From a bacterium (GTDB taxonomy: Bacteria; Patescibacteriota; Doudnabacteria; UBA920): 64,000 nucleotides of DNA. Of this stretch, positions 1 through 64,000 are shown piece after piece (position 1 is the first letter of the stretch; each line of letters begins with the position of its first letter). The stretch is taken from the NCBI GenBank assembly GCA_016699995.1, contig CP064996.1, positions 528,584 to 592,583 of the forward strand, written 5' to 3'. Both the position numbers and the translations under genes were made by a program. A model generated the notes under the pieces. The model was not told the DNA's origin. It was given only the letters and a program-made list of their open reading frames with translations, and ran no database searches.

Positions 1-547
1 TCATATTGCTGCTATCCCCGCTTTCTAATTCGATGATAGAAGCCAACACCAGCACATCATACAAAGACAAGCCCGACTGCCCATCGCCACCTATCGGTTT
101 TAAATTCTCGTATCCAGGGATGATAAACTTATCATCACTAACTGTGACGCCTATAGAAGACATGCGCCTCACAAAATTCTTCAGCATGGTATCTATCACG
201 CTAGCGGGAGTGGCATCTTTGGCAAAGCGATAAGTATCCGGAAACAAGTAACCTTCCAATAAAGTTTTGCCTGGCTTTTGAATAATCGGAAAATTGGTAG
301 TGTCAAAGTTTTCCACCGCTTCCATAAACTGATCTTTGTTAAACATGCCTGCATCTTCCAGCTTTTCCGCAATCTCTTCGGTGTTAAGGCCTTCAATAAT
401 AGTAACCTTAACTTCTTCTGCTTTCTTTTGCATCTCGGCAACGCGCTGGGCCTGGTCGGAGCGATAATCTTTAAGCATCTTAAACATCCCCAGAAATATG
501 AGGATCATAAAAATGAGCAATAAAAACGGCCAGAACTTTCTGATCAT
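1..547 (-). CDS. mltG: endolytic murein transglycosylase MltG/YceG family, N-terminal ~182 aa (gene continues beyond window start)
   Basis: Minus-strand translation from ATG (rc of 545-547) gives MIRKFWPFLLLIFMILIF...LEGYLFPDTYRF, the hallmark MltG motif. TM helix at N-terminus. ORF runs off coordinate 1. Confidence 0.75.
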   Translation of the reverse strand, partial: MIRKFWPFLLLIFMILIFLGMFKMLKDYRSDQAQRVAEMQKKAEEVKVTIIEGLNTEEIAEKLEDAGMFNKDQFMEAVENFDTTNFPIIQKPGKTLLEGYLFPDTYRFAKDATPASVIDTMLKNFVRRMSSIGVTVSDDKFIIPGYENLKPIGGDGQSGLSLYDVLVLASIIELESGDSSNM

Positions 548-713
548 GGATTTATTATAGCATTTTTGATTAGACAGACTTGTCCACAAATTTATTTCAT
601 AATTTAAAAGGCTGCCCTGTTTTGGGTGCATAAGTGACCAGGCTAGAATCTATTTCGACAATCCCTAACTGAATTCCTCCCTGCGGGTAAGGTATATAGA
701 TAAGGATAAGCTA

Positions 714-807
714 GCTTGCACAAAGCCCAGTGTTGTGATAAAAGTATAGGATAAGAAATCCTGATGGATTTCTTAAAATTGCATATTTACAACCAAAAAG
801 GAGGTAA
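714..807. repeat. left arm of ~95-bp inverted repeat; carries 9-4-9 palindrome aagaaatcc-tgat-ggatttctt followed by aaaattgcatatttacaaccaaaaaggaggtaa (RBS) immediately upstream of the 811 start codon
   Basis: Reverse complement of 6645-6737 aligns to 714-807. The distal 57 bp are identical, including the flipped palindrome loop. The proximal part is ~85% identical. Confidence 0.85.
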
Positions 808-810
808 GTT

Positions 811-1347
811 ATGAAATCCAAGAATGAGTATTTTATGGCAGCCAATTCGGAGCCACGTGCAATAATCACAGGGATGACCACTGGCCGTGAATTTTCTGTT
901 CGTGAATATACGTACGGAGTCCTTGTGCCAGACAGCAGTCACCCACTCTCGTGCGTCAGCGTGTCTAACAGCTCGTTGAGCATAGATCTATGGGTTGGAT
1001 GCTCTTGGCAGTGTAGATATTGCCACGTCCAAGACACGCATCAAGATCTCGCAGATCAGGGCACAATGCCCAAAAGACCGAGGCAACGCACTCAGTTCAC
1101 TGTTGATCAAATCATTGATGAACTGATTAAACATCCATTTTTTGTTGCTGATGAGACAATCATCAGCATTGGAACAGCAAGCACTGAACCGTTTGCACCC
1201 GGACCTGTTACTGACAGTACGTTTGAGATTATGGATGCATTCGTGCGTCGAGGTCTTCGAAACCCTTTCTGGATCGTCACTAAAGGCGGTGTTCCGAAAG
1301 GAAAAAAGAAGACATTGCCCGTATTACAAACGCAACACGGGGCCTGA
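811..1347 (+). CDS. radical SAM domain protein (CxxxCxxC; SplB/COG1533-like 'GCxxxCxYC' context), 178 aa
   Basis: WVGCSWQCRYCH motif is C-x3-C-x2-C preceded by G, as in SPL-like radical SAM enzymes. Strong RBS aaaggagg 8 nt upstream. Stop TGA overlaps next ATG (TGATG). Confidence 0.5.
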   Translation: MKSKNEYFMAANSEPRAIITGMTTGREFSVREYTYGVLVPDSSHPLSCVSVSNSSLSIDLWVGCSWQCRYCHVQDTHQDLADQGTMPKRPRQRTQFTVDQIIDELIKHPFFVADETIISIGTASTEPFAPGPVTDSTFEIMDAFVRRGLRNPFWIVTKGGVPKGKKKTLPVLQTQHGA

Positions 1348-2045
1348 TGTTGTCTCTATGTTGGGCAGATAATCCTAATACGATTGAGCCCGCTCGCAAC
1401 AATCGCTTCCTTAACGCAGAAGAGGCAAAAGAGGCTGGCGCTACTATCGCATGGTACATGCGGCCGATAGTTCCTGAATGGAGCGGGAACAGGAATCGCA
1501 TCGAAATGATGATGCTCTGGGCCAAGAAGCACTACGGCAACGTCATTGATATGATCATACCCGGAGGATTGCGTTGGACTGAAGGTATTGAGAATGGACT
1601 GGTGGGAATTCATAAACTCCCCATGCCAAACATTCCACGGGATGACAATGTAAAGATGCTACCTCAAGATCTGATAGACTTTACCTTTTCCTTGAGCGCC
1701 GAACACTTCCCTGGAATTCCTGTATACCTCAAATCCTCTTGCGCACTTACTAGGATGCTCAAGATCCCAAGTATTACTTCGGTTCATGCATTTGCCAAAC
1801 ACGAATGCGAGGAGTCTCGTTGCCCTATTGCTCAGCGACAAATCTGCGCTAACGGAGCAGCATATTCCATGAGCACAGAACGAGCCCAGGCAATATTAGA
1901 TGATCTCGGGATTCCAGCTCATGTCCTGAGCTGGGATATTAACCACGGACTTGTCACTTACCCCGAGATGAACAAGTTCACCTACGCAGTCAGGCAGACT
2001 ATATTCAAACATTTGGCAATGGGAGATTCACATGAAGTTGTATAA
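1347..2045 (+). CDS. hypothetical protein, 232 aa; possibly C-terminal half of a split radical SAM enzyme (translationally coupled to 811..1347)
   Basis: ATG overlaps the upstream stop codon. No recognisable motif. Cys-rich (CPIAQRQIC). Confidence 0.35.
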   Translation: MLSLCWADNPNTIEPARNNRFLNAEEAKEAGATIAWYMRPIVPEWSGNRNRIEMMMLWAKKHYGNVIDMIIPGGLRWTEGIENGLVGIHKLPMPNIPRDDNVKMLPQDLIDFTFSLSAEHFPGIPVYLKSSCALTRMLKIPSITSVHAFAKHECEESRCPIAQRQICANGAAYSMSTERAQAILDDLGIPAHVLSWDINHGLVTYPEMNKFTYAVRQTIFKHLAMGDSHEVV

Positions 2046-3891
2046 TGAAATCAAAGATCACTTCAGAACCTACGGTTTCAACTGGCAAGACAGTGTTCCG
2101 ATCTTGAGTTCAAATCCTAAACTCCTGTTCAATATTTCAGGCGGTGTAATATTCGAAAGCACGATCTCTGATGGAGTGACCCCAGAGAAAGCCCGTGTCG
2201 TTTCGGTGCAAACCTGCCTCAGAACTGATGGCTGGGAAAAGATAGGATACTCAGGACGGCATCATCTGGCATTCGACATGCTAGGCCACTTTTCCCTATA
2301 CGAAGACAAAGAAGACAAGGTGAAAGGTGTGATGATAGAAAGTGCTTGGAACTATTTGACCCAACGTCTGGGCATTAATCCGGGCCTCTTATCGGCAACC
2401 GTTCATCCGCAAGACACAACATCGCAAAAATTTGGAAAAAATTTCGGTGTAAAGACTGCCGCTAACGATGGCAATGTCACTTACACTCCGACCAGAAACA
2501 GATGCGGCGTCCGCACGGGAGATTGTCTGGCAAAATCCGCATACGAATAAATCAATCGAACTCTGGAACTTGGTTTTTACCCAGTTTGAGGGAGATGCTC
2601 TATTCAAATCTCCGTTGGAAACAATCGCTGCCGATTCTGGAGCCAGTATTGATCGCATCGTCACTGCAATCGAATGTAGCCGAAGCGATTATGAAAACTC
2701 CAACTGGAAAGGCATAGTCGAATCAATCACTGAGCGATCCAAAGTTCAAGATCAAGCCATCATGTGTCGCTTAGCCGATCTAGGTAAAGCATCAACGCTG
2801 CTAGTATCTCAAGGGCTTAGACCTGGAAACAAAGCAGCTGAATACGTTCTTCGGAAACTCATCCGAGAGGCTTACATTCTCTGTCGGCAAACCTCGATTC
2901 AATTCGATGAGTTTGCTGCGATATCAGAAAGTCATTGGTCTCCGTCCGCTGCGGTTCAAACCGTACTTATCGAAGAAGTGTCAAAGTTCGAGAAAGGTCT
3001 CGAACGTGGGAAAAGAGAATATCAAAACTCATATCCCGCAAGACAATTCCCTTGTCGAATCGGATATAAAATATCTAGCATCTACGTTCGGCTTTCCAAA
3101 AGCTTTAATCGAACTCGAGGAATCGAAACGAAAGGAGGCGAAATGAAAAATCTCGTTTCCGAACTTGCTCGCATTCTGCGTGAACTACAAGGCTTACAAG
3201 TGCTAGTACATGTCGGATTGAAAAGAGATTCTTCTAAGGACAAAGTCGATCTCTTAGCGGGCTGTGATCAGGGAAGGATTGAAACATATTCCCCCTCATT
3301 GATTCCCTCCTAAGAAAACGATGGCCCGTTGGGAACTTCTCCGTTTGTGACGACAGTGTTCGCGGACCTATCATCAGGTACGGGCGGCATTGCAGTATGC
3401 GATGCTAGTCTGCTTATCGAGCAGGTTCAAGAATGGATAGAAGGCAAAAATTGGGCGGACAACACCGCTCCTGGGCAACTGGATATTGGTTGCCGGAGGC
3501 GTTATGTGGAGACTTGGCAACGGCAGAAACCCTATATGACAAGACTGGCATCAATGATAAATTAAAAAAACTACTTGTTCCCTATCCAGCTTCGCTCTCG
3601 AAATTTATCAGTGAGCTATGCATAGACGAGATCAGGCAAAAACAATCGACATTCAAAATGCTGCACGAAAATGCAACAATCGAACGTCAGCTATGCCTCT
3701 CGGATATCTCGGCTTCGTTGGTGAGACTTGCATTCGCTCGCAGCCACCAATACCTTCGCGGATTCCGCTCACTTGAGAAACAAGCGAAACTGCTTGAGTT
3801 TTCAGATCTGCCTATTTATGGGCTTGCCTTGGAGATTTCAAAGGGCACAAGAGTAAAATCGATGATGAAAAGAATTGAGGAACTACTCTAA
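2032..3891 (+). pseudogene. divergent alanyl-tRNA synthetase-like gene (catalytic + tRNA-recognition region), disrupted by >=2 frameshifts and with degenerate motif 2
   Basis: ORF 2032..2550 has AlaRS N-terminal signatures: LLF, VQTCLR (cf. SQRCVR) and GYSGRHHLAFDMLGHFS (cf. GYTARHHTFFEMLGNFS). ORF 2468..3313 has IELWNLVFTQF (cf. EIWNIVFMQF), a motif-3-like DSGASIDRIV, and RPGNKAAEYVLRKLIREA (cf. PSNEGRGYVLRRIIRRA). ORF 3433..3891 has AETLYDKTGI (cf. AFRLYDTYGFP). The frames are 1, 2, 1. The GPCGPC of motif 2 is replaced by LTLRPETD. Confidence 0.7.
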
Positions 3892-4530
3892 TTATAGAGG
3901 TATACGAAAGTGTGCCTCTTTTTTTATTCAACAAGGGTCTTTTTCCATTTTCAATAAAAATAGCCTGCGAGTTATTTATTCTCTCAACACAGACCTTGTA
4001 TTTTTCTTCAAAAGCTTTTGCTTGTTCCTCAATATCTGAAGAATAGTGCGGTAATACGATAAGGTTTGTGATCCCAAGCCCTGTATAATCTTCGAGACCA
4101 ACCTCGTTTTTATCTGCAGAAACTTCTCCGGCAATTTCGATTGATGGACCAACAATAATACTTCCTGCGCTGACGCCTATATATATCCCATTTCGATCTA
4201 GCAGGCTTTCGATTGATGTCTTAAAGTTTGATTTTCGAGCAAATTTAAGAAGTTTGAAAGTATTACCCCGCAAACATAGATAATAGCGTATTGAGTAAAA
4301 TCCCTATCGGGTTCGGTTTCAAGGTCTATAAAATCAATATGCGAGAACCCCATCTCCACAAATTGTTCCTTGGCGAGTTGAGCGTATTTATTATTTTCTT
4401 TTTCTTCTGCAGCTGTCGTGACTATAGCAACGGAATAATTAATATAATTTAAAAATGAGCCCTTAAACCTTTTGATAACCGGCTCGGAAGAAAATCCAGT
4501 TGATGTTAGAAATATAAAACCTTTAACCAT
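3812..4530 (-). pseudogene. pepE: peptidase S51 (dipeptidase E / PepE-like), frameshifted at a G-homopolymer
   Basis: N-terminal ORF 4198..4530 ends ...AIIYVCGV. C-terminal ORF 3812..4273 reads GNTFKLLK...IYIGVSAGSII (GxSAG serine nucleophile motif). The junction falls in the conserved GGGNT, where the sequence has tgcggggtaat. One more G would restore the frame. Confidence 0.65.
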
Positions 4531-4559
4531 GGCTTCATTTTACATGATTTTTGTAATTT

Positions 4560-4603
4560 TTAAAAAAAGACCTGCCTCGTGGTTTACACAAAGCAGGTCT
4601 GGG
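4560..4603 (-). terminator. rho-independent terminator downstream of the alaS-paralog
   Basis: Minus strand reads cagacctgc-(loop)-gcaggtct followed by ttttttt. Lies 8-50 nt after the stop at 4611. Confidence 0.6.
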
Positions 4604-4610
4604 TATTTTA

Positions 4611-5903
4611 TCACTTCTTAGGTCGGCGTGATACGTTCCGATGATCCTCGATAAGTTTAAGAAACTCCACCTTCGGAAAAGTTATGTCATGACGCTCACA
4701 AAATTCTTCCAGGAGGTCCTCGGGAATACCTATACCGGTTTTTAACGTGAATGCTTGATGTGCATCCAATTCTTTCGCCGCGACGATTTTGTCGAGATAC
4801 TTTCCACTGCGATTCATCAACTTTTCAAAACTGACCCGTTCTTCGCTGATCCAATGTGCGATAACAGATTTGTGACGAAAAGTTAAATCCTTGTTATCAA
4901 TCACTTGGCTAAGAGAATCCACCCACTCTTGGAGAATAGTCAGATCAATTCCTCGTAGAAAGATGCCTATCATCGCTCGCCGTAACGCGCGACGGAGAAG
5001 GTATCCCTCCCCAGTATTGCTCGGAATGATACCCTCGCGAATCATCAAAATCGAAGTTTTGACATGGTCAAGGATAATCCTCGTCCATGGCATGTCGCCA
5101 ATTCGCTGGTTAATAAGAAGGTAAGACGATTCATATTGGTCGATCTCATGAATCGAAGCGCGGTCTTGCAGGATCATGGCAAAACGCTCAAGACCTGCAC
5201 CTGTGTCTACACACTTCATCGGGAGCTGGGAGAAATTCTGTTGTTCATCCTTGAAGTATTGCATGAACACCCCGGCATTCCAGATTTCGATGTGTCGCCC
5301 AGGCACCAACATATCATCCGTCTCCTCCTCAGCAAATTCCTCGCCACGATCAAAGAAGACTTCCGTGCAAGGACCGCATGGGCCGCTGGTTCCCGCCGGA
5401 CCCCAAAAATTATCTACTGGTGGCCTACCAATGATTCGATCCCGCGGCAGGAATTTCTCCCAGATTCGAGCAGATTCTTCGTCGTCCGGAATACCTGGGA
5501 GACTGTCGTCAGCAACGAATACTGTGGCATAGAGACGGCCAGCTGGAATACCAAACCCTTCGGTAATGAGCTCAAAAGCAAATTCGATGGCTCGCTCTTT
5601 GAAGTAGTCCCCGAAAGACCAAGAACCCATCATACGGAAGCTAGTCCCGTGATAGGAATCACCAATGCTTTCGACATCGACAAATCGGATGCAATCCTGC
5701 ACATTGGTCAGACGTGGATAGGGCGGTTTAACTTGGCCAGTAAAATAAGGCTTAAGCGGGGCCATACCAGAGTTAATAAACATAAGGGTCGGGTCATTCT
5801 CGGGGATGATACCCGATTGCTTGATAAGCCGGTGATCACGCTTGAGAAAATAGTCCAGAAAAGTCTGGCGCACCTCCTCAGTGGTCTTAGATGGCAATTT
5901 CAT
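4611..5903 (-). CDS. alanyl-tRNA synthetase paralog, catalytic/aminoacylation domain only (430 aa; no editing or C-Ala domain)
   Basis: Full class-II AlaRS core: ENDPTLMFINSGM, VQDCIRFVDVESIGDSYHGTSFRMMGSWSFGDYF, motif 2 GPAGTSGPCGPCTEVFFD, IEIWNAGVFMQYF, motif 3 DTGAGLERFAMIL, YLLRRALRRA. Stops after the tRNA-recognition region. Own RBS (ggag) and own terminator. The start overlaps the AKR stop by 17 nt. Confidence 0.8.
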   Translation of the reverse strand: MKLPSKTTEEVRQTFLDYFLKRDHRLIKQSGIIPENDPTLMFINSGMAPLKPYFTGQVKPPYPRLTNVQDCIRFVDVESIGDSYHGTSFRMMGSWSFGDYFKERAIEFAFELITEGFGIPAGRLYATVFVADDSLPGIPDDEESARIWEKFLPRDRIIGRPPVDNFWGPAGTSGPCGPCTEVFFDRGEEFAEEETDDMLVPGRHIEIWNAGVFMQYFKDEQQNFSQLPMKCVDTGAGLERFAMILQDRASIHEIDQYESSYLLINQRIGDMPWTRIILDHVKTSILMIREGIIPSNTGEGYLLRRALRRAMIGIFLRGIDLTILQEWVDSLSQVIDNKDLTFRHKSVIAHWISEERVSFEKLMNRSGKYLDKIVAAKELDAHQAFTLKTGIGIPEDLLEEFCERHDITFPKVEFLKLIEDHRNVSRRPKK

Positions 5904-6673
5904 AATTCTTCTCCTTTAAGGTGCCAATATTTCGTGTGATTTGCTCCTCTGTTGTCATACCAATAACGACAGATGATCCAAGTGCTAACGCATTTTGTAT
6001 AATCATTTCAGCGGAGCGTGTACTAGTGAGCAATTTTCCTTGTTTGAACAAACTTCTCAGTAGAACCTCCTTCTTAGAATCCAGTAGATATGGAAGCTGT
6101 TGAAGGACCCAAGTCTGCTCAATATTAAAGGGAGCTTCCACTATGTCGATGTACGGCAAAACCGTTTCAGAGACAGGGTATAAAAAATTGTCAGGTAAAG
6201 AGATTCCTACACGCTTAACAACACCTTCATTCTTGAGTCCATTCAGGCATTCTAGGATTGCTTCCTGCTTTCTGATGACCATGTCGGCAACCAGTTATGC
6301 AAAAGCACTGCATCAATAGAAGATCGACGCAACCTTTCCAAGGATCCGTACAAACTTCGATGTATATTGCCTTGTGAGTAAAATCTTTCAATCGGTTCAG
6401 GTCTTCTAGATTCGGTTTGATTGCTGCGGGAATTTTAGTCACAATGGTCACATCTTCGGGCAGACATGCGCCGAGCATTGCTTCGACTTTGCCTCCCCCA
6501 TAGACGGCCGCCGTGTCAAAACGGCGAATGCCAGACCTAACAGCGAAAAGCAAAAGCGATTCGATGTACTCAGTAGACAAATTTTTGAATTGCCCACCAA
6601 GTTGCCACGTACCGAAGTAGAAGCCGATTAGACCAATCCATAAATTACCTCCTTTTTGGTTGTAAATATGCAA
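5887..6673 (-). pseudogene. aldo/keto reductase, split into two overlapping ORFs (frameshift near 6282)
   Basis: 6227..6673 has LIGFYFGTWQLGG...FDTAAVYGGG, the AKR N-terminal signature. 5887..6282 has ILECLNGLKNEGVVKRVGISLPDN, the AKR 'GkirylGvSN' region. The two reading frames overlap by 56 nt. Confidence 0.6.
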
Positions 6674-6737
6674 TTTTAAGAAATCCTGATGGATTTCTTA
6701 TCCTATACTTTACCACAATACTGAGCCTCGTGCAAGC
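6645..6737. repeat. right arm of the ~95-bp inverted repeat (inverted copy of 714-807), supplying RBS/start context for the minus-strand AKR gene
   Basis: See left arm. The palindrome plus aaaaaggagg module faces inward on both sides. Confidence 0.85.
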
Positions 6738-6757
6738 CCGCCCACCCTCATCGCAAT

Positions 6758-6789
6758 AATTTAAGGGCTGCCCTGTTTTGGGGCAGCCC
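6758..6789 (+). terminator. hairpin gggctgccc-tgttttg-gggcagccc; terminator-like; a direct-repeat copy of 601-626
   Basis: Perfect 9-bp stem, then gtgtttgttttt. Similar sequence aatttaaaaggctgccctgttttggg at 601-626. Confidence 0.45.
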
Positions 6790-6820
6790 GTGTTTGTTTT
6801 TGTATATTAGTTAGCGAATG

Positions 6821-7513
6821 CTAAGCCTTGCGAGAAATTCCGTCTTCGACATGGTCCAGCACTTTTCGCGCATGGTCCTTGCCCCCGAGGCCAAACGCCA
6901 AACCGCCGGCAATTGCAATCATGGCGATTACAGCACGGAACAGGTCGAGCAAGAAAGCTTTGGCAATTTGCAATTCGGACAGCGCAGCTATTAAAGCAAA
7001 AATGATAACTGCCCAGCGAGTGATAGAACCAAGCATATGGCCAGATTCAAAACCGCCTGCTTTAACGGTGCCTTTTACAACATCGCCTAAGAAGTTAGCG
7101 GCAATAATACCGAGCAACATAATTGCCATAGCAATCACTACATGGCCGGCATAGCCCAAAACGTCTGCATAGAAGAAGTTGGTAATATCGGAGAGTCCCA
7201 AAATATCTGCAGCTGCGATGATGCTAGCCAAGATGAAGAACCACTTAATTACAAACTGAACGATGCTAGAAATTTTGATAGTGCGGCCGCTGCGTTCGGA
7301 TAAACGCTTTAAGCCGAGCTGATCCCCGAGCCCGTCGATACCGACAGACACCAATGCTCTGCGAAGAACATTGCCTAAGAAGATACCAATAATCCAACCG
7401 AGCAACAAAACAATTGCAGCAGCTAAGATGTTTGGCAAAAACTGAATTACCCGATCGTACAGGTTATATACAGAATCCTGAACTACGGTTGGATAATCGT
7501 TATAATAATTCAT
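6821..7513 (-). CDS. integral membrane protein with repeated conserved-TM-helix motifs (MscS-associated TM_helix-like), 230 aa
   Basis: Multiple hydrophobic helices with repeated ILGLSDITNFF / AIIFALIAALSELQIA patterns. Confidence 0.4.
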   Translation of the reverse strand: MNYYNDYPTVVQDSVYNLYDRVIQFLPNILAAAIVLLLGWIIGIFLGNVLRRALVSVGIDGLGDQLGLKRLSERSGRTIKISSIVQFVIKWFFILASIIAAADILGLSDITNFFYADVLGYAGHVVIAMAIMLLGIIAANFLGDVVKGTVKAGGFESGHMLGSITRWAVIIFALIAALSELQIAKAFLLDLFRAVIAMIAIAGGLAFGLGGKDHARKVLDHVEDGISRKA

Positions 7514-7627
7514 TGATTGTTCCTTTCTTGCATTATGCAGCCGTACGAACTGCGCAATGCGATTTTTTAGCCTCCGGTAATCGACCTATGCCGGAAAATT
7601 AAACATAAAAAAACAACAGGAAAATAC

Positions 7628-8071
7628 CTATTGTTCGCCGTAAATAAGAATAGAAAAATCTCGATTGCGACCCCCATCGCATTCCACAAAGAAAATGCTC
7701 TGCTTAGCGCCTAAAGCCAATTCGCCATTTAAGATCGGCACAGTCTCGGACGTACCCAGCAAAAACGACTTCACATGAGCATGGCCATTAGAGCGTTCGT
7801 TTACGTCTACTTCGCTGCGCATCTCGAACACGTCGTGGCCGTAGTTGTCTTCTATCGGCACCAAACGATACAACATCTTCATGATGTCCTGCTGCAACAT
7901 AGCTTCGTTGTGAGTTAAGCGAATGCTAGCCGTGGTGTGAGGATTATAAACCAGCGCCATCCCGCTTTTTACGCCGCTATCAACAACGGCCGCTTTAGCG
8001 TGGCTGGTTATGTCTATAAGCTCAAATTGTTTTTTTGACATCACTTCAACGGTTTTGTGAAAGATGGCCAT
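7628..8071 (-). CDS. yjbQ: YjbQ/UPF0047 family protein (secondary thiamine-phosphate synthase-like), 147 aa
   Basis: Conserved HTTASIRLTHNE, NGHAHVKSFLLG, LALGAKQSIFFVECDGGRNR blocks typical of UPF0047. Confidence 0.75.
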   Translation of the reverse strand: MAIFHKTVEVMSKKQFELIDITSHAKAAVVDSGVKSGMALVYNPHTTASIRLTHNEAMLQQDIMKMLYRLVPIEDNYGHDVFEMRSEVDVNERSNGHAHVKSFLLGTSETVPILNGELALGAKQSIFFVECDGGRNRDFSILIYGEQ

Positions 8072-8129
8072 AGAGATTTTTACAGCAAGGCTTTATGCCT
8101 GCCTGTATATATTATACCACGGACAAGCC

Positions 8130-9842
8130 TTATTTTTGGGCTTCGACCGGCGGTGCAGGGGTTTCGACGGGTGCGGTGGCTGACTGAGGAGCCAATTCTT
8201 GAGCTAAATCGAGCGTAGAGGCCTTTAAATCGCTCTTAATTGGGAGGGAAAAGGCAAAGGTGGAACCCAAGCCTGGCCCGTCGCTTTCGGCCCAAATTTT
8301 GCCATTGTGCTGCTCGATGATAACTTTTGCCACATACATGCCCAAGCCCAGCCCGGTAGCATGGGTGGCCGAGTCTTTCCCGCGGGAATATTTGTTAAAG
8401 ACGTTTTCGAGCTCGCTCTTTTCGATGCCTTTGCCGGTATCCTTAACGCGTACGGTAATATTTTTGTCATCGGCTTCGATACCGATTTGAATATCCCCTA
8501 CTTTGGAATATTTAATGGCGTTGTCTATCATGTTATTCACAACCTGCCGAACTTTTTCGTGATCCACGATTATATCGGGAATAGGCATCTTTGGCGGAGT
8601 GTAAACCAAGTGCTGCTTCTTCATTTGAGCAAGCGGTTCGAGCTGCTCTACCAACACCTTCACCATCGGCTCCAGATTGAAGTTCTCAAAGAAGAATTCT
8701 AACTTGCCGCGCTCGATGCGAGAAGCATTAAGAAGATCGTCGATGGTAGAGATCTGTGCTTCGTTGGTAACGTTGGTACGGCTAAGGGCGGCTTTAAGTT
8801 CTTCGCTGAGCGGGCCGAAATCGCCATTAAGTACCGCTCCTAAATACCACTTAATGGTTGCAGGAGGCGTGCGCAACTGATGACTAGCGATGGAGATGAA
8901 CTCTGCACGAGCTTTGTCCAGCGCTTTGAGCTGTTCATTAGCGGCAGCGAGCTCTTTAGATAATACTTCTAACTCTTCGCGCTGTTTGACTTCGCGGATG
9001 ACGGAACGGACCAGGAGGATGCCAACACTAAGCACCAATAAAAAGATGCTCGAACGAACAATGATCGCTAAAATATCATCGGAAACAATTACTTCGAACA
9101 GAGTTGCAATAGCTAGTACGAATACCAATACTTCTGTAGATACAACTTTTACATTTAGCAAATGATGTTTGAATATCGCATAAGCGGCTGCAAACGCGAA
9201 GGGAAAAACAAAGACCGCGCTTAACGGAATGAAAGATGTATTGTTAAGCACGGTAGGAAAAATAAAATTGAGCACGATAATACAGGCGAACATTACGATA
9301 ATGCCGCCCATGAGATTCCATAACGGTTTTCTTTCTACTGATGTCGCTCTATTTATTTTCTTTGCCAGGCTAACAATTCCGCCGATCACCATAGCCACAG
9401 CAAAAGCGCCAAAGAACATTATTCCAGGCTCTACCACTGGCTGAGCAACACTTCCAGGAGTAAAAATAATGGAAGAAAATACAAAGGGTGTTAACGTAAA
9501 CATCGCCACCACAAATGCGACGATTAAAAGAATATAGTACCTCTTAGGGCTTATTTGTAATTTTTCACTCGGAAAATTGTATAGCAGCAACAAAAGTGTT
9601 AGAGATTGAAACACAGCAAAAAACAAAACCAGCCTAATAATCCATAGGGCCAATACTGGATTACTGACTTGATAATTTAAGTAATTAACGATACTCCAAG
9701 CGCTGCTGGTAAGACTAAAAAGCAAAAAGAAAATATTGGTAGCGCTCCTTGTGTTTTGGAAAAAGACAATAAATCCCAAAATGGTCACTGCTGCAACAGA
9801 AACGCCAACGGATATTAAATCTGCGTTTAAAAAAATATTCAT
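8130..9842 (-). CDS. sensor histidine kinase with N-terminal multi-TM sensor domain, 570 aa
   Basis: H-box SIASHQLRTPPATI. HATPase_c blocks DNAIKYS, VKDTGKGIEKSELENVF, GLGLGMYVAKVI. About 8 TM helices at the N-terminus. Confidence 0.85.
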   Translation of the reverse strand: MNIFLNADLISVGVSVAAVTILGFIVFFQNTRSATNIFFLLFSLTSSAWSIVNYLNYQVSNPVLALWIIRLVLFFAVFQSLTLLLLLYNFPSEKLQISPKRYYILLIVAFVVAMFTLTPFVFSSIIFTPGSVAQPVVEPGIMFFGAFAVAMVIGGIVSLAKKINRATSVERKPLWNLMGGIIVMFACIIVLNFIFPTVLNNTSFIPLSAVFVFPFAFAAAYAIFKHHLLNVKVVSTEVLVFVLAIATLFEVIVSDDILAIIVRSSIFLLVLSVGILLVRSVIREVKQREELEVLSKELAAANEQLKALDKARAEFISIASHQLRTPPATIKWYLGAVLNGDFGPLSEELKAALSRTNVTNEAQISTIDDLLNASRIERGKLEFFFENFNLEPMVKVLVEQLEPLAQMKKQHLVYTPPKMPIPDIIVDHEKVRQVVNNMIDNAIKYSKVGDIQIGIEADDKNITVRVKDTGKGIEKSELENVFNKYSRGKDSATHATGLGLGMYVAKVIIEQHNGKIWAESDGPGLGSTFAFSLPIKSDLKASTLDLAQELAPQSATAPVETPAPPVEAQK

Positions 9843-10855
9843 ACCCTAACTATAACCTTATCCAAATCTATTCTAGGACTAAAATGAGGCATATCTGGAC
9901 CATAACCGATTCTAAAAAACATTTGAGGTCTCGTACTGATGCCTAAAGCTTGTTTAACCAATTTATAATTATCTCCTATTTCGATAGGTGCGCCCATTAT
10001 TCCAATTCTTAAACCTAAACCCTCCGCTTTTAAAGCTATTTTCTCGAAAGACATACCTGCCTTAACCCAAGCGCTTTCGTTATCTTCTACAGTACTGATA
10101 ACACCATACACTGGTGCATTCTTAAGCCACTCTTCGTGCATCTTGGCTTGAAAGTTTTGCAAGTTAAAATTTCTAATTGCAAATGGTAATAGGTAAGAAA
10201 TTAATTTTGGCACGCCGATCGTGTAGCCAGGCATACCGTCCCGATACTTAACAGAACTTGGCTTTACCCAAGCTGATAATTCGGTAGTAAACTTCTTATC
10301 TGCAAAAGCTTCTTTAACCGATTTAGAAACAATATCTCTAATGGACTGTTTCTGATTTTCTTGGCTCACAAAAGTTGAAACTATTCCCTCTAAGCACTCA
10401 GCAGCCATTTCATCCAATATGGATTGGTCTATTCGTCTGTCTTCAAGAGGCAGTCGGTTAGTTTTACGGTTTACCAGATTATCAAAAGCTTTCTGATCGA
10501 TTGAAGATGATGCTAGAGATTGATAATAAATTGTAAAAATAGTGTTCTTATCAAAATCGAAATTATACTCTGCATCATACTTCAAGCCTAAAGAATCTGA
10601 TCCGTGCAGTAAATTCTGGATCGCTGCGCCGATGCTCAGAAAAAGCTGGCGGTTATTTTCGTCGGAATAAGGTAATTTTCGATCGAAGTTTGCTTTGACA
10701 GTTATTGTTTTATCTCGAATCTCAAAAAGCCATGGTTGAGTATTATGGCTCGAGGGTGCTAAAGATGCTAATAGAACCAAAAAATCCAATCTTGCAGAAT
10801 CTGTTTGTAATTGGTCGTATTTTTCTATTTTTATTTCTGTACGAGGATTGTACAT
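9839..10855 (-). CDS. nitroreductase-family protein (tandem/extended nitroreductase fold), 338 aa
   Basis: SSHNTQPW (SxHNxQPW nitroreductase signature) near the N-terminus. Start overlaps the HK stop (ATGA-type coupling). Confidence 0.6.
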   Translation of the reverse strand: MYNPRTEIKIEKYDQLQTDSARLDFLVLLASLAPSSHNTQPWLFEIRDKTITVKANFDRKLPYSDENNRQLFLSIGAAIQNLLHGSDSLGLKYDAEYNFDFDKNTIFTIYYQSLASSSIDQKAFDNLVNRKTNRLPLEDRRIDQSILDEMAAECLEGIVSTFVSQENQKQSIRDIVSKSVKEAFADKKFTTELSAWVKPSSVKYRDGMPGYTIGVPKLISYLLPFAIRNFNLQNFQAKMHEEWLKNAPVYGVISTVEDNESAWVKAGMSFEKIALKAEGLGLRIGIMGAPIEIGDNYKLVKQALGISTRPQMFFRIGYGPDMPHFSPRIDLDKVIVRV

Positions 10856-10880
10856 TTAATTTATTATACCACAAAATTGG

Positions 10881-10904
10881 AAAAACCGGCCGGGCCGGTT
10901 TTGT
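10881..10904 (-). terminator. rho-independent terminator right after the ammonia-lyase remnant stop
   Basis: Minus strand: aaaaccggcccggccggttttt plus T-run. Confidence 0.6.
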
Positions 10905-11180
10905 TTAATTCTGAATTAAATCCTTTTTTAGTTTTTCAATCTCTTTGTATATCAAAGCGTCGTCAGCATAGAAAGGAACCTTTGATCTCACATATTCATA
11001 AGTTTCAGCATTGCCTTTACCAGCCTTTAATGGACTTCGCAATTCAACAGCCTGGGCAGCTGCCGCTAACTCGACTACCAAAATTTCAAATGCCATGTTT
11101 ATAATGTCTCTGCATTTTCGAGCAGCGGTCGTCGCGAAGCTTACGTAGTCTTCCTGGTTAGCAGAAGTAGGGATAGAAAC
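10905..11180 (-). pseudogene. hutH: C-terminal remnant (~90 codons) of an aromatic amino-acid (histidine/phenylalanine) ammonia-lyase; 5' part missing
   Basis: Minus-strand frame reads IPTSANQEDYVSFATTAARKCRDIINMAFEILVVELAAAAQAVELR..., matching the HAL/PAL C-terminus (SIPTSANQEDHVSMG..AARK; AIELLAAAQALD). The frame opens at a stop immediately adjacent to the res gene end at 11180. Confidence 0.6.
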
Positions 11181-13780
11181 TATTCAAGATCATCCAATTC
11201 TTCTAATAAATTTTCTAATTCACACCTAAATTTTTCTTGGCCTTTTAATATTCTCCCATCCTTCAAATACTCAAAAAATGTAGAATATCCTTCTGGACTC
11301 AAGAAATGAAAAATGTATTTTTGTTTAATTTTATTTTCCTCTAATTTATTGTTCAACCTCTCAAAATGTTCTTTCGCATATTTGTATTTTGCCTTGTTTT
11401 CATCGCTGTCGTCTTTGTCCGCTTTTATCTCAACAACAACAAAATAATCTACATTATCTTTTGTGATCTTGATAAAGAAGTCAGGATTAAACATCCCAAT
11501 CTTTTGGTGATTTGATGGTCTCCATGAATACTCAATGCCATAAAATCCACGATCCCGAGATTTTAACCACGCATCAATTTTCTCCGCAATATCCTTTTTG
11601 CAAAGGTTCTCGATGAATCTTCGTTCTGGTTCTGCGTTAGAAAAAACAACATTGACGGGGGTCTTAAACAAAAACTCATTTTGTTCCTTGTCGGCACTCT
11701 TGGGGAAACTCTCATCTTCTTTGAGCTTCTGCATTATGTTTCGTTGTTCATCGTCAAAGATCTCATTCTCCCAGTTGTTTGTGTAGAATAATGAATATCC
11801 ACGCCTAAAATTACCAACACCAGAACTTTCGCGGATGATATTTTTTGTAGAAATAACAACGGGTTCATTTACTTTTAATTGTGGCACAACTGTCTTGCTC
11901 TTTTTTCGCAGAAGTGTAGCAAAGGTATTGAGAATCTTATTGACATTTTTTTCGATGATTTGATCACCCTTAATACCAACGTTTTTCATGGATTTGAGAA
12001 TGATCTCTCGGATTTTTTCTTTCGGTGGGAGGTTATTTTGTGTGTACTGCTCTTCCCCGAGTTTCAATATTCTTCCTTCCCAATCTCTAATCTCAAATTC
12101 CTCATAGATTCTGTCCACCACTTCTTGAACAGTCCAAGTTCCGTATTCAATAACATAATTCTTCTCCCGAATATCTTTCGCAGTTATTGATTCATAAGAG
12201 GTGCCTTTTTCTGTTTGTATCACTTGAGAATCCAATTTGATACCTTCTTTTTCAATACGAGAATAATTAACAACTGGATTGGGTTTGTGTTCTACTTCCA
12301 CTTCTTCTTTGGTGTAATCAAGATTGTAAACATCAAAATGATATTTTGATCGGTCATCATTCTTAACAATCTCACTGATTATTCGAGTTTCGATTTCCAA
12401 CACTTCATCAACAAGAGCTTTTATACCTCTGCTCCATGCGTCATGGTTAAAAACAATGATTTTTGGTTGAGGAGTTGTATATGCCTCTGGTAAACGCAAA
12501 CCGCGCCCCAATACTTGTGCGATAAGAAGTTTAGAATTAAACGCCTTATCTTCCCATGGAACGATTTGAAAAACGTTTTTAACATCCCAACCTTCTGTAA
12601 GCATCGAGACAGAAACAATCCATTCAGTCGGATTTTCTCTATGATCAACTGTTTTCAATTTTGATAAATTGCCTTTATGATCCTTATGAGAAGTAACAAT
12701 CAAAACTTTTTCTTCAATACTTTCACGAGGTCGCCCCTCTCTCTTTTCAAGGAAATCAAGCAAATCTTCCATTAAACTTTTTGCCTTGGAAATATCTTTA
12801 GTGATCAAAATTGAAAGAGGTTTGATTTTTGGGTACTTATCAATATTCTCCTTGTGGTTTTGATATATTTTTTGGAACTTTTCATCAGTCCCCGAACTGT
12901 CATCTTTTTGTACATATTCAATATTCTTTACTATTCTATCTTCAATGGCTTCGCGCAAAGAATAGCGATAAATAACATCGTTAAAGTACTCGTTGTCATG
13001 ATACGCTGTACCAGTAAAACCAAGAATGTAACGAAAGTTGAAATCTAGATTTAATAAAAACTCCTTCCACCGCTTCAAACCTTGCGCTTCTGTTGTATTG
13101 CCAGATATTTTATTAAAAATATGGTGAGATTCATCATTAAGCACTAAAACGCGCTCGCCTTGTCTTTGGAAACTATCCTTAATCGATGACCCAGTTGTTT
13201 CATAAACTGCATGGATATTTTCAACACAAATACTTCCGTTTTTGACAGTGATATTTGCATCAACAATGCTTGGGTTTTTATAAAGAGCATTCGCTGGTAT
13301 CGATTTTTTGATTCGTGCATTCCCACTCAAATCCTCAAACTTCTCCAACAGTCCGTCTTCAATCGTCAAAGATGGGCAGAGTACCAAAACTTTATCTACC
13401 AAGCCTAACCCAAGCATGATTTGTGCCACACCATAAATTACATACGATTTTCCTGTACCAGTCGCTAAATCAATGTTTGCAAAAAGTTTATTAGGTAGCT
13501 GTAAATGGTGATGGTAATCGCTAAGGGTCGGATACTTTTCTTGCAGTTCGGGATTTTTATTGTAATTCTCATGTACTAAATCCTCAGTAGTAACATAACG
13601 CCCAGATGCAAGAAAGATAACCGCGTGTTTTATTGCTTCCTTTTGGTATTCTCTGTCTACACACAAGGTATCCAAAAAAGAATCCCATGCGCCCAAATCT
13701 AACTTTGTCGGATCATAGTTTTGATTCACTTTTAGAACCAAGTCTTTTTGTTTGTAAGTTTTAATATCCTGCATAGTCAT
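11180..13780 (-). CDS. res: Type III restriction endonuclease Res subunit (SF2 helicase + C-terminal PD-(D/E)xK nuclease), 866 aa
   Basis: Walker A LATGTGKSYVIYGV. DEAH-like VLNDESHHI. Helicase C motifs. C-terminal DFFIKITKDNVDYFVVVEIKADKDD nuclease-like motif. About 33% GC. Confidence 0.85.
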   Translation of the reverse strand: MTMQDIKTYKQKDLVLKVNQNYDPTKLDLGAWDSFLDTLCVDREYQKEAIKHAVIFLASGRYVTTEDLVHENYNKNPELQEKYPTLSDYHHHLQLPNKLFANIDLATGTGKSYVIYGVAQIMLGLGLVDKVLVLCPSLTIEDGLLEKFEDLSGNARIKKSIPANALYKNPSIVDANITVKNGSICVENIHAVYETTGSSIKDSFQRQGERVLVLNDESHHIFNKISGNTTEAQGLKRWKEFLLNLDFNFRYILGFTGTAYHDNEYFNDVIYRYSLREAIEDRIVKNIEYVQKDDSSGTDEKFQKIYQNHKENIDKYPKIKPLSILITKDISKAKSLMEDLLDFLEKREGRPRESIEEKVLIVTSHKDHKGNLSKLKTVDHRENPTEWIVSVSMLTEGWDVKNVFQIVPWEDKAFNSKLLIAQVLGRGLRLPEAYTTPQPKIIVFNHDAWSRGIKALVDEVLEIETRIISEIVKNDDRSKYHFDVYNLDYTKEEVEVEHKPNPVVNYSRIEKEGIKLDSQVIQTEKGTSYESITAKDIREKNYVIEYGTWTVQEVVDRIYEEFEIRDWEGRILKLGEEQYTQNNLPPKEKIREIILKSMKNVGIKGDQIIEKNVNKILNTFATLLRKKSKTVVPQLKVNEPVVISTKNIIRESSGVGNFRRGYSLFYTNNWENEIFDDEQRNIMQKLKEDESFPKSADKEQNEFLFKTPVNVVFSNAEPERRFIENLCKKDIAEKIDAWLKSRDRGFYGIEYSWRPSNHQKIGMFNPDFFIKITKDNVDYFVVVEIKADKDDSDENKAKYKYAKEHFERLNNKLEENKIKQKYIFHFLSPEGYSTFFEYLKDGRILKGQEKFRCELENLLEELDDLE

Positions 13781-13783
13781 ATT

Positions 13784-15748
13784 TTATACGGTGAAAATTT
13801 CAGCAAAGTCATTACCGTAAACATCAGTATAAATCACCATTATTTGCTTTCCCAATTCAGATTTTTTGAACGAAATTTCTAAACCCTTCTTCTCTATTTT
13901 CTTAAGTTCTGATTTTATATCCTCGTCATCGTCTTCTTTTTTATTTGCTTTCTTTGGCAAAAGTTCATCAGCAAAAAAAGCGTCATCCATTTCGAATGCT
14001 TTTCCATTGTAGCTTTTATCAACAAAGACAGCAGATAGGGTTTCGAAATTTTTCATCCCTTTCTCGTCTTGTGATTTGTCGGATTCAAGTTCTTGGCTAG
14101 TAAAACTCTTAATTAAGATTTTTACTCTATCCTTGTCTTTCTTTATTTCCGACTTTACTTCGGGATGTCGAATAAAGTGGAAACCAATCGCTTCTTCCAA
14201 ATCGTTCACATTCTTTTTACTTTGCGGTTGTCGCAATTTTAGGAATGGTGTTTTGTGGAGCTCTTTAATTACATGATATGGAATCTTGAGGAAGTAGTAT
14301 TTTACCCCGTCAATTTCATGGTAGTTAGAGAGAAAATCAACAAAGTTTGCTGGGGCAATAATATACACGCGACCACTTGCTTTCTTTCCGACAACTGCAT
14401 GTACATCTTTCAGATATTTTTCGTTAATTGTAGAGTTTTTGAAAGTTTGATAATCAAAAATCTTTACTGGGAAATCGCCTTTCATACCCTCAAATTCAAA
14501 CCCCGCAATTTTGTTTTTCTTGATTTCCACTTCAAAAAGCCCAGAGACAAACTCTTGATATTTTTGCCATTCCAAATCAAGTGCTCTTTTTAGATCATAG
14601 ATACCGAGTTGAGCAGTAACAAAACTTTTTGATTTCTTCCCGTACTTTTTATTTTGATCTTCTAAATCCTTTGAATTTTCAATTTGCAAAATGCGCTTTT
14701 GCATTGTGAAATAGGAAAGCTTACCTAGGTCACATGTAATCCATTTTCGTCCTAACTTTTCGGCTATATAAGCGGTTGCGCCAGAACCACCAAAAAAATC
14801 CATCACAATATCGCCTTCAACTGAAGCCGCTTTGATTATTCTCTCGATAAACTTATTTGGCTTCTCTGTCGGGTATCCAGTTCTTTCAACACCGTCTACT
14901 CTCAAACGAGCGGCGACTGAAAACTCCCACCAATCTTCTGGAACTTTTCCCTTTTTTCTTAATTCCTCCAAATCTTCCTCATCCCATCCTTCACCATCAT
15001 CAAAAGCAGTACGAAATGATTGATTAGGGTCTTTGTAAGGAACCCTGATCTGATCTTTGTTAAAAGTCCATTTATCCGATTTTGAGTACCAAAAAATCGT
15101 ATCGTGTTTCCTATTAAATTGCTTCATTTTAGGCGATCCTGGGCCTGTATATACCCAAATAATTTCATTCACAAGATGAAGTTCGCCGAATATCTCATCC
15201 AGTGCCAATTTTATGTAATGAGATTTTTTGTAATCGAGGTGGACAAATATACTTCCATCATCTGCCAATATTTCTTGTGCTAAAATAAGTCTACGTCGCA
15301 AAAACTCAACAAATTCTGCACCTTTCTTTTTGTCATTGTAAGCTTTTGCTCCTTCTTTGTTTAAGAAATCATCGGTAGTCGCAAAAGGTGGATCTATATA
15401 AATAAGCTTTACTTTTCCTTTCACCTTATCTTTTATCAGAGGGTCCTTATTTTCGTAAATGGTTTTAAGGAATTGCAGATTATCACCGAACACGATCATA
15501 TTTTTCCATCCATCCTTAAACGATTCGTATTCATTGCCATTGAAAACTTTTTCAGTTTGAAGAGGGACAGGGAAAACACCATCCTCATTTGCAAGCAAAT
15601 CTTCTTTTCGCATCTTCCCAGCATATACCAACTCATACTCTTTTTGAGTTGTTGGGAAAAGCAAGTATTTAAAATCGAATGGAATTTCTCTCCCGTCTTG
15701 TAGTGTTTTAACTAAAAATTCTGTATCAAATTTAGTGAGTTTTTTCAT
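13784..15748 (-). CDS. mod: Type III RM Mod subunit, N6-adenine (beta-class) DNA methyltransferase, 654 aa
   Basis: Motif IV IYIDPPFAT (DPPF/Y). Motif I VMDFFGGSGATAYIAEKLGRKWI. Immediately upstream of res, on the same strand. AT-rich. Confidence 0.85.
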   Translation of the reverse strand: MKKLTKFDTEFLVKTLQDGREIPFDFKYLLFPTTQKEYELVYAGKMRKEDLLANEDGVFPVPLQTEKVFNGNEYESFKDGWKNMIVFGDNLQFLKTIYENKDPLIKDKVKGKVKLIYIDPPFATTDDFLNKEGAKAYNDKKKGAEFVEFLRRRLILAQEILADDGSIFVHLDYKKSHYIKLALDEIFGELHLVNEIIWVYTGPGSPKMKQFNRKHDTIFWYSKSDKWTFNKDQIRVPYKDPNQSFRTAFDDGEGWDEEDLEELRKKGKVPEDWWEFSVAARLRVDGVERTGYPTEKPNKFIERIIKAASVEGDIVMDFFGGSGATAYIAEKLGRKWITCDLGKLSYFTMQKRILQIENSKDLEDQNKKYGKKSKSFVTAQLGIYDLKRALDLEWQKYQEFVSGLFEVEIKKNKIAGFEFEGMKGDFPVKIFDYQTFKNSTINEKYLKDVHAVVGKKASGRVYIIAPANFVDFLSNYHEIDGVKYYFLKIPYHVIKELHKTPFLKLRQPQSKKNVNDLEEAIGFHFIRHPEVKSEIKKDKDRVKILIKSFTSQELESDKSQDEKGMKNFETLSAVFVDKSYNGKAFEMDDAFFADELLPKKANKKEDDDEDIKSELKKIEKKGLEISFKKSELGKQIMVIYTDVYGNDFAEIFTV

Positions 15749-16279
15749 ATAAATTCTATTTGAGTCCCAAAAAAGTTAATCGAGATAAGTGAAACCATTT
15801 TACCATAAATCACACCTTAAATAAAGGGTTTTAGAGTGACCAAACCATCATTCGGCGTCATTAATCCGTTGCTCGCAAATGCAGAACATACTAAACTGAC
15901 ACCTGACGAGTTTAAAACAACTAAGAAAGTGAGATGCTGTTCTCTGCTCCCCCTAAATCGACAGAACAAGATGAACCGGAAGCTTTTTCTATCTATTCCG
16001 AAATAAGGGAAATGATGAATATGACATATAGGAAAAGCCTACATACCGAGAGATTGTAGAGAATTCATTCAGCAAAGAACTCCCGTGCCATTGAATATTA
16101 TCTGTTTCGCAGGAAGAAGCCCCAAAAACAGCTCGGCAACCTTGGGATTACTTTAGCTTCCACACACCGAATCCTTCTTTTAATTTATGATAATAGCACG
16201 TATATTAATACAGTGAAATTTGGCTCTCACGAGGAATAGCTTGTACAAACCATTTTTAATATAATTTTAATTTAATTTC

Positions 16280-17494
16280 CTACATCCCCATCATCTTAAT
16301 CAGACCATCCCGCTTCTTAGTCTCTGCCTTACTTGGCGGCAAAAAGGCACTATCTAGGTTAAAGTCCGTTCTGCCCGACTTTACGTTTTCCCCTAAAATA
16401 ATCTTGCGCGCTAAATATGTAAGCACGCTGCCGCACAAGTTAGCGGCATTACCCAGTTGCGGCCAAGAATAAATAGTCTTCCCTACCTGCATTACCGACT
16501 CTATCATGCGCACTGTGCTCATTTCTGCACCGGCCATCTTGGCAATTACCCGAGGCAAGTCTTGCGGGTGCACTTTGCTAAATTCCTGCGCCGTCATCTT
16601 GCCTAATATACCGTGCAGAATAGGATACTTTTTGTTTTGGTCGTAACGCTCGACGTCTACGATAATGCTGTCGGCGTTATCGGCGGCCATAATTACGGGA
16701 ATACCAAGTGGACGAGCTAATTCGCGGGCGCGCATCTTAAAGTACGGCTGATCCATTTCTTCTACCAACACATCCAGCTTTGCGGTACCTTTTAAGAACT
16801 TTGGCAAATTTTCTTTGGTTAAGCCATCAGCAAACAACTCTACTTTAGCATACGGATTCATTTCGTAAATCTGCCTAGCTACTGCTACAACCTTGGGTAC
16901 TTCTATATTTACAAACCCGGTACGAATGCGGTTCATGTTAGAGGCCGAAAGCACGTCTAAATCGGCCAACTTAATGTGCCTAGCGCCGCCCGTCATGGCG
17001 ATGGTTAGCGCCACATGGCTGCCTACACTCATGCCTAAAATACCGATTACCGAGTTGTAAAACTTCTTTTGTTCGCTGGCAGTAATTAAATTGCGGTTGC
17101 GGCCGGTGCGCACCTCTTGGTGCATAGCGTCCGGTAAAAAATGAATCACAGTGTGGAGCCAAGGATAGTAAAACCAATTGCCGCTAGTCACGTACTTGTC
17201 GCCCGAGCCGTTTTTGGCGGCAAACTGCTTAAACTCGCCGTGATAGTCTTTGTCGAACCTGTACTTAGGGTTGCGCAGCAAAAACACTTCTTCCAACTGG
17301 ATGGCATACTGGTCGATAACTTTTACCGGACGACGATCTGGCTTTACTCCGTTAGGCAGTTTAAGGCGGCGAATTTGCGCTTCGAAGTTCTTCCGCGCGT
17401 CTAGCTTTACCGGCTTAAACGAACTGCGGTCGAAATTGTCTTTGATTATGATTTTTTTTGCCATAGTTTTATAAACGGCGCCGCAACAGCGCAA
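16280..17494 (-). CDS. ThiF/MoeB/E1-like adenylyltransferase-fold protein with ~130-aa N-terminal extension, 404 aa
   Basis: GILGMSVGSHVALTIAMTGGARHIKLADLDVLSASNMNRI is the classic E1 Rossmann GxGxxG plus the D.D.V..SNLNRQ-like block. Confidence 0.7.
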   Translation of the reverse strand: MRCCGAVYKTMAKKIIIKDNFDRSSFKPVKLDARKNFEAQIRRLKLPNGVKPDRRPVKVIDQYAIQLEEVFLLRNPKYRFDKDYHGEFKQFAAKNGSGDKYVTSGNWFYYPWLHTVIHFLPDAMHQEVRTGRNRNLITASEQKKFYNSVIGILGMSVGSHVALTIAMTGGARHIKLADLDVLSASNMNRIRTGFVNIEVPKVVAVARQIYEMNPYAKVELFADGLTKENLPKFLKGTAKLDVLVEEMDQPYFKMRARELARPLGIPVIMAADNADSIIVDVERYDQNKKYPILHGILGKMTAQEFSKVHPQDLPRVIAKMAGAEMSTVRMIESVMQVGKTIYSWPQLGNAANLCGSVLTYLARKIILGENVKSGRTDFNLDSAFLPPSKAETKKRDGLIKMMGM

Positions 17495-17499
17495 ATTAA

Positions 17500-19047
17500 T
17501 TATTTAATAGTCCACTTTTGCTTGCCGCCCCCTGCAAAGTGAGGCGCGCTTTGGTGTTGCCACAGCTTTACCACCGGCACCATCTTCTTGCTAAAGTTAG
17601 AGTGCAGCACGCGATACTCAGAATTCTTTTTTAACAGCACCTTTATTAACGTATCGCGCAGTGTAGCAATAAACTTCTTAGACAGCTTCGCTCCGGGCTT
17701 AAGTTCGGTATTAACCTCTAATACCGGATTATGCTTTTTGTCGTAAGTGATGCGCATGGCAAACTTGCCAGTCGTATGTTTATTTGTTGCTTTTGTTAAA
17801 TGCGCCTCGCGCACATGCTCCGGGTAAATATTGCCGCCGTACCAGCTCACCACCATATCGCTGCGCTCGTATACGTACACAAACGGCAAATTCCAAACGG
17901 TGTCTTTCAATTTTGCCGTCCTAATCTCTTTATCCAAATCAATGCCGCAGTCTTTAGCTTTGGCCATCACCTCCTTGGCGCTCATTATTCCGCCGCGGTC
18001 CTTGAGGTCATACCTAAACAAGGGCAGGCCGCTAAAAGCCGAGCAGTACAAATTTCCATTGTCGTTTTCGAAATAAAACAGCTCCGGCAAGTATTGCGTT
18101 AGTGTGGGTTGCCTTTCCAAAGCAGCGTCATTTTCGGCAATGCCAGAGAATAACTTAGCTTTAAACTTTTTATTCTTATTGCTTAGTCTGCGCACCAAAA
18201 TCGACAGCGGGGTTTCGTGAGAGTGAGTCCCCTGGTCCACAGTGCCGTAATGATTAAGCGTGGAAGTATAGATATTTTTTAGGCCAGCTTGTTTGGCCAC
18301 ATAGTCGCGAAATGCTTCGGTAAAACCTTCGGCCGAAAAAATTATTCCTAAATTATATTTCTTCCAGTTCAAGCCTTCGCTTAACCCTTGGTCGATGGTG
18401 TCTTTAACAAAGGGAGGATAGCCACCCAAAATAACCTGGTCGTATTTATCGCCTAACTGGCGCATAGCCTTAATGATCTCCTTGCTATTTACGCCTGGAG
18501 TAATAATGCTGATGTCGTAGCCTTTTTGCTGCAAAATCTGTACGGCTTCGTAAGTGAACAGGCCGCCGATCCACGCGCCCATAGCAAACCCGTCAATGTA
18601 TAAAGTGGACTTCTTGTGGATCTGAAAGTTGTTGCGCAAGTACAGCTCAGCGGTTAACGCATACTGCCGGCTCTGCTCATGCGTGCGCGGAAAATAAAAC
18701 GGTTCGCCGGTGGTGCCGGAAGTGGCGGCATAAACGCTCTGCTGTTTGCTTAACACGCCGTCCCAGCACAGCTGCTTAAGCGGATACTTGCGCAGGTAGT
18801 TGTTCTTGTCGATGGTCGGAACCAAAGCAAAATCCGCCGCGCTCTTTATCTTTGCAGGGTTCACTTTGTGCTTTTTTAAAAAGTCCTTGTACGCCGGAAC
18901 CCTCTTGGCCATTTCGTGGAACAGCTTGAGAGCGCGCTGCTCTCCCCGCTTCTGCCAGAAACTTTCCGGCTTGGTCTTTAAGTTCTTTTCTAAGGATGTA
19001 ATATTAGCGGTCTGCAATGATTTGGGAAATGAAAGCTCGTTCTTCAT
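17500..19047 (-). CDS. adenylate-forming ligase of the phenylacetate-CoA ligase (PaaK)/CapK/coenzyme F390 synthetase family, 515 aa
   Basis: P-loop-like YAATSGTTGEPFYFPRT (SGTTGxP). The size and N-terminal motif arrangement are typical of PaaK-like ANL enzymes. Confidence 0.65.
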   Translation of the reverse strand: MKNELSFPKSLQTANITSLEKNLKTKPESFWQKRGEQRALKLFHEMAKRVPAYKDFLKKHKVNPAKIKSAADFALVPTIDKNNYLRKYPLKQLCWDGVLSKQQSVYAATSGTTGEPFYFPRTHEQSRQYALTAELYLRNNFQIHKKSTLYIDGFAMGAWIGGLFTYEAVQILQQKGYDISIITPGVNSKEIIKAMRQLGDKYDQVILGGYPPFVKDTIDQGLSEGLNWKKYNLGIIFSAEGFTEAFRDYVAKQAGLKNIYTSTLNHYGTVDQGTHSHETPLSILVRRLSNKNKKFKAKLFSGIAENDAALERQPTLTQYLPELFYFENDNGNLYCSAFSGLPLFRYDLKDRGGIMSAKEVMAKAKDCGIDLDKEIRTAKLKDTVWNLPFVYVYERSDMVVSWYGGNIYPEHVREAHLTKATNKHTTGKFAMRITYDKKHNPVLEVNTELKPGAKLSKKFIATLRDTLIKVLLKKNSEYRVLHSNFSKKMVPVVKLWQHQSAPHFAGGGKQKWTIK

Positions 19048-19049
19048 AA

Positions 19050-20096
19050 CTAGCGGCCGTTAAAGATTTCTTCTGCCATTTCGTCGGCAATAATATTGGT
19101 GGCGCGGTTCATAGTCTGGCTGCGGCTAAAAATCTCTTTAAGGATCACGACAATGTTGTTTAAGCGGGTCTTAACGCGGGCGCTGTTAAACTGCTTATGC
19201 TCGTACTCATCCACTACAGAAATTAAGCCGCCCGAATTAACCACGTAATCCGGCGCATACATAATGCCCAACGAGTGCAGCAATTCGCCCACAGAACGGT
19301 CCTGCAGCTGGTTGTTGGCGCCGCCGCAAATAATCGGCGCCTTAAGCTTGGTAATAGTCTGCGAAGTCAAAGAGTTACTCAATGCGCAGGGAGAGAATAC
19401 ATCTACATCCGCTTTATAAATAGCGGTCGGCGAAACGACTTCGACCTTTGGGTACTTCTTTTTTATCTCTTTTAAACGAACGCTATCTACATCCGTAATA
19501 ACAATGCGGCCGGCTTTTTTATACAAAATATGCAGCAAGGCTTCGCCGATCTTGCCCACGCCCTGAATAGCAAACGAGCGCTTCTTTAAATCTTTGTTGC
19601 CAAAGCGGGCTTGCACGCAAAACTCAATAGCCTTAAACAAGCCTTGGGCGGTGTACAGCACCGGATTGCTGCGTACTCCGACAATGAACTCGCTATTGGC
19701 GTGCATGATCTTTAAGTCGGAATTGGTTACGCCTACATCGGCTCCAGTTACAAAGTGGCCAGCAAAATAATTAACAGCTTCGGTATAGGAAGCAATGATC
19801 TTCTCCCTATCGGCTTTATTTACACCGGCCGGTAGCAAAATTACACCCTTGCCGCCGCCGTAGTCCAAGCCGGCCATAGCGGCTTTATAAGACATCAAGC
19901 GAGATAAGCGCAAGGCGTCGCGCAAGGCGTCCTCTTTATTGGCATATCTGGCAATACGGGTCGCGCCAAAGCTAGGGCTAGTTAAGCTGCCCCGGTGCAA
20001 GGCGATATAAGCTTCTAATTTGGTTTTTTTGTCGACAGCGAAAGATACCAGCTTATGATTATCAAACTCTTCTAAAATCTCGATATTTACGCTCAT
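19050..20096 (-). CDS. Glu/Leu/Phe/Val-type amino-acid dehydrogenase (leucine/phenylalanine dehydrogenase-like), 348 aa
   Basis: Catalytic GLDYGGGKGVI motif. NAD-binding GVGKIGEALLHIL. Stop is 3 nt from the ligase start. Confidence 0.8.
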   Translation of the reverse strand: MSVNIEILEEFDNHKLVSFAVDKKTKLEAYIALHRGSLTSPSFGATRIARYANKEDALRDALRLSRLMSYKAAMAGLDYGGGKGVILLPAGVNKADREKIIASYTEAVNYFAGHFVTGADVGVTNSDLKIMHANSEFIVGVRSNPVLYTAQGLFKAIEFCVQARFGNKDLKKRSFAIQGVGKIGEALLHILYKKAGRIVITDVDSVRLKEIKKKYPKVEVVSPTAIYKADVDVFSPCALSNSLTSQTITKLKAPIICGGANNQLQDRSVGELLHSLGIMYAPDYVVNSGGLISVVDEYEHKQFNSARVKTRLNNIVVILKEIFSRSQTMNRATNIIADEMAEEIFNGR

Positions 20097-20183
20097 GGAT
20101 ACTTTTTATATAAATATTATAGAGTCGGTGCAGAACCCTTTAAACTTTTTAAATAGGCTCATATATGGTATAGTAAAGGCACT

Positions 20184-20642
20184 ATGGAATCTACTTCATC
20201 AGAAACAAAGAAAAAAATTGTCATTGTCGAGGATGATGTCGCGATGCGCGAAATCGTCGCTCACAAGCTGGTAACCAGTGGCTACGACGTAAAAGAAGCA
20301 GAAGATGGCCAGCAAGGAATCGACGCCATAATCGCCGATAAGCCCAATTTGGTCCTGTTGGACCTAATGCTTCCAGAAGTAGATGGCTTCAAAGTTTTAG
20401 AAACTATCCGCAAGCATTCCGATCCTGTGGTAGCCAAAACCCCGGTCATCATTCTCAGTAACCTCTGGAGCAATAAAGACATCCTCAAGACTAAGGCACT
20501 CAATGTGCAAGCTTATCTTGTGAAGGCCTACTTTACCACAGAAGAAATTCTTAAAAAAGTACAAGAGGTGATGGCTAATCCCAATAAATCGGCCGAACTT
20601 TCGGTTAGCAACCAAGCCGGCGCTCCGGCCATTAATCAGTAA
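20184..20642 (+). CDS. single-domain CheY-like response regulator receiver, 152 aa
   Basis: IVIVEDD...LVLLDLMLPEVDG...VIILS: the acidic pocket, phospho-acceptor Asp and conserved Thr/Lys positions are all present. Confidence 0.8.
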   Translation: MESTSSETKKKIVIVEDDVAMREIVAHKLVTSGYDVKEAEDGQQGIDAIIADKPNLVLLDLMLPEVDGFKVLETIRKHSDPVVAKTPVIILSNLWSNKDILKTKALNVQAYLVKAYFTTEEILKKVQEVMANPNKSAELSVSNQAGAPAINQ

Positions 20643-20701
20643 TTGCAATTTTGCGCATTACCGTCTGCAATCCGCTGATATAATTTTTTCTAAAGAACAA
20701 T

Positions 20702-20747
20702 AAAGGGTCACCCCGTCCGCGTGCCGGACAGAAAGGTGACCCTTTAA
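20702..20747. terminator. long GC-rich hairpin between the convergent response regulator and hup; bidirectional terminator
   Basis: aagggtcacc...ggtgaccctt outer stem with an inner ccgtccg/cggacag stem. Confidence 0.55.
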
Positions 20748-20754
20748 TATTGGA

Positions 20755-21027
20755 TTAAAGAATTGCGTCTTTTGCAGCCTTTGCAACTGTAAACTTCACT
20801 ACAGTCTTAGCTGGGATCTGGATGGTTTCGCCGGTTGCAGGATTGCGGCCCTGGCGAGCATCGCGATGCTTCTTCTTAAGCTTACCCAAACCTGGGATAG
20901 AAAATTCACCGCTGCTCTTGGTTTCCTTGTAAGCCAAGGCGACCATTGCTTCCATGAATTCTACTACTTCTTTTTTGGTCTTGCCGGTCTTTTCGGCAAG
21001 GTGCTGCAAGATTTCTGACTTAGTCAT
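20755..21027 (-). CDS. hup: HU/IHF-family nucleoid-associated DNA-binding protein, 90 aa
   Basis: MTKSEILQHLAEKTGKTKKEV...RQGRNPATGETIQIPAKTVVKF is the canonical HU arm motif. Confidence 0.9.
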   Translation of the reverse strand: MTKSEILQHLAEKTGKTKKEVVEFMEAMVALAYKETKSSGEFSIPGLGKLKKKHRDARQGRNPATGETIQIPAKTVVKFTVAKAAKDAIL

Positions 21028-21204
21028 TCTTGTTTTCCTTTTATCTTTCTGGATGACTAGGCGGTTAGCTTCGCTGAATACCGAAAGATAATTATTTGAT
21101 TTATGAATTAATACTAACCAAAAACCCGCTGTTTTACAAGGATTTTTTAAACCGCGTCAAGGGTTTTTGGGGAAAACTTCAATAAAAATTAAGTTTTTTG
21201 ATTT

Positions 21205-21240
21205 TGGAAACAAAAATAGCGCTTATCTAAGCGCTATTTA
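21205..21240 (-). terminator. rho-independent terminator after the sortase gene
   Basis: aaatagcgcttagataagcgctattttt on the minus strand. Confidence 0.55.
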
Positions 21241-21252
21241 TAAGGTTAAAAT

Positions 21253-21885
21253 TTAGTCCTTAACTAATTCAGCCTTCACAATATATCTTTTGAGGGCCGT
21301 GCCAATCGGGTATGAAGTCTGCAGGGTCAAGATGCGCTTGCCTCTGGTGTTTTGCTCGAGCTGTTTGACGTCGTTGCTTTCTACTACGAACTTATCATAA
21401 ACTCTATAGACGTACTTCTCGCCCTCTTTGTTAGTAACGCTCACTTCGGCGCCGATTTGGATTTTAGGCAGCAACGCAAACACAGTTTTGTAATCACCCT
21501 TGCTAAAAGCAAAGTCGGACGAGTGGCCAAAGATGTAGCTATTGCCTTCGGCGCCAAACTCCGCGGTGCCGGGATAATGAACAACGCCGTTGGCTAGCGC
21601 GGCTTGAAACACCGGTTCGTTAGATTCGGTCACATACTGAATCGGTGCAACTACATCCAACGAAGGAATTTGAAGCTGGCTCGGCTCTTCTACAACTGGT
21701 CGCTCGCGGCGAATGTTCTCGCGCTGCTGTTCTGTTACAAATACCTGACTGGTGTAATAGCGAAGCTGCTTGAAGAAATATTCGTTGTTTAAGAGCGCGA
21801 AGATTGCTGCTGCCACGAGGACTGCGATCACTGCCCATTTTATAATTTTACCTAGCATAAATTGAATGTGCGCCGAAATGCGCAT
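21253..21885 (-). CDS. sortase-family transpeptidase homologue with Ser in place of the catalytic Cys (protein contains no Cys), 210 aa
   Basis: N-terminal TM anchor. His-motif IFGHSSD. The TLxTC block reads RILTLQTSYPIG (DNA acc ctg cag act tca tac). Arg follows in LKRYIV. Adjacent to an LPRTG-bearing substrate. Confidence 0.65.
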   Translation of the reverse strand: MRISAHIQFMLGKIIKWAVIAVLVAAAIFALLNNEYFFKQLRYYTSQVFVTEQQRENIRRERPVVEEPSQLQIPSLDVVAPIQYVTESNEPVFQAALANGVVHYPGTAEFGAEGNSYIFGHSSDFAFSKGDYKTVFALLPKIQIGAEVSVTNKEGEKYVYRVYDKFVVESNDVKQLEQNTRGKRILTLQTSYPIGTALKRYIVKAELVKD

Positions 21886-21894
21886 TAGTTGTTA

Positions 21895-21930
21895 AAAGAA
21901 AAAACTACCTTATTGCTAAGGTAGTTTTAT
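21895..21930 (-). terminator. rho-independent terminator after the giant surface-protein gene
   Basis: aaaactaccttagcaataaggtagttttttc on the minus strand. Confidence 0.6.
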
Positions 21931-21938
21931 TATATCAC

Positions 21939-24900
21939 TTATTTTTGTTTGCTTGCCTTAACCTCTACGGTCGCATATTTGGGCAATAACACGATGGTTA
22001 ATAATCCCAAAATAGTGAATACAATAGAAGCTGGGGTTCCGGTACGAGGCAATGTTGTAGCGCCTAATACAGAACCAGTAGGAGCGGGAGTTTCTTGGTC
22101 GCTAGGGGTATTAGTAGAATCTCCCAGGACTCGTCCTGTTGGTGGAGGTGGAGTTTGGCCACCGCCGCCTCCGCCCGAGCTTCCGCCAGAGCCGCCATTG
22201 CCGCCGTTGCCGCCGCGGCCATTGTCGAAGTTACCGAAGTTGACCCCTACAGCATCCCCTGCTGAAGTAATTAGCAAAGGTCCTGCTGCAGCATGAGCAG
22301 TTTTAATGAATAGTGAAGCAAAGAATCCTTGGCCAGAGTCGGTAAATAACTCGTTACAGTTATTAACTCCGCCCACGGCTACGTGATATGAATCAGAATC
22401 CACGTCTGGTTCTGTAACGATCCAGCCGCCCGGAGTGCTTTCTGTTACTAAATAGCAACCGGCTACTAGACCAGTAAACTGATAATTACCATTTTCGTCC
22501 GAGGTAGTACTGTCGGTAAAGGCTTCTTCTTCACCTAATTTTTCGATATTAATCTGCCAGCCTGGCAAACCAGACTCGCCTTCGTCTTTTGTGTTGTTAG
22601 CATTGGAATCTTCGTAAACTATTCCGCTAATTTTGTATCCGGAACCGCCGTTGCCGCCACCATTACAATCAAAGGTAACATCGTCCAGCTTGTAAATGAG
22701 CCCCGTTGGGTTATTAGGCTGGTCAAAAGCGTCGTTCTTTACTACAAATTTTAAGGTGTGAGTGCCAGCGGTTAACGCTAACGCGCCAGTCGTAGAAACT
22801 GTAGTAAAACCGCTGTTTGGAGCTGTACTGCCAACCAAAACATCGTCTAGATAAGCTTCTACAGAGTTGTCACCGGCGAAGCTCAATACAGGAGAATTAA
22901 TATTAATTGCCCCCGCAGGAATGGTAAAGGTATGAGAGAATAATCGGTAAGATTCTACGCCGCCGTTATAGCCGGCCGCGCCGCCAAATGTCGGCTGAGT
23001 AGAATCATTGCTTACGTAGCTGGCTCCAGCAATGGCCGAACCGCTCCAAGCTCCAGGATATCCGGTAGAATCCGCTGATTGTGCAAATCCCCAGCTTCCC
23101 AATGGATAATTGCCAATGTTAGTTGGAATTGGAGGTACAGAACCCTCACGAACACCCCAAGACAGAGTTACGCCTGCGGCGCTGGCTACAGAAATCGGCT
23201 CATCTACGCATGGGGCAATCTTTTCTATGTTGTACGCAATACAGTAAATATTCTCTGGGGTTGCTCCGTTAAGATTGATGAATTCTAGGTTGTCTCCGTT
23301 GAAGGCGTCGTCGTAACATCGCAGTGCAGCAAAATCATAACCGCCTTGAGTAACTTCGCTCACCCAGAAGTTGCCATTCTGAATGCCAGCCTGCAATTCT
23401 GCAGACAAAGCCGAGCCCGGACCATACGCAGCGGTGGTATAAGTACCATTAACGGTAGCTACGGTTTGGTTATCGTCATTTTGGTCTTGATCCGTAGACA
23501 GCAAGAACTGCCAGTTATGAGCCATGGCACAGCCATCCGGAATTTCCTCAGGATCGACGAAGCCGCCTACCAAAGGACTAGGTGAAAATGCGCCATTTGC
23601 ATAGTTATTGAAATAGACATAATTGCCGCCGGTAGCATCGTACGCGTCGCTCATTGCATTTCCTGCAACATCGCTAAAGCTGTCGCAAACTACTTTGATC
23701 AAATGCAGGTTTGGAACAACCGGTTCCGGCTGATTGCAGATTTCGTCTACTACACAAGCGTTAACTAGAGTGAAGCCAGGATTGCCGTCGAGCAATGGAT
23801 TCGGGCCTTCGACTGGACCATTCACAACTACGATATCGCCTTCCCCATCTTCATTCATCCAGCCATCCTGCATAATCTCACCCAAGCTGTATGTGCCGTA
23901 AGGAACATCATTCAAAGTTACACAGCCGTCTTCTTCTGTTACGCCAGAATAGACTTCGTAAATCTTCACAGTTAGCGGGCCGACGTTGTCGCCGAACCAT
24001 GCGGAGCTGCTATTATCAGCATCATTCTGGTTGGCAAAATCATAAACACGGAATTTAGCGGTAGAGCCGCTGCCGGTCATCAGATAGTTATAGGTATGAG
24101 ATGTATTGTAAGGGCCCCATTCTACAAAGCCGTCATCAACCTGAAGCTCAAGCAATTCATCTTGATACCCGCCCTGAGGAGCGTCTAAAACTGTGCTCCA
24201 ACCGTCCGGAGTAGTAAACTTGGCATCTACAGTTTCGAAACTGCGATTGCCCCACGTGCCACTGGCAACGGCCAAGTATTGCTTGCCGTTTTGCAATGTT
24301 GCAGAAGTAGTAGCCCCTAAAGGATTATTAGAGTTTACAGAAACAGTTTCTACTAGCTTGCCTTTTAGGAATACAGTCCAGCCAGATAATGGTTGATCAT
24401 TAGCATCGTTTACCTTACAAACAGTTACTTGAGATTCACAGCCAGTGTCACACTTGTTTACGAGGGTAAAGGTATCGCTGACACCGTCTACATTAGCGGT
24501 TTGGCCTTGGCCAGAAACGTTGGACCAGCCCTGCTGCATAACTTCGTCAACAGTGTAAGTTCCAAAAGGTACGTCTTTGAGGGTAATACAGCCGTTGTCC
24601 CCTGTTGTTCCTTTTAGCACTTTATAAATATCCACAGTTAAGCTGCCGGAGTTATCGGAATAGTTATCGTCCAAAATTCGGAAGTCCATTGCATCAGGAC
24701 CGCCAAGAGTACGGAAAGTAGAGTATTGGTGTGCCGGGTTAAAAGTAGAGCCCCAATCGGTGAACCCTTGATCAATCTGAATACCCAGCCAGCCAGTGTG
24801 AGGGTTTGGAAAATCGTTCACTCTCACCCATGGAGCAAAAGCCCCACCGTAAACAGGATCAGAAGGCAAGCGCTTAGAATACGCTGCATCAGAAGTAGAC

Positions 24901-26837
24901 GCGGCAGGATCGCCAGGGCGATATACGTAAGTACCGCTAGCTTCTACAACATATTGGCCAGCAGGCAAAGTTCCTGCGGTAGAATAGTCCGCGCCATCAG
25001 GATATACAGTCACTGTTTCAATTTTTGGACCCTTCAAATAAACTTCCCAGCCGGACAACGGATTCTGGTTGTTATCTAACTTACAAATAGTAACGTCGGA
25101 CAGACATTCCTGCTTAACGCTAACATCATCTACGAACGCTCCAAAAGAATCGCCCACCCCTTGGTCGCTGATTTCCAAACGAGTGACGCCGCTTGTAGCA
25201 GTAAATGTGTAAACATGTTCGGTCCAGACAGTATTAAGATTGCCAGTACCATCTTCTATAATTGTATCTAGGACAACTGCACCGGCCTTAACCTGGGTAA
25301 CATTCTGAGAAGAATTCTGCCCTGGACGAGGAGAAGTCCATAGTTTAACGGTATACTTGCCGCCGGGAACAGTGATTAAGTCTTGGAAAAGTTTAACAGA
25401 TCCATTTTCACCGTTAGTCGGGTCAGACGGGCCGCCCCAATCAGAATCTAGCTCAGTATGTTGAGAACCACTCTTAGGGTCCCAACCATTTACACCGCGA
25501 TGCAATTCGGCCTTTGCAATTGCAGGAGCACCGGTTGGATTAACCCAGTCTACACTCCAGCCTAGGCCAGGTGTACCAGAATCACGAACATCCCAGCTAT
25601 TAGAGAGTACAGGAGCTTCGAATCCACCATTAGCTACTAGCTCTGCACTACAAGGCTGTGGTGTTTTTAATTTATTAATAACTGTGTGAGTACATGGTTC
25701 TTGAGAATCTACGTCACAAACAACGTCAACACTTCCAACTGTTTGATCATCAACTTCCCAACCTGCTGGTAAGCCAGTTTCTGTAACGGTAATTTCTTGA
25801 CCATTATTAACGATTATTGCGTCGTGATTACAAACTAAAGTATCACCTTCATACTTACATGTAGCAGGTGCATTGCCGCCGTAGTTTACTGTAATGGTAA
25901 TATCATCTTTATTATCCGGAGCAGGAATTGGATTTCCTTGAGCATCCTGCCAAATTTTTTCAATTTCAATATCTACTGGAGTAGGTGTAGGAACAGGTTC
26001 AAAGTCATAGGTTGTAATCAATGAAGCAGTAGAAACCACCACTTTATCCAAATAACCATCTAATCCAGCGTCAGAAGCGGAAGTATCGCCAACATTCAAA
26101 GCAAACATGCGGATATTTGATCCTGAGCTAAAATTATTCATATCTGCCGGCACAGAAGGGCAAGTGTGAGGCGAAGGGTCTCCACCAGCTCTAGTTGTAA
26201 CTGGATAAGACTGTGTGGGATCAAATGTTACAGTTGTAAAACTACCTGTAGAACCAAAAGTTGGTACAACATTATATCTACAATCATAAAACTTGGTTGG
26301 GCTAGACGAACCAAAGTTTGCATAAACGTTCATGTAGAATTGCTCTTCATCAGTATTGTCACCGCCGCTGCCAATTTTAAAGTCATAGCTAATGCTATTT
26401 ATATCTACTATTAACTTGTTAATAAAATTTTCAGCGACCATCTTGTCTGCTGGTGTAGCTCCAATAGGTAAGACATTTAAGCTCCCCGACCCAATACTTG
26501 CCGCGTTTGTATTAAATGCAAAAGGAGTATCTGTGGAAGTATCACGGTTAAACATCCAGCCAGGTTGGTTTTCTCCAGCAGCTGTGTCGCCAGTAATAAT
26601 TATAGTATTACTTGGAATTGCTGGTGTATCTAAACTCTCACAACCACCCTGAGGCACAGGGTATACATCACCATGATTAATATGGGTCTGCAATGAATTT
26701 GAGTTTACACTTAAGCTATTGTATCCATTGCCAGTTTTGTGGCAAACATCAACAAAAGTTGTTGCCGCATAAGTGGTGGAGAGAGGTGCAAGCACTGTGC
26801 TTACCAAAGCAAAGCGCGATACGCCTTGATATGCCAA
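21939..26837 (-). CDS. giant (1632 aa) secreted cell-surface protein with LPXTG-type (LPRTG) C-terminal sorting signal, repeated SpaA/SdrD-B/prealbumin-like Ig domains, DUF642-like jelly-roll region and Gly-rich linker
   Basis: Signal peptide MAYQGVSRFALVSTVLAPLSTTYAA. Internal repeats (NPLSGWEVYLKG / QPLSGWTVFLKG; GTYTVDEVMQQGW / GTYSLGEIMQDGW). SdrD-B-like block SGIVYEDSNANNTKDEGESGLPGW...NGNYQFTGL. C-terminal LPRTG, then a hydrophobic stretch, then a KYATVEVKASKQK basic tail. Confidence 0.85.
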   Translation of the reverse strand: MAYQGVSRFALVSTVLAPLSTTYAATTFVDVCHKTGNGYNSLSVNSNSLQTHINHGDVYPVPQGGCESLDTPAIPSNTIIITGDTAAGENQPGWMFNRDTSTDTPFAFNTNAASIGSGSLNVLPIGATPADKMVAENFINKLIVDINSISYDFKIGSGGDNTDEEQFYMNVYANFGSSSPTKFYDCRYNVVPTFGSTGSFTTVTFDPTQSYPVTTRAGGDPSPHTCPSVPADMNNFSSGSNIRMFALNVGDTSASDAGLDGYLDKVVVSTASLITTYDFEPVPTPTPVDIEIEKIWQDAQGNPIPAPDNKDDITITVNYGGNAPATCKYEGDTLVCNHDAIIVNNGQEITVTETGLPAGWEVDDQTVGSVDVVCDVDSQEPCTHTVINKLKTPQPCSAELVANGGFEAPVLSNSWDVRDSGTPGLGWSVDWVNPTGAPAIAKAELHRGVNGWDPKSGSQHTELDSDWGGPSDPTNGENGSVKLFQDLITVPGGKYTVKLWTSPRPGQNSSQNVTQVKAGAVVLDTIIEDGTGNLNTVWTEHVYTFTATSGVTRLEISDQGVGDSFGAFVDDVSVKQECLSDVTICKLDNNQNPLSGWEVYLKGPKIETVTVYPDGADYSTAGTLPAGQYVVEASGTYVYRPGDPAASTSDAAYSKRLPSDPVYGGAFAPWVRVNDFPNPHTGWLGIQIDQGFTDWGSTFNPAHQYSTFRTLGGPDAMDFRILDDNYSDNSGSLTVDIYKVLKGTTGDNGCITLKDVPFGTYTVDEVMQQGWSNVSGQGQTANVDGVSDTFTLVNKCDTGCESQVTVCKVNDANDQPLSGWTVFLKGKLVETVSVNSNNPLGATTSATLQNGKQYLAVASGTWGNRSFETVDAKFTTPDGWSTVLDAPQGGYQDELLELQVDDGFVEWGPYNTSHTYNYLMTGSGSTAKFRVYDFANQNDADNSSSAWFGDNVGPLTVKIYEVYSGVTEEDGCVTLNDVPYGTYSLGEIMQDGWMNEDGEGDIVVVNGPVEGPNPLLDGNPGFTLVNACVVDEICNQPEPVVPNLHLIKVVCDSFSDVAGNAMSDAYDATGGNYVYFNNYANGAFSPSPLVGGFVDPEEIPDGCAMAHNWQFLLSTDQDQNDDNQTVATVNGTYTTAAYGPGSALSAELQAGIQNGNFWVSEVTQGGYDFAALRCYDDAFNGDNLEFINLNGATPENIYCIAYNIEKIAPCVDEPISVASAAGVTLSWGVREGSVPPIPTNIGNYPLGSWGFAQSADSTGYPGAWSGSAIAGASYVSNDSTQPTFGGAAGYNGGVESYRLFSHTFTIPAGAININSPVLSFAGDNSVEAYLDDVLVGSTAPNSGFTTVSTTGALALTAGTHTLKFVVKNDAFDQPNNPTGLIYKLDDVTFDCNGGGNGGSGYKISGIVYEDSNANNTKDEGESGLPGWQINIEKLGEEEAFTDSTTSDENGNYQFTGLVAGCYLVTESTPGGWIVTEPDVDSDSYHVAVGGVNNCNELFTDSGQGFFASLFIKTAHAAAGPLLITSAGDAVGVNFGNFDNGRGGNGGNGGSGGSSGGGGGGQTPPPPTGRVLGDSTNTPSDQETPAPTGSVLGATTLPRTGTPASIVFTILGLLTIVLLPKYATVEVKASKQK

Positions 26838-27191
26838 GCATCTTGTACACCCGAGATACTTTTCTTAGACATAGTTTATTCTCTTAATTACTTATTTATT
26901 AAGCTGAGGAAGTTGATCCAGAGGCTAGCAGATCAATACCTGTATATCACCACTATCGCAACTCCAGCTCTTTTTGTCAATATTCTTTTTATTTATGCGA
27001 TATTTTAAGAAGTATGTCAAACACTGAAGGAATATTAGGGTAAAAAACCCGAAAACCTCTACCCGTGTAAAGTCAGCCCATTGAGCCTTTATAATAGTTC
27101 GATCGTGCCATTGCATCCTAATGTTTCAAAAACATCTCACACACCATGCTAAAATTAAGACATAAACAAATAACTAAAAATTCCAACAAAT

Positions 27192-28091
27192 ATGAAAAAA
27201 CACGCCCATCGGCAAGTCTGCGCGGTACTTCCCCCGCATGTGAACGAAAACGACCTCGCCTGGTCCACTGGCCAGCTGGAATCGCTGTTTAATATCCGCA
27301 AGGGGGGGTTTTCCAGCCGCCGCTTGATTAAAATCATGAACGAATTCATAAGCGGCTACAGATTTATCCGCCACTACAAAAAAGCGGTCAGCGTGTTCGG
27401 CTCGGCCCGTTCTGGCTTTGGCGACAAAGTCTACCAGGATGCGGCCAAACTCGGCTTTGAGCTGGCCTCAGACGGATTCGCAGTCATCACCGGCGGCGGT
27501 CCCGGCATCATGGAAGCCGCCAACGCCGGCGCCCTCAAAGCAGGCGGCGAAAGCGTCGGCCTCAACATCCAGCTGCCGACCGAACAACGCATCAACAAGT
27601 TCGTTAACGAATCATCCTCATTTCATTATTTCTTTACCCGCAAGGTAATGCTCGCTTCGGCTTCTCAGATCTATGTATTCTTCCCCGGCGGATACGGCAC
27701 CATGGACGAATTGTTCGAAATGCTCACCCTCATTCAAACTAAAAAAGTCGACCCTATTTTAATCATTCTGGTAAACAAAACATTCTGGAAGCCCATGTTG
27801 AAGTGGGTAGAGCAATCCATGTACGAAAAAAACCGAGCCATCTCCAAGTCGGATCTTAGCCTATTCAAAGTTGTGGCCGATGCCGACGAAGCGGTAGATT
27901 TAATCCGCCATTTGGTTGCCCGCAAAAAAATTGCCAAACACCCGCGCGAACTGGTCGGCAGCTATGGCAAAACTCCGGGAGGCATTCGCATGCCCAAGCG
28001 CCGCGGAAAAGTAGCTCCGAAGGTAAGCGAGATCAAAATAACCAGCCAGGTAATAAAGAGCGGCAAAAAAACCTCCAAGCGCAGCAGATAA
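27192..28091 (+). CDS. LOG-family protein (TIGR00730; cytokinin riboside 5'-monophosphate phosphoribohydrolase / 'lysine decarboxylase-like') with Lys-rich C-terminal tail, 299 aa
   Basis: VITGGGPGIMEAANAGA and the PGGxGTxxE motif (FFPGGYGTMDELFE). About 58% GC, which differs from the flanks. Confidence 0.8.
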   Translation: MKKHAHRQVCAVLPPHVNENDLAWSTGQLESLFNIRKGGFSSRRLIKIMNEFISGYRFIRHYKKAVSVFGSARSGFGDKVYQDAAKLGFELASDGFAVITGGGPGIMEAANAGALKAGGESVGLNIQLPTEQRINKFVNESSSFHYFFTRKVMLASASQIYVFFPGGYGTMDELFEMLTLIQTKKVDPILIILVNKTFWKPMLKWVEQSMYEKNRAISKSDLSLFKVVADADEAVDLIRHLVARKKIAKHPRELVGSYGKTPGGIRMPKRRGKVAPKVSEIKITSQVIKSGKKTSKRSR

Positions 28092-28108
28092 ATTTTTAAG
28101 CTTGATTC

Positions 28109-28615
28109 ATGGACTTCCTAAATACCAAAAAAAATTCTGAGTACGTATGGGCCTCCACTTTTGTGAACTATATTAACCAAAAGCACGGCACCAATTACCA
28201 AATCGACCCGGAGCTAGGCGAAAACTCCCCTATCGACATGCACCTGCAATGCGCCCGCTGCACAGAGCAGCATCTCGACCTGCAGCTCACCCACGCGATC
28301 GAAGTGCCCTTTATCGCCCTGCAGGAACATATGCCTATCGACTACAGCAAACAGCCTACCATCGACGCGATCGACCGCAAGCAGCAAAAGCTCCAGTCGC
28401 AGGGCGCCGACCTCTCGCAGATTATTCTCATCATTCAAGGTTACATGAACAGCACCCAAGCGGAGAAGGTGTTTAACGATGACGACTTTAACAAATACGC
28501 CGACTCGCCGTTTGCAGGAATCTATTACGTCTCCCCGCCAATGATCTCCGGAGAAACCGACGAATACATGCAAGACGGCCTGGTCGTTCCTATAAAAGAT
28601 TTTTTTAAAGAATAG
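28109..28615 (+). CDS. hypothetical protein, 168 aa (GC-rich)
   Basis: Long ORF with good coding periodicity. No recognisable motifs. The high GC produces spurious ORFs on the opposite strand (28214..28633). Confidence 0.45.
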   Translation: MDFLNTKKNSEYVWASTFVNYINQKHGTNYQIDPELGENSPIDMHLQCARCTEQHLDLQLTHAIEVPFIALQEHMPIDYSKQPTIDAIDRKQQKLQSQGADLSQIILIIQGYMNSTQAEKVFNDDDFNKYADSPFAGIYYVSPPMISGETDEYMQDGLVVPIKDFFKE

Positions 28616-28634
28616 CCGAGACAGCAGTGGCAAA

Positions 28635-28675
28635 ATAAAAAAAGGCAGTTCTAATCGAACTGCCTTGTATTAATT
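28635..28675. terminator. hairpin aaggcagttc-taatc-gaactgcctt between convergent genes (bidirectional terminator)
   Basis: 10-bp perfect stem flanked by A/T runs. Confidence 0.55.
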
Positions 28676-28695
28676 TTGGGTTATACCCGTTTAGG

Positions 28696-29217
28696 CTAGT
28701 CGCCCTTTTCGCCTGCGTCTTTGGCGAACTCAACGCTGTCTCCGCCGTAAACGACATAGTCATTGTTGACTTCCTGGCCATTAACGTAGGCTTTAGCCGC
28801 CGGAGAAATACTCAAAGCATCTCCCAGCTTGCCGCGCAGAGCGCGAATGGTCATGCCGCTCACGTTAAGCGACTTCTGGTGAGCGCCGCTGACAACTTGG
28901 ACAGCGGTGGCACCCGTGGCTTCGGCCAAACCGGTAGACTCGAACGCGATGCGGTCGCCGGCCTGGATCGTGTAATTATCACCGATCTGCTCGCCCGAAA
29001 CAAACGCTTTGTGGTGCTTGCCCAGGCTGAGGCTGGCGCCGTACTGGTCGCGAATGAAAAAGATCGATTTACCGACTGCGTCGGACTCAGGGATGTTGAT
29101 CACATTCCCGTCACACGACACCTCGATAACGTTATCCCTCGTTTCATCAAACAGATCCGCAAACATGTTACCGCCTGCTTCCGTAGTTTCCATATCAAAT
29201 TCGTTTTCATTTGCCAT
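28696..29217 (-). CDS. tandem ThiS/MoaD-like beta-grasp (ubiquitin-like) protein, two ~65-aa Ubl repeats after a ~30-aa leader, 173 aa
   Basis: Repeats ...ASLSLGKHHKAFVSGEQIGDNYTIQAGDRIAFESTG and ...DALSISPAAKAYVNGQEVNNDYVVYGGDSVEFAKDAG match the ThiS consensus (vavNGe.v.....l.dGD.vei). Preferred start ATG at 29217 (MANENEF) with GGAGG ~15 nt upstream, 8 nt after the E1 stop. The track ORF extends to 29343 but overlaps E1. Confidence 0.6.
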   Translation of the reverse strand: MANENEFDMETTEAGGNMFADLFDETRDNVIEVSCDGNVINIPESDAVGKSIFFIRDQYGASLSLGKHHKAFVSGEQIGDNYTIQAGDRIAFESTGLAEATGATAVQVVSGAHQKSLNVSGMTIRALRGKLGDALSISPAAKAYVNGQEVNNDYVVYGGDSVEFAKDAGEKGD

Positions 29218-29224
29218 AGTTCTT

Positions 29225-29968
29225 TTATAGTTCCTCCATACTTTTTGACGAGACCGCTCTTTGAGCAAGCCCCTTGATACTACAATATACAATATCCGGG
29301 AAAAAAGGCTTCTCGGTATAGTACACATTGTAGAAAACTTCACCCATTAGTGCCGCCACCCGCCAGTTGGTGAAAATCAGTTGGGGGGCTCCTGCGACAG
29401 CCAGTTCTTCACAACCGGCTTCGCCTGGATTCTTATCCTTTGGATCACCGATCGAAGGCGAGCTTTCGACTAGGGATTTAGTGAAATTTTCACCATCTTT
29501 CCTAATGTACAGCTGTACGCTTCCGTCGTCAAACTCATTTCCGCCGCAGATCATCACCGCATCGGCGAGATCTTCGAACCGTTCGGAAAAGAGCTTTCGT
29601 GAAGCATTATTATCCACTCCCATGAACACCAGATCATTTTCCCGGACATGCCGGTTGATGTTAGCCTTGGTTACGTACTCCATGACTGTCGATATTCTGA
29701 GATTGGTAAAATGCGCGACTTGATCTCTCAGAAGCTCGGCCTTATAGCCAAGCCCGTTGAAATTTTGTCTGGTAAAATTCCGTTCTTCTACTTTGTCGCC
29801 ATCGATGAGGACGATCTCCGTCTTTTCTCCACCTTCCTTATGGGCAAAGTGCAGAAATCGGCATAGGGGCGGGACAAGCCAGCCCCCAATGCCGCCACAT
29901 CCAACCACGACAATGCGGTTGAATTTATTGATCATTAGTTCCCTCCTTAACTGCCGTTTCAGTTGCAA
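29225..29968 (-). CDS. minimal E1-like (ThiF/MoeB superfamily) adenylyltransferase, 247 aa
   Basis: NRIVVVGCGGIGGWLVPPL...IVLIDGDKVEERNFTRQNF is the E1 nucleotide-binding signature. No rhodanese or Cys-rich C-terminal domain. 5' end overlaps JAB gene by ~44 nt. Confidence 0.75.
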   Translation of the reverse strand: MQLKRQLRRELMINKFNRIVVVGCGGIGGWLVPPLCRFLHFAHKEGGEKTEIVLIDGDKVEERNFTRQNFNGLGYKAELLRDQVAHFTNLRISTVMEYVTKANINRHVRENDLVFMGVDNNASRKLFSERFEDLADAVMICGGNEFDDGSVQLYIRKDGENFTKSLVESSPSIGDPKDKNPGEAGCEELAVAGAPQLIFTNWRVAALMGEVFYNVYYTEKPFFPDIVYCSIKGLAQRAVSSKSMEEL

Positions 29969-31667
29969 CCTCTACTATCACGGCATCCGCTTCCGGAGCC
30001 GTTGGAGCAACAATGACCGGCTCCAAAGGTGTCGGAACAGGCACATAGGGTGTTGTCAAACTTAACGGGTTTACAGCACTGTGCGGTATCTTCGAATTGC
30101 CGCTGACCGAAACTTCAGCCTTCGCCGGAGCATTTGCTTCGGGCAGGGCTGGAGGTTTCGGAGGCGGTCCTTCCCCTGGGAGGTACGGTGTCGTTCTCGA
30201 ACCGCTTCTCGAAAAGGCTCCGGGATTTTGATTCATCCCGGATTTTTGGGCCATCGGTTTATAAGGTGGCCTAAAAAAGGATCTTTCTCTCACCATATCG
30301 AACCAGGATGTTGGGAAGTTGATCTGTTTTGCAGAAGTTATTTGCTCCGGCAAAATCAAATCATATTCCTTTCCAGTTCTAGACACGCCGCCAAACCAGC
30401 CGCCGTCATTGCTGCTTTCGGATACATACCCCTTAACCGACGGCCTCGGATTGACATCCTTGACAGGTTCCGGTTTTGGGGCAGCACCTCCGATCGGAAC
30501 AATAGGCACGGTATATTTCCACAACCGATGCCATGCGCGATAGGTATAGTAGCGACAAACGCCAAGCTGATGGTCTTCTCCGATCTTGTTCTGAGCTACT
30601 TCCGGTCCATCGAGTTCCTGCCATGTCCTCCACTTAAGGGAGATACACAGCATGATAAAGAATGAAATCGGCAAAAACAGCCAGAACACCAACCGGTCTT
30701 CGAACTTCACTCGTTCCGGGTACTTAAGCGTCGGTCGGTAAGACACGCTTCTTCGTACCTGGTCTGCGATCGCCGGACTTGCTTTTCCATGACCAGGCAC
30801 TACCGGGGTTGGATCCCCAGGAATAACCTGGATCTTTGTTGCGATTACAGCAGGCGGTCCGTCTAACGGCTGCTCTTGCGGCTGCTCCACAGCCACAGGC
30901 TGGGTTTCGACAGCCGGTTCCGGAGTCTCGACCGGTTTTGGCTCTTCCGCCTCCTTGGCAGCTTTTTTGATGTTATAAAGAAGCTTGCCTAAGGTATTGC
31001 CTTGATAAGCACTGCCGTAACTTGTAAGGACAAGCCCGTCGATCACATCTTCCGGTTTAACTTTAAACCGGCTTGCGTTGACCGACAGTTCGGAGCTGAC
31101 GGAGAATCCGCCCCAATCCATATTCCCCAAAGTTACGTGCAGACCGTCGAAGTTGATCTCATCGTGAGTATCGGTACCAGAATGATAGGCCGCGAAACCT
31201 GCGTGGGAATGGATAGAACCAACCAGCAGGTAGCCCGGTTTGCGGGGCGGCGGCTTGTAAGAGATGCCTCCGCCCGAAACATCCTGTTCCGGACATCCGA
31301 AGAAATACTTTTGGTCGTGCAGCGAGTAATAGATTAAGACCATCGCTTCGGCCTTGCGGGCTTCATACACCATCTTAAAAAAGTAAGCGGTATGAATCAT
31401 CTCCTTCAGCGGCAGTTTAGGCAAAAGCCATTCTGCCGATTCGCGATGAGGCGCAAGGTCACCAATTGCCTTCACTTTCACCGTGGCGTCCAGCACGCTA
31501 GTTCTCTTATGAACGAACGGGCCGTTGGAAGCCAAGATGTAGTGATAATCAGGCGGCTGAAATCCTGGTGCAAATAGCGGAGCCCCCGTCCTTTTGATAA
31601 AGACCGGGATATCCCCATTATTGTTTGCAGTCGGCACAGCCGGAGTAACGTTTATCTTTTCTGTCAT
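29925..31667 (-). CDS. JAB/MPN+ (JAMM) metallopeptidase domain protein with Pro-rich linker, single TM helix and large C-terminal region, 580 aa
   Basis: JAMM motif GSIHSHAGFAAYHSGTDTHDE (HxHx7Sx2D) with upstream Glu. PEPAVETQPVAVEQPQEQP linker. TM LVFWLFLPISFFIMLCISL. Start overlaps upstream gene stop (ATGA). Confidence 0.8.
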   Translation of the reverse strand: MTEKINVTPAVPTANNNGDIPVFIKRTGAPLFAPGFQPPDYHYILASNGPFVHKRTSVLDATVKVKAIGDLAPHRESAEWLLPKLPLKEMIHTAYFFKMVYEARKAEAMVLIYYSLHDQKYFFGCPEQDVSGGGISYKPPPRKPGYLLVGSIHSHAGFAAYHSGTDTHDEINFDGLHVTLGNMDWGGFSVSSELSVNASRFKVKPEDVIDGLVLTSYGSAYQGNTLGKLLYNIKKAAKEAEEPKPVETPEPAVETQPVAVEQPQEQPLDGPPAVIATKIQVIPGDPTPVVPGHGKASPAIADQVRRSVSYRPTLKYPERVKFEDRLVFWLFLPISFFIMLCISLKWRTWQELDGPEVAQNKIGEDHQLGVCRYYTYRAWHRLWKYTVPIVPIGGAAPKPEPVKDVNPRPSVKGYVSESSNDGGWFGGVSRTGKEYDLILPEQITSAKQINFPTSWFDMVRERSFFRPPYKPMAQKSGMNQNPGAFSRSGSRTTPYLPGEGPPPKPPALPEANAPAKAEVSVSGNSKIPHSAVNPLSLTTPYVPVPTPLEPVIVAPTAPEADAVIVEVATETAVKEGTNDQ

Positions 31668-33271
31668 GCCTTCAATTTTCTCCTTAACATATTCTCAGAC
31701 AGCGTGAGCGGCGTAGCTTGTAGCCTTATAGGCACTTCTTCGCTTAGCTCCTCAAAATGATTTTGAACCGTTTCGTGAAAGCGCTCCACGATAGTATCGT
31801 GAAACCTGGCCACTAGCGCCGGATTCAAAGAGTCGGGGAATGCCTGGAAAAAATCTTCTCCAAACATCGACCACGCAGCCTTAATCTGCCTCCGCAAGTG
31901 TTCTTCTAATTTCTGAACAGTTACTTTGCCAAACTTGTTCTTTGTAGTCAGGTTCTCTTTGAGCTTTTTAGCGATTCGCTTGCCAACTCCGAGGCGGAAT
32001 TCCTCGCCAAAAGCGCGGATCACCTCTTCGGTGTTGCGGTCAACAGCTTTGCCGCCTTTGGTGGCTGCAATGCCGCTGCCGTAGTGATTGATGTAGTCCT
32101 CAAGCGTATAGCCCTTTCGCCAGGTTTCTGGCTCCAAGGCGAACGTATGATCTCGGATCGACAGGTCTTCCCACTTTTTAAAGCCTACTGCCGCGCCGCC
32201 GGAACCAGTATTGATTCCCGCCGGGAAGTAGACGTTGCCAGTCCAATGGCTATTAAACCGGCTTTCCCAAAAATGGCTGATGCCTCTCTGGATTTCGCGG
32301 TAAACATCCCGATTGGAACTACCTGGCAACTGCGTGCAGATTCTGTACATGTTGGCCGCGCTATCAAAGTTGGGTAGATTCGGCAGGTACAGCTGGTCGG
32401 TTCTTGACTCGATAGGTTTTAAACTATAGGCCATGGTCATGTTTTGGATCTGACCGCCAATCAACCGTATAAAGAAGACCGTGTAAGGGAAAGCCAGACG
32501 CATACGCGTCATTCCCCTTTCGGTTCGGCCCGCGATGGTGAAGTAGCTCTGATCGATTACAATCGTCCGAACGCGAGGTTCTTCTTCCACAACAACCAAA
32601 GCCTGGTCGCCGCTAGCAAAGAAGTACTTCACATTTTTCGGAAACACGTTTTGCGTGCCAATGGCAGCGTACTGTTTGGAAACGTCGATAATGTTTTTGA
32701 CGACTTTATCAAACGCTCCCTTCCACAAGCTCTCGATCTCCTGGACCAATTCGTCTTCCAGATAACCTGTAACTTCGTCTTTATAACTTGCCAATGCCTG
32801 GTCAACGATTTCTTGCGCCGTAGCCTTAACCGCCTTAAAGTCGGTGAACTCTTTTTCCATGGCCATCTTCGCTGCTACTTCCCTTGCTTTAGGGGCGAGG
32901 GACTTAACAATATGAGAGGCCAAGTCCATTGCAACATGGTTATCCATTTCTGTAAGCCCAGATAGCTGCCTCGAAGCGATCTTTAAACCAAGTTCGCGGA
33001 ATGCTCGAGTTTTGCTATCACCCAAAATCATGCCTTTGAACATGTCAAAGCTGACCTTTGCGATAGTAACTTCTGAATATATAGGTGTGGGCAAAAGCCT
33101 CCACCGGACATCAACACGACCTTTTATTAAGCTGGCAGAGCCATCTTCGTCCATCATAATGCGAGCGGGACGGTCGATCATGTCGAGATATTCAGGAGCA
33201 ACCTGCTCTACAAACCATTGCTTGATAACGCCGCTAAGCGTGTCATCAAAAGATTCGTACATTGCTGACAT
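31664..33271 (-). CDS. uncharacterised 535-aa protein, first gene of the Ubl operon; central segment resembles an E2/UBC-like active-site arrangement (hypothesis)
   Basis: AFPYTVFFIRL...LYLPNLPNFDSAANMYRICTQLPG resembles the E2 pattern (fP..Pf...F....HPN....G.ICL.iL), with LPN in place of HPN and one candidate Cys. The rest is unassigned. Confidence 0.4.
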   Translation of the reverse strand: MSAMYESFDDTLSGVIKQWFVEQVAPEYLDMIDRPARIMMDEDGSASLIKGRVDVRWRLLPTPIYSEVTIAKVSFDMFKGMILGDSKTRAFRELGLKIASRQLSGLTEMDNHVAMDLASHIVKSLAPKAREVAAKMAMEKEFTDFKAVKATAQEIVDQALASYKDEVTGYLEDELVQEIESLWKGAFDKVVKNIIDVSKQYAAIGTQNVFPKNVKYFFASGDQALVVVEEEPRVRTIVIDQSYFTIAGRTERGMTRMRLAFPYTVFFIRLIGGQIQNMTMAYSLKPIESRTDQLYLPNLPNFDSAANMYRICTQLPGSSNRDVYREIQRGISHFWESRFNSHWTGNVYFPAGINTGSGGAAVGFKKWEDLSIRDHTFALEPETWRKGYTLEDYINHYGSGIAATKGGKAVDRNTEEVIRAFGEEFRLGVGKRIAKKLKENLTTKNKFGKVTVQKLEEHLRRQIKAAWSMFGEDFFQAFPDSLNPALVARFHDTIVERFHETVQNHFEELSEEVPIRLQATPLTLSENMLRRKLKA

Positions 33272-33382
33272 AATATCCTCCTAAATGTATGAAAAGTACC
33301 CTTTGCCGGTAATTCGGCAAAGACTTGTAAGAGTAACATATGAAGCAGAAAAAGTCAATTCCCTTTCAACTAAGAATAAAAA

Positions 33383-33412
33383 CAAAAAATCCCTTAAATA
33401 TAAGGGATTTTT
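33383..33412 (-). terminator. rho-independent terminator of the rplM-rpsI transcription unit
   Basis: aaaatcccttatatttaagggatttttt on the minus strand, 15 nt after the rpsI stop. Confidence 0.65.
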
Positions 33413-33426
33413 GAGTATAAAAGGGA

Positions 33427-33987
33427 TTAACGCTTTGCCCACTGTGGCGAACGGCGCGCACCGCGGAGACCTGGCTTTTTTCGTTCCTTTTTACGGTCGT
33501 CTCGGGTCAAGAAACCGTTCTTCTTGAGCACGCTTTGAAGGTCGTTGTTAAGCTTAGACAAGGCCTGAGCTACGCCATGACGCACTGCTTCCACCTGGGA
33601 ATTGCGTCCGCCGCCGGCAACGTGGCTAGTAAAATAATACTCGCCCATCAAGCCGGTTACCGCCAAAGGACGGAGTGCAGTGTCTTGCTGCGGCTTGTTA
33701 GGAAAATAAGCTTCGAAAGCTTTCTTGTTAACAATATTGTCACCACTGCCTGCAAATAATCGCACGTTGGCAATCGCCGTCTTGCGTCGGCCGGTGGCAA
33801 AGATATATTTGCCGGAAGCAGGCTTGGCATGATCTGCAGTCTTCGCGCTAGAGGACTTTGCAACTACTGCCTTAACCTCCGCCTTTGGAGCTGCTTCCTT
33901 TTTTGGAGCAACTTTTTTAGCGACGGCCTTTGCAGGGGCCTTCTTGGCTACAGTTTTTTTAGCTGGAGTTTTCTTTGGAGTTACCAT
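33427..33987 (-). CDS. rpsI: 30S ribosomal protein S9 with ~60-aa Lys/Ala-rich (histone H1-like) N-terminal extension
   Basis: C-terminal ...GGGRNSQVEAVRHGVAQAL...KKPGLRGARRSPQWAKR matches the S9 end (..RRAPQFSKR). N-terminal PKKTPAKKTVAKKAPAKAVAKK low-complexity region. Confidence 0.9.
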   Translation of the reverse strand: MVTPKKTPAKKTVAKKAPAKAVAKKVAPKKEAAPKAEVKAVVAKSSSAKTADHAKPASGKYIFATGRRKTAIANVRLFAGSGDNIVNKKAFEAYFPNKPQQDTALRPLAVTGLMGEYYFTSHVAGGGRNSQVEAVRHGVAQALSKLNNDLQSVLKKNGFLTRDDRKKERKKPGLRGARRSPQWAKR

Positions 33988-33989
33988 AA

Positions 33990-34421
33990 TTATTTAATCT
34001 CTTTATCAATCTTATAAGTGTGCTTATCGCCTTTTACAAGCTTGAGGCGAGAAACCATTGTCTTACGAAATTTAACTTCATCAAGCATAGAAAATACTGC
34101 GCGCTGCAAAACCTTTTCCGGGTTGCGTACGATTTCATCTTTCAAAGTCTTAGTCTTGAGTCCGCCCAAGTAGCCGGAGTGATGATAATACTTCTTCTGC
34201 TCAACCTTGCGGCCGGTAAACTTTAGCTTATCCACGTTGATAGCGACTACAAAATCACCCATATCCATATGAGGAGTAAAGTTGCGCTTGTGCTTGCCGC
34301 GAAGAACGTTAGCAATCTTGGTAGCTACGCGTCCCATAGTCTGGCCGCTTGCATCGACAACGAACCATTGGCGGGAAATTTCTGATACTTTTGGTAGAGT
34401 AATTTTTTGAGTCTTTAACAT
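33990..34421 (-). CDS. rplM: 50S ribosomal protein L13
   Basis: QWFVVDASGQTMGRVATKIANVLRGKHK...YHHSGYLGGLK is the canonical L13. Confidence 0.9.
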   Translation of the reverse strand: MLKTQKITLPKVSEISRQWFVVDASGQTMGRVATKIANVLRGKHKRNFTPHMDMGDFVVAINVDKLKFTGRKVEQKKYYHHSGYLGGLKTKTLKDEIVRNPEKVLQRAVFSMLDEVKFRKTMVSRLKLVKGDKHTYKIDKEIK

Positions 34422-34436
34422 ATATTTATCTAAACC

Positions 34437-34781
34437 TTATTCTACAAATTCCAACACTGCTTTAGAAAGACCAGCTTTTGGATTATTCAACTTAGTTAAT
34501 CTTAAATAGCCACCATTGCGAGCGCTATAGCGAGGGCCGTAAACTTCCAATGCTTTTGCAGTTGCATTGCGGGACAGCTTAGACAACAGCATGCGGCGGT
34601 TGTGCAAAGTGTTTTCTTTCGAACGGGTAATCAGCTTTTCTAAGTAAGGCTTAACGGCGCGGGCATTAGCGTAAGAAGTTTCGATTCTTTCGTATAGGAT
34701 CGCTGAAGAAGCCAAAGTACGCAACAATTTGCGGCGATGGTCCATGCCTTTTCCAAATTTTTTCTTCTTCTGGTGTCTCAT
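34437..34781 (-). CDS. rplQ: 50S ribosomal protein L17 (start chosen at MRHQKKKK; the ORF extends to 34823 with a GTG start)
   Basis: MRHQKKKKFGKGMDHRRKLLRTLASS...GGYLRLTK matches L17. Confidence 0.8.
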   Translation of the reverse strand: MRHQKKKKFGKGMDHRRKLLRTLASSAILYERIETSYANARAVKPYLEKLITRSKENTLHNRRMLLSKLSRNATAKALEVYGPRYSARNGGYLRLTKLNNPKAGLSKAVLEFVE

Positions 34782-34831
34782 AAAATAATAATTATCTTTA
34801 ATTGTCGGCGCTAAGGCTAGCACCCGGGAGA

Positions 34832-35803
34832 TTACTGCTGGGTACGGCCCAACATTTCCATAATTTCATTAATAGTCTTTTCGCCTAGTCCGGAAATATT
34901 ATTAATATCATCGTCAGACATTGCAGTCAATGCTTCCATGGTGTTAATGCCGGATTTCTGCAAAGCATTCTTAGCGCGGTTAGACAAAGTAGTATCGTCA
35001 ATCGGAGTGCCGGTTTCTGCCGGTTCTGCCAATTCGCTAGGAACTTCCTGAGGAGCTTCTTCCATAGCTGCTTCTTCTAGCGCTGCCTGGCTCATCATTT
35101 CGAGGCGTTCTGCACCCTCATTGTTGAACAGCATGCTAAAGTGATCTACTAAGATGTGGGAAGCAATGTCGATTGCTTCGCCGCCAGTAATAGTGCCGTC
35201 GGTTTCCATGCGCACAACCAGCTTATCGAAGTTAGTCATGCCGCCAACGCGGACGTTTGATACGTCAAAGTATACGGAACGAACCGGGGTGTAAATTGCG
35301 TCGATCGCCAGCATGCCTGCTTCTAAATTAGCGGCACTTGGTCGAACCTCTACCGGCTCATAACCGCGGCCCTGTTCGACAATCAGTTCCATTTCCAGGT
35401 CAGAATTCTTGTTATCCAAAGTGCAGATGTAAAGATCCTTGTTCACTACTTCTACCTGGTCGGTTTCGCCAATCATGTCTGCGGTAATAACGCCTTCGCC
35501 CTTGGCGGTAAGCTTCAAGCGAACCGGTTCGGTCGAGAAGCTGCGCAAGCGAAGCTGTTTAAGGTTCAGAATAATCTGAATCACATCTTCCTTTACGTTT
35601 GGAATCGCAGAGAACTCGTGGTCAACATATTTAATTTTAACCGCAGTTACTGCTGCACCAGGCATGGAAGACAGCAAGACGCGGCGAAGCGTATTGCCGA
35701 TAGTCACGCCGTAGCCAGGGTAAAGTGGCTCGAGGACTGCTTCGTAAGAGTTGCCACCTAAGTGGGAAATCTTCGCCTGATTTGGTAATGGGATTGGTTG
35801 CAT
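34832..35803 (-). CDS. rpoA: DNA-directed RNA polymerase subunit alpha
   Basis: N-terminal domain GYGVTIGNTLRRVLLSSMPGAAVTAVKI. C-terminal domain with NISGLGEKTINEI helix-hairpin-helix. Confidence 0.9.
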   Translation of the reverse strand: MQPIPLPNQAKISHLGGNSYEAVLEPLYPGYGVTIGNTLRRVLLSSMPGAAVTAVKIKYVDHEFSAIPNVKEDVIQIILNLKQLRLRSFSTEPVRLKLTAKGEGVITADMIGETDQVEVVNKDLYICTLDNKNSDLEMELIVEQGRGYEPVEVRPSAANLEAGMLAIDAIYTPVRSVYFDVSNVRVGGMTNFDKLVVRMETDGTITGGEAIDIASHILVDHFSMLFNNEGAERLEMMSQAALEEAAMEEAPQEVPSELAEPAETGTPIDDTTLSNRAKNALQKSGINTMEALTAMSDDDINNISGLGEKTINEIMEMLGRTQQ

Positions 35804-35927
35804 AAATGCCCCTTAGTTACTGCACGCTTTGGCCAATGATCGTGTGTCTGCGAAAAGTAACTTATTAATGATTGATTGAAGGCCGAGCGATAACGCTCTG
35901 GCAATAAAACTAAATTTAGATACGGCC

Positions 35928-36536
35928 CTAGATTCTGCTGTAGTGTTCGACGATAAGCTGAGTGTCGATGAGGTTGCCGATTTGTTCTGGTGTCGGTGTC
36001 GATAGAACTTTACCGGAAAAATCCGCTGCCTTAAGCTCTACCCAGTCCTGGCTCTTAAAATTCTTCAACACTTCGCGCATAGACTGCATGTACTTAGATT
36101 CTTTCTTGTTAGCGCGAACGGAGATAACATCTCCCGGCTTAGTAGCGTAAGAAGGAATATCAACTTTCTTGCCGTTAACTTCGAAGAAACCATGGTTCAC
36201 CAGCTGGCGAGACTGCGCCCGGGTAGCAGCAAATCCTAAGCGGAATACTACGTTGTCCAAGCGAAGCTCTAAAGCTGCCAGCAAATGATCACCGGTTACA
36301 CCAGCGCCTTTTTGGGCCTTTTCGAAGTAGCGCAAGAACTGGCGTTCGGTTACCCCGTAATTGATCTTAGCCTTCTGCTTTTCGCGCAACTGGGTGCCGT
36401 ATTCAGAAATACGAACGCGGTTTTGGCCGTGCTGGCCAGGTGCGAAGTTGCGCTTCTGCAAGATCTTGGCGTCCTTATCGGTAAAGGCAAACCCTAACCG
36501 ACGGGCTCTTTTAACTTTTGGTCCTGTATATCGCAT
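35928..36536 (-). CDS. rpsD: 30S ribosomal protein S4
   Basis: MRYTGPKVKRARRLG...LRLDNVVFRLGFAATRAQSRQLVNHG (S4 domain). Confidence 0.9.
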   Translation of the reverse strand: MRYTGPKVKRARRLGFAFTDKDAKILQKRNFAPGQHGQNRVRISEYGTQLREKQKAKINYGVTERQFLRYFEKAQKGAGVTGDHLLAALELRLDNVVFRLGFAATRAQSRQLVNHGFFEVNGKKVDIPSYATKPGDVISVRANKKESKYMQSMREVLKNFKSQDWVELKAADFSGKVLSTPTPEQIGNLIDTQLIVEHYSRI

Positions 36537-36537
36537 G

Positions 36538-37053
36538 TTATACCCTTCTCACTTTCTTCGGACGCACGCCGCCATGTGGGGTTGGGGTTCGATCTTTAAT
36601 GGTTAAAACAGTCAAGCCGGCACCGAGCAAAGCGCGAATGGCTTGTTCGCGGCCGCTGCCGATTCCTTTAATAAAAATATCAACTTCCTGCAAGCCGCGG
36701 TCTTTAACGCGGGACAATACATCTTCCATAGTTTTACCGCCGGCGTAAGGAGTAGATTTCTTAGAGCCTTTGAAGCCAGCTTTGCCGGCGCTACCCCAAG
36801 CAATCACGTTGCCGATCGGATCAGTTACAGAAATGATGGTGTTGTTGTAAGTGGAGTTAATAAAGATCTTGCCCTTTGGAACTTTGATCTTGTTCTTCTT
36901 TTTCTTACCGCCCTTGATCTTAGTGGCAATGTCGTCGCCGCTAGATGCTGCATTCAACTCGGCACTGACCTGTTCGGCTGCGCTCATTTCGGTAGCAGGA
37001 GTTTCGGCTACGGGAGTATCTTGTTTAATTGTTGTGTCGTTAGTATCAGACAT
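36538..37053 (-). CDS. rpsK: 30S ribosomal protein S11 (with acidic/Lys-rich N-terminal extension)
   Basis: GKIFINSTYNNTIISVTD...AWGSAGKAGFKGSKKSTPYAG...GIGSGREQAIRAL. Confidence 0.9.
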   Translation of the reverse strand: MSDTNDTTIKQDTPVAETPATEMSAAEQVSAELNAASSGDDIATKIKGGKKKKNKIKVPKGKIFINSTYNNTIISVTDPIGNVIAWGSAGKAGFKGSKKSTPYAGGKTMEDVLSRVKDRGLQEVDIFIKGIGSGREQAIRALLGAGLTVLTIKDRTPTPHGGVRPKKVRRV

Positions 37054-37120
37054 AATAGTTTATATAGTTATGGCTTTTACGAAGTTTAGTGCTTCGTAAT
37101 CGCTATGCGCGAGCTGCGCT

Positions 37121-37510
37121 TTAGGTCTTATCGGATGCTTTCTTACGGCCGCTGCCTGCAGTGCGACGAACGTTGCCGTGTCGGGTGCGGGAATTGGTCT
37201 TGGTGCGCTGTCCGCGAACCGGCAAACTCTTTTTGTGGCGAGTGCCTCGGTAAGAACCGATTTCCTTAAGGCGCTTGATGTTAAGCAGAACTTGCTGCTT
37301 AAGGTTGCCTTCGGTCTTAAAGTTCTTATCGATGTAATCGCGCAGCTTGGTTAAGTCTGCTTCGGACAAATCTTTAGTGCGAATGTCAGGGCTTACGCCT
37401 GTTTCAGACAGTGCTTTCTTTGCTAAGGTCGCCCCTACTCCGTAGATATACTGCAGAGAGGCTTCGATTCTTTTTTCGGTAGGAATATTTACTCCAGCGA
37501 TACGTGCCAT
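37121..37510 (-). CDS. rpsM: 30S ribosomal protein S13
   Basis: [26 protein letters not shown]...[22 protein letters not shown]. Confidence 0.9.
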
Positions 37511-37550
37511 ACTTTACAAATTAATTACAATTTAGAGAACAACAAAAACG

Positions 37551-37664
37551 TCAGAGTTAATTAACCCTGGCGTTGCTTGTGCTTTGGTACTTCACAAATA
37601 ACAAAGACTCGACCAAATCTTTTGACGATTTTGCATTTCTTGCAAATTGGTTTTGCGCTTGCGC
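37551..37664 (-). CDS. rpmJ: 50S ribosomal protein L36 (37 aa; below the ORF-track size cutoff)
   Basis: rc of 37551-37664 translates to [37 protein letters not shown], the canonical L36 with a C-x2-C...C-x4-H zinc ribbon. Sits between rpsM and infA as expected. Confidence 0.85.
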
Positions 37665-37822
37665 GTACTTTCATAAAATGTATCCTTGAATTTTTGTTCT
37701 GCTTGCAGAGACAAAAATCAATTTAGGGAAATAACATCGCCTCAAATGGCTTTGTCGGGTTCCCACAGCCTGAGCGAATCGCCGGCCGGTTCCATAAATT
37801 TATTAATAACTACTTATCTTTC

Positions 37823-38050
37823 CTATTTTAGGCGGCGCGTAATGCGTCCCTTAGAAAGATCGTAGGGCGTAACCTCGAGCAACACCTTATCGCCTGGCAG
37901 AACGCGAATGCGATGCAAGCGCATTTTGCCGGATAAGTGGCCGATAATTACTTGACCAGAGTCCAATTGAACGCGAAAAACAGTGTTAGGTAAACTCTCA
38001 ATGACTTTACCCTCGAGTTCTATGGTCTGATTTTGTTCGGAACTTCCCAA
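37823..38050 (-). CDS. infA: translation initiation factor IF-1
   Basis: [47 protein letters not shown] is the canonical IF-1 OB-fold. Confidence 0.9.
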
Positions 38051-38227
38051 ATTCTTGTGTTTCCTTACGGATTAACTAAATAACGAATTTCTCTAATTTT
38101 AACACACATTTTAGGTTTGTCAACTTATTTTCTAAGTTTTTGGCCTATATTGCCTATTTCTTGACAATTTCTCCATTTTATGGTAAAATGCGAATAAAGT
38201 TTAGATCACAATTTTTGAGGAGGAATT

Positions 38228-38842
38228 ATGACAACAGATTTCGATTTAGATAAATATCTTGAGGAAAGCGAAATGGGGCTTAAATCCAATTCGGTCCATA
38301 TCCGAAATTTTATGGACAAGCTCAGGGCTAGCTACGGTACCGGTTATTGGCTCCTGATGGAACGTGAGGAATTTACCGAGAGCGAGCAAAGCTACGGCAA
38401 ACGCCTGGTAAAAATGGCCCTTTACGATATTCGGCGCGGCCTCGAAACCGGCTCGCCCAGGAACGCCAAACTGCAAAATTTCCATGTCATCAGACTCTTC
38501 GGATGCCCGGAGCATGTTCGCGAGGTTCTTAACCTTCGCGGGTTCACCGCGCTATGGGATCACCACGATCGCAGTTACCGCTCGAGTATCTTCAAGTTTC
38601 TGGAAAAGAACGCGACAAAGGCCGATCTTCCACAATTGGAGGAGTTTCACGCGCGGCTCAACCAGATCGACTATGCCGCCAACGAGCGCGTCGACCCGGA
38701 GCTCGAAGGCGAATTCGAAAACGAATTCGACTTTGCTCTATCGTTTGATGACCCGTATGAGCGCAGAACAACCCCCAATGAGCTTTCTGGGTTCGACCAG
38801 CAAGATATGCGTCGCGTGCTGGATGCCATTTCCGGGTATTAG
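38228..38842 (+). CDS. hypothetical protein, 204 aa (GC-rich, ~54%)
   Basis: RBS ggagg 7 nt upstream. No motif recognised. Opposite-strand ORFs inside it are composition artefacts. Confidence 0.45.
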   Translation: MTTDFDLDKYLEESEMGLKSNSVHIRNFMDKLRASYGTGYWLLMEREEFTESEQSYGKRLVKMALYDIRRGLETGSPRNAKLQNFHVIRLFGCPEHVREVLNLRGFTALWDHHDRSYRSSIFKFLEKNATKADLPQLEEFHARLNQIDYAANERVDPELEGEFENEFDFALSFDDPYERRTTPNELSGFDQQDMRRVLDAISGY

Positions 38843-38935
38843 CCCACGGCCCTGCTCAGCTATTTGGGACATTAAGCCGAAATTTCAATTTATCGTATAG
38901 GCGAAAACCACCGGCAATTCGTCGGTGGTTCTTTA

Positions 38936-39625
38936 TTGGAGGGAGCCATGAAGATAAAACCAATCAACGTTGTTTTTGATAGCAACGTCCCCAATTCTCT
39001 GAAGAATGCAACCAGCATGGCTGTTTCTCAGCTCGTCAATCTTGCTGGCCTCACCTATCAGATGTCGATAAATAACTACGGCGTTTGGAGGCAGGAAGAC
39101 TGGCAAGACGAGCAGGGAAATCTGTTGCCATTCCACAGCGTGGATTGGTAAGTAAAGCGCGGCCGAGAAGATAGCCAGCGCAGCAGCCAGCTTGATGCGG
39201 ACACTCTGTTCAGCTGCCTGTATGTCGAGCCTTGGCGTGACTACCAAGACCACTACGACCTGCTTGTAGTCTCGGAGGATATCTACTCCAAGAATACTAA
39301 CTATGTCTTAGGTCTGGGCGCGCCCGGAGTGGGGACTGTGATCTCGGTTAACAGATTTTCGCCATTACCGGAAAAGTCTGCAATCGACATCTGTCAGACG
39401 TTGGTTTTCCACGAAATGGGTCACGCCTTTGGTATTGTCTCCGAAGGTCGCACTCTCAAAGTGGTCGACAGTCTCGGCCGACACTGTACAAGCTTTGGCT
39501 GCTCGATGCAGCAAGGTCTGACGTTTCCTGCCGATTGGCAAGAGATCACTCGGCAACGTTTGCAAGTTAAAGAAATTTACTGCAAGCACTGCCGCGATGA
39601 TCTGCGCCAATGGTTCCGGAATTAG
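38936..39625 (+). pseudogene. amzA: archaemetzincin-like zinc metallopeptidase interrupted by a single in-frame TAA (39149-39151)
   Basis: The 71-aa ORF, the 177-nt gap and the 98-aa ORF are all in the same frame. Downstream part has HEMGHAFG-x16-HCTSFGCSM-x32-CKHC, which is the archaemetzincin signature HExxHxxGx3CxxxxCxM...CxxC. RBS tggaggga upstream of 38936. Confidence 0.6.
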
Positions 39626-39682
39626 CATCGCATTACGCGAAAGCCGCCAACATTACGTTGGCGGCTCTTTTTATTTCTAAAT

Positions 39683-41485
39683 TTATTCTTCAATTTTTAT
39701 ATGAATCTTAGTTCCTAATCTTGGGAAAGATTTTTGCCAGCTTGGAGCTAAAGTGATGTCTGCCCGCTCGATATTTTGATTTGTTAATAAAATATCATTA
39801 GCTTGCTCCTTAGACTTCCCTGCTAGCTGAGCAACCAAATCCTGCTGGTCAATTTTAGCCTTTGCCTGGCTTTCATAATGAATAGACAGCTGCATCAAAC
39901 CAGCGGCGAGATCCAAATTCTTGATCTTATAAACCACCTGGTCCAAATCGGCTTCCTGCAAAGCCTTATCGCTGCCCAGGGTCTGGGTTAAGCGGCCACG
40001 TACCATTTGACGCAAATCATTTTCGTTAAATGCTAAACCAGTAATTTTAATATTGGCGCTGGCTACAAAAGTAGTGCTTTCGGTTCCTTCGGGCTTATCG
40101 GAAGTAAAATTACTAACTTCTACGTTATACGCCCCTTCTACCAACTTGCGGCCGTCAGATAAGCCATTGTTAACTTCCTCCACGGCTTTGCTAATCAGTT
40201 CCTTTTGTGCCCTGTCTAAATCTTCTTTGCTCACCACAGATACAAAGCGGGACGATCCGCCAATAACCTGGGTGACAGTTTTTGCGTACAGTCTCTGAGG
40301 CTGGCTGCCGAATGCCTGATTTGTAATTTCCACGCGTGTACCAGCCGGTAGATTAAAGTCCTCTCCCCCATCTGCGGCAATTATATCTGCTGTGGTTGCG
40401 TTACTGTCCTTGGATGGATTTTCTAAAGCAACAATTCCGTTTTGATCGCTTACGAAATAATATGACTTTGTGCCGACTGTTAATACTGTGGTACTGGTTC
40501 GCAAATTCATAGCGCTGCCAGTTAAGTTATAGATCGCTACGCGACCTTGCGCCTTGCTGCCGACTTCCTTTTTGCCATTTGTTGTAAAAGAATTGGAAGG
40601 AGCTTTAGTTTCATCTACCTTAGTGGCTGGCAAGGTTAGCCGGCTAGCGTCTACTGTCTCTAAATTAGTATCAATCGTTAAGTCTAGATCCCTGGCTACT
40701 GTCTGCGAACGGGCATACACCGTTACATTAGCGCTTGGCAGTACCATCACTACTAATGCCACAACAGCAATTAGAGCCAAAGCTACAAACGCCAAAGAGA
40801 ACTTTTTATACGAACGACGGCGCGGCGCCTTACTGCTCTTGCTGCTTGGTGGCATAAACATATTGTCAGCCTTTGTTCGCAACCCGCCAGTGGTTGGGGT
40901 AAGCCAATCATTATTCTCTAACGGACTTTGTCTAGCTGCGGCAACTTTTGCGCCGCGGTGTTCCAAAATTTTTCCGGCGGCGATGCCTGCTCCTACCATG
41001 GAACTTTTCGCTACTGGCTGGGCAGATCGGGATGCAACGCGCTCTGCTGATTTAGCTGCAACTTTGCGAACAACTTTTTTGGGCTTAGCCGCTGGTCTAA
41101 CTGCAGGGGCGATAAACTCATCTTGCATGTCTGATACAGGAGAAGGATTCACTTCATATCGGGCTTTACCAAATGTCATAACAGATTTAGAACCAGACTG
41201 AGGACGAATGTCGGAAAAGGTTTTGCTGCGAGAAATTTTTGGCAGGTTTTTTAAAGTGAAGCCGGCTTCGCGGGCATAAATCTGACCGGTTTCATCCATG
41301 GTTAAAATAGATACTTTAGAGCCTAAAATATCTGTCTGCTTTTTAAGCAATCGCAAATTTATGCTGTCGGCCAAAACATAAGCATCTTTAGGAATGACCA
41401 AAACCGCATCTTCGCCTTTCAGAGCCTTTACCTTGGCGACGATCCTGGCTACATCATCTTCTAAATTTAAATAAATCGTTTTCAT
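39683..41485 (-). CDS. hypothetical single-pass membrane protein, 600 aa (cytoplasmic N-domain, Ala/Lys-rich linker, TM helix, large extracytoplasmic C-domain)
   Basis: TM FSLAFVALALIAVVALVVMVL near residue 235. No catalytic motif recognised. Confidence 0.45.
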   Translation of the reverse strand: MKTIYLNLEDDVARIVAKVKALKGEDAVLVIPKDAYVLADSINLRLLKKQTDILGSKVSILTMDETGQIYAREAGFTLKNLPKISRSKTFSDIRPQSGSKSVMTFGKARYEVNPSPVSDMQDEFIAPAVRPAAKPKKVVRKVAAKSAERVASRSAQPVAKSSMVGAGIAAGKILEHRGAKVAAARQSPLENNDWLTPTTGGLRTKADNMFMPPSSKSSKAPRRRSYKKFSLAFVALALIAVVALVVMVLPSANVTVYARSQTVARDLDLTIDTNLETVDASRLTLPATKVDETKAPSNSFTTNGKKEVGSKAQGRVAIYNLTGSAMNLRTSTTVLTVGTKSYYFVSDQNGIVALENPSKDSNATTADIIAADGGEDFNLPAGTRVEITNQAFGSQPQRLYAKTVTQVIGGSSRFVSVVSKEDLDRAQKELISKAVEEVNNGLSDGRKLVEGAYNVEVSNFTSDKPEGTESTTFVASANIKITGLAFNENDLRQMVRGRLTQTLGSDKALQEADLDQVVYKIKNLDLAAGLMQLSIHYESQAKAKIDQQDLVAQLAGKSKEQANDILLTNQNIERADITLAPSWQKSFPRLGTKIHIKIEE

Positions 41486-41582
41486 TTCAAGTAGTTTTTC
41501 CTAAGAAATTTGGGTAAAAATAAAAAACCTCTACCGGTATTGTAGGGGTTTTTTGCACGGTGAGCAAACGGGATATTTAGAG

Positions 41583-42749
41583 TTATAAAGAGCCTTTAAA
41601 TTGCTGGCGTTTGGCAAAACTGATCTTTTTACTAGCCTCTACCTGAGGCTGATTGTACGGATCCACCCCACGCATGCAAGAAGCGTATACAGCATAGAGC
41701 TGCCAGAAAGCCATAAACTCGCCGACATCCTTATGGTCAACTGTTTCGAGCATCATATCTACTACCGGAATGTTTTGCAGTTTAGCATCTTCCAGCGTTG
41801 CTTCGCGTTCGAACTGCATAGCGCTTTGCAACGGAATTCCGTCCAATAAATTTAAAGTAGAAGTTTTCAAAGGCACGTTAGACAAAGATTCAGGTATCTT
41901 AGTAACCAGCATATTATCGGAACGCATATCTCCTATGAACCACCCAGCAATATTTTTCTGTCCGCCAAAAAAGCGCTGGTTGGTATGATGCTGAGACTCC
42001 GGTGCCCGGTGGGCGAAATAAGTTTGGCCTTTGCCGTCTTTACCAAAGCTTTCATGACACAGCTGAATAATCAGATTAGAGTATGGAAAAAGTTCTTCGG
42101 AATAAATTGGCAAAAATACATCTGCAATCCCTTGCTGCTCTAGCTGGTACAGAATACTAGCGGCTTCGTAAGCGGGATTATTGGACTGAAATTGCTGCAA
42201 ATATTTTTGACCGGCGTCATAAATTTCTTTTGCGTTTATCCCAGCTAGTGCAATTGGCAACAAACCAACCTCGCTAAAACCGCTAAACCGTCCGCCGATT
42301 GGCGGATGAATAACCTGGGTTGAGTTTAGCTTGGCTGCAATTTCCGATAGAGGACCCGCAACACCGGTGACGATCAACATCGGATAATCTATAAACTGCA
42401 TCAGTGCTTCGATCTGCGTGACTGTTTCGCCGGATTTGCTGATCGCAATCACTAGACTATTATCTTTGGATGCAAAACTCTTTATAGCGGCAATGTAGTC
42501 CGGGTCGATGGTGGAAACAAAATGCATCTGCGTGCGTGCGGATGAACGCAGCGCGGAGTAAATCCCCACACTGGAAGTAATGCTCCCACCGTGACCTACG
42601 ACGATCACATGTTCTTTGTCCTCAAACTGCTTTGTTAAACGGTCCATCAAGGCAAAATCCGGCCGGTAATCTATAAAGTTCGGCTTATCTTTGATCAGCG
42701 CTGCATCAAACGCGGCAGGCTGAGGCGTATTGTAAAAGTTTATTTTCAT
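41583..42749 (-). CDS. pgi: glucose-6-phosphate isomerase, short form (388 aa)
   Basis: VVGHGGSITS, SKSGETVTQ and PIGGRFSGFSEVGLLPIALAG (PGI signatures 1 and 2). Confidence 0.8.
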   Translation of the reverse strand: MKINFYNTPQPAAFDAALIKDKPNFIDYRPDFALMDRLTKQFEDKEHVIVVGHGGSITSSVGIYSALRSSARTQMHFVSTIDPDYIAAIKSFASKDNSLVIAISKSGETVTQIEALMQFIDYPMLIVTGVAGPLSEIAAKLNSTQVIHPPIGGRFSGFSEVGLLPIALAGINAKEIYDAGQKYLQQFQSNNPAYEAASILYQLEQQGIADVFLPIYSEELFPYSNLIIQLCHESFGKDGKGQTYFAHRAPESQHHTNQRFFGGQKNIAGWFIGDMRSDNMLVTKIPESLSNVPLKTSTLNLLDGIPLQSAMQFEREATLEDAKLQNIPVVDMMLETVDHKDVGEFMAFWQLYAVYASCMRGVDPYNQPQVEASKKISFAKRQQFKGSL

Positions 42750-42844
42750 TTTTGTTTCGTCTTAACCGCTTAGCGATCATTTAGAGTTTTTACCGCAAGT
42801 AAAATTCTAATCTTATTTTATCAGGATCATCAAACCAAAGAAAA

Positions 42845-44626
42845 CTATTCAATCACAGCCTTAATGCGGCGCACTCCTGCAGAAACAGCTTCTTCTTTGG
42901 TAATTTTGAATTTGCCTACTAAGCCAGTATGCTCAACGTGCGGTCCTCCGCAGAATTCGCGAGAGATCACATTGCCGTCTTTATCTGTTGCAGTATAAAT
43001 AGATACAGTGTCGGCATACTTTTCTCCGAACAAGCCAATCGCACCAAGTTCGCGGGCTTTATCTAACGGCATCATTTCCTGTTCCATTTTGGCATCCATC
43101 ACAATCCACTTATTCACTAGCTCTTCGACCTGGGCAATCTGTTCCGGAGTCATCTTTTGCGGGTAAGTAAAATCAAAACGGGTACGTTCGGCGGTAATAT
43201 TACTCCCTTTTTGCCATACGTCATTGCCTAATACATCGCGCAAAGCTTTATGCATTAAGTGAGTAGCTGTGTGCAAGCGCACAACTTTTTCGCTATGATC
43301 CGCCAGACCTCCTTTAAATGTGCCGGCGCTGGCAGTACGGGACAAGTCCTGATGAGCCTTAAAGCCTGCTTCGAATTCTTCTTTATCTACTTCCTGTCCT
43401 GCAGCCTGGGCTAATTCTTCGGTTAACTCCAAAGGGAAACCGTAAGTTTGGTACAAGTTAAATGCGTCGGTACCGCTCAACGAGCCTTGCTTTTCGAACA
43501 GCTTGGCAAATTCCTTTAAACCTTTCTCCAAAGTCTTTTCGAACTTTTGCTGTTCGCCTTGCAGGCTTGCAAAAATCTTTTCGGAGTTAGCAATCAATTC
43601 CGGATAAGCATCGCCATATTCTTCCATTACCTTTCCAATCAGCGCTTTCATCCAGTGTTCGTTCAAATTCAAACGGCGGGCATAAACCATAGCTCGGCGC
43701 AGCAGGCGGCGCAAAATATAGCCGCGTTCTTTATTAGATGGCTCTACTCCATCGCCGCTAATAAATACCGAAGCGCGGATATGGTCTACAATAATTCGCG
43801 CTTGGCGAACCTCGTCGCCGGACAAAATTGCCTGGCTCTTGCCGATAACTTCGAACATCCCTGTGAAAAATTCAGAATCATATACAGACTTATGTCCGTT
43901 AAGAACCGCAATCACACGGTCTAAGCCCATACCAGTGTCTACATTCTGCTTTTCTAAAGGAACCAGGCTGCCATCAGCTTTCTTTTCGAACTGCATGAAC
44001 ACATCGTTCCAGATTTCTACCCAGCGCGGGTCGCTGGCTGTGTCCTGAAAATTTTCGGGCGCAGGAGTACCGTCATCTATCCAATAAAACATTTCTGTAT
44101 CCGGGCCGCATGGGCCAGTGGTGCCGGCAATCCACCAATTATCCTCTTTGCCAAGCTTAGCGATGCGCGATTCGGGTACGCCTAAGCGCTTCCAATGTTC
44201 GTAGCTTTCTTCATCAAATGGCGCATCGTCATCTCCGGCAAAAACTGAAAATGCTAAACGATCCAAAGGAATATTCAGCCATTTTTCTGATGTTAAAAAT
44301 TCGTAACTCCATTCGATTGCTTCCTTTTTAAAATAATCGCCGAAGCTCCAGTTGCCCATCATTTCGAAAAAAGTAAGGTGAGTATTATCGCCTACGTCAT
44401 CAATGTCGATGGTGCGAATACATTTTTGAACATTGGCAACGCGGGTGCCGCCCGGATGTTCCTGGCCCATCAGATATGGAACCAAAGGAAACATTCCGGC
44501 CATGGTAAACAATACGGACGGATCGTTTTCCGGCACCAAGGATGCGGACGGGATAATAGTATGATTCTTTTCTTTAAAAAATTCGAGCCACTTGCTGCGT
44601 AGCTCATTTGCTGTGATTCTAGACAT
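42845..44626 (-). CDS. alaS: alanyl-tRNA synthetase (catalytic + tRNA-recognition + editing domains; no C-Ala domain), 593 aa
   Basis: Motif 2 GPCGPDTEMFYW. Motif 3 DTGMGLDRVIAVL. Editing-domain HTATHLMHKALRDVLG (HxxxH) and CGGPHVEHTG. Confidence 0.9.
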   Translation of the reverse strand: MSRITANELRSKWLEFFKEKNHTIIPSASLVPENDPSVLFTMAGMFPLVPYLMGQEHPGGTRVANVQKCIRTIDIDDVGDNTHLTFFEMMGNWSFGDYFKKEAIEWSYEFLTSEKWLNIPLDRLAFSVFAGDDDAPFDEESYEHWKRLGVPESRIAKLGKEDNWWIAGTTGPCGPDTEMFYWIDDGTPAPENFQDTASDPRWVEIWNDVFMQFEKKADGSLVPLEKQNVDTGMGLDRVIAVLNGHKSVYDSEFFTGMFEVIGKSQAILSGDEVRQARIIVDHIRASVFISGDGVEPSNKERGYILRRLLRRAMVYARRLNLNEHWMKALIGKVMEEYGDAYPELIANSEKIFASLQGEQQKFEKTLEKGLKEFAKLFEKQGSLSGTDAFNLYQTYGFPLELTEELAQAAGQEVDKEEFEAGFKAHQDLSRTASAGTFKGGLADHSEKVVRLHTATHLMHKALRDVLGNDVWQKGSNITAERTRFDFTYPQKMTPEQIAQVEELVNKWIVMDAKMEQEMMPLDKARELGAIGLFGEKYADTVSIYTATDKDGNVISREFCGGPHVEHTGLVGKFKITKEEAVSAGVRRIKAVIE

Positions 44627-44723
44627 AATAGTAAATTTACTTTATAATTCTAGCGAAATTTGCAGATTACCGCAAAGGCTTCCCAAGCAGGCGAAGACCA
44701 TTGAATACCATGAAGGAGGGCGT

Positions 44724-44897
44724 ATGGAACAGCTGTTCTATGATACAGCCTATTATTTTCCCAGCCTGTTGGGTATATTCCTAATCTTGCTAACTATCGG
44801 ATCAGTATTTTTGATCATATATCTTGGCATCGGCGTAATGAATATTCCCGACATCATTCGTATAAGACGATCTAGAAAATCAAAACGGCCTCATTGA
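44724..44897 (+). CDS. small hydrophobic protein (57 aa) with basic C-terminal tail
   Basis: ATG at 44724 preceded by gaaggaggg. MEQLFYDTAYYFPSLLGIFLILLTIGSVFLIIYLGIG... single TM. The track ORF 44592..44897 starts further upstream without an RBS. Confidence 0.3.
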   Translation: MEQLFYDTAYYFPSLLGIFLILLTIGSVFLIIYLGIGVMNIPDIIRIRRSRKSKRPH

Positions 44898-44909
44898 GGC
44901 CGTTTTATT

Positions 44910-46175
44910 TTATTTTGCTGCTTCCGCAACTGCCCGGTCCAACTGAGGATCGAGGTTCTTCTCATAATCCTCTTCCGTCATCTTCACCTCTATATCCGGT
45001 ACCAACCCGTCTTTGTGCAAATTCTTTCCGCCTGGGGTAATCCATTTTGCCACTGTTACCTTCACAGCTGTATTTTGAGACAATGGCACCAGCTCCTGGA
45101 CACTGCCTTTTCCAAAGCTCTTCTCGCCAATGAGTATTGCTTTGCCATTATCCTTTAAAGCTCCCGATAATATTTCCGAGGCGCTAGCAGAACCGCCGTT
45201 AATGAGCACAACAGTTTTAATGTTCCCTAATCGGTTTAACCCCGAAGAAGTATAGTCTTTTACATCCTTTTCGCTATGAGCTTCTTTCACGATCAACTTG
45301 CCCCGCTCGAGCCAATCCGAAGCGACATCTACAGAAGTATCCAAGTATCCGCCCGGATTATTGCGCACATCCACCACAATACCTGCTACATTCTTGCTGC
45401 GGATATCCGAAACAGCTGCTTCGAAGAGTCTTTCGGTATCATCGCCAAACCGGGAGATCTTTAATATCGCAACTTGCTTGCTGCCCACCTGCTTATAAGA
45501 AACTTTTACGCTCTTCAATTCTATCTGCGCACGGGTAATGGTCACATCAAAAGTGCCATTGCCGCCTTCGCGGAATAATGTCAGCTTTACCTGAGTGCCA
45601 GATTCTCCTCGGATTATATCCACCACCTGGTCGACATTCTTGCCGCTAACAGATGCGTCATCTACGCGCACAATTATATCGTTAGCCTTTAAGCCGGCGC
45701 GCTGCGCAGGGCTGTCGTCTAATGGCGCCACAACAACTATGTTGCCTTCGCGCTTGCCTATTTCTGCACCAATGCCGCTAAACTTTCCTTCTAACTCTGT
45801 CTTAAACTGAGCCAAAGTTTCCGGGTCAAAAAATTCCGTGTACTCATCCCCAGCAGCCTGAACGGCGCCCTGGATTGCCCCGTACAAAACTTTGCGCTGG
45901 TCGATGTTGTCTTTTTCGATATATTTATTGCCGACTACATTCAAAGCTTCCCACAATAAGCCGTAATCCACTTCTGCGGTCGGACTAGTTTTATTTACAA
46001 CTTTGAATTCCCGCAAGGAAAAACTATATCCAGACTGCCCAAAGTTGTAGCCCAATCGAAAGACTATCCCCAGAATAATTACAACTAGCAGAATGCCGCC
46101 AATATATTTGCGCAGAGATCTTGTGCTTACAACAGCGCTGTTAGTTTGGTTTGAATTATTTGTTTCTGAATCCAT
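44910..46175 (-). CDS. ctpA: C-terminal processing peptidase, family S41 (PDZ + S41 catalytic domain), 421 aa
   Basis: PDZ GIGAEIGKREGNIVVVAPLDDSPAQRAGLKANDIIVRVD. S41 VLINGGSASASEILSGALKDNGKAILIGEKSFGKGSVQ. Confidence 0.85.
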   Translation of the reverse strand: MDSETNNSNQTNSAVVSTRSLRKYIGGILLVVIILGIVFRLGYNFGQSGYSFSLREFKVVNKTSPTAEVDYGLLWEALNVVGNKYIEKDNIDQRKVLYGAIQGAVQAAGDEYTEFFDPETLAQFKTELEGKFSGIGAEIGKREGNIVVVAPLDDSPAQRAGLKANDIIVRVDDASVSGKNVDQVVDIIRGESGTQVKLTLFREGGNGTFDVTITRAQIELKSVKVSYKQVGSKQVAILKISRFGDDTERLFEAAVSDIRSKNVAGIVVDVRNNPGGYLDTSVDVASDWLERGKLIVKEAHSEKDVKDYTSSGLNRLGNIKTVVLINGGSASASEILSGALKDNGKAILIGEKSFGKGSVQELVPLSQNTAVKVTVAKWITPGGKNLHKDGLVPDIEVKMTEEDYEKNLDPQLDRAVAEAAK

Positions 46176-46182
46176 AAATATT

Positions 46183-47748
46183 TTAATTTTCTTGCCCTTT
46201 CTTAAGCGACAGATTTACGATTGCCGCCAAGGCCATTAGATATAACAAAACACGTTCATTAAGAATAGTAACATCAAAGAACCCGTAAGCCAACAGCCAC
46301 ACCATAGCCAACCCGATATTTAAAAGCAGGGCTGTATGGGCGTTGAATTCAAATTGATAGCTCTTCAGCTTTAACCAAATATTTTTAAAGAAAGACAGCC
46401 ATACGATACCAAACAAAATCAAGCCAGCAACTCCCAATTCCACCAGCAGATGCAGATACAACGAATGGGCAGTGATAAATTTTTGGGGAAGATTATAGCG
46501 GAGATTTTTTTCTCCAGCCACCTCTTCAAAATTGCTGCTATTGCTGTGGGTAATTGACGAAATAAAATTGCCATAGCCGGTCCCTAGCGGGTGAGTGAAA
46601 GCATAGTTAATGCTGGATTTCCAAATCTCTAGTCGGCCAACGTTAGAGCTTTCATTTAAGTCGTATATGCTCGTAGCCCGGTCTAAAAAGTTGTCGTCTG
46701 TATTAATGGTCCGGATTAAATTCAACCCGGAAGAAATCAACGGAGAAAGCACGAATAAAACTACCACTATGCCATAGCTAACAAAGGGCAACAAAAGCAG
46801 TGATCGAGCTCTATGCCGGGCCAGCAAAAATAACCCTACCGCGACCGGGGCAAGCATGGCCAGCCATGCCCCGCGCGTACCGCTGGCGATGACAGCAAAA
46901 CATAAGCCAACCAATCCGACCCAAAAATACCAGGGTAAAGATTTTAGAGAGCGGCCGGCAAAACGAGCTATCCACAAAGCCAGGGCGAAAATAACGATAA
47001 CCGAAAATGCATGAGTGTCCTGCAAGATACCGAACATGCGCAGGCTTTGGCCGCCGCCGTTAGCGCTGAACCATGAATTGGAATAACTCAGCACTTCTCC
47101 CAAAGAATCTCCGTAATAACTGCTGGATACCAAAGTTGCCCAGTACTGCCAAAAATAATATGGTGTTGCAAGCAAGCTGGCTCCATATTGAACAAATCCC
47201 AAAATAACTGTAATCAGCAAAGAAAATTTTACATAATAAAGCAAACTAGAAAGAAACTCTTTCCCCGCAGCGGCAATTAAGCAAGTCACGTACAGCAAAT
47301 AAATATTAAACAGAAAAATAATTTGCTTCGCGCCATGAATCTTAAAGCGCGCAGCCAGCAAAGATAAAACTCCTATAATCAACAAACCGAACAGCCACTT
47401 ATCCCAGGGAGCGAACATTTTTAAAGACTTCAAAGTGAGTTCTTTTATACCCCCTAGGTTTTGCAGAAGATATTTGGCACAAACAACTAGAAACAGCCAT
47501 GCTACCAGTGGGCGCCACATAGGCAATTCTCCAATCGGCAGCACAATCATGAACGGCAATGAGAGCAGAAACAAGCCTACAGCGTCCAACTTCGGTAAAA
47601 TTACAAACAAAGCCGAAAGCAAAGCTAAATTAATCAACGCAACGGAATCCGGCCATACGTTGGTGGAGATTAATCCCACAGATATAAATTGCCAGGCGAT
47701 TGCGATCGCTAGAATGAGATTATTTTTTTGTAACAATTTTTTAAACAT
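46183..47748 (-). CDS. polytopic membrane protein of the O-antigen ligase/polymerase (Wzy_C/WaaL) family, 521 aa
   Basis: More than 10 TM helices. Periplasmic loop with SGTRGAWLAMLAPVAVGLFLLARHRAR, the Wzy_C-like Arg-containing motif. Confidence 0.5.
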   Translation of the reverse strand: MFKKLLQKNNLILAIAIAWQFISVGLISTNVWPDSVALINLALLSALFVILPKLDAVGLFLLSLPFMIVLPIGELPMWRPLVAWLFLVVCAKYLLQNLGGIKELTLKSLKMFAPWDKWLFGLLIIGVLSLLAARFKIHGAKQIIFLFNIYLLYVTCLIAAAGKEFLSSLLYYVKFSLLITVILGFVQYGASLLATPYYFWQYWATLVSSSYYGDSLGEVLSYSNSWFSANGGGQSLRMFGILQDTHAFSVIVIFALALWIARFAGRSLKSLPWYFWVGLVGLCFAVIASGTRGAWLAMLAPVAVGLFLLARHRARSLLLLPFVSYGIVVVLFVLSPLISSGLNLIRTINTDDNFLDRATSIYDLNESSNVGRLEIWKSSINYAFTHPLGTGYGNFISSITHSNSSNFEEVAGEKNLRYNLPQKFITAHSLYLHLLVELGVAGLILFGIVWLSFFKNIWLKLKSYQFEFNAHTALLLNIGLAMVWLLAYGFFDVTILNERVLLYLMALAAIVNLSLKKGQEN

Positions 47749-48844
47749 GTTTGTTCTTCCCTGCTTCTATTAATACCGCCAAAGTTTCTCTAGCGCATTT
47801 TTCCCAGCTAAAATCCTTTAGCCTATGGTACCCTTTCTGAACCATATCCGCTGCCAGGCCTTCCTGGGTTAAGACTTTTAATATAGTTTGCTTAATCTCC
47901 TCTTTGCTATTAGGGTCAAAATAGATCGCCGCATCCCCGCCGACTTCCGGCAAGCTAGAATTATTGGAAACAGCAACCGGCACTCCGCATTCAAAAGCTT
48001 CCAGAATCCACATGCCAAAGCCTTCGTAAAAACTCGGATGAATGAACAGTTCGGCCCGATGAAAAATTGGCCAGCGATCCTGATCATCTACCCTGCCCAG
48101 GTAAACGACAATATCCTTATTGGCTTCCATGGCCTCCAGGCTCTGTTCGTACTTCCAGCCGGGCTTGCCTACTACTACTAATTTATGAGGCAATTCTGGG
48201 CGCTCTGATTTTAATTCTTTAAATGCGTCAATCAAGCCGATTAAATTTTTTCGCGGCTGGATAGTAGAAAGAAAAAGTATATATTTCTCCGGCAGTTTGT
48301 CGGCTACCTGCGGAGAAAGATTATTAAAATCTCGCCCCGTTTCTTCGTAACCATGAGGTACGACACTAATCTTTTGCGGGTTAACTCTATAGTGCTTTAT
48401 TAGATCCTGTTTGGTATTTTCCGATATCGAAATAATCTTTGTCGAAAATGTTCGGGCTAGCCAGGAGAATATCCGATGAAACCAGCGCATGTAAAAGGTA
48501 AAAATCTCCGGATAATAAATCCAAGCCACATCATGTTCGGTGTAAACGCTTTTGGGATGGACAAAAGGCAATGTCGAAGCCGGAACAAACAGTACGTCCG
48601 GCGGATACCAGATCATTTCCCAGCTCAGCCGAAGCTGAGTCCAAAACACCGGAAACGGCATCACCTTAACCTTGAAGTTAGCCGGTAAAGATAAAAACCA
48701 GTCTTCTGGCTGGGTTTGTAAGTATAAAATATATTGATTGTCGGAGTCGATTTTTGCCAGATGCAAAATTAATTGCTTGGCATAATGCTCAACTCCGGTC
48801 TTAACGCGGTTATTCGCGCGTTCGGCTTCGATACCAATTACCAT
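47741..48844 (-). CDS. glycosyltransferase family 4 (GT-B, Glycos_transf_1), 367 aa
   Basis: C-terminal ELFIHPSFYEGFGMWILEAFECGVPVAVSNNSSLPEVGGDAAIYFDP (E-x7-E GT4 motif). Confidence 0.8.
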   Translation of the reverse strand: MVIGIEAERANNRVKTGVEHYAKQLILHLAKIDSDNQYILYLQTQPEDWFLSLPANFKVKVMPFPVFWTQLRLSWEMIWYPPDVLFVPASTLPFVHPKSVYTEHDVAWIYYPEIFTFYMRWFHRIFSWLARTFSTKIISISENTKQDLIKHYRVNPQKISVVPHGYEETGRDFNNLSPQVADKLPEKYILFLSTIQPRKNLIGLIDAFKELKSERPELPHKLVVVGKPGWKYEQSLEAMEANKDIVVYLGRVDDQDRWPIFHRAELFIHPSFYEGFGMWILEAFECGVPVAVSNNSSLPEVGGDAAIYFDPNSKEEIKQTILKVLTQEGLAADMVQKGYHRLKDFSWEKCARETLAVLIEAGKNKHV

Positions 48845-49242
48845 ACTTGAGAATCATTGTTTTCGTAAATAAAAGTTCCATTGCGATAGCCAATGATTTC
48901 ATCATCACCGGCAATCTTTTGCGCGATTTCTTGCTCAGCCGGATCTAGGGCCAAAAACTTAATGCTGCCATCACCGACCGTACGCCAAAATCCAAACACG
49001 TCGCGATTTTTCTCATCTTTATTCGGATAGATGTCTATTACGCCCAATTCTTTAGGCCGGTACTTGCCTTGCTCTTTATTCCGAACCAGAGTTCGAATAA
49101 GTCCCACCGTGATGGGTTCGTGCAATGGCTGCTCCCCTTCATTTGCGGCTTCGGTTGCTGCCAGCTCTGTTTCCGGCTTCGAATCGGCAACCTCATCTGG
49201 TTCCACGCCTGGCAAATAAGGATTTTCGTAATTTCTGTCCAT
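48838..49242 (-). CDS. hypothetical acidic protein, 134 aa
   Basis: ORF only. Overlaps the GT4 start by 7 nt (operon). Confidence 0.35.
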   Translation of the reverse strand: MDRNYENPYLPGVEPDEVADSKPETELAATEAANEGEQPLHEPITVGLIRTLVRNKEQGKYRPKELGVIDIYPNKDEKNRDVFGFWRTVGDGSIKFLALDPAEQEIAQKIAGDDEIIGYRNGTFIYENNDSQVW

Positions 49243-49308
49243 GCATTCATTATATAAAATTTAGCCCGAAAGTGCTATAATGGAACAAAAGCTCATTAAT
49301 CTAAATCA

Positions 49309-49824
49309 ATGAAACAAAAGACTAACAAACATTTAATTGAAGGCCTAATTGCGCTGGTGCTGATTATCGGCTTAGGCTGGCTAGTTTTGCGCAGCCGCAA
49401 TGCTTCTGCTCCCACAGAAACTACAAACACGCAAAATTCTCAACAACCAGCTACCCAGACTCCGGCACCGACTAACACCACTCCGGCTACGAATCAGTTG
49501 GCCAGCAACGACTCGGTTGCGGTGAGCACACAAAGCGACAATACTAAAGTTGTATATATAGACAATGTAAACTTGAGCAAACCGGGATTTGTTGTCATTA
49601 CAACAGAAGGGCCTGATGACGCAGTTAAAGTGATCGGTACAAGCAAACTAATCACTGCCGGCGAAAAGCAGGATTTGCAAATTACGCTCAGCAACCATAT
49701 TCTAGATTCAAGTATTAATTACAGCGTTTTACTCTATCAGGATAATGGCGACAAAGTCTTTAACATTAAAACCGATACACTACTCACCGGCAAAAACTCT
49801 TCCGCAACATTCATCGCTAAATAA
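49309..49824 (+). CDS. hypothetical membrane-anchored/secreted protein with Thr/Pro/Gln-rich linker, 171 aa
   Basis: N-terminal TM IEGLIALVLIIGLGWLVL, then TETTNTQNSQQPATQTPAPTNTTPATNQ low complexity. Confidence 0.45.
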   Translation: MKQKTNKHLIEGLIALVLIIGLGWLVLRSRNASAPTETTNTQNSQQPATQTPAPTNTTPATNQLASNDSVAVSTQSDNTKVVYIDNVNLSKPGFVVITTEGPDDAVKVIGTSKLITAGEKQDLQITLSNHILDSSINYSVLLYQDNGDKVFNIKTDTLLTGKNSSATFIAK

Positions 49825-49871
49825 TAATACCTCTAAATAACAAAAAAACCGCTCTGCTTATCAGGGCGGTT

Positions 49872-50285
49872 TTAAATTTTCATCAATCCGTAAAGCTTGA
49901 GCAAATAGTTGCGCTGCTTATAATCCACAAATTTTGCGGCCATGGCCAATTTAAATTCCGCACCATGGTTTAAGTAAATCAGATGCAGGCATTCATGAAA
50001 TACAACCAGTTCCACTAATGATTGCGGAAGCAACTTAAGCTTAGTATTAAAAGACAAAACCTTATGTTCGCTGCAGCTGCCCCAGCGGCTCTTCATAGTC
50101 CGAAACTTAAGCTGCTTGTAATCTGTCTGAAGTTCGGTCGTGTATTGCGCTACCAAATTAGCCACCCGCAGTCGAAACAAGTTTAAAGGCACATAAGGCA
50201 GTGGGTTTTGTTTATACTCAGCCTTAAGCTTTTTTAAATCTAACTGTAAAGACGGGTTCATATTTTTGATCGTTTTCATCGACAA
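49872..50285 (-). CDS. YgjP/DUF45-like (SprT/WLM-type) predicted zinc metallohydrolase, short form, 137 aa
   Basis: HECLHLIYLNHGAEF (HExxH) near the C-terminus, in the DUF45 context. Confidence 0.5.
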   Translation of the reverse strand: MSMKTIKNMNPSLQLDLKKLKAEYKQNPLPYVPLNLFRLRVANLVAQYTTELQTDYKQLKFRTMKSRWGSCSEHKVLSFNTKLKLLPQSLVELVVFHECLHLIYLNHGAEFKLAMAAKFVDYKQRNYLLKLYGLMKI

Positions 50286-50574
50286 GCTCCACTGTTTCGC
50301 CCGACATCAACTGATTAATCGCCAAGTCAGACATGAGTTCGTTGTCATTCTGAATATGCATTTTATAAGCTTCTAGTTTTTGAATCTCGCCCTGTAAATC
50401 CGATTTAATATCGGCTTCTATGCTCTTCTTGCGCGCTTTTAAATTCTCTAGCTTTTCTAATAGCTCCTGATATTCTTTATGCTGAGTTAATTCATCTTTA
50501 TATAGAGCGCGAATTTCCTTTTGCTTGCGCTTGGTTTCTTTTATTCTCGCAAAGACAGTCTGCAGGTCGTTCAT
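50224..50574 (-). CDS. hypothetical coiled-coil protein, 116 aa
   Basis: Heptad-rich KETKRKQKEIRALYKDELTQHKEYQELLEKLENLKARKKSIEADIKSDLQGEIQKLEAYK. Overlaps the downstream gene by 62 nt. Confidence 0.4.
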   Translation of the reverse strand: MNDLQTVFARIKETKRKQKEIRALYKDELTQHKEYQELLEKLENLKARKKSIEADIKSDLQGEIQKLEAYKMHIQNDNELMSDLAINQLMSGETVELVDENDQKYEPVFTVRFKKA

Positions 50575-50665
50575 TTTGTTTCTAAAATCTTAATGTTAAC
50601 TTATTGATTATATCACACAGGCAAGATAGAATAAGTAATACTAAAAGCATTCTGGAGGAATAATT

Positions 50666-51007
50666 ATGTTCGAGGAAATTGACCCAGATATAAGCTCCAT
50701 GCCTATTTATAAGCTGCAGCAGCTCGTCCAGAAACAGCGCAACGAGGCGAGAAAAGCCCTTAAAACCCTAGCGGCAAATGGGAATGACAACTGCTGGGAT
50801 GACTTGCTCAAAGCTTTGGAAAGCATTTTGCCGCCGGAGGAAAGAAAGCTATTCAAGCTGGGTAAATTTAATATGTGCCCGACGGATATATTAAAGCATT
50901 GCGAGGCATGGATACGATATCAGGCCAGCCAAGGAAATATTTTAATAAAACCCTCAGATGATGATTCAAAATTTGCCAGGCTTAACAAATTTATCCTTAT
51001 AGTATAA
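50666..51007 (+). CDS. hypothetical protein, 113 aa
   Basis: RBS ggagga 6 nt upstream. No motif. Confidence 0.4.
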   Translation: MFEEIDPDISSMPIYKLQQLVQKQRNEARKALKTLAANGNDNCWDDLLKALESILPPEERKLFKLGKFNMCPTDILKHCEAWIRYQASQGNILIKPSDDDSKFARLNKFILIV

Positions 51008-51030
51008 AACGAGCTTAAGCTCGTTTTTAT

Positions 51031-51432
51031 TTATTCTTTCTTCTCAAAATTTAAAGCGCACGAATTTATGCAATAGCGCTTGCCACCTCTATCCCGCGGA
51101 CCATCGTCATAAACATGGCCTAGGTGGGAACCGCAGCGCTTGCAAGTTACTTCCAACTGATGAATACCCATATAGCTATAATCATCTTGAAGCTCAATGT
51201 TCTCTAAGTTCGCGGGATCTGTAAACGACGGCCAGCCGGTGCCAGAATCAAACTTAGCACCAGAATCAAACAGCTGCAAACCGCAAGCTGCGCAAGCGTA
51301 CATGCCGTCTTCGTGGTTATCTACATACTTACCGGTAAAAGGAGCCTCGGTTCCTCTCTCTCGCAAGATTTTATATTGTTCCGGAGTTAAATTCTTTTTC
51401 CACTCTTCTTCGGTTTTTATCAATTTGTCCAT
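51031..51432 (-). CDS. msrB: peptide methionine-R-sulfoxide reductase MsrB (SelR), zinc-containing, 133 aa
   Basis: GTEAPFTGKY...GMYACAACGLQLF...GWPSF...CKRCGSHLGHVYDDGP...RYCINS: both CxxC pairs and the catalytic RYCINS are present. Confidence 0.9.
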   Translation of the reverse strand: MDKLIKTEEEWKKNLTPEQYKILRERGTEAPFTGKYVDNHEDGMYACAACGLQLFDSGAKFDSGTGWPSFTDPANLENIELQDDYSYMGIHQLEVTCKRCGSHLGHVYDDGPRDRGGKRYCINSCALNFEKKE

Positions 51433-51547
51433 TTAGTCATTAATTAATATTAAACACCCTCCACCAAAAACTTCTTCTGCAACGCTTTTCATACCACAAT
51501 AGTAACATATCCCACTTGAAAATAATCGCACAATATGCTAAAATGTT

Positions 51548-51874
51548 ATGGTTGTTATAGAAAGAGTGACAGCACAATGCCAAGGGGGTTCCATGAGAAG
51601 ACCAGACGAAATTTTTGAAGTCACCGGAGTATTCGCCGGTTTTACAAACACAACATACAACTGTATGTTTGTGGAACATAATTTCAATTCAGCTAATAGC
51701 TCCGCTATACAAATGCCTGCCGTATTCGAAATTATCGACCCCGCCCTGATTGCTAGAGCAAAAGAATTACCAGTGCGGTCAAAACTTAAGCTCACAGTCA
51801 CCCGCAAGACAACCGCTACCGGTCTCGCGGCCATCATTCATAATTTCGAACACATTACAAAGCCTGTCAGTTAA
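51548..51874 (+). CDS. hypothetical protein, 108 aa
   Basis: ORF followed directly by a strong terminator. Confidence 0.35.
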   Translation: MVVIERVTAQCQGGSMRRPDEIFEVTGVFAGFTNTTYNCMFVEHNFNSANSSAIQMPAVFEIIDPALIARAKELPVRSKLKLTVTRKTTATGLAAIIHNFEHITKPVS

Positions 51875-51927
51875 TCCTGGACAGGCTTTTTTATAACAAA
51901 ACCCGCTCAATATTCTGAGCGGGTTAT
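51862..51927. terminator. two tandem hairpins (agcctgtc..gacaggct+T6; acccgctc..gagcgggt+T7) between convergent genes
   Basis: Perfect 8-bp stems, each followed by a T-run. Confidence 0.65.
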
Positions 51928-51934
51928 TATTTTT

Positions 51935-52753
51935 TTAAAAGCCTACGGTGACATCGCTGACCCGTTTAGGATTGGCGGTTTTCCAAAAACCTATTTCATC
52001 ATAACGAATCATCAGCAAATGAGCGATCATCTCATCGCTGGGACAAAGAAAACCGGTGTAAGTGTTGGCGTAGTAACCGGTGGGGTGTGAACATAATCCA
52101 GACACAAAGTGGAACGAACCATCTTCCTGGGCACGAAATGCCAAGGTTGGCCTGTTGCGCCGGATGATGTAGTGCAAACCGCTCCGGGTCTTTGGCTCGC
52201 AGAAAGCATCAGTCAATTCTAATGCACGAACCTGAGCCGGCCGAAGCAAGCTAAGCAATTTTTCGCGGGCAATTTTTTCGGCATCAGCATTTTGCCAAAT
52301 GAAAGCTTTTTTTAGGCTTCGGCAAGTTAGCATCATGCGTTCATTGTCAGAAGATAAAAGCTCCTCTATCTCATGGCGGCGTTCCTTAGTTAAAGCATGC
52401 TCGTAAATGATAACCTCGTAGCGCTTCTTGGAACCAGCTTTGCAAGTAGTCCAATTGTTCAGCACTCCCCAATTCTCATTTGCCTTGCACTGCTTTTTGA
52501 ACTCCCTGTTCTTTTTGGCTTCTTCGCGCTTTTCTTTGGGGGTCATAAAGGCAGCCCGGAGTTTTCGGCGCAGTGTTATTAAAGCTGCGTCATCGGTCAT
52601 TATATCGTCCCAAATAAATCCGGCCGGCAAGCCATAAGGAAACAGGTCTGTTAGATTATGCTCTTCCAAAAGTTGCTCTTCCAGGAGAATATCTTCCTGG
52701 CCCCGCAACGTCCTTTCCAGAAAGCCATCTTCATCATCTGCAAGAGCAAACAT
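51935..52753 (-). CDS. hypothetical protein, 272 aa
   Basis: ORF. Start overlaps the upstream 98-aa gene stop. No motif recognised. Confidence 0.4.
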   Translation of the reverse strand: MFALADDEDGFLERTLRGQEDILLEEQLLEEHNLTDLFPYGLPAGFIWDDIMTDDAALITLRRKLRAAFMTPKEKREEAKKNREFKKQCKANENWGVLNNWTTCKAGSKKRYEVIIYEHALTKERRHEIEELLSSDNERMMLTCRSLKKAFIWQNADAEKIAREKLLSLLRPAQVRALELTDAFCEPKTRSGLHYIIRRNRPTLAFRAQEDGSFHFVSGLCSHPTGYYANTYTGFLCPSDEMIAHLLMIRYDEIGFWKTANPKRVSDVTVGF

Positions 52754-52754
52754 A

Positions 52755-53051
52755 TTAACCTCCAGCCATTGGGGACACTACGAGCACGTCAGTGTTTCGG
52801 CTGGGTGCGCGTTTGGTGGGTCCAACCAAAATCCACTCGTTGGTTTCCTGGTCGTATCCTGTGATCTTGAAGTGCTCTTTGCCTACCTCCAAAAAGCAGG
52901 TGGCCTTTTCTTTGATAAGCCTGGTAATTTCCTCTGCAACCTGCGCACGCCCCTCGGGCGTATCCTCATAGATCTTTTCCTTGTCGCCGGCACTGGCATG
53001 AAGGTTTGAAATCCGTATCTGTCCAACTTCTTCTTTGTTAGTCTTAGCCAT
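52755..53051 (-). CDS. hypothetical protein, 98 aa
   Basis: ORF with RBS-like aggagga upstream. Confidence 0.35.
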   Translation of the reverse strand: MAKTNKEEVGQIRISNLHASAGDKEKIYEDTPEGRAQVAEEITRLIKEKATCFLEVGKEHFKITGYDQETNEWILVGPTKRAPSRNTDVLVVSPMAGG

Positions 53052-53131
53052 CGTATATTCCTCCTAACATATAATGTCGATAAATCGACTTACTATTTAA
53101 CCATAAATACGGAGCAAAGTCAATGGTAAAC

Positions 53132-53166
53132 AAAAAAGACCTCACTAGTCTGAGGTCTTTTTTTAT
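53132..53166. terminator. hairpin aagacctca-ctagt-ctgaggtctt with T/A runs on both sides; terminator of the ECF sigma/anti-sigma operon
   Basis: Immediately 3' of the 53171 stop. Confidence 0.6.
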
Positions 53167-53170
53167 TTGC

Positions 53171-54775
53171 TTATTCCCCGCTAGGAACAGTTGTTTCGGC
53201 TGGCAAAACAGCTGGTTCCGAATTGGTAGTCGCAGGCGGATCAACCAATGGAATTGGCTGGCCTGGATACTGAGGGTTTTCGTTGTCTAGAATGTCGCGC
53301 ACCAAAGGTACAATTACATTCTTGCGCCAGTAGTTATTCTGGGCAGCGTTATTAATCGGGAAAACTAAGGCTGGGATGTATAATTCTTCGCCTGGACCTT
53401 TGTTATCTTTGCTATACCACATCTTTACCAAGTTCACGGTCGGTGTGCCTAATTCTAGGGTCACAACTTTTCCCGGGTACTCGTAAACATAATTGCGGTA
53501 ACCGCCGCGCTCTGCGATTTCGATAATACGATTCTGATCGGTTTCGCCTTTGTAGTTAGACTTCTGGTACTGCTTAGTTTCTAAGCCATACATAGCGGAA
53601 ACACGCTTGCTGCGAATATCGATGGTGATGTTGATGCCAGAGTTCATGCCGCTTTCGTCATACACGTCCTTTTCTTCCAACACTAATGGATAGATTACGT
53701 TAAGCTGCTCTGGAATATATATGCTGCTCTTATCCGGCGCTTGGTCGTACAAGACGCGCCAGTTGCTATAGTCATAAACAAATGGCTTGCCGAGTCCTTC
53801 TCGAGAAATCTGGTAATCATTCATGAATTGAGCGGCAATCCTGATGAGCTCATCATCGCCAGGAATGTCGGACGGGGTTAGGCGCGGTTGAGTGCCGCAC
53901 GAGTAGCCATAACATCCGTATTGGTACTGGGGCCACTTCTCCCAGTTCTGGTTCATGTTGATGGTGCCGTAATTGAGGTTGATGTATGCCGCTAAGCCGT
54001 ATTCCTTGTCCTCAAGAAAAGAAACGGACTCCATGCGAGGATTTTCGAACTTGCCTAAATCGACCAAGCCAAAGCTGAACATGCGAATCAAGCGGCTGAT
54101 CAAAGTCGGCGGCTGAACCGGTTTAGAACGCTTTAATACTGATTCTGTCTCAGATAAGTTGGCCAGATCGCTGCCTACATACTTAAATTTATAAGAAACC
54201 GCTTCTGGGTAAGGGTAATAACCGCCGCCAGTACCGCCGCCTGGTTCTACTGGCATAGCAGCGCGTTCGCCCTCTGCACCAGGAGCCGCCATGTCTGCAG
54301 CAGTATTATTACCGCCCTGATTGTTGCGGCTTGGGTCAGCGATAATGCTGACTTTGTTTAAGTCGCCGAAAGAATTTTCGTCCACTTCGGTAACGGCATA
54401 TTTTCCGGAAAGCAGTTCATTGCCTTCTACTCCAAGCAAAGCAGGATCATTTTTACTGGCAAACCAGTAACCGGTTCCGGATGCAATCACTGCAACCGCA
54501 ACCAATGGAATAATAATCTTATTCATAAAACTAAAAAGTGTTAATGGTGGTTTATTGTTTGAGCTGGCAGAATTAGCATAATGTGCCGCAGCCTGCTGAT
54601 TCGCTTTATCGGCGATTTCTGCGCGCAGCATAGTGCTAAAATTGCGGTCAGGACTAATTTGATTAGCCTGTGACTTTAGCTGTGCCAGCTTGGCCAGCGT
54701 AGCCTTATCGCTATCGCTTAGCCCGTTCTCGAAACTGTCGTTATCGAGATTGAATTTTCGGTTATCTAAATTCAT
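53171..54775 (-). CDS. putative anti-sigma factor: single-pass membrane protein (cytoplasmic N-domain, TM, large extracytoplasmic domain), 534 aa
   Basis: Translationally coupled (ATGA overlap) to the ECF sigma gene. TM IIIPLVAVAVIASGTGYWF near residue 95. Gly-rich linker. Confidence 0.5.
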   Translation of the reverse strand: MNLDNRKFNLDNDSFENGLSDSDKATLAKLAQLKSQANQISPDRNFSTMLRAEIADKANQQAAAHYANSASSNNKPPLTLFSFMNKIIIPLVAVAVIASGTGYWFASKNDPALLGVEGNELLSGKYAVTEVDENSFGDLNKVSIIADPSRNNQGGNNTAADMAAPGAEGERAAMPVEPGGGTGGGYYPYPEAVSYKFKYVGSDLANLSETESVLKRSKPVQPPTLISRLIRMFSFGLVDLGKFENPRMESVSFLEDKEYGLAAYINLNYGTINMNQNWEKWPQYQYGCYGYSCGTQPRLTPSDIPGDDELIRIAAQFMNDYQISREGLGKPFVYDYSNWRVLYDQAPDKSSIYIPEQLNVIYPLVLEEKDVYDESGMNSGINITIDIRSKRVSAMYGLETKQYQKSNYKGETDQNRIIEIAERGGYRNYVYEYPGKVVTLELGTPTVNLVKMWYSKDNKGPGEELYIPALVFPINNAAQNNYWRKNVIVPLVRDILDNENPQYPGQPIPLVDPPATTNSEPAVLPAETTVPSGE

Positions 54776-55422
54776 AGGTTGGTCCCTCCAATCACAAAGA
54801 CAATAAATAAAAGTAATTGAGGATTCTCCCGCAAGCCGGCGATGATGCGAGAAAACTGCATCTTCAAACTTGCTTCGCTTTTATCCATAATCTTGGCGAT
54901 TTCAGCATATGGAAGTTCTTCCCATATCCTTAAGATAATTAATTCCTGAGCCTGTTCCGGCAAAGTACCCATTAAAGTCTGTACTTGCGCGATAGTTAGC
55001 TCCCGTTCCGTATCTTGTTCCGGAGAGCTGTCGGAAGCTACGTTCTCTGCAGCTTCTAAATCGACATTGCGTCTTGGAATTCGATAATGGTCTATTAATA
55101 AATTATGAGCAATGCGGTACAGCCAGCTTTGGAAAGTACCTTTGCTGCTGTCGAAACTGTTTATTTTATCCAAAGCTTTCAAAAATGTCTGGCTAGTCAA
55201 GTCTTCGGCGGTTTCCTGATGATTGGTGCGGAAGTATAAAAATCGGTAAATTTTGTCCAAATAAGAATCATAAAGCAACACAAAGTTTTCACTCATGCCT
55301 GCCTGAACTTTTGCAACTAAAACCCTATCTCTTTCGGTTTGGGTTGCGATGTCTGCCTGATTGTTTAAGTCCATATCTACCACAGCCGTAAATCCGGCCA
55401 AGTTACTTGTCTCTAGCATCAT
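54772..55422 (-). CDS. ECF-type sigma-70 family RNA polymerase sigma factor, 216 aa
   Basis: Region 2 FQSWLYRIAHNLLIDHYR. Region 4 LPEQAQELIILRIWEELPYAEIAKIM. Confidence 0.8.
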   Translation of the reverse strand: MMLETSNLAGFTAVVDMDLNNQADIATQTERDRVLVAKVQAGMSENFVLLYDSYLDKIYRFLYFRTNHQETAEDLTSQTFLKALDKINSFDSSKGTFQSWLYRIAHNLLIDHYRIPRRNVDLEAAENVASDSSPEQDTERELTIAQVQTLMGTLPEQAQELIILRIWEELPYAEIAKIMDKSEASLKMQFSRIIAGLRENPQLLLFIVFVIGGTNL

Positions 55423-55502
55423 TTTATCTTATTTTAGGCATATCTTAAAGCGCTTCTGACTACTATTACGCATTTCGGACATAAAGGTAACAATAGGAAA
55501 AT

Positions 55503-55529
55503 AAAAAAGCGAGCCGTTTCTGACTCGCT
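55503..55529 (-). terminator. rho-independent terminator after the 55566..56453 gene
   Basis: agcgagtcagaaacggctcgcttttttat on the minus strand. Confidence 0.55.
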
Positions 55530-55565
55530 AAACTTAACAATTCGTTTTTTCAACGCAAGGCCGGG

Positions 55566-56453
55566 CTACTTAGCGGCTGCGGCAGTTTTCTCGTGCCAGG
55601 CTTCGATGATCTTGAAGCTCTCAGGCAGCGGAAGATCGTCGATAAGCATCTGATATTCTTTCCCTTGAAACACTTGCACTACCGAGTAGTTCTGGTAATG
55701 CTTGTTTATCTCCAAGGGCTGAATAGTGGATCCAGAAACCTTTCTGCCGCCAGGACCACGCAGGTATTTAACCAGCACTAGATCTTTGCCGTCGCGACGA
55801 GCATTTTTCCAGCATTCCGGCCGGGAATGGAAATAGGCTTCAGTTGCTTCCAGCGACCGCATACTGCCTTGGTATATCTTGGGAAAGAGATACAGAGAAC
55901 CTGTGCTCGGGGACCAACGATAGGCGTACATGCGTACATCGCAAAAGTGAGGATCTTTATCGTGCAAAAAGGGAGCAAACTGAAACCGAATCATGGATCC
56001 CTGCGTAATCTCATAGTGCAGGACCCTGCCGCAATTTTGGCATACGCGACCGTGAAAGATGACCTTGTTACTCTGGTAAGCGCCGCAGGAATCGCACTTC
56101 TTATGCGTCTCAACTTTAAGCCGCGCATCCCACATATGGGCGCCTTGTTCGATAAGAGTCCCGCGGCTGACCGGTATGCCGTTAGGCCGGCCAACTTTGC
56201 CGATCCAGTTACGGTCGTTGGTGACGTTTCTATTCGCTTCGAGGAATTTATCCACTATGCGGTAACCGGCATTTTGCAGAAGCCTCTTGAGCGGCTTTAG
56301 CGCCGCCTCGTCATCGACGAGAAAAGAATTGTCTGCGAAGCGGACACCAGGAACATCCAATGCGGACTGCAGAGCCTCGGGCAAAGTTTTGCCCGAACCC
56401 ACAATCTGTACCGAATCACCTTCGTCCATATCTGCGAAGAATGAATTGTTCAT
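55566..56453 (-). CDS. hypothetical protein with CxxC...CxxC zinc-ribbon, 295 aa
   Basis: CDSCGAYQSNKVIFHGRVCQNCG. Otherwise unassigned. Confidence 0.4.
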   Translation of the reverse strand: MNNSFFADMDEGDSVQIVGSGKTLPEALQSALDVPGVRFADNSFLVDDEAALKPLKRLLQNAGYRIVDKFLEANRNVTNDRNWIGKVGRPNGIPVSRGTLIEQGAHMWDARLKVETHKKCDSCGAYQSNKVIFHGRVCQNCGRVLHYEITQGSMIRFQFAPFLHDKDPHFCDVRMYAYRWSPSTGSLYLFPKIYQGSMRSLEATEAYFHSRPECWKNARRDGKDLVLVKYLRGPGGRKVSGSTIQPLEINKHYQNYSVVQVFQGKEYQMLIDDLPLPESFKIIEAWHEKTAAAAK

Positions 56454-56538
56454 TATTAAACCTCCAAAATGATTTTCCTAATTCTATCATATTTATGAGG
56501 TTTTGTCAATATTTAGCTCAAGTAACAAAAGAACAGGC

Positions 56539-57081
56539 CTATCGCCTGCTCTTGCTAGGGGCGCTTTTGATCTTTTCGCTTGCCGCCTGTCTTTTGGAAA
56601 TTATAGAGGTTTTGTACAAATGCGGTTTATAAGCTTTTAGCTTAACTATTCTCACTTTTAAGCCCTTGCTTGCCAGCAATGTTTTCAAGCCTTTTACATA
56701 AGCAACCTGGTCGTACCCTATGGCTATGATTTGGGGACTTTCTTTTAAGATGTGAGGAATATGATCTCTGTAACCGCCCACCACGGCCTTATCCACTTCA
56801 GGTGCAGACTGTACCAAAATGCGGCGCTCAAACTGGTTCTTAGAAGGACGGCGGCCTTTGATGCGGAGCACATTTTTATCCCTCGCTATAGAAACAATTA
56901 AGAAAGGCTTTTTAGCTAGCTTGCGGGCCTGGCTAAAAAAATCCCGGTGCCCTGGATGAACGATGTCAAAAGTACCGAAAACCATAATCCGCGTTAAGTC
57001 GCTATTATTGGAAGAAAATTTTGCTGAATCTTGCGCGCCTAGATTGCGTCCTAACGCAACATCCTTGCTAAGAAGCGTCAT
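56539..57081 (-). CDS. cytidylyltransferase-like nucleotidyltransferase (HxGH family; RibL/FAD synthetase-like or glycerol-3-phosphate cytidylyltransferase-like), 180 aa
   Basis: IMVFGTFDIVHPGHRDFF is the (T/H)xGH nucleotidyltransferase motif. Overlaps the flippase gene's 3' end by 14 nt. Confidence 0.6.
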   Translation of the reverse strand: MTLLSKDVALGRNLGAQDSAKFSSNNSDLTRIMVFGTFDIVHPGHRDFFSQARKLAKKPFLIVSIARDKNVLRIKGRRPSKNQFERRILVQSAPEVDKAVVGGYRDHIPHILKESPQIIAIGYDQVAYVKGLKTLLASKGLKVRIVKLKAYKPHLYKTSIISKRQAASEKIKSAPSKSRR

Positions 57082-58513
57082 AACTTTTGCGCATTAATTT
57101 TTTGAAAAAAATTAAATCATCCTTCCTGAAGAATCCCAGAGCCAAAAGTATGCCTACGTACACCACCGCGCCGGCCGCGATAGGTACCAGTAAGAACTGA
57201 TCACGGACCAAATAAACCATCAGACCCATTATGCTGCTGGCAATAAGCGGCTGCCACAAATTAGAAAGAAATTCGAATTTTGTAATTTTATTGCGGACGA
57301 AATAGAAATAGAATAGCCCCTGAAGACCCTCGGAAACTAGAGTCATGATGGCAGCACCCATAATGCCGATGCGCGGCAATAATATAAGGTTGCCGATAAT
57401 ATTAATGGCTACATTGGCGCCGGTGATGAAAGTGGCAAATTTTGTGAGCTGAGACACCACCAAAGAATTTACCACGACGTACATAAACAGCACGGCCGGC
57501 GCCCAAGCCAAAATTGCCAAGGTAGTTGCAGCTGGCGCGAACTCCTCACCAGCCAGCAGACGGATAATAGGACCAGCCAACAGCATCGCTCCAGTTGCCA
57601 TAGGCAAAGCTACAGCAGCCATAAAACGCAAATAGCGCTCGAGCATGCCGCGGACTTCGGCCAATTTGTTCTCGGCCATCAATGTGGCAAACAACGGATA
57701 TAGAGAATGGGAGACCACTGCCGGGAAGAACGCCATCAAATCGAAGAATTTATAAGCGGCAGTATACAAGCCTGTTTGAGTGTAGCCCAAGATTTTAGTA
57801 ATGAGTACTACATCGAGGCGATTATACAAAGTACTGAACCCGACTAGGATCGCGAAAGGCAAGGCAGCGCGGAACATGCGTCTCATTAACTTAAAGTCCA
57901 GCGATTTAATCCCCTTCATCACCTCCGGCGGTCCGATATAGGCTTTTACGAACTGATAATACAAAGTTATAGCCAGCAATGCATAGATTATCTGCTGCGA
58001 AGTAAGCAGGACAATCCCGCGATTTAACCAGATCACTGCAAAAATAATCGCGACGTTAATTACCGAGGATATAAAGTTCAGTAGCGCCGCTTTCTTCAAA
58101 TCGTAAAAAGCAGTGATTACTGCCAAGAACGGATAGGTCAAGCCGTGGAGCGCCGCGCCAAGGCCGGCAACCATGATGGCTTTGATTACCACAGGCTCAT
58201 AGCCATTGTAAAAAGCGATGCCAACCAGAGCGCCGTACACCATTGCCGCCAAAGCAACTTCTACGGCTAAAAAATTGTGGAAGTAAAGCTTAGCCTTGCT
58301 GCGATCTTCGCTGATCTTTTTAATAATATATTGCTGTATGCCGAAATCAATGACAACCCCGAAGAGCGCCACGTACGAAAGCACGAACTGAAACTTGCCA
58401 GTCGTCTCCGGGCCCAGATATCGGAATAGCTGCGTGTAGGCCAAAAATAAAAGGACCAGCGAAATGACCCTAGAAACAGATAACCATAAAATGTTTTTGG
58501 ACGGCGTAGACAT
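57068..58513 (-). CDS. wzx: polysaccharide biosynthesis protein / oligosaccharide flippase (Wzx, MOP superfamily), 481 aa
   Basis: About 12-14 TM helices. N-terminal LWLSVSRVISLVLLFLAYTQLFRYLGPETTGKFQFVLSYVALF is typical of Wzx/PST family. Confidence 0.7.
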   Translation of the reverse strand: MSTPSKNILWLSVSRVISLVLLFLAYTQLFRYLGPETTGKFQFVLSYVALFGVVIDFGIQQYIIKKISEDRSKAKLYFHNFLAVEVALAAMVYGALVGIAFYNGYEPVVIKAIMVAGLGAALHGLTYPFLAVITAFYDLKKAALLNFISSVINVAIIFAVIWLNRGIVLLTSQQIIYALLAITLYYQFVKAYIGPPEVMKGIKSLDFKLMRRMFRAALPFAILVGFSTLYNRLDVVLITKILGYTQTGLYTAAYKFFDLMAFFPAVVSHSLYPLFATLMAENKLAEVRGMLERYLRFMAAVALPMATGAMLLAGPIIRLLAGEEFAPAATTLAILAWAPAVLFMYVVVNSLVVSQLTKFATFITGANVAINIIGNLILLPRIGIMGAAIMTLVSEGLQGLFYFYFVRNKITKFEFLSNLWQPLIASSIMGLMVYLVRDQFLLVPIAAGAVVYVGILLALGFFRKDDLIFFKKLMRKSYDAS

Positions 58514-58545
58514 TCAGTAATATAAAATCTATCTTATTCTACCAT

Positions 58546-58575
58546 AGCATTGACAAAGGTGCTATAATGTGATAG
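58546..58575 (+). promoter_or_regulatory. extended -10 promoter (tgcTATAAT) for the 58611 gene
   Basis: gtgctataatgtgatagaat, 35-45 nt upstream of RBS aggaggg / ATG 58611. Confidence 0.4.
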
Positions 58576-58610
58576 AATCTGATGTTAGAAATACAATCAT
58601 AGGAGGGAAA

Positions 58611-58916
58611 ATGGGAAAACAATTTTTAGGCATCCCAAAAGCAATCGGCACCTACGCCACTGCAAGCGGCCATTTCAAGCAGAGCCTGATAGAATGGTCT
58701 GCTCAGGGCAACGACACGTCGACGATTAACGCCGAGCATCTCGCCAAGTGCGAAGATTGCCAAGAGAGGGTCGCGAAAGCGCGGGATGAGTTCATACTAA
58801 TGGAAGCGTCATCGCCTCCTAACAGAGATGGCGTGCCAGCCGATAAAAACCGGGTGAATAAGACCGGCAGATCCAGCCCCCGCTACGTGGCGATGATCAG
58901 CACCAGCATTGGCTAA
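58611..58916 (+). CDS. hypothetical small protein, ~101 aa (start at MGKQFLG with strong RBS)
   Basis: aggagggaaaATG. Contains CEDCQERVAKAR. The track ORF starts at 58569 without an RBS. Confidence 0.35.
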   Translation: MGKQFLGIPKAIGTYATASGHFKQSLIEWSAQGNDTSTINAEHLAKCEDCQERVAKARDEFILMEASSPPNRDGVPADKNRVNKTGRSSPRYVAMISTSIG

Positions 58917-58971
58917 CAATAAGCAAAAGCTCGAGAAGTTTCTCGAGCTTTTTTATTTTTATATAGAGAAT

Positions 58972-60828
58972 CTAGCGTTCTCCGGCACCCTTGCCTAAAT
59001 ACCGCGCAACTTCTGCTGCAGGCAAAGTCACTACATTCTTGAAACTCAACTTTCGAGCCGCAAAATCTGCGCCGCTAAGGGCGACCGGCTGGCTCTTCTC
59101 GATAATATACACCGCCGGACTGTTATCTGCCTTGATCAAGGTTCCGTCTCTAGGAAAGATCGGATCGCCTTCCGGCCAATTCTTAACTTCATCTGCACTA
59201 AAGGTAACATCCGGTGTTATGCCGCGCTGCTTGGCGACAAAGCTAGATAAGAAGTGCCGGCTGGAGTTTTTATATATATACAATTCCCCGCTGCCCGCAA
59301 CCTGATAGTAAGTCGGATCCTTCGGTTCTGCCAAATTCCCGATCGGCATCGCCAGCATCTCGTCATCGCTGATAGTTTGTACGTCCGAAAACTTAAAATT
59401 ATAAGTACGGAAGACTAAGTAAGTCATTGGGCGCTTGATACGGTCGACAACAAGGAATACAGTCTGTACCGAAGGAGATTTTATAAGTGTGCCATTCGCA
59501 GGAGCTAGAAAGCCGCCCTTCGGCAAAGTTGCCAATTCGCTATCCGGCATCAGCTGAATCTTGCTAGCCAGGTTGCGCTGAGCGAATACTAACGCAGAAA
59601 CCAAACGAAGCTGTCCATTCTCCACCACGTATACCGCAGGGCCGTTATAACCGCGTAGTACAGATCCCTCGGCCGGAGTCAGCTGAGGGCCGTCCGGGTA
59701 CGGTGCCAGATCTGCTACCGAAGCAGTAATAGCGTTATTCAAACTTAAACCGCGCTGCTTGAGGATAAATTCAGAAGCCGGGTGTTTCTTGTTATTAAGA
59801 AAAACATGCACCTTTCCCTCTGCTATGGCTACTGTATTGTCCGCTAAACCCAGCAGTCCGCCGTCCGGATAGCTTTCCAGCTCGTTAAAGCTCAGCAGAA
59901 CCGGGCTGGCAGTATTGACGTTGCGCACGCGGGCTATAAAATCATTGATTTGCATGCGGCTGCCATTTTGGATCATGAATTTTTGCCCGTTTGGAGAAGC
60001 GATGATGGTACCGCTAGGATAACGGAACCACTGGTTCATGTAGCGCCAAAAGTTATAATTGCCATTAAAAACATGGGGAGTATATCTGTACAATGCAGCA
60101 GTAGCGGAGTTTTCCAATGTAACGCTTTGCTGAGCCTGAACTCCGCTGTAACCACCCAGGGTATTGCCAAGGACAATGGTCTCGCCCACCTTGGACACCG
60201 CTCCATTATATAGTGGTCCGCGTCCGCCCGGGGTAGTAAATGACCGCATCAAGGATTTAGCCGCACCTAAATAACGGTTATTTTCCGAATCTACATTACC
60301 GAAAATCTGAAAGTAAAAGCCTTTATATAATCCCGCGCAACCGCCAGAATCCGGACAGCCAAAGCCCATCGCATAATCCAATGCGGTTTGGAGCCGTTCT
60401 GGGGATGAGCCTTGATGGCCTGTGGTTAAGCTCTGCTCCTTTTGCAAAGTCACAATTATGACTTGGGGATTAATGCCGCTGGATTGGCTAGCATCCCAGA
60501 TTAATTCTGCAGCAGTGCGCAAGCGATCCATGCTGGGACGAGGATCTTCTAACGTAACTTTTAAAGTCGAATTGGTTGGTTCGCGCAGCTTGGCAACAAA
60601 ATCGCTGCTAGTGTTAGCTAAGATGCTATTTTTGCTTTCTAAAAATTTCTGAATCCCCTCCGCGCTTCCCATCGCAGTTTTATCGCTGAATACAGAATCT
60701 TCCACCAGACGGTTTGGATTGAATCCTGGCAAAGGGGCTTCTTGGGCCTGAGCTGTATTAACTAAATTTAAAGACGTTACAAATAACGTAAAGATAAATA
60801 TTGAAAGTAGAATTTTTGTTTTGTGCAT
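58972..60828 (-). CDS. secreted hypothetical protein with three C-terminal ~70-aa repeats shared with the adjacent S8 protease, 618 aa
   Basis: Signal peptide MHKTKILLSIFIFTLFVTSLNLVNTAQA. Repeats GSVLRGYNGPAVYVVENGQLRLVS.., GTLIKSPSVQTVFLVVDRIKRPMT.., GTLIKADNSPAVYIIEKSQPVALS.. Confidence 0.5.
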   Translation of the reverse strand: MHKTKILLSIFIFTLFVTSLNLVNTAQAQEAPLPGFNPNRLVEDSVFSDKTAMGSAEGIQKFLESKNSILANTSSDFVAKLREPTNSTLKVTLEDPRPSMDRLRTAAELIWDASQSSGINPQVIIVTLQKEQSLTTGHQGSSPERLQTALDYAMGFGCPDSGGCAGLYKGFYFQIFGNVDSENNRYLGAAKSLMRSFTTPGGRGPLYNGAVSKVGETIVLGNTLGGYSGVQAQQSVTLENSATAALYRYTPHVFNGNYNFWRYMNQWFRYPSGTIIASPNGQKFMIQNGSRMQINDFIARVRNVNTASPVLLSFNELESYPDGGLLGLADNTVAIAEGKVHVFLNNKKHPASEFILKQRGLSLNNAITASVADLAPYPDGPQLTPAEGSVLRGYNGPAVYVVENGQLRLVSALVFAQRNLASKIQLMPDSELATLPKGGFLAPANGTLIKSPSVQTVFLVVDRIKRPMTYLVFRTYNFKFSDVQTISDDEMLAMPIGNLAEPKDPTYYQVAGSGELYIYKNSSRHFLSSFVAKQRGITPDVTFSADEVKNWPEGDPIFPRDGTLIKADNSPAVYIIEKSQPVALSGADFAARKLSFKNVVTLPAAEVARYLGKGAGER

Positions 60829-60915
60829 ATTCTTATCTTAATTCATAGGGTTAATTAACTCAAATTTTGTGCAGGAAAAAATTTAATTGGGCATATTCAG
60901 GATAAAAACCGAACA

Positions 60916-62817
60916 TTAATCCAAAACGTAACTTGCCCCTGTTGGCAGTTTTGTCAGATCATTGTCCGAAATGTAAACCACCGGAAAGATGCTTAAGCCT
61001 CGATCCTGGTAAAACTTGAAGTTTATCGGATGAAGAACCTCGCCTACTACCCAATACACTGTCGGGTTTTTCCCGGTCCTCACTAAGGTGCCTTCCGGCG
61101 GGGTTAGAAAACTGCCGGCGACCCAGGAATTAACTTCCGATGACGATAGAGTGTAAACGTTTTTAAAATCAAAATTGCGCATCAGGAAAATCTGATAAGT
61201 CACAGGAAGGCGCAGGCCCTTATTCATATAATATACAGTGCCGCTATCGGGAGTTTTGATTAAAGTTCCATCGCTAGGCTCTGCATACGAACCCTCGGGA
61301 AAGCGTTCTAGCTCGGACATGAACACTTGCTTTGGAACAGCCGTACTGTAACGCTGATTCCTTACAAATGCAGAAATCAGCTGGCGCTTGCCCCCGTTAA
61401 TATAGTACCAATCGCTGGTACCGATTACCTGAACGATATCGCCGTCGGTAATAGAAATGATTGCATCCTGCAAACTCTTGGCCACGTTAATGCGCCCGCT
61501 TCCCATTAGCCCTTTACAAGATTTGCCACCGCACTGATAAAGATTGAGGTTATCAATGTTATCCGCGGTAGAAATAATGCGGTCCCGAATTTGGCGATTA
61601 GAAGCCAATGGGAACAAAGATTTTAACAAGGCAGCTTGTGCGCTAACATATGGGGTCGCCAAAGAAGTGCCCGAAGCGTAAGCATAGCTGTCTGGGGCAT
61701 CCAACCCCGTTGCAGGATCGTGGTTAATAGTAGAGAGAATGCGTCGTCCGGGCGCCGCTACGTCTACGCACGCTTTTCCGTAGTTTGCAAAACTGGGCTT
61801 GAGGTCGTTCACATCCGTAGCGGTAACTCCGATCACCATGTTCTTTCCGTTGTCGTTGCAAATCGGAAACACCGGTTCAATATCCAAATTGCCGCCGGTA
61901 ATGGCTACATCGTTCCCGGCCGCCGCTACTACCACCACGTTTTTATCAAACGCGTAAGTAATAGCATTTGCCAAGGTAGTGTCGTGCGAAAATCCGATGC
62001 CACCCAATGATAAATTGATAATATTAGCACCGTTGTCGGCTGCCCATACAATTCCTTCGGAAAGATTGCTGGCAGAACCGCTGCCACTGGTATTAAGCGC
62101 CTTTATCGGCATTAAGGTCACGCTCCAATTGGCCCCGCTGATACCAGTAGCATTATTTGTGACAGCCCCTATTACTCCAGAAACCAAAGTACCGTGGCCG
62201 TTATCATCTGAGTTTGTATAATTGATAATTTTCTTTCCAGTCATCACATTATACCCGTCGATAAAACGAGTCGCGCGAATATCTTCGTGAGTACGGTCGA
62301 TGCCGGTATCGATTACGGCAACAACGGTTGCAGTATTGCCTTTAGTTTTATCCCAGCCTTCGATAAATTTAGCTTTGGCTAACCCCCACTGCTTATCTAT
62401 ATTGAATTCATTTGTGCTGAAGCCTGGGTCGTTAGGCAGCTGAGTAACCGTGAGCTGCTCAGCCTGTACAGCCTGGTTGTATTCAACATATGCGGCGCTG
62501 GCTGGCGACTGCCCTACCAGTTTCTGACGCACTGCATTTGCAGGCAAAGAAGACTGGAATGTATAAATATTCTTAAACTGTGCGGCGGAACTGAATTCAA
62601 ATTCTTTATTGATATTTACCGCCACCTCTCGAAGCAGTGAAGTGTCTGCAGAATTGAGTTTTGTTATATATGAAAAGTTAACCGCGAAGGCCGATGGACT
62701 TTCCGTCTGCGCCGCTGCGGAAGCGAACGGCTTGCCGGCGCCGAAAACACCCATGAACAAAATTGCCGCAATTATCGGCAATATTGTATTTCGGCAAATT
62801 TTATATTTCAAAAACAT
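60916..62817 (-). CDS. secreted subtilisin-like serine protease (peptidase S8) with C-terminal tandem repeat module, 633 aa
   Basis: Signal peptide. Asp VAVIDTGID. His DNGHGTLVSGVIGA. Ser ASGTSLATPYVSA. C-terminal repeats GTLIKTPDSGTVYYMNKGLRLPVTYQIF... and GTLVRTGKNPTVYWVVGEVLHPINFKFY... Confidence 0.85.
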   Translation of the reverse strand: MFLKYKICRNTILPIIAAILFMGVFGAGKPFASAAAQTESPSAFAVNFSYITKLNSADTSLLREVAVNINKEFEFSSAAQFKNIYTFQSSLPANAVRQKLVGQSPASAAYVEYNQAVQAEQLTVTQLPNDPGFSTNEFNIDKQWGLAKAKFIEGWDKTKGNTATVVAVIDTGIDRTHEDIRATRFIDGYNVMTGKKIINYTNSDDNGHGTLVSGVIGAVTNNATGISGANWSVTLMPIKALNTSGSGSASNLSEGIVWAADNGANIINLSLGGIGFSHDTTLANAITYAFDKNVVVVAAAGNDVAITGGNLDIEPVFPICNDNGKNMVIGVTATDVNDLKPSFANYGKACVDVAAPGRRILSTINHDPATGLDAPDSYAYASGTSLATPYVSAQAALLKSLFPLASNRQIRDRIISTADNIDNLNLYQCGGKSCKGLMGSGRINVAKSLQDAIISITDGDIVQVIGTSDWYYINGGKRQLISAFVRNQRYSTAVPKQVFMSELERFPEGSYAEPSDGTLIKTPDSGTVYYMNKGLRLPVTYQIFLMRNFDFKNVYTLSSSEVNSWVAGSFLTPPEGTLVRTGKNPTVYWVVGEVLHPINFKFYQDRGLSIFPVVYISDNDLTKLPTGASYVLD

Positions 62818-62874
62818 GAATTTGGTTGGGGTTCTCTACCTTATTTAGACGCAATTGCAGCCAAAAAGTTTCAG

Positions 62875-63600
62875 CTATTTATTATATTGACCGCTGAGAG
62901 AACGGAGTTTGATTTTAAACAAGTCGATAAGAGACTCGATATACGCGCTTAACGGTACATGCCCGCCGCCGTGCTCGGTCCAGGATACGCCGATCTCTTT
63001 GATCTTATAGCCCTTGGCTAAGGCTATGGTAAGCACCTCCATATCGAACCCCCAGCGCAATACTCTTACCTTGGGGAAGATATCTTTGGCAGCCTTGGCT
63101 GTAAAAGCTTTAAAACCTAATTGAGTGTCTTTGATTCCAGGAACAGCTAAAAATTGGATTAGCAAATTGCTCATGCGGGACAATAAAATACGGTAAAATG
63201 GCTGGTGCACTTTTACCAAATCGGGATTGGTGTAGCGGGAACCGATCACTACGTCGAAACCCTGGTCAAAGTAAGGCAGGAACTTTTCGATCTCAGAAAT
63301 TGGAGTAGCATTATCGGCATCCATGAACATGACGATGTCGCCGGTGGCCTTTTCTAAAATGCCACGGCGTACCGCGTTGCCCTTGCCGCCCTCTTTTAAA
63401 TTCATAGCAACTGCCTTTTGGACAGTGGTCTTTTCCAGCTCTTGAACAACTTCAAAGGTGCGATCCTTGGTATTATTGACGACCACGACGATTTCGTAGT
63501 CATAAGATTGCTTCTCTAGATAGCTGTCTATGTTCTGCAGAGTCTCGGTAATGCGCTTTTCTTCGTTATACGCCGGTATAACAACGGAAAGTTTTTTCAT
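62875..63600 (-). CDS. glycosyltransferase family 2 (dolichyl-phosphate mannose/glucose synthase-like), 241 aa
   Basis: LSVVIPAYNEE...EIVVVVNNTKDRT...FMDADNATP (DxD). Confidence 0.8.
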   Translation of the reverse strand: MKKLSVVIPAYNEEKRITETLQNIDSYLEKQSYDYEIVVVVNNTKDRTFEVVQELEKTTVQKAVAMNLKEGGKGNAVRRGILEKATGDIVMFMDADNATPISEIEKFLPYFDQGFDVVIGSRYTNPDLVKVHQPFYRILLSRMSNLLIQFLAVPGIKDTQLGFKAFTAKAAKDIFPKVRVLRWGFDMEVLTIALAKGYKIKEIGVSWTEHGGGHVPLSAYIESLIDLFKIKLRSLSGQYNK

Positions 63601-63792
63601 ATGTATTTCTTTAAAAATGCTTTATTTTCCTTATTATATCATTAAATTCGGTTATTCCGAACTAGTGATTAGCTTCCGTGCCCGCTTAACTGGAAGGTGA
63701 ATAAAAGAGTTAAAAACTAATAATATATGCGCGGCAAAAAAAAAGACGGCCCAAGTATTACCTTGAACCGTCGAATATAGAACAAATTATTG

Positions 63793-64000
63793 TCATGGCC
63801 TCCGCGGCCTAGTAGGAACTGTCCCTAAGCCGCTTCCGCTGCCCGTGGGGTTTCCATCGGAACCAGTGGAACCACCGGTAAAGGTGGTGCCGCGCGGAGG
63901 CTGCTGCACAGTGTTGGTTTTCCTTGCCTTGTCGCTTCTTTTTATGAAGTAGACAACAGCAGCGCCAACTGCAGTGCCGACCAGGAACGAAACCCAGTTC
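63793..64000 (-). CDS. 3' end of an unassigned gene continuing beyond the window (TM helix + Gly/Thr-rich tail)
   Basis: Minus frame reads ...NWVSFLVGTAVGAAVVYFIKRSDKARKTNTVQQPPRGTTFTGGSTGSDGNPTGSGSGLGTVPTRPRRP*. Confidence 0.3.
   Translation of the reverse strand, partial: NWVSFLVGTAVGAAVVYFIKRSDKARKTNTVQQPPRGTTFTGGSTGSDGNPTGSGSGLGTVPTRPRRP

Follow-up and report, generated by a model that had tools for sequence, protein, structure and literature searches.

Paralogues of tRNA synthetases are known from natural-product gene clusters, such as those of albomycin, mupirocin and agrocin 84 and those with amino acid:carrier-protein ligases, where they serve amino-acid activation or self-resistance, and 5'-terminal stem-loops that stabilise the message are known from the bacterial mRNA leaders of ompA, aprE and ermC. 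Minute inversions of hairpin loops reportedly occur in plastid non-coding DNA, and in E. coli alaS is said to be repressed by AlaRS bound to a palindrome at the alaS promoter. Conversion between the arms of inverted repeats has analogues in plastid inverted repeats, tufA/tufB of Salmonella, sex-chromosome palindromes and the flip/flop region of yeast chromosome XIV (PMC9731477, PMC8981503), the last of which is maintained by its homogenised inverted repeats (PMC9731477).

The locus considered here lies near the start of a 64,000-nucleotide stretch of a Doudnabacteria genome (contig CP064996.1, positions 528,584 to 592,583; hereafter the window) and is a six-gene cassette framed by two inverted-repeat arms. 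We propose, with a probability of roughly 0.65, that both arms are copies of a single expression module driving the convergent operons of a self-contained, horizontally mobile Patescibacteria cassette, that they are kept alike by recombination or gene conversion, and that the cassette inserted here with duplication of ~27 nt of a terminator. The features are listed below; loci in other genomes carry L numbers.

599-626, no strand: left direct-repeat copy, truncated 3' half of the MscS-like gene terminator (repeat search, comparison with the empty site of L122)
627-713, plus strand: inserted DNA beyond the well-conserved arm; what is left, in degenerate form, of a longer upstream region conserved in L136, L155 and L144 (alignment)
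714-813, plus strand: left arm, twin promoter/leader module (repeat finder, alignment, shuffles, cross-lineage conservation)
716-721, plus strand: predicted left-arm -35, TTGCAC
739-744, plus strand: predicted left-arm -10, TAAAAG
753-774, plus strand: left-arm hairpin, loop TGAT
786-793, plus strand: left-arm conserved leader TTTACAAC (cross-lineage conservation)
800-804, plus strand: left-arm Shine-Dalgarno GGAGG, with the ATG at 811
811-2045, plus strand: radical SAM gene, SplB / Rv2578c-like branch, 411 aa intact; window copy split by a 1-nt homopolymer deletion at ~1308
2032-3146, plus strand: divergent AlaRS-like gene, 371 aa intact; five homopolymer indels in the window copy
3143-3891, plus strand: KNTase-like-fold protein, DUF4037-related, 250 aa; window copy frameshifted
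3896-3919, plus strand: intrinsic terminator-like hairpin closing the plus-strand operon (terminator scan)
3926-4530, minus strand: peptidase S51 (PepE/cyanophycinase family) gene, 202 aa intact; window copy frameshifted
4568-4600, minus strand: intrinsic terminator-like hairpin closing the operon of aldo-keto reductase and AlaRS catalytic domain (terminator scan)
4611-5903, minus strand: stand-alone AlaRS catalytic-domain protein, 430 aa, intact
5887-6641, minus strand: aldo-keto reductase gene, 250 aa intact; window copy frameshifted
6639-6737, minus strand: right arm, second module copy (repeat finder, alignment, shuffles, independent contig)
6678-6699, minus strand: right-arm hairpin, loop ATCA in arm orientation
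6735-6730, minus strand: predicted right-arm -35
6755-6789, no strand: right direct-repeat copy, the repeat (6755-6782) inside a complete terminator hairpin (6765-6789)
6821-7513, minus strand: MscS-like gene, owner of the terminator hairpin 6765-6789

The repeat finder placed the arms at 741-813 and 6639-6711 (73 nt, 93% identity), and by alignment a weaker similarity reaches ~714 and ~6737, giving full arms of 714-813 and 6639-6737; this confirms the ~95-bp inverted repeats of the preliminary description, which also recur in independent short-read assemblies. In the 64 kb there are exactly two copies of the 22-nt palindrome and exactly two of the 33-nt leader, where shuffled sequence would give 0.00. 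The 57 bp said to be common to both arms are there as palindrome plus leader, but we count 55 nt (753-807), of which 42 nt are strictly identical. The palindrome loop reads TGAT on the plus strand in both copies, that is, TGAT versus ATCA in arm orientation, and because the loop is thus turned round with respect to the arms, strict inverted identity extends over no more than the 42 nt of 3' stem and leader. Such a 4-nt loop, reverse-complemented in one arm between 9-nt stems, resembles the plastid hairpin-loop inversions, although here it lies in a bacterial promoter leader and the left-arm loop is read from the window sequence only; in L144 the loop is ACGA in both arms. One further difference between the arms is a window sequence error, the right-arm -10 region being one T/A short in the homopolymer at 6708 where L124 has the base.

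In each arm a predicted promoter is followed by a hairpin, placed where the transcript should begin, and then by a leader that is conserved and an RBS, the arm closing at the start codon. The proposal that the arms face inward and supply leader and RBS is borne out, with a predicted promoter in addition, one for each inward operon: radical SAM plus AlaRS-like on the plus strand, aldo-keto reductase plus AlaRS catalytic domain on the minus strand. We envisage the module as a sigma-70-like promoter, an 8-9-bp stem-loop at or beside the predicted 5' end, a leader TTTACAAC that would remain single-stranded, a strong Shine-Dalgarno sequence and the start codon. Transcription would end at the internal terminators (3896-3919 and 4600-4568), and this layout suggests that both units would be expressed alike wherever the cassette lands, with little read-out into host genes. 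Neither the window nor the retrieved loci contain further arm copies, and the module does not behave as a common promoter in any DNA examined; a scan of the genome collection for the palindrome alone (AAGAAATCCNNNNGGATTTCTT) returned at least 120 unrelated hairpins, with the extended module in none of the matches listed.

The gene identities first assigned, namely radical SAM, two AlaRS-derived proteins, S51 peptidase and aldo-keto reductase, are confirmed, and a KNTase-fold nucleotidyltransferase recognised by fold search completes the set of six; a PDB sequence search with a profile of the latter gave no match. The S51 gene has a promoter-like site of its own (4564-4537). As canonical alaS (TIGR00344) both AlaRS-derived proteins fail: the catalytic-domain protein reaches 355 bits where the cutoff is 457, over model positions 1-429 of 847, and the AlaRS-like protein, which retains class II / alanine-site motifs, scores 163 bits, below cutoff. 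The former is a member of a large family, in Patescibacteria, of 'alanine--tRNA ligase-related' proteins of ~430 aa, all 120 homologues listed being 317-472 aa long and nearly all ~420-440, against the 847 positions of the alaS model. None of the cassette proteins matches a specific NCBIfam family and none of the six a PADLOC defence-system model; no relative of the radical SAM protein was found on viral contigs, and the radical SAM proteins found on plasmids were all distant ones, the ten matches listed having 24-27% identity.

That the segment is an insertion is seen from the relative L122, whose empty site has the MscS-like gene followed after ~190 bp by yceG; together with the presence of the cassette in many unrelated contexts, this supports its description as an accessory segment. 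The cassette (627-6754) entered between the MscS-like terminator and the yceG promoter, duplicating ~27 nt of the former. The terminator-like direct repeat reported outside each arm is real (604-626 versus 6760-6782, 91% identity; two exact copies of its 17-mer core versus 0.15 expected), but the full hairpin stands only in the right copy, and the terminator scan did not flag the left one. The GC content of the cassette equals the window mean (0.447) and hence gives no sign of foreign origin. An exact sequence look-up of the MscS-like protein returned no record because of one substitution at 6961.

The cassette occurs in at least seven other Patescibacteria contexts, with the gene set found at L125/L126, L131, L133, L136, L141, L144 and L154-161. 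Most two-operon copies have twin arms, of 95-462 nt: 107 nt in L125, 112 nt (91% identity) in L144, at least 112 nt in L138, 138 nt (99%) in L141 and, each at 100%, 198 nt in L131, 462 nt in L136 and 408 nt in the L154 lineage. These 100%-identical arms of 198-462 nt all come from short-read assemblies, and while those of L131 and the L154 lineage are independently supported, part of the length, and all of the L136 arms, could be assembler path errors. Across loci the inner arm end always lies at ATG+3 to +7, whereas the outer end varies from 95 to 462 nt. Arms are 88-100% identical within a genome versus 69-87% between genomes, with no side-specific signal, and, being closer to their partners than to the arms of other genomes, they have evolved in concert. 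Recombination or gene conversion would be the means by which the copies are kept alike. As in other inverted-repeat conversion and flip-flop systems, two inverted copies are more alike within than between genomes and homologous exchange is the expected cause; here, the repeated unit is a promoter/leader of only ~100 nt rather than genes, and the outer end of the homogenised tract differs between lineages. The twin-promoter architecture offers a clean example from nature of a regulatory element that evolves in concert.

Twin arms are absent from L133 and from the single-operon arrangement (L134, L135 and L142; the single-operon L145 lay outside the inverted-repeat scan), and the repeat is thus not obligatory. 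The same arms are retained by sister cassettes in which a LysRS or an Asp/Lys/Asn-type domain is present and AlaRS paralogues are absent. The alternative offered in the preliminary description, a duplicated promoter/operator cassette, comes closest to these data; its derivation by inverted duplication of a whole leader-gene-alaS unit does not fit, as only the leader is duplicated, homology ending at ATG+3 to +7, as radical SAM and aldo-keto reductase are unrelated, and as the arms persist in cassettes free of AlaRS paralogues.

Arm-to-arm recombination should also flip the 5.8-kb segment occasionally, and one might suppose that the arms are there as substrates of an invertible flip-flop segment, with RecA- or enzyme-mediated orientation heterogeneity as the biologically relevant property. 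Inverted repeats of 95-462 nt and 91-100% identity, separated by 5.8 kb, suffice as substrates for recombination, their concerted evolution shows that the arms interact, and the yeast flip/flop region with its homogenised inverted repeats provides a published analogue (PMC9731477). Yet each arm has its own inward promoter and RBS, so each operon keeps a promoter in either orientation and inversion cannot switch expression; a flip would be functionally neutral. Moreover, the 20 proteins scanned (window 1-20,096) include no recombinase, the conspecific genomes L125 and L126 have the same orientation, and L124 matches the window arrangement as far as it extends. An apparent inversion from contig flanks in the L154 lineage was set aside, the shared 408 nt being simply explained by long arms. 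We consider inversion as the purpose of the arms unlikely.

A second alternative, which we regard as decidedly doubtful, takes the 9-4-9 palindrome as operator for a dimeric repressor, of TetR/Xre type or the AlaRS paralogue itself, co-repressing both operons. The palindrome overlaps the predicted transcription start, its half-site AGAAATCC/GGATTTCT is strongly conserved in most copies with a variable spacer, as would befit a protein-binding palindrome also, and the reported AlaRS autorepression in E. coli may serve as a lead. However, wholly different stems keep their pairing (L143, L140, L137 and L142), with G·U pairs that would be mismatches in DNA: in a covariation table whose register was set by hand, stem pairs 1-7 are pairable in 70 of 70 cells from 10 distinct leaders (three cells G·U), and two-sided changes occur at all seven positions. 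Every leader examined folds into the hairpin. Such covariation with G·U pairs fits an RNA structure better than a repressor operator; the TetR/Xre suggestion is further disfavoured in that the cassette carries no regulator gene even though its module passes from host to host, and AlaRS autoregulation is disfavoured by the identical module in LysRS-type cassettes devoid of any AlaRS paralogue. The hairpin thus probably acts as RNA at or near the transcript 5' end, with the start placed by the -35/-10 spacing; because a consensus promoter scan did not flag the arm hexamers, its transcription is judged from position. Rfam at the gathering threshold reported only tRNA and rRNA in the window and seven loci, and relaxed searches of the arms gave nothing credible. 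The likeness to the ompA, aprE and ermC leaders lies in a stable hairpin, short and only a few nucleotides away from the predicted 5' end, above a strong Shine-Dalgarno sequence, and in a structure kept through compensatory changes, while here most copies show unusual conservation of the stem sequence and the transcription start is a predicted one.

That the arms might be terminal inverted repeats of a non-autonomous transposon, or a MITE-like pair forming a composite transposon mobilised in trans, seems to us very improbable. As in composite or MITE-bounded transposons and invertons (Hin/Gin, Fim, shufflons), inverted repeats surround a discrete gene block that is clearly mobile; in the window a direct repeat flanks it, and some copies contain or adjoin mobile-element genes (a large serine recombinase, a tyrosine integrase, IS200 and rve insertions), recombinases not being consistently present near the other loci. 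Unlike those elements, the cassette encodes no transposase or recombinase, its arms end at start codons and hold inward promoters, and its orientation cannot alter expression. The inner boundary is fixed at the start codon while the outer one ranges from 95 to 462 nt; in L131 and L141 arm sequence is degenerate or replaced while the genes are still 76-87% identical; L133 and the single-operon arrangement move without arms; and there are no extra arm copies in the window or retrieved loci. The ~27-nt duplication is far longer than typical target-site duplications, and the seven other loci with enough flank show no consistent flanking duplication, only chance-level direct-repeat matches. Viewed as an island, the cassette has the ~27-nt terminator repeat in the window and tRNA genes abutting or near several other copies, and no integrase inside; the L155 arm contains a tRNA-Val 3' fragment.

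Finally, an assembly artefact of the long-read metagenome-assembled genome, to which the many homopolymer indel errors at the cassette might point, is practically negligible, since the right junction and the inner ends of both arms recur in two SRR11674018 short-read contigs (L001 and L124), and homologous twin arms appear in NCBI, JGI, ENA and Logan assemblies. These two contigs end exactly k-1 = 30 nt inside the arms. About ten contigs of ~5.9 kb consist of the cassette alone, the inverted ends of the Logan ones checked being identical over exactly 30 nt, and two LysRS-type cassette contigs of ~5.2 kb from other assemblies have inverted ends of 141 or 123 nt; the arms explain these orphan contigs of many short-read metagenomes, which conceal the genomic context. 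The errors do bear on the genes once described as degraded: a short-read contig 99.6% identical to the window has all six intact and differs mainly by homopolymer indels, among them those behind the window frameshifts. The "broken" genes are thus most likely sequencing errors, for which the indel pattern suggests a long-read origin, and this would correct a public annotation in which five of six genes look broken only through homopolymer errors.

Returning to the proposed mobile cassette with its twin expression modules, the gene content, the KNTase fold included, suggests that its most likely role is to make or detoxify a small molecule derived from an amino acid, with an exchangeable tRNA-synthetase-type gene: AlaRS fragments, class I LysRS or the Asp/Lys/Asn-type domain, depending on the variant. 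A cluster in Thermoactinomyces surrounds these core genes with a carrier protein, a class II synthetase-like ligase, two ATP-grasp enzymes and an MFS exporter. A synthetase-type gene beside tailoring enzymes (radical SAM, reductase, nucleotidyltransferase fold, peptidase), and the carrier protein, ATP-grasp ligases and exporter added in the firmicute relative, recall the natural-product clusters mentioned at the outset; here, there are only five to six genes, in ~1-Mb CPR genomes. Our literature searches found no description of the cassette. We tentatively entertain, as a possibility with the odds rather against it, that a previously undescribed, self-insulated 'plug-and-play' small-molecule pathway is spreading among CPR/Patescibacteria, in which a conserved core (radical SAM, KNTase-fold, S51 and aldo-keto reductase) would be combined with an exchangeable synthetase module setting the amino-acid moiety of an aminoacyl-derived antimetabolite, or the matching resistance, and the twin promoters, homogenised by conversion and freely flipping, would be a device for orientation and context independence. 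CPR bacteria, which are thought poor in specialised metabolism, exchange a compact set of genes whose tRNA-synthetase members are swappable, and if this set makes or resists an aminoacyl-type antimetabolite, it would bear on how CPR episymbionts compete or survive.

Comparison with the relative L122, in whose ~78% identical flanks an MscS-like gene is followed by ~190 bp and then by yceG with no cassette, indicates that the segment at 627-6754 is an insertion, and its accessory character, as put forward in the preliminary description, is borne out. About 27 nt of the MscS terminator, its 3' half, are present on both sides of the segment, which fits a duplication during insertion. The GC content of the cassette equals the window mean (0.447), and composition shows no signal of foreign origin. 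Within the segment, six genes form two convergent units.

Features of the cassette (window coordinates; gene identities from Pfam and NCBIfam; in brackets, lengths of the intact genes in the short-read contig L001)
811-2045, plus strand, radical SAM gene (411 aa)
2032-3146, plus strand, AlaRS-like gene (371 aa)
3143-3891, plus strand, third gene of this strand, no Pfam or NCBIfam assignment (250 aa)
3896-3919, plus strand, internal terminator closing the plus-strand unit
4530-3926, minus strand, peptidase S51 gene (202 aa)
4600-4568, minus strand, internal terminator closing the minus-strand unit
5903-4611, minus strand, AlaRS catalytic-domain gene (430 aa), unbroken in the window
6641-5887, minus strand, aldo-keto reductase gene (250 aa)

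The S51 gene has a promoter-like site of its own. Frameshifts split every cassette gene in the window but the 430-aa one, and the genes had been described as degraded. This description did not survive the exact look-up of the 430-aa protein, which reached L001, a 5,903-bp contig (Logan, SRR11674018) with all six genes intact; it is 99.6% identical to window 778-6674, with 15 indels, mostly single-base in homopolymer runs, and ~6 substitutions. A second contig from the same sample, L124, covers the 2 kb to the right of the cassette, where it shows two homopolymer indels and a single substitution relative to the window. The source assembly is an NCBI metagenome-assembled genome in a single 943,189-bp contig (locus tags IPM19_*). 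Because indels outnumber substitutions, the cassette frameshifts are most likely a sequencing artefact, reflecting long-read consensus error and not gene decay. Indel density is higher in the cassette (15, 2.5 per kb) than over the 2 kb on its right (2, 1 per kb; window sites 1308-6624, 6708, 7562), possibly because read mapping was misled by related variants of the cassette present in the same community. Overlapping same-strand ORF pairs at 28696-29968, 38228-38900 and 49872-50574 may be more genes split by homopolymer errors.

The inverted repeat said to bracket the segment is sound, and it is a conserved feature across the cassette family. A repeat search of the window places the arms at 741-813 and 6639-6711 (73 nt, 93% identity), and in pairwise alignment their similarity continues, more weakly, to ~714 and ~6737. 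In the 64 kb there are exactly two copies of the 22-nt palindrome AAGAAATCC-TGAT-GGATTTCTT and two of the 33-nt leader AAAATTGCATATTTACAACCAAAAAGGAGGTAA, against none in 100 shuffles; the shared palindrome-leader block is present in both arms as described, with a length of 55 nt, not 57. One arm-to-arm difference is accounted for by a base missing from the window in the homopolymer at 6708, a sequence error. Since both copies read TGAT for the loop on the plus strand, which makes it TGAT on the left and ATCA on the right in arm orientation, the longest strictly identical inverted stretch is only 42 nt. This 4-nt difference, with the loop reverse-complemented between the arms (762-765 versus 6687-6690), looks like a 'minute inversion' of the hairpin loop; the right-arm ATCA is confirmed by L124, and the left-arm loop is read from the window sequence alone. 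The ACGA loop in both arms of L144 is possibly a flipped form, homogenised afterwards. The direct repeat outside each arm is also present (604-626 and 6760-6782), but of its two supposedly terminator-like copies only the right one holds a complete hairpin (6765-6789).

Elements of the arm conserved across lineages, in order
1, -35 element TTGCAy, TTGTAT or TTGACn
2, spacer of 16-17 nt
3, -10-like hexamer
4, stem-loop, about 7-10 nt past the -10-like hexamer
5 to 7, AAAATTGCACATTTACAAC, then AAAAAGGAGGTG, then ATG

A simple consensus promoter scan of the window did not flag the arm, so that the assignment of a putative promoter rests on cross-lineage conservation. A short motif for the module is TTTACAAC-N(8-14)-GGAGG. 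Every leader folds into the arm hairpin; in a covariation table whose alignment register was set by hand, stem positions 1-7 pair in 70/70 cells over ten distinct leaders, with two-sided changes at 7/7 positions and three G·U cells, and the loops vary (TGAT, ATCA, TGGT, ACGA, TTGT, GCAA, TTT and others). These features speak for a predicted hairpin in the RNA, at the 5' end of the transcript, rather than for a sequence-specific operator. Cassettes that have no AlaRS paralogues carry the module unchanged, and this speaks against autoregulation by a protein of the AlaRS type.

Relatives of the radical SAM protein number 218, with 80-91% identity across several Patescibacteria groups and ~50% in firmicutes; we found no paper on this cassette in the literature. 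The same six genes recur as two convergent units in unrelated contexts (the conspecific genomes L125/L126, and L131, L133, L136, L144). A single-operon variant (L134, L135, L142, L145-153) runs from aldo-keto reductase through radical SAM and AlaRS-like to the unassigned gene, with S51 opposite. An AlaRS-free variant sets radical SAM, the unassigned gene and S51 convergent with aldo-keto reductase and a synthetase-type gene, which is a class I LysRS in L141 and L154-161 and a 304-aa class II Asp/Lys/Asn-type catalytic domain in L138. Twin arms bound almost every two-operon cassette; they are missing from L133 and from the single-operon form.

Twin arms in other loci (length, arm-to-arm identity)
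L125, 107 nt, ~96%
L144, 112 nt, 91%
L131, 198 nt, 100%
L136, 462 nt, 100%
L141, 138 nt, 99%
L138, at least 112 nt, 100%
L154 lineage, 408 nt, 100%

Over the proximal 100 nt, each arm is 88-100% identical to its partner, whereas its identity to the arms found in other genomes is 69-87% and shows no signal specific to the left or the right side, which amounts to concerted evolution. Where the host is AT-rich (L131, L141), the two arms have drifted, or been replaced, in step. Roughly ten contigs of ~5.9 kb contain nothing but the cassette. Those from Logan that were checked carry exactly 30 identical inverted bases (k-1) at their ends, and for two LysRS-type contigs of ~5.2 kb, taken from other assemblies, the figure is 141 or 123. 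The arms thus break assembly graphs in many independent samples.

The best reading, we believe, is a duplicated expression module in a context-independent cassette: the second copy would free a convergent, self-contained cassette from its insertion context, and recombination between the two copies would maintain their likeness. Inversion of the segment would then be a likely by-product of arm recombination, unable to serve as a switch. Integrase-type insertion of the cassette is possible, considering the ~27-nt flanking repeat in the window, the tRNA genes adjoining several cassette copies (the L136 arm abuts an intact tRNA-Val gene) and the tRNA-Val 3' end fragment inside the long arms, in the upstream region of L155. 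That the arms are transposon ends is disfavoured: their inner boundary is fixed (invariably ATG+3 to +7) and the outer one variable, target duplications are not consistent across loci, and the cassette is also mobile without arms.

Upstream of the promoter module lies a ~350-nt conserved non-coding region (L136:1100-1450, L155:1993-2300, L144:9650-9900) with a long hairpin, GGTTTTGC...GCAAAACC, and no match in Rfam; the window keeps only an 87-nt remnant (627-713). Mobile elements also occur in or beside cassettes. In L155 (4477-4920), L156 (4452-4895) and L163 (2102-2545), a Y1 transposase of the IS200/IS605 type has inserted between S51 and the gene with the nucleotidyltransferase fold. An rve-type integrase lies inside the L138 cassette (2567-3226), a large serine recombinase just outside the cassettes of L155 and L158, and a tyrosine integrase just outside that of L154.

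At the host locus, the yceG promoter (548-590, minus strand) has an extended -10, TGCTATAAT, ending 6 nt before the ATG without a Shine-Dalgarno sequence, a layout shared by L122, which suggests a leaderless mRNA. The low-GC block at 9500-16000 (0.35-0.40 versus the mean of 0.447), in which a type III restriction-modification pair is encoded (res 11180-13780, mod 13784-15748), has probably been acquired as a further island. In three contexts a histidine kinase of the 7TM type is encoded a few kb from the cassette (window 8130-9842; L131:20793+; L133:14336-16642); since that of the window is also at the empty site of L122, and so part of the host locus, this nearness is probably coincidence.

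As to function, the unassigned protein can confidently be predicted to have a kanamycin-nucleotidyltransferase-like fold (model pLDDT 88.8; 6p01_A, E 1e-6, TM 0.59), and some homologues carry DUF4037. Alignment with a solved AlaRS shows that the AlaRS-like protein retains the arginine of motif 2, the block RHH-F-MLG-FS and, at the alanine site, the D-x-G motif. The 430-aa protein is a member of a large ~430-aa "alanine--tRNA ligase-related" family. Defence-system models gave no match for the cassette proteins. In Thermoactinomyces sp. DSM 45892 the same core stands in a larger relative (L164:6415-15300) with a 257-aa gene, aldo-keto reductase, radical SAM, carrier protein, class II synthetase-like ligase, ATP-grasp enzyme, a 405-aa gene without assigned function, S51 and an MFS transporter; a second ATP-grasp gene lies upstream on the opposite strand (4614-5855). 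This gene company points to small-molecule biosynthesis or resistance, and the cluster, which looks like a complete biosynthetic one, may perhaps be the best way into the chemistry of the cassette. The findings are a variant of two phenomena already described, inverted repeats that evolve in concert and gene clusters with synthetase paralogues, here in an under-studied bacterial group.

Follow-up and report, generated by a model that had tools for sequence, protein, structure and literature searches.

An apparently decaying alanyl-tRNA synthetase (AlaRS) gene on the plus strand of the window (the whole 64,000-nucleotide stretch of DNA analysed) most likely encodes an ordinary enzyme of 371 residues, its apparent damage being due to single-base assembly errors alone. 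Judged by homology, positions 2032–3146 encode a member of a conserved family of AlaRS-core paralogs of ~355–390 aa, whose conserved gene neighbourhood points to a non-translational role. The combination of artefactual frame breaks with a non-translational aminoacyl module is, on balance, the explanation we favour for the locus as a whole. The original prediction had offered two readings, a decaying alaS duplicate or a repurposed aminoacyl-tRNA synthetase (aaRS)-like enzyme with assembly errors, and the second fits the intact gene in an independent assembly and the neighbourhood described below.

The AlaRS-core paralog and its family

Profile searches confirmed that the AlaRS homology is real. 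ORF 2032–2550 matched Pfam PF01411 (E 4e-20, profile positions 8–137) and the NCBIfam alaS model (E 2e-21), and ORF 2468–3313 matched both as well (PF01411: E 6.8e-17, profile positions 192–370; alaS: E 7.5e-17). The two window fragments scored 76 and 61 bits with the alaS model, and the intact relative P0001 scored 163 bits with TIGR00344 (alaS), below the curated cut-off of 457. PF01411 was the sole Pfam match of P0001 (E 3e-45, profile positions 8–402). The paralog also matched the PDB AlaRS entry 9jc7 (E 5e-28), and the homology spans AlaRS residues ~8–400. The protein has no editing or C-Ala domain and ends at residue 371, just past a YLASTFGFP block, with the stop codon TGA at 3144–3146 overlapping the ATG of the next gene at 3143.

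Pfam and NCBIfam searches of 2907–3146 returned no matches, and the tail in the third frame was therefore assignable through intact homologues only. Within 3012–3146 of this frame, YLASTFGFP is the true counterpart of LYDTYGFP in AlaRS, and alignment to P0001 also assigned the short frame-1 stretch KLISRKTIPL to the gene. The prediction of a three-ORF AlaRS-like gene at 2032–3891 thus holds for its first two ORFs, and the gene itself is 2032–3146. The third ORF (3433–3891) gave no Pfam or NCBIfam signal and is the C-terminal part of a 250-aa nucleotidyltransferase-like protein; the LYDxxG block reported in it was a chance match.

The blocks LLF, QxCxR, GYxxRHHxxFxMLGxFS, ExWNxVFxQF, DSGxxxxR and YVLRxxIRxA, all listed earlier, are present and vary little or not at all among family members. 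The paralog keeps QxCxR, RHHxxFxMLG, ExWNxVF, D-S/T-G...R, PGN and YVLRK, and with them the acceptor-stem (tRNA-recognition) domain. The residues kept for ATP and amino-group binding are Arg64, Glu163, Glu176-x-Trp178-Asn179, Asp201-Ser-Gly203 and Arg208, with Arg64, Glu176, Asn179, Asp201 and Arg208 invariant among 58 family members. Motif 1 has changed from AGM to SGG (ISGG in 12 of 12 aligned members). The NFW...GPCGPC segment is replaced in the family by N-x5-P-x3-[RK]-x-[GA]-x-R-x-E, which is NVTYTPTRNRCGVRTE in the window gene. The equivalent of AlaRS Asp400, one of the two G3:U70 readers of that enzyme (PMC8583063), is Ser/Thr in the paralog family.

The loss of GPCGPC had been described as a degenerate motif 2 reading LTLRPETD. 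That string is an out-of-frame translation; the in-frame sequence of the region is NVTYTPTRNRCGVRTEIVW, 19 residues long, and at seven of these sites (N, P, R/K, G/A, R, E, I/L) a given residue or residue pair recurs in all but one of twelve aligned family members. GPCGPC is indeed absent throughout the family, but the label is misplaced: class II motif 2 is a different element, represented in AlaRS by the QxCxR...RHHxFFEMLG hairpin, which is well conserved in the paralog. We dropped a motif-2 loop shorter by 4 residues as a family peculiarity, as the canonical AlaRS of many bacteria share the short loop.

The family was searched with a 370-aa three-frame reconstruction, in which the frames were joined at 2467/2468 and near 3012 and which differs from the gene in its true shift points. 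The search returned 166 proteins, the best being P0001 (371 aa, 100% coverage). Relatives carry the name "alanine--tRNA ligase-related protein" in records from Paceibacterota, Buchananbacteria, Uhrbacteria and Saccharibacteria. Intact relatives of ~355–390 aa occur in many Patescibacteria and in some Firmicutes-labelled genomes, and 24 loci in GTDB species-representative genomes matched the paralog at an identity of at least 34%. The dN/dS ratio was 0.09–0.16 in 27 of 28 pairwise comparisons (0.28 in the least diverged pair), a range that marks the family as being under purifying selection. In a joint neighbour-joining tree, the paralogs formed their own clade outside the mini-AlaRS clade, canonical AlaRS and every AlaRS sampled; the paralog and mini-AlaRS clades resolved the same major subgroups, with parallel branching. 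Our literature search covered this family, DUF4037 and AlaRS paralogs of the candidate phyla radiation (CPR) and yielded no account of the family, which is widely conserved and uncharacterised.

Origin of the frame breaks

We compared the window with contig L001, an independent assembly from run SRR11674018, which matches positions 778–6674 at 99.63% identity and carries all six genes intact. The comparison revealed 6 substitutions and 15 indel events (16 inserted or deleted bases). Five indels of one base each break the paralog gene: −A at 2425, +A at 2436, +G at 2517, −A at 3023 and −C at 3048. Apart from these the gene differs from L001 by one synonymous change only. Since L001 translates to P0001, the corrected product of the paralog gene is P0001. 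Frame changes are thus needed in the window, as predicted, but at these five sites and not near ~2455 and ~3320–3430.

The remaining eleven inserted or deleted bases fall in the neighbours of the paralog gene. A 1-base deletion at 1308 splits the radical-SAM gene into 811–1347 and 1347–2045, and the kanamycin-nucleotidyltransferase-like (KNTase-like) gene is broken by indels at 3290, 3363 (2 nt) and 3450. The frame of the S51 peptidase gene is broken by a deletion at 4265, with a second deletion at 3939 near its 3' end, and the aldo-keto reductase (AKR) gene is broken by indels at 6264, 6269, 6402 and 6624. In the source record, a single 943,189-bp contig, the fragments are annotated separately as hypothetical proteins (QQS22548, QQS22549, QQS22551 and QQS22552 among them). 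The disruption that would define a pseudogene is found in the window sequence and is absent from the 99.63%-identical L001. Programmed frameshifting was rejected, as a single gene would need five shifts and the near-identical copy is read with none.

Of the 15 indel events, seven fall in runs of at most 3 bases and about half in runs of at least 4 bases. Several differences are clustered or complex (2425/2436, 3363–3364, 6264/6269 and 6399–6402), and one nominal substitution amounts to a moved border between neighbouring runs (GGAAA to GGGAA). Long-read consensus errors typically produce a spectrum of this kind, which does not resemble known mutation spectra. We infer that the five indels of the paralog gene and the eleven bases in its neighbours are, with good probability, consensus errors of a locally unpolished long-read assembly.

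A rival to consensus error is real pseudogenisation, in which indels really did disable the radical-SAM, paralog, KNTase-like, S51 and AKR genes of this strain while selection kept the mini-AlaRS. The distribution of the differences speaks for it, with none in the 2.0-kb block 4266–6263 that holds the mini-AlaRS and 21 events in the other ~3.9 kb. However, the clean block reaches ~350 nt past the mini-AlaRS on each side, into the S51 and AKR genes, and selection on the AlaRS would not explain a clean block inside genes that are supposedly dead. Also in its favour, non-synonymous changes make up four of the six substitutions, with one hitting an invariant radical-SAM residue and another a nearly invariant one; against it stand the ratio of 15 indel events to 6 substitutions, the short runs and the complex, clustered differences, whereas slippage mutation in nature prefers long runs and is usually accompanied by far more substitutions. 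The flank 6657–8693 of the window carries two T-run deletions relative to a second contig of the same run, which fits consensus error, but both are intergenic, and this favours pseudogenisation. The ORFs elsewhere in the window are mostly long and intact, which also favours pseudogenisation and indicates that the error density is not uniformly high (ORF integrity being the gauge outside 778–8693). Every other member of the paralog family that we examined is intact, which argues the other way. Overall, we regard real pseudogenisation as unlikely.

The indels of the cluster (~3.8 events per kb, in two blocks) are much denser than the long intact ORFs elsewhere would suggest, an observation that weighs against an assembly artefact.

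A recent, decaying alaS duplicate, suggested by two AlaRS-like genes 1.5 kb apart of which one is broken in the window, can practically be dismissed, because tblastn of the 430-aa neighbouring AlaRS (4611–5903) against positions 1–4600 found nothing significant, which rejects recent duplication, and because the paralog family lies outside all sampled AlaRS with branching parallel to that of the mini-AlaRS clade, has intact orthologues with dN/dS ~0.1 and includes the near-identical intact copy in L001.

The gene cluster and its proposed function

The cluster has two transcription units headed by similar 5' regions, one on each strand (Table 1).

Table 1. Coordinates of the cluster genes and their flanking signals in the window
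Feature	Positions	Strand	Remarks
Promoter/5'UTR copy 1	715..813	+	Heads the plus-strand operon; read from the sequence
Radical-SAM enzyme gene	811..2045	+	411 aa when intact; intact in L001
AlaRS-core paralog	2032..3146	+	371 aa with five indels corrected; aminoacylation and tRNA-recognition domains only
KNTase-like/DUF4037 protein gene	3143..3891	+	250 aa when intact
Terminator-like hairpin and T-run	3896..3919	+	Closes the plus-strand operon
Peptidase S51 (PepE/cyanophycinase-like) gene	3924..4530	-	202 aa when intact; coordinates converted from L001
Terminator-like hairpin, 14-bp stem and T-run	4568..4600	-	Directly after the mini-AlaRS stop codon
Mini-AlaRS	4611..5903	-	430 aa, intact in the window; Pfam E 2e-103
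AKR gene	5887..6641	-	250 aa when intact; overlaps the start of the mini-AlaRS; coordinates converted from L001
Promoter/5'UTR copy 2	6642..6735	-	Palindrome 6679–6698; heads the AKR–mini-AlaRS unit

Copy 1 of the 5' region (~100 nt) contains the palindrome AGAAATCC-TGAT-GGATTTCT at 754–773 and a ribosome-binding site GGAGG at 800–804 ahead of the ATG at 811, and is nearly identical to copy 2 on the opposite strand. One putative promoter/operator of ~100 nt thus starts both transcription units. A generic sigma-70 scan called no promoter at 715–813, and the promoter function of copy 1 is accordingly presumptive. Rfam gave no match in window positions 1–9000, so that no known riboswitch or T-box accounts for the shared 5' region.

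The radical-SAM protein showed weak matches to the Pfam Radical_SAM family and to the NCBIfam Rv2578c, PA0069 and spore-photoproduct-lyase families, and carries a CxxxCxxC motif with four further invariant Cys residues. Its AF2 model (pLDDT 93.7) has a generic radical-SAM fold, and a fold search with the model found generic radical-SAM enzymes only (QueE, LipA, BioB), which assigns no specific function. The KNTase-like protein (AF2 pLDDT 89) had ANT(4') structures as its top Foldseek matches (6p01/1kan, E 8.5e-6, TM 0.59), with an invariant Leu in place of the second catalytic carboxylate. No useful match came from PDB sequence searches with the radical-SAM protein or the 250-aa protein. None of the cluster proteins matched PADLOC, so the cluster is not a described defence system.

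The mini-AlaRS consists of aminoacylation and tRNA-recognition domains with the canonical GPCGPCTE loop, and has no editing or C-Ala domain. It scored 355 bits with the alaS model (cut-off 457), shares 40–43% identity with full-length AlaRS over their N-terminal halves and forms its own clade in the tree. One strand of its motif-2 region deviates, with YHGTSFRMMGSWSF in place of RHHTFFEMLGNFSF.

We surveyed the neighbourhood of the paralog at 28 loci, some of them redundant. Neighbours detected were radical SAM at 26 loci, AKR at 25, a KNTase-like gene at 24, an S51 or S66 peptidase at 24 and a mini-AlaRS at 14. The radical-SAM gene is fused with DUF4037 at one locus (L014) and the KNTase-like gene with AKR at another (L009). 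In Patescibacteria the 430-aa mini-AlaRS often adjoins the paralog, and in the window the module appears to be co-regulated with it; in gut Bacilli- and Clostridia-labelled loci the paralog occurs without an adjacent mini-AlaRS. Two Clostridia-labelled loci (L032 and L033) showed the paralog together with an S66 peptidase and none of the other partners, indicating that the radical-SAM trio is not obligatory. A different class II aaRS paralog stands beside the radical-SAM, AKR and S51 genes in Thermoactinomyces and Priestia and matches an amino acid--[acyl-carrier-protein] ligase model (E 4e-20); the KNTase-like gene is present in the Thermoactinomyces locus of this pair only. The same Firmicutes loci hold a carrier protein, ATP-grasp ligases, a condensation-like protein and an MFS transporter. 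In the Patescibacteria loci, no carrier protein, tRNA gene or acceptor-defining enzyme was consistently present and no PP-binding gene was seen.

From this neighbourhood we infer, with the case for it about evenly balanced, that the paralog is non-translational and performs the amino-acid-handling step of a module of radical-SAM, KNTase-like, AKR and S51/S66 peptidase proteins. The radical-SAM, KNTase-like and AKR proteins would make or modify a small-molecule acceptor, to which the paralog would attach alanine or another small amino acid, either directly, via an aminoacyl-adenylate, or by using aminoacyl-tRNA that the adjacent mini-AlaRS provides. The peptidase might then take the amino acid off again, for activation or self-protection. 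Such a three-step scheme would mirror AcmD/AcmF/AcmE of ascamycin biosynthesis. A bolder version, which we offer as speculation and think doubtful, is that Patescibacteria and some Firmicutes share a compact, widely inherited pathway of this kind and that the product of this alanylation is an alanyl antimetabolite or aaRS-inhibitor-like "Trojan horse", with the co-transcribed, deviant mini-AlaRS as Ala-tRNA supply and/or self-resistant target and S51/S66 as immunity or activation enzymes.

A translational role would make the paralog either a second, specialised synthetase that loads a small or non-canonical amino acid onto tRNA-Ala or a different tRNA, or else a subunit that partners the mini-AlaRS. 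All adenylate-forming residues and the tRNA-recognition domain (PGN, YVLRK) are conserved, and since Asn179, Asp201 and the ATP-binding arginines are kept, unlike in AcmF, the paralog may simply aminoacylate a tRNA. The frequent adjacency of the mini-AlaRS in Patescibacteria, the same major subgroups in the tree and complementary deviations (the paralog without NFW/GPCGPC, the mini-AlaRS with its altered motif-2 strand) fit this role, and the missing C-Ala tRNA-binding domain of the mini-AlaRS fits a partner subunit. However, the gut Bacilli- and Clostridia-labelled loci have the paralog without the mini-AlaRS, and the most constant neighbours are the peptidase and the trio, which in Firmicutes stand with carrier-protein-based, clearly non-ribosomal machinery. 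The Ser/Thr at the Asp400 position also speaks against a translational role, and no dedicated tRNA gene is linked: the window search found none, and tRNA genes in other loci vary in identity and position without consistent linkage to the paralog. We therefore rate a translational role as improbable.

Still less probable is a role in the cell wall, where the paralog would add alanine to peptidoglycan precursors or stem peptides and a peptidase, either S66 (LD-carboxypeptidase family) or S51, would take it off. The minimal conserved pair is the paralog with an S66 peptidase that resembles muramoyltetrapeptide carboxypeptidase (E 7e-30 and 2e-26, below the cut-off of the model), yet the S66 family is not confined to cell-wall enzymes and includes, for example, MccF. 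Mur-ligase genes adjoin the cluster in L005 and L007, but in these two lineages only, and the radical-SAM, AKR and KNTase-like partners are not known to take part in peptidoglycan peptide chemistry.

Significance and comparison with known systems

In a public closed genome, a patch of ~6 kb has five of six genes split into "hypothetical proteins", most likely by uncorrected indels, and pseudogene counts or claims of decaying aaRS genes from such assemblies need read checks. Correction reveals a strongly conserved AlaRS paralog that keeps the adenylate-forming residues and the tRNA-binding domain and has a rebuilt substrate loop. Six genes are seldom kept without need in genomes of ~1 Mb. The module is common to Patescibacteria with very small genomes and to cultivable Firmicutes (Priestia, Thermoactinomyces), which makes its function directly testable. 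If ascamycin-like logic holds, the known uses of aaRS paralogs and mini-AlaRS enzymes would widen; the antimetabolite proposal, if true, would give the first aaRS-paralog-based natural-product pathway in the CPR and a second, mechanistically distinct relative of the AcmD/F/E logic.

Among natural AlaRS forms without the C-terminal domains, the Tupanvirus mini-AlaRS lacks the conserved G3:U70-reading residues and yet charges tRNA-Ala (PMC10036535), and "small-AlaRS" forms have been reported for CPR bacteria (bioRxiv 10.1101/2023.05.29.542759). The paralog is like them in its domain content, but they are active translational enzymes, and the better analogue here is the 430-aa mini-AlaRS. Canonical alaS shares the PF01411 core with the paralog, which differs in the loop, the AGM-to-SGG and Asp400-to-Ser/Thr changes and the missing editing and C-Ala domains.

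Amino acid:[carrier protein] ligases (NF005479) are SerRS-like class II paralogs that act outside translation, as we propose for the paralog, and a ligase of this type holds the equivalent position in the radical-SAM/AKR/S51 cluster of Thermoactinomyces and Priestia. They differ in their SerRS descent, the absence of a tRNA-recognition domain and their phosphopantetheinyl carrier substrate, whereas the paralog core is of the AlaRS type. A SerRS-type core with an adjacent carrier protein was found in the Firmicutes version of the cluster and not in the paralog or the Patescibacteria loci.

By analogy, the closest precedent for the paralog appears to be the AcmD/AcmF/AcmE system of ascamycin. 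In Streptomyces sp. 80H647, the truncated AlaRS-like AcmF takes alanine from Ala-tRNA and transfers it to a nucleoside sulfamate; encoded beside it are AcmD, an additional AlaRS, and AcmE, a hydrolase that removes the alanine (PMC12945691). AcmF and the paralog both consist of aminoacylation and tRNA-recognition domains only and fall in clades separate from canonical AlaRS; AcmD would correspond to the mini-AlaRS, a putative extra AlaRS, and AcmE to the S51/S66 peptidase. AcmF has lost most residues for ATP and Ala activation and carries N219Q and D232E (PMC12945691), whereas the paralog family, compared here with the published description of AcmF, keeps Asn179, Asp201 and both arginines. The partners are radical-SAM, KNTase-like and AKR proteins in place of nucleoside-sulfamate enzymes, the hydrolase has an S51/S66 fold and not the alpha/beta-hydrolase fold of AcmE, and the hosts are Patescibacteria and Firmicutes as opposed to Streptomyces.

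Reconstruction of the AlaRS paralog gene

The original prediction described a decaying or repurposed alaS-like gene spread over three ORFs. The first two ORFs matched the alanyl-tRNA synthetase (AlaRS) catalytic family PF01411 (E 4e-20 and 6.8e-17) and the NCBIfam alaS model (E 2e-21 and 7.5e-17), whereas the third (3433-3891) had no match in Pfam and NCBIfam profile searches. A short third-frame ORF (2907-3146) encoded IKYLASTFGFPKALIELEESKRKEAK, the counterpart of AlaRS LYDTYGFPxDL, and its stop codon (TGA, 3144-3146) overlapped an ATG at 3143 that is preceded by AAGGAGG. The third-frame block and the stop/start overlap indicate that the paralog gene comprises 2032-3146 and that the next gene starts at 3143. 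The frame change placed at 3320-3430 falls in this next gene, which encodes a 250-aa protein and carries indels of its own. The LTLRPETD reading of motif 2 resulted from a premature switch to frame 2; in frame, the sequence is NDGNVTYTPTRNRCGVRTEIVWQNP.

A protein search with the 370-aa reconstruction returned 166 proteins, mostly 355-390 aa, several of which carry the name "alanine--tRNA ligase-related protein" in records of Paceibacterota, Buchananbacteria, Uhrbacteria and Saccharibacteria. The best relative, P0001 (371 aa, 100% coverage), is encoded on L001, a 5,903-bp contig that was assembled independently from run SRR11674018 and on which six genes are intact. Alignment of 778-6674 with L001 gave 99.63% identity, with 6 substitutions and 15 indel events totalling 16 bases. 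Within the paralog gene, one synonymous change (2052) was found besides the indels, and after their correction the window paralog was exactly P0001. In GenBank, the gene pieces lie on one contig of 943,189 bp and are annotated as individual hypothetical proteins, among them QQS22548, QQS22549, QQS22551 and QQS22552 (locus tags IPM19_02855, 02860, 02870 and 02875).

Features in the window, with lesions relative to L001, and clusters in two Firmicutes genomes
Feature	Position	Strand	Detail
First ORF of the original prediction	2032-2550	+	ORF listing, three-frame translation
Second ORF	2468-3313	+	ORF listing, three-frame translation
Third ORF	3433-3891	+	ORF listing, three-frame translation
Radical-SAM-like gene, lesion	1308		411 aa, intact in L001
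AlaRS paralog, lesion	2425		A6 to A5; 371 aa, intact in L001
AlaRS paralog, lesion	2436		A5 to A6
AlaRS paralog, lesion	2517		GG to GGG
AlaRS paralog, lesion	3023		A5 to A4
AlaRS paralog, lesion	3048		C4 to C3
Gene of 250-aa unknown protein, indels	3290, 3363 (2 nt), 3450		250 aa, intact in L001
Peptidase S51 gene, lesions	4265; further deletion at 3939, near 3' end		202 aa, intact in L001
AlaRS core gene (mini-AlaRS)	4611-5903	-	430 aa, intact in L001
Aldo-keto reductase (AKR) gene, lesions	6264, 6269, 6402, 6624		250 aa, intact in L001
Unit headed by upstream copy 1		+	Radical SAM, paralog, 250-aa gene; terminator-like hairpin 3896-3919
Unit headed by upstream copy 2		-	AKR, mini-AlaRS; terminator-like hairpin 4600-4568
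Long ORF in low-G+C stretch	11180-13780	-	866 aa
Long ORF in low-G+C stretch	13784-15748	-	654 aa
Thermoactinomyces sp. DSM 45892 cluster (L011)	FNPL01000003.1, 5614-16300		
Priestia megaterium cluster (L012)	JARRUG010000135.1		

The pattern of differences makes it probable that the window indels are technical, arising as long-read consensus errors; the closed single contig of ~0.94 Mb suggests a long-read assembly. Long-read consensus errors have the spectrum seen here, and natural spectra are dominated by substitutions, with slippage favouring long runs. Indel events outnumbered substitutions (15 vs 6), 7 of the 15 lay in runs of at most 3 bases, and complex clustered differences occurred at 2425/2436, 3363-3364, 6264/6269 and 6399-6402. 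One apparent substitution was a boundary shift between adjacent runs (GGAAA to GGGAA), two more T-run deletions were found in the flank 6657-8693 against a second contig of SRR11674018, and all other family members examined were intact. Real pseudogenisation of the cluster genes, with the mini-AlaRS spared, is unlikely. It would fit the absence of lesions from 4266-6263, the 2.0-kb block that holds the mini-AlaRS, a pattern that selection on an essential AlaRS could partly explain, as well as the long intact ORFs over most of the remaining window and the four non-synonymous changes among the six substitutions, of which two affect radical-SAM residues (one invariant, the other nearly so). However, on both sides the clean block continues for about 350 nt inside the "dead" S51 and AKR genes, which selection would not explain. 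The frameshifted, decaying alaS duplicate of the original prediction, degenerate motif 2 included, is probably for the most part an assembly artefact compounded by misreadings.

The 21 differences from L001 lay in about 3.9 kb of 778-6674, with zero in the central block; this patchiness may reflect window-wise polishing or selection. Two overlapping same-strand ORFs at 49872-50574 (-), the downstream one matching a YgjP-like metallopeptidase profile in its C-terminal half only (positions 113-205 of 207), are probably a further frameshifted gene. At 28696-29968 (-), a 247-aa ThiF-family ORF overlaps a 215-aa ORF with weak ThiS/ubiquitin-like matches at its C-terminus; the two are either pieces of a fusion gene split by a frameshift or a pair encoding an E1-like and a ubiquitin-like protein. 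G+C content falls to about 0.36 in 10001-16000 (about 0.45 elsewhere), and this stretch is a possible foreign island.

The paralog family and its partner proteins

Conserved features were taken from a 58-member family alignment and by comparing the family with sequences of canonical AlaRS and mini-AlaRS. Invariant in the family were Q60-x-C62-x-R64, H77-H78, F81-x-M83-x-G85-H86-F87, E163, E176-x-W178-N179-x-V181-F182, D201-S202-G203, R208, P264 (of PGN), R274 (of YVLRK) and G354 (of STFGFP). Departures from AlaRS were AGM to SGG in motif 1, GNFSF to GHF with a 4-residue insertion, and NFW...GPCGPC(S/T)E to N-x5-P-x3-[RK]-x-[GA]-x-R-x-E, which reads NVTYTPTRNRCGVRTE in the window paralog. AlaRS reads the G3:U70 base pair with two residues, Asn303 and Asp400 (PMC8583063); the equivalent of E. 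coli Asn303 is mostly kept in the family and that of Asp400 is Ser/Thr. The family has no editing or C-Ala domain, and P0001 scored 163 bits against the alaS model cut-off of 457. Among eight Paceibacteria-type genes, dN/dS was 0.09-0.16 in 27 of 28 pairs and 0.28 in the least diverged pair. In a neighbour-joining tree, the family formed its own clade outside the mini-AlaRS clade and canonical AlaRS, and the paralog and mini-AlaRS clades branched in parallel order. By these sequence measures (conserved residues, dN/dS and tree), the paralog is an old, functional protein, neither a decaying copy nor alaS.

The structure model of the 250-aa protein was confident (pLDDT 89) and resembled kanamycin nucleotidyltransferase (KNTase) ANT(4') from end to end (E 8.5e-6, TM 0.59), as well as LinB. 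Nucleotidyl transfer is doubtful because the second catalytic carboxylate is replaced by an invariant Leu. The radical-SAM protein, of generic radical-SAM fold, is distantly related to the spore-photoproduct-lyase, Rv2578c and PA0069 families and carries CxxxCxxC plus four more invariant cysteines. The mini-AlaRS belongs to a small clade whose members are encoded beside the paralog in Patescibacteria; its loop GPCGPCTE is canonical, YHGTSFRMMGSWSF stands in place of canonical AlaRS RHHTFFEMLGNFSF, and EIWNAGVF contains one extra residue. In one Woesebacteria genome, its place is taken by a small AlaRS of 577 aa.

Gene neighbourhood and regulation

We fetched 79 loci from species-representative genomes and screened 28 with the six L001 proteins (24 with ≥34% identity plus four fetched earlier; some redundant). 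The paralog was accompanied by the radical-SAM protein in 26 of these 28 loci, the AKR in 25, the 250-aa protein in 24, an S51 or S66 peptidase in 24, and a 430-aa-type mini-AlaRS in 14. Three gene arrangements recurred. The Paceibacteria-type order was [mini-AlaRS] AKR, radical SAM, paralog, 250-aa protein, S51; in the Saccharibacteria type, the paralog was convergent with 250-aa protein, radical SAM, AKR and mini-AlaRS; and genomes labelled gut Bacilli or Clostridia carried a 250-aa-AKR fusion, radical SAM, S66 and paralog. Only the paralog and S66 were kept in two Clostridia-labelled loci. Fusions of radical SAM with DUF4037 (642 aa, L014) and of the 250-aa protein with AKR (493 aa, L009) tie the partner proteins together. 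Cluster-bearing records among L021, L024-L033 and L005 were labelled Gammaproteobacteria, Bacteroidales, Muribaculaceae, Bacilli or Clostridia. For L021 at least, a single contig of 1.34 Mb, the label Gammaproteobacteria is probably wrong and the genome one of Patescibacteria, because its cluster proteins are 63-82% identical to those of L001, which is of the window lineage.

Radical-SAM, AKR and S51 genes also occurred together in Thermoactinomyces sp. DSM 45892 and Priestia megaterium, the former with a 257-aa KNTase-like/DUF4037 homologue of the 250-aa protein (hhalign 98.8%). This Firmicutes cluster also holds a phosphopantetheine carrier protein, a condensation-like protein, an MFS transporter and an ATP-grasp ligase (in both; a second lies nearby in Thermoactinomyces), and the Priestia locus adds a MazG gene. 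In the position of the AlaRS paralog stands a different class II aaRS paralog, with a match (E 4e-20) to the amino acid--[acyl-carrier-protein] ligase model. The make-up is apparently that of a small-molecule or peptide biosynthetic cluster, which looks uncharacterised, in cultivable hosts.

In the window, one ~100-nt upstream region was present in two copies, at ~715-813 (+) and ~6735-6642 (opposite strand), each ending in AAGGAGGTAAnTTATG with a strong ribosome-binding site and containing the 8-4-8 palindrome AGAAATCC-N4-GGATTTCT (754-773 and 6679-6698); no Rfam family matched the region. Both transcription units are headed by this region, so the paralog and the mini-AlaRS are likely to be co-regulated, and S51 appears to be a separate unit. 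The palindrome centre is reverse-complemented between the copies (TGAT vs ATCA), which form an inverted repeat facing each other around the six-gene cluster. Many public short-read contigs with these genes are ~5.9 kb, which would fit assembly breaks at this repeat in many samples.

Proposed function and precedents

The paralog looks like an enzyme and is under selection. It retains the AlaRS adenylate-site residues and a tRNA acceptor-stem domain, its substrate loop is remodelled, and its gene is linked to those of a serine peptidase and the radical-SAM/AKR/KNTase-like trio. We propose that it would transfer a small amino acid, with alanine as the default guess, onto a non-ribosomal acceptor that the trio makes or modifies, a step that the peptidase might undo. 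Direct transfer from an enzyme-bound aminoacyl-adenylate is favoured by the retention of Arg64, Glu176, Asn179, Asp201 and Arg208; transfer from Ala-tRNA supplied by the adjacent mini-AlaRS is favoured because the tRNA-recognition domain has been kept and an AlaRS gene is linked. A role in translation, as a specialised or partner synthetase, seems improbable, and one in peptidoglycan peptides, to which S66 and Mur-ligase neighbours point, more improbable still.

Literature searches found no description of the family or cluster, and the cluster proteins matched none of the PADLOC defence models. The family is not alaS, not AcmF-type by the active-site criterion, and not an amino acid:carrier-protein ligase. 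The closest precedent is AcmF, which acts with AcmD in ascamycin biosynthesis in Streptomyces, where transfer from Ala-tRNA has been shown (PMC12945691). AcmF has the same domain truncation and likewise belongs to a trio of extra AlaRS, paralog and hydrolase; unlike the paralog, it has lost the active-site residues, and its partner enzymes and hosts are different. Beneath the probable artefact lies an intact, conserved, uncharacterised variant of the theme of aaRS paralogs used outside translation, one that would gain interest if an ascamycin-like logic or a self-resistant mini-AlaRS proved true.

Follow-up and report, generated by a model that had tools for sequence, protein, structure and literature searches.

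An editing-less alanyl-tRNA synthetase domain and its diverged, truncated partner in a conserved CPR gene cluster suggest alanine transfer outside ordinary translation

The window analysed here is the whole stretch of 64,000 nucleotides, in which the gene under study, AlaA, occupies positions 4611–5903 of the minus strand. It is an intact ORF with an ATG start and encodes a 430-aa protein consisting of free-standing alanyl-tRNA synthetase (AlaRS) aminoacylation and tRNA-recognition domains. A Shine–Dalgarno sequence, AGGAG (5911–5915, minus strand), lies 7 nt 5' of the ATG, and an intrinsic terminator with a 14-bp stem and a T7 tail (4568–4600, minus strand) follows the gene. The protein matched Pfam PF01411 (tRNA-synt_2c) with an E value of 2.3e-103, over profile positions 1–430 of 552. 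It scored 355 bits against NCBIfam alaS (TIGR00344) and 319 bits against PRK01584, under the equivalog cut-offs of 457 and 529 bits, respectively. AlaA aligned end to end with A. aeolicus AlaRS453 (1RIQ) and E. coli AlaRS441 (3HXU), residues 5–426; it therefore ends where the editing domain would begin. These two proteins, which have the same domain boundaries, are laboratory truncations, whereas AlaA is a natural, conserved gene. N-terminal AlaRS fragments of this extent are competent for aminoacylation. A domain search did not find the editing domain (tRNA_SAD, PF07973, HxxxH/CxxxH) in AlaA, and none is concealed in another frame, because the sequence 3' of AlaA holds the terminator and then a peptidase S51 gene.

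Alignment with AlaRS indicated that the equivalents of E. coli R69, W170, N212, V214, D235 and G237 are all kept in AlaA (the E. coli numbering was verified on an enterobacterial AlaRS), and no inactivating substitution was found at the catalytic residues. The tRNA-binding helix PSN...YxLRRxxRR is present as well. Across 13 members of the AlaA family, which are 40–74% identical to the window protein, 83 columns in both domains are invariant, and every family-invariant residue is kept in the window AlaA. The Asn of PSN, equivalent to the G3:U70-reading Asn303 of E. coli, is invariant in the family. The equivalent of E. coli D400, which takes part in G3:U70 recognition, is the Asp of YDTYGFP; it is kept in one AlaA subfamily and replaced in the subfamily of the window (TLKTGIGIP), a loss that we count against the alanyl-transfer module proposed below. 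Judged by its predicted active site, AlaA is a catalytically competent, editing-less member of a truncated AlaRS pair. The first-pass annotation had described an intact, free-standing aminoacylation domain with the class-II catalytic motifs and with its own ribosome-binding site and terminator, stopping at the expected start of the editing domain. All of this was borne out, and its worry that the catalytic residues might carry inactivating changes proved unfounded.

The window also contains a housekeeping AlaS gene (42845–44626, minus strand), encoding 593 aa with catalytic and tRNA_SAD editing domains. Its product scores above the equivalog cut-offs (PRK01584, 771 bits; alaS, 624 bits), and we count its presence in the genome in favour of the module. 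Described earlier as a full alaS, it is indeed a second alaS with an editing domain, but it is not full: it belongs to the truncated 'small' AlaRS type without C-Ala and is not the ~870-aa enzyme. AlaA and this AlaS are 35% identical over 441 columns, and AlaA is no nearer to it than to AlaRS of unrelated phyla (40–43% identity). A recent alaS duplicate is thereby ruled out, and by this comparison AlaA is an ancient paralog of AlaS, which settles a point that the first-pass annotation had raised. A motif-2 loop deletion is common to AlaA and the small AlaRS; the latter (PRK01584) keeps the editing domain, whereas AlaA lacks it and falls short of the PRK01584 cut-off (319 versus 529 bits). In a rough, unbootstrapped neighbour-joining tree, one AlaA subfamily adjoined the CPR-type small AlaRS, and the subfamily of the window formed a separate long branch.

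A broken or misassembled alaS, which had been named as a possible alternative, was also ruled out. AlaA has a fixed length of 420–440 aa in more than 100 homologs on independent contigs, many of them from short-read assemblies; a terminator and the S51 gene lie downstream; and an identical protein is present in the deposited genome (IPM19_02890). The same homologs show that related genomes do carry the paralog. Among the matches listed, all relatives with a named source were Patescibacteria/CPR, except for one homolog of a cluster partner labelled Syntrophomonadaceae. A scan of genome contigs with the AlaA alignment was dominated by the pattern GPCGPCTE, which matched canonical AlaRS: all of the at least 80 loci listed were canonical alaS, most of them full length (~840–965 aa) and two of them intact small AlaRS (591–592 aa). 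Phage and plasmid collections gave canonical alaS only, with 27–36% identity. We had considered a one-residue insertion (WN-AG-VFM) as a family signature or a mark of altered specificity and rejected it, since a motif scan of metagenomes gave mostly canonical AlaRS of 590–900 aa. A literature search found no paper on the CPR AlaA family; a preprint on 'small AlaRS' in CPR, DPANN and Asgard treats the 593-aa type (bioRxiv 10.1101/2023.05.29.542759).

AlaA belongs to one of two convergent operons, between which lies a terminator-like hairpin (3896–3919, plus strand). In the same operon, 5' of AlaA, is a short aldo-keto-reductase-like gene (5914–6673, minus strand) with two frame changes; its relatives are intact at 244–246 aa and keep the D-Y-K-H tetrad. 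The peptidase S51 (PepE-like) gene 3' of AlaA (3929–4530, minus strand) has one frame change near 4267; its relatives are intact at 201–202 aa, with the GxSAG Ser and the His. Three genes lie on the plus strand. The first (811–2045) encodes a radical-SAM enzyme of spore-photoproduct-lyase-like (SPL-like) fold with a CxxxCxxC motif and four conserved C-terminal Cys, and has one frame change (1281–1305, A6 run). The second is AlaB (2032–3146), a diverged and truncated AlaRS-like gene with two frame changes (~2517 and ~3050) that is intact in relatives (358–382 aa). The third (3143–3891) encodes a ~250-aa protein of kanamycin-nucleotidyltransferase-like (KNTase) fold, with a Pol-beta nucleotidyltransferase and a helical domain, and has at least one frame change (~3300–3450). 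A search of this cluster found no sulfamate or other recognisable nucleoside-antibiotic gene, no carrier protein, no transporter and no tRNA gene, absences that we count against the module. It found no known RNA element either, and PADLOC anti-phage models gave 0 matches among the 7 cluster proteins. The first-pass annotation had seen a radical-SAM gene (811–2045) and a second AlaRS-like gene (2032–~3146) beside AlaA within an inverted repeat. Both are there, but the frameshifts in both were overlooked and the pairing was named only in passing.

Across its family AlaB is 358–410 aa long and matches PF01411 at positions ~8–404. It keeps the Asn (ELWNLVF/EIGNLIH), the Asp (DSGAS/DVGIG) and both class-II Arg (motif 2 and motif 3) and lacks the GPCGPC loop; type 1 AlaB also lacks W170. 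The helical tRNA-recognition domain is whole in both AlaA and AlaB, and its basic motif (PxN...YxLRRxxRR, RxIxDH) is invariant across the family. AlaB was found in the same locus for 15 of the 23 complete short AlaA ORFs. Where an AlaA locus had at least 1.3 kb of flank on each side, AlaB was adjacent in nine cases out of ten, the tenth being a truncated copy of an AlaB-bearing contig. In CPR contigs AlaA is thus almost always paired with AlaB, and the contigs that hold the pair are, where named, almost all from Patescibacteria/CPR. Gene order in the AlaA/AlaB clusters is shuffled between lineages, and the linkage is therefore more than inherited synteny.

The clusters are of two types. Type I, found in the clade of the window, combines AlaA and AlaB with the SPL-like radical-SAM enzyme, the short aldo-keto reductase, the KNTase-fold protein and the S51 peptidase. 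Type II combines them with a methyltransferase, an S66 peptidase and either dCTP-deaminase-like proteins or an AdoMet decarboxylase; the S66 protein is LdcA-like (97 bits, under the cut-off), and three of nine type II loci have an AsnRS-core/AsnA-like protein near AlaA/AlaB. These type II partner genes were not found within the window. A Ser-His peptidase (S51 or S66) and nucleotide-type enzymes occur in both types.

The partner genes in the window contain at least seven frame changes in ~4.4 kb, which we count against the module, and AlaA is the only cluster gene free of them; the chance of its escaping at that density is ~0.1, which is not significant. The locus might therefore be a decaying remnant in which AlaA is intact by chance and has no current function in this genome. 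The remaining 57 kb of the window, with long intact ORFs of up to 1632 aa and at most two or three suspicious ORF pairs, makes the density here stand out, and the deposited annotation enters the gene fragments as separate proteins. However, the similarity of the frameshifted genes to intact orthologs about equals that among the orthologs themselves (82–87% versus 81% for the radical-SAM gene; 68–70% versus 76% for AlaB). No in-frame nonsense codon was found in the partner genes away from the frame-change junctions, and AlaA retains all family-invariant residues. Several of the changes fall in homopolymers (A6, C5, A5, C4), as expected of consensus errors if the 943-kb contig is a long-read assembly, which we assume. 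Either errors in a long-read consensus or recent decay accounts for the frame changes. Because all partner genes are frameshifted, the pathway may be inactive here or the assembly locally faulty; we consider a functionless remnant unlikely.

The inverted repeat (741–813/6639–6711) has arms of 73 nt with 93% identity. Arm 1 (plus strand) is the leader of the radical-SAM operon and comprises a 10-bp hairpin or palindrome (TAAGAAATCC-N4-GGATTTCTTA), a ribosome-binding site and an ATG; arm 2 (minus strand) is the same leader in front of the aldo-keto reductase–AlaA operon. Promoter-like hexamers, read by eye, precede both. The arms are confined to genomes in which the gene order is convergent; those with all the genes in a single operon lack them. 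From its sequence, the repeat is a duplicated leader, with a hairpin or palindromic operator, a ribosome-binding site and a start codon, of two convergent operons. The segment bounded by a repeat that was reported earlier is real as far as the repeat goes, but a mobile-element-like boundary is not supported, as the arms are operon leaders with start codons and are tied to the convergent order. The near-identical leaders imply that the two operons are co-regulated.

Might AlaA simply be an auxiliary translational AlaRS without proofreading, either a stress isoform or an enzyme served in trans by the editing domain of AlaS, with neighbours that are unrelated to it? Its active site is complete and its extent is that of active AlaRS fragments, and the one subfamily that adjoins CPR-type small AlaRS in the rough, unbootstrapped tree, from which the window's subfamily stands apart, also fits such a role. 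The split AlaRS of Nanoarchaeum equitans offers a precedent: its catalytic part is a separate polypeptide, as in AlaA. In that organism, however, the other gene supplies the editing/C-terminal half and there is no AlaRS besides the pair; AlaB, by contrast, is a further paralog of the catalytic domain, and the window contains a complete AlaS as well. A genome that already has a complete small AlaS leaves less room for this explanation, AlaA falls under the equivalog cut-offs, and an editing-less enzyme would raise the load of Ser/Gly mistranslation. The linkage to AlaB and tailoring enzymes persists despite the shuffled order, and the leader is common with the radical-SAM operon. We regard a purely translational role as quite improbable. 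The first-pass annotation proposed that AlaA might supply a non-ribosomal process, and the conserved gene neighbourhood agrees better with this than with bulk translation; the ideas, from the same annotation, of Ser or Gly mischarging and of a cell-wall role are speculative. The conserved AlaA/AlaB cluster suggests alanine transfer outside ordinary translation.

Among characterised systems, the nearest is that of ascamycin in Streptomyces sp. 80H647 (Zheng et al. ACS Catal 2024; PMC12945691, PMC4257720). There, AcmD aminoacylates tRNA-Ala and tolerates the product better; AcmF, which at 370 aa comprises no more than the aminoacylation and tRNA-recognition domains, moves Ala from Ala-tRNA to a nucleoside sulfamate; and AcmE hydrolyses the alanyl group off (PMC12945691, PMC4257720). 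By analogy, AlaA, AlaB and the co-clustered enzymes may form an alanyl-transfer module, a reading that we hold tentatively and at somewhat less than an even chance. AlaA would use ATP to activate L-alanine, or a very close analogue, and load it on tRNA-Ala, serving as a dedicated aminoacyl-tRNA supply that is possibly insensitive to the pathway product. AlaB, with its tRNA-recognition helices kept, would take the aminoacyl donor and alanylate a non-protein acceptor. The enzymes that make or modify this acceptor would be, in type I clusters, the SPL-like radical-SAM enzyme, the aldo-keto reductase of short length and the protein of nucleotidyltransferase fold, and in type II the methyltransferase with dCTP-deaminase-like proteins or AdoMet decarboxylase. 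Such enzyme families suggest an acceptor of nucleoside, nucleotide or nucleic-acid type. A clan-PC serine peptidase (S51 here, S66 elsewhere) might strip the alanyl group for activation, immunity or recycling.

The two systems are alike in having two AlaRS-derived proteins per cluster, one of them competent (AcmD, and AlaA by its sequence), and a truncated AlaRS-like protein that, compared by description, has the domain pair only (AcmF, ~370 aa; AlaB, 358–410 aa). Each also has a hydrolase for taking off the aminoacyl group, AcmE in the one and the S51 or S66 peptidase as a candidate in the other, together with radical-SAM/Fe-S and nucleoside-type enzymes. They also differ. With 871 aa, AcmD is a complete AlaRS, and AlaA has neither an editing nor a C-Ala domain; the ATP/Ala residues that are replaced in AcmF (N219Q, D232E) are retained in AlaB. 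AcmE is an alpha/beta-hydrolase, whereas the AlaA/AlaB clusters carry an S51 or S66 peptidase with catalytic Ser/His and another fold, which might just as well work in the recycling of peptides or peptidoglycan. The sulfate adenylyltransferase, APS kinase and sulfatase of the ascamycin system are not among the AlaA/AlaB cluster genes, and its host is an actinomycete, whereas the host here is a CPR bacterium with a ~0.9-Mb genome.

Because AlaB keeps the Asn, the Asp and both class-II Arg, it may adenylate a substrate itself and not act as a transferase. AlaA, AlaB or both could then be tRNA-independent ligases that form an aminoacyl-adenylate and hand its acyl group straight to a protein or to the amine or hydroxyl of a small molecule, as the tRNA-free synthetase paralogs AsnA, the SerRS-like amino acid:carrier-protein ligases and PoxA/EpmA do. 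The retention in AlaB of the motif-2/3 Arg and of the N212 and D235 equivalents, combined with the loss of GPCGPC (and of W170 in type 1), fits adenylation of a changed substrate. The missing D400 equivalent in the window's AlaA subfamily and the AsnRS-core/AsnA-like protein near the pair in three of nine type II loci agree with this explanation. On the other hand, AlaA and AlaB both keep the whole tRNA-recognition domain with its invariant basic motif, which would be expected to decay without RNA binding, and the clusters have no carrier protein. Such ligases therefore seem an unlikely explanation to us.

For the type II clusters, microcin C offers a further comparison. Its immunity and tailoring genes include MccF (an S66 peptidase), MccD and MccE. 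The S66 peptidase, the SAM-dependent methyltransferase-fold enzyme and the AdoMet- or PLP-type decarboxylase are reminiscent of this aminoacyl-nucleotide chemistry, but type II clusters lack an MccB-like ThiF enzyme and a precursor peptide. Extending the alanyl-transfer reading, an unrecognised aminoacyl-tRNA- or adenylate-dependent module might, with the SPL-like radical-SAM enzyme, the reductase and the nucleotidyltransferase, build an alanylated nucleoside or nucleotide. AlaA would be the product-insensitive alanine supplier and the S51/S66 peptidase the de-alanylase. The product could be a 'Trojan horse' compound, like an inhibitor of aminoacyl-tRNA synthetases, directed against the host bacterium, or an amino-acid-appended DNA or RNA base. 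This more specific proposal, again by analogy, we consider doubtful.

Free-standing paralogs of aminoacyl-tRNA synthetases with non-translational chemistry include AsnA, PoxA, GluQRS and the amino acid:carrier-protein ligases, and most recently AcmF and SbzA. Here, a natural ~430-aa AlaRS catalytic fragment is fixed across many contigs, almost all of CPR origin where named, and is paired with a second AlaRS-derived protein; the pair is kept in genomes of <1 Mb that retain little non-essential metabolism. If AlaA only charges tRNA without editing, it would offer a natural setting in which to study how cells cope with tRNA-Ala mischarged with Ser or Gly. If the alanyl-transfer module is real, aminoacyl-tRNA-dependent tailoring would reach beyond actinomycete antibiotic clusters, and the module would be a source of small natural enzymes for the synthesis of aminoacyl-nucleoside analogues and a handle on the interaction between CPR episymbionts and their hosts. 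Should the more specific proposal hold, these minimal episymbionts would have a first pathway dedicated to a bioactive nucleoside or to hypermodification.

The AlaA gene (4611..5903, minus strand) encodes, from an ATG start, a free-standing 430-aa alanyl-tRNA synthetase (AlaRS) protein. It matched Pfam tRNA-synt_2c (E 2.3e-103) over profile positions 1-430 of 552, and its NCBIfam alaS model scores (355 and 319 bits) were below both equivalog cut-offs (457 and 529). Residues 5-426 aligned with the crystallised catalytic fragments 1RIQ (A. aeolicus, 453-residue construct) and 3HXU (E. coli, 441 residues), indicating that AlaA ends where the editing domain starts in a normal AlaRS. The next gene downstream encodes an S51 peptidase, so no editing domain is concealed in another frame. 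AGGAG lies 7 nt upstream of the ATG, and a terminator hairpin (4568-4600, minus strand; 14-bp stem, T7 tail) follows the stop codon. Thus, the first-pass annotation, which had described an intact, editing-less aminoacylation gene with its own RBS and terminator, was borne out. AlaA is not an artefact, as judged by an identical deposited protein ('hypothetical protein IPM19_02890 [bacterium]', 943-kb contig) and a homolog search that listed over 100 clusters, 417-440 aa in length and with identity down to 40%. The source-named relatives were all Patescibacteria/CPR (Saccharibacteria, Paceibacterota, CPR3); NCBI labels some of them 'alanine--tRNA ligase-related protein'. Our literature searches for this CPR family found nothing, and the preprint on small AlaRS covers only the 593-aa type (bioRxiv 10.1101/2023.05.29.542759).

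To number active-site residues, we used a scheme verified on an enterobacterial AlaRS. AlaA retains the equivalents of R69 (CIR), W170 (DNFW), N212 and V214 (EIWNAGVFM), and D235 and G237 (VDTGAGLER), as well as the GPCGPCTE loop, in agreement with the annotated full set of catalytic motifs. Its tRNA-recognition domain retains RIIxDH and PSN...YLLRRALRR. Across 13 family members (40-74% identity to the window AlaA), 83 invariant columns were spread over both domains. Beside the pocket, the family shows GMG to GAG and NAGM to NSGM changes, and the window's subfamily shows TFFEM to TSFRM. A one-residue insertion in WN-AG-VFM was not diagnostic of AlaA, being present in many canonical AlaRSs of 590-900 aa. 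In E. coli, D400 is reportedly (Naganuma, 2014) one of two residues that read G3:U70; the equivalent Asp is absent from the window's AlaA subfamily and retained in a second one. A role as a plain auxiliary translational AlaRS seems improbable for AlaA.

The presence of the housekeeping AlaRS gene, alaS (42845..44626, minus strand), was confirmed; the 'full alaS' of the annotation is, however, a 'small' AlaRS of 593 aa (PRK01584, 771 bits) that has catalytic, tRNA-recognition and editing domains and lacks C-Ala. Relative to E. coli-type AlaRS, its motif-2 loop lacks 4 residues. AlaA and AlaS share 35% identity. The three top matches to AlaA in an exhaustive 50%-representative library were short proteins (419-433 aa), directly followed by full-length AlaRSs with 40-43% identity, indicating that AlaA is old and that its own AlaS is no closer than the AlaRSs of other phyla. 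The question of recent duplicate or ancient paralog was thereby settled for the latter. A rough NJ tree, built without support values, placed the window's AlaA subfamily on a separate long branch and the second subfamily next to CPR-type small AlaRS.

The main new result is that AlaA is paired with AlaB, a second, diverged and truncated AlaRS-like protein, in a shared gene neighbourhood. The neighbourhoods of five AlaA homologs, taken from independent assemblies, contained the same partners in shuffled order: a short aldo-keto reductase (AKR, 222-246 aa), a radical-SAM protein (rSAM, 399-406 aa), AlaB (358-382 aa), a protein without a Pfam family (238-251 aa) and, often, an S51 peptidase (~201 aa). 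HMMs built from these partners were used to screen 120 metagenome loci. AlaB was in the locus for 15 of 23 complete short AlaA ORFs. Where each side had 1.3 kb or more of flanking sequence, this was so for nine of ten, and the remaining one is a shortened version of an AlaB-carrying contig.

Two cluster types were distinguished. Type I, with AlaA and these five partner genes, comprises the window and L001, L003, L005, L007, L097, L115, L139, L144, L150, L156 and L164. Type II (L006, L092, L121, L128, L135, L145, L183, L198 and L203) combines AlaA and AlaB with a SAM-dependent methyltransferase (9/9 loci) and an S66 peptidase (8/9), plus either two dCTP-deaminase-like proteins or AdoMet decarboxylase; some loci also carry a DAP-decarboxylase-like or an AsnRS-core/AsnA-like protein. 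The latter, in L121 (444-1547), L198 and L203, is a 367-aa, AsnA-like AsnRS catalytic core without the anticodon-binding domain, a third free-standing class II aaRS paralog beside AlaA and AlaB. A reverse-transcriptase (RVT_1) ORF, probably of group II intron or retron type, lies inside the L135 cluster (5393-6463). The core shared by both types consists of AlaA, AlaB and a Ser-His peptidase (S51 or S66 type).

In the window, the cluster forms two convergent operons. The plus-strand operon comprises rSAM, AlaB and a nucleotidyltransferase-like (NTase-like) gene; the minus-strand operon comprises AKR, AlaA (with its terminator) and S51. An inverted repeat (741-813/6639-6711; 73 nt, 93%) is the leader of both; as annotated, rSAM and the second AlaRS-like gene lie beside AlaA between the arms of the repeat. 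Each copy contains a 10-bp hairpin or palindrome (TAAGAAATCC-N4-GGATTTCTTA; folding z ~ -4), an RBS and an ATG. Promoter-like hexamers just upstream were seen by eye only; a consensus promoter scan listed no site there. The arrangement recurs, but with a different sequence, in relatives that share this gene order: L005 (7073-7270/13107-13304; 198 nt, 100%), L115 (7101-7562/13388-13849; 462 nt, 100%) and L156 (1004-1108/6948-7052; 105 nt, 90%). The short-read contig L007 terminates in the repeat at both ends, and relatives with single-operon order lack it. A transposon boundary is not favoured, because the arms are operon leaders and are absent from single-operon relatives. We read the repeat as a duplicated leader held identical by recombination, which implies co-regulation of the two operons. 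Near-identity within a genome and divergence between genomes suggest that gene conversion or inversion of the ~5.8-kb segment is ongoing.

At least seven frame changes fall within 811-6673 (rSAM 1, AlaB 2, NTase-like at least 1, S51 1, AKR 2) and none in AlaA; at this density, the probability of AlaA escaping by chance is ~0.1. The other 57 kb contain intact ORFs as long as 1632 aa, with no more than 2-3 suspicious ORF pairs; same-strand pairs at 28696-29968 and 49872-50574, with overlaps of 119 and 62 nt, are possibly the sole further frameshift candidates in the window. The deposited annotation lists the fragments as separate proteins. Several changes sit in A6, C5, A5 or C4 runs, and the frameshifted genes resemble intact orthologs about as closely as these resemble each other; on both grounds the changes fit local consensus errors, assuming a long-read assembly. 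Very recent decay could also produce them, and a locus locally dead in this genome, which is unlikely, would be compatible with the other readings. Elsewhere, a lower-GC block (10000-16000; 0.36 versus ~0.45) with an 866-aa ResIII/SNF2-type helicase (weak C-terminal TnsA-like endonuclease match) and a 654-aa ORF could be a restriction or defence island acquired horizontally.

AlaB aligned with both the catalytic and the tRNA-recognition domain of AlaRS. Equivalents of R69, N212, D235 and G237 are retained, together with the motif-3 Arg and the YVLRR helix. The GPCGPC loop is gone, as is W170 in type I AlaB. AlaA, AlaB or both might act as tRNA-independent ligases, which we consider unlikely. 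The AKR is ~80 residues shorter than usual and retains the D-Y-K-H tetrad; the S51 protein retains its GxSAG serine and His, with no obvious N-terminal signal peptide by eye.

Among characterised systems, ascamycin biosynthesis comes closest. In it, AcmD, a second, cluster-encoded and more product-resistant AlaRS, charges tRNA-Ala; AcmF (370 aa, aminoacylation and tRNA-recognition domains only; no activation, N219Q, D232E) moves Ala from Ala-tRNA-Ala to the sulfamate nitrogen of dealanylascamycin; and AcmE hydrolytically removes it (PMC12945691, PMC4257720). The architectures correspond well: an AlaRS copy with the catalytic residues for activity, a truncated AlaRS-like partner, tailoring enzymes of nucleoside type and, as the candidate hydrolase, the S51 or S66 peptidase. 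However, AlaA itself is truncated, AlaB retains residues lost in AcmF, the hydrolase fold is unlike AcmE and the scaffold genes differ; membership in an ascamycin-type system is therefore not established. The earlier view of an expressed-looking, ancient, editing-less and probably non-ribosomal paralog was thus partly supported and is refined here: AlaA belongs to a conserved AlaA/AlaB pair that sits in a tailoring cluster. By analogy, this pair may, tentatively, be an AcmD/AcmF-like module that would transfer alanyl groups to a nucleoside- or nucleic-acid-type acceptor.
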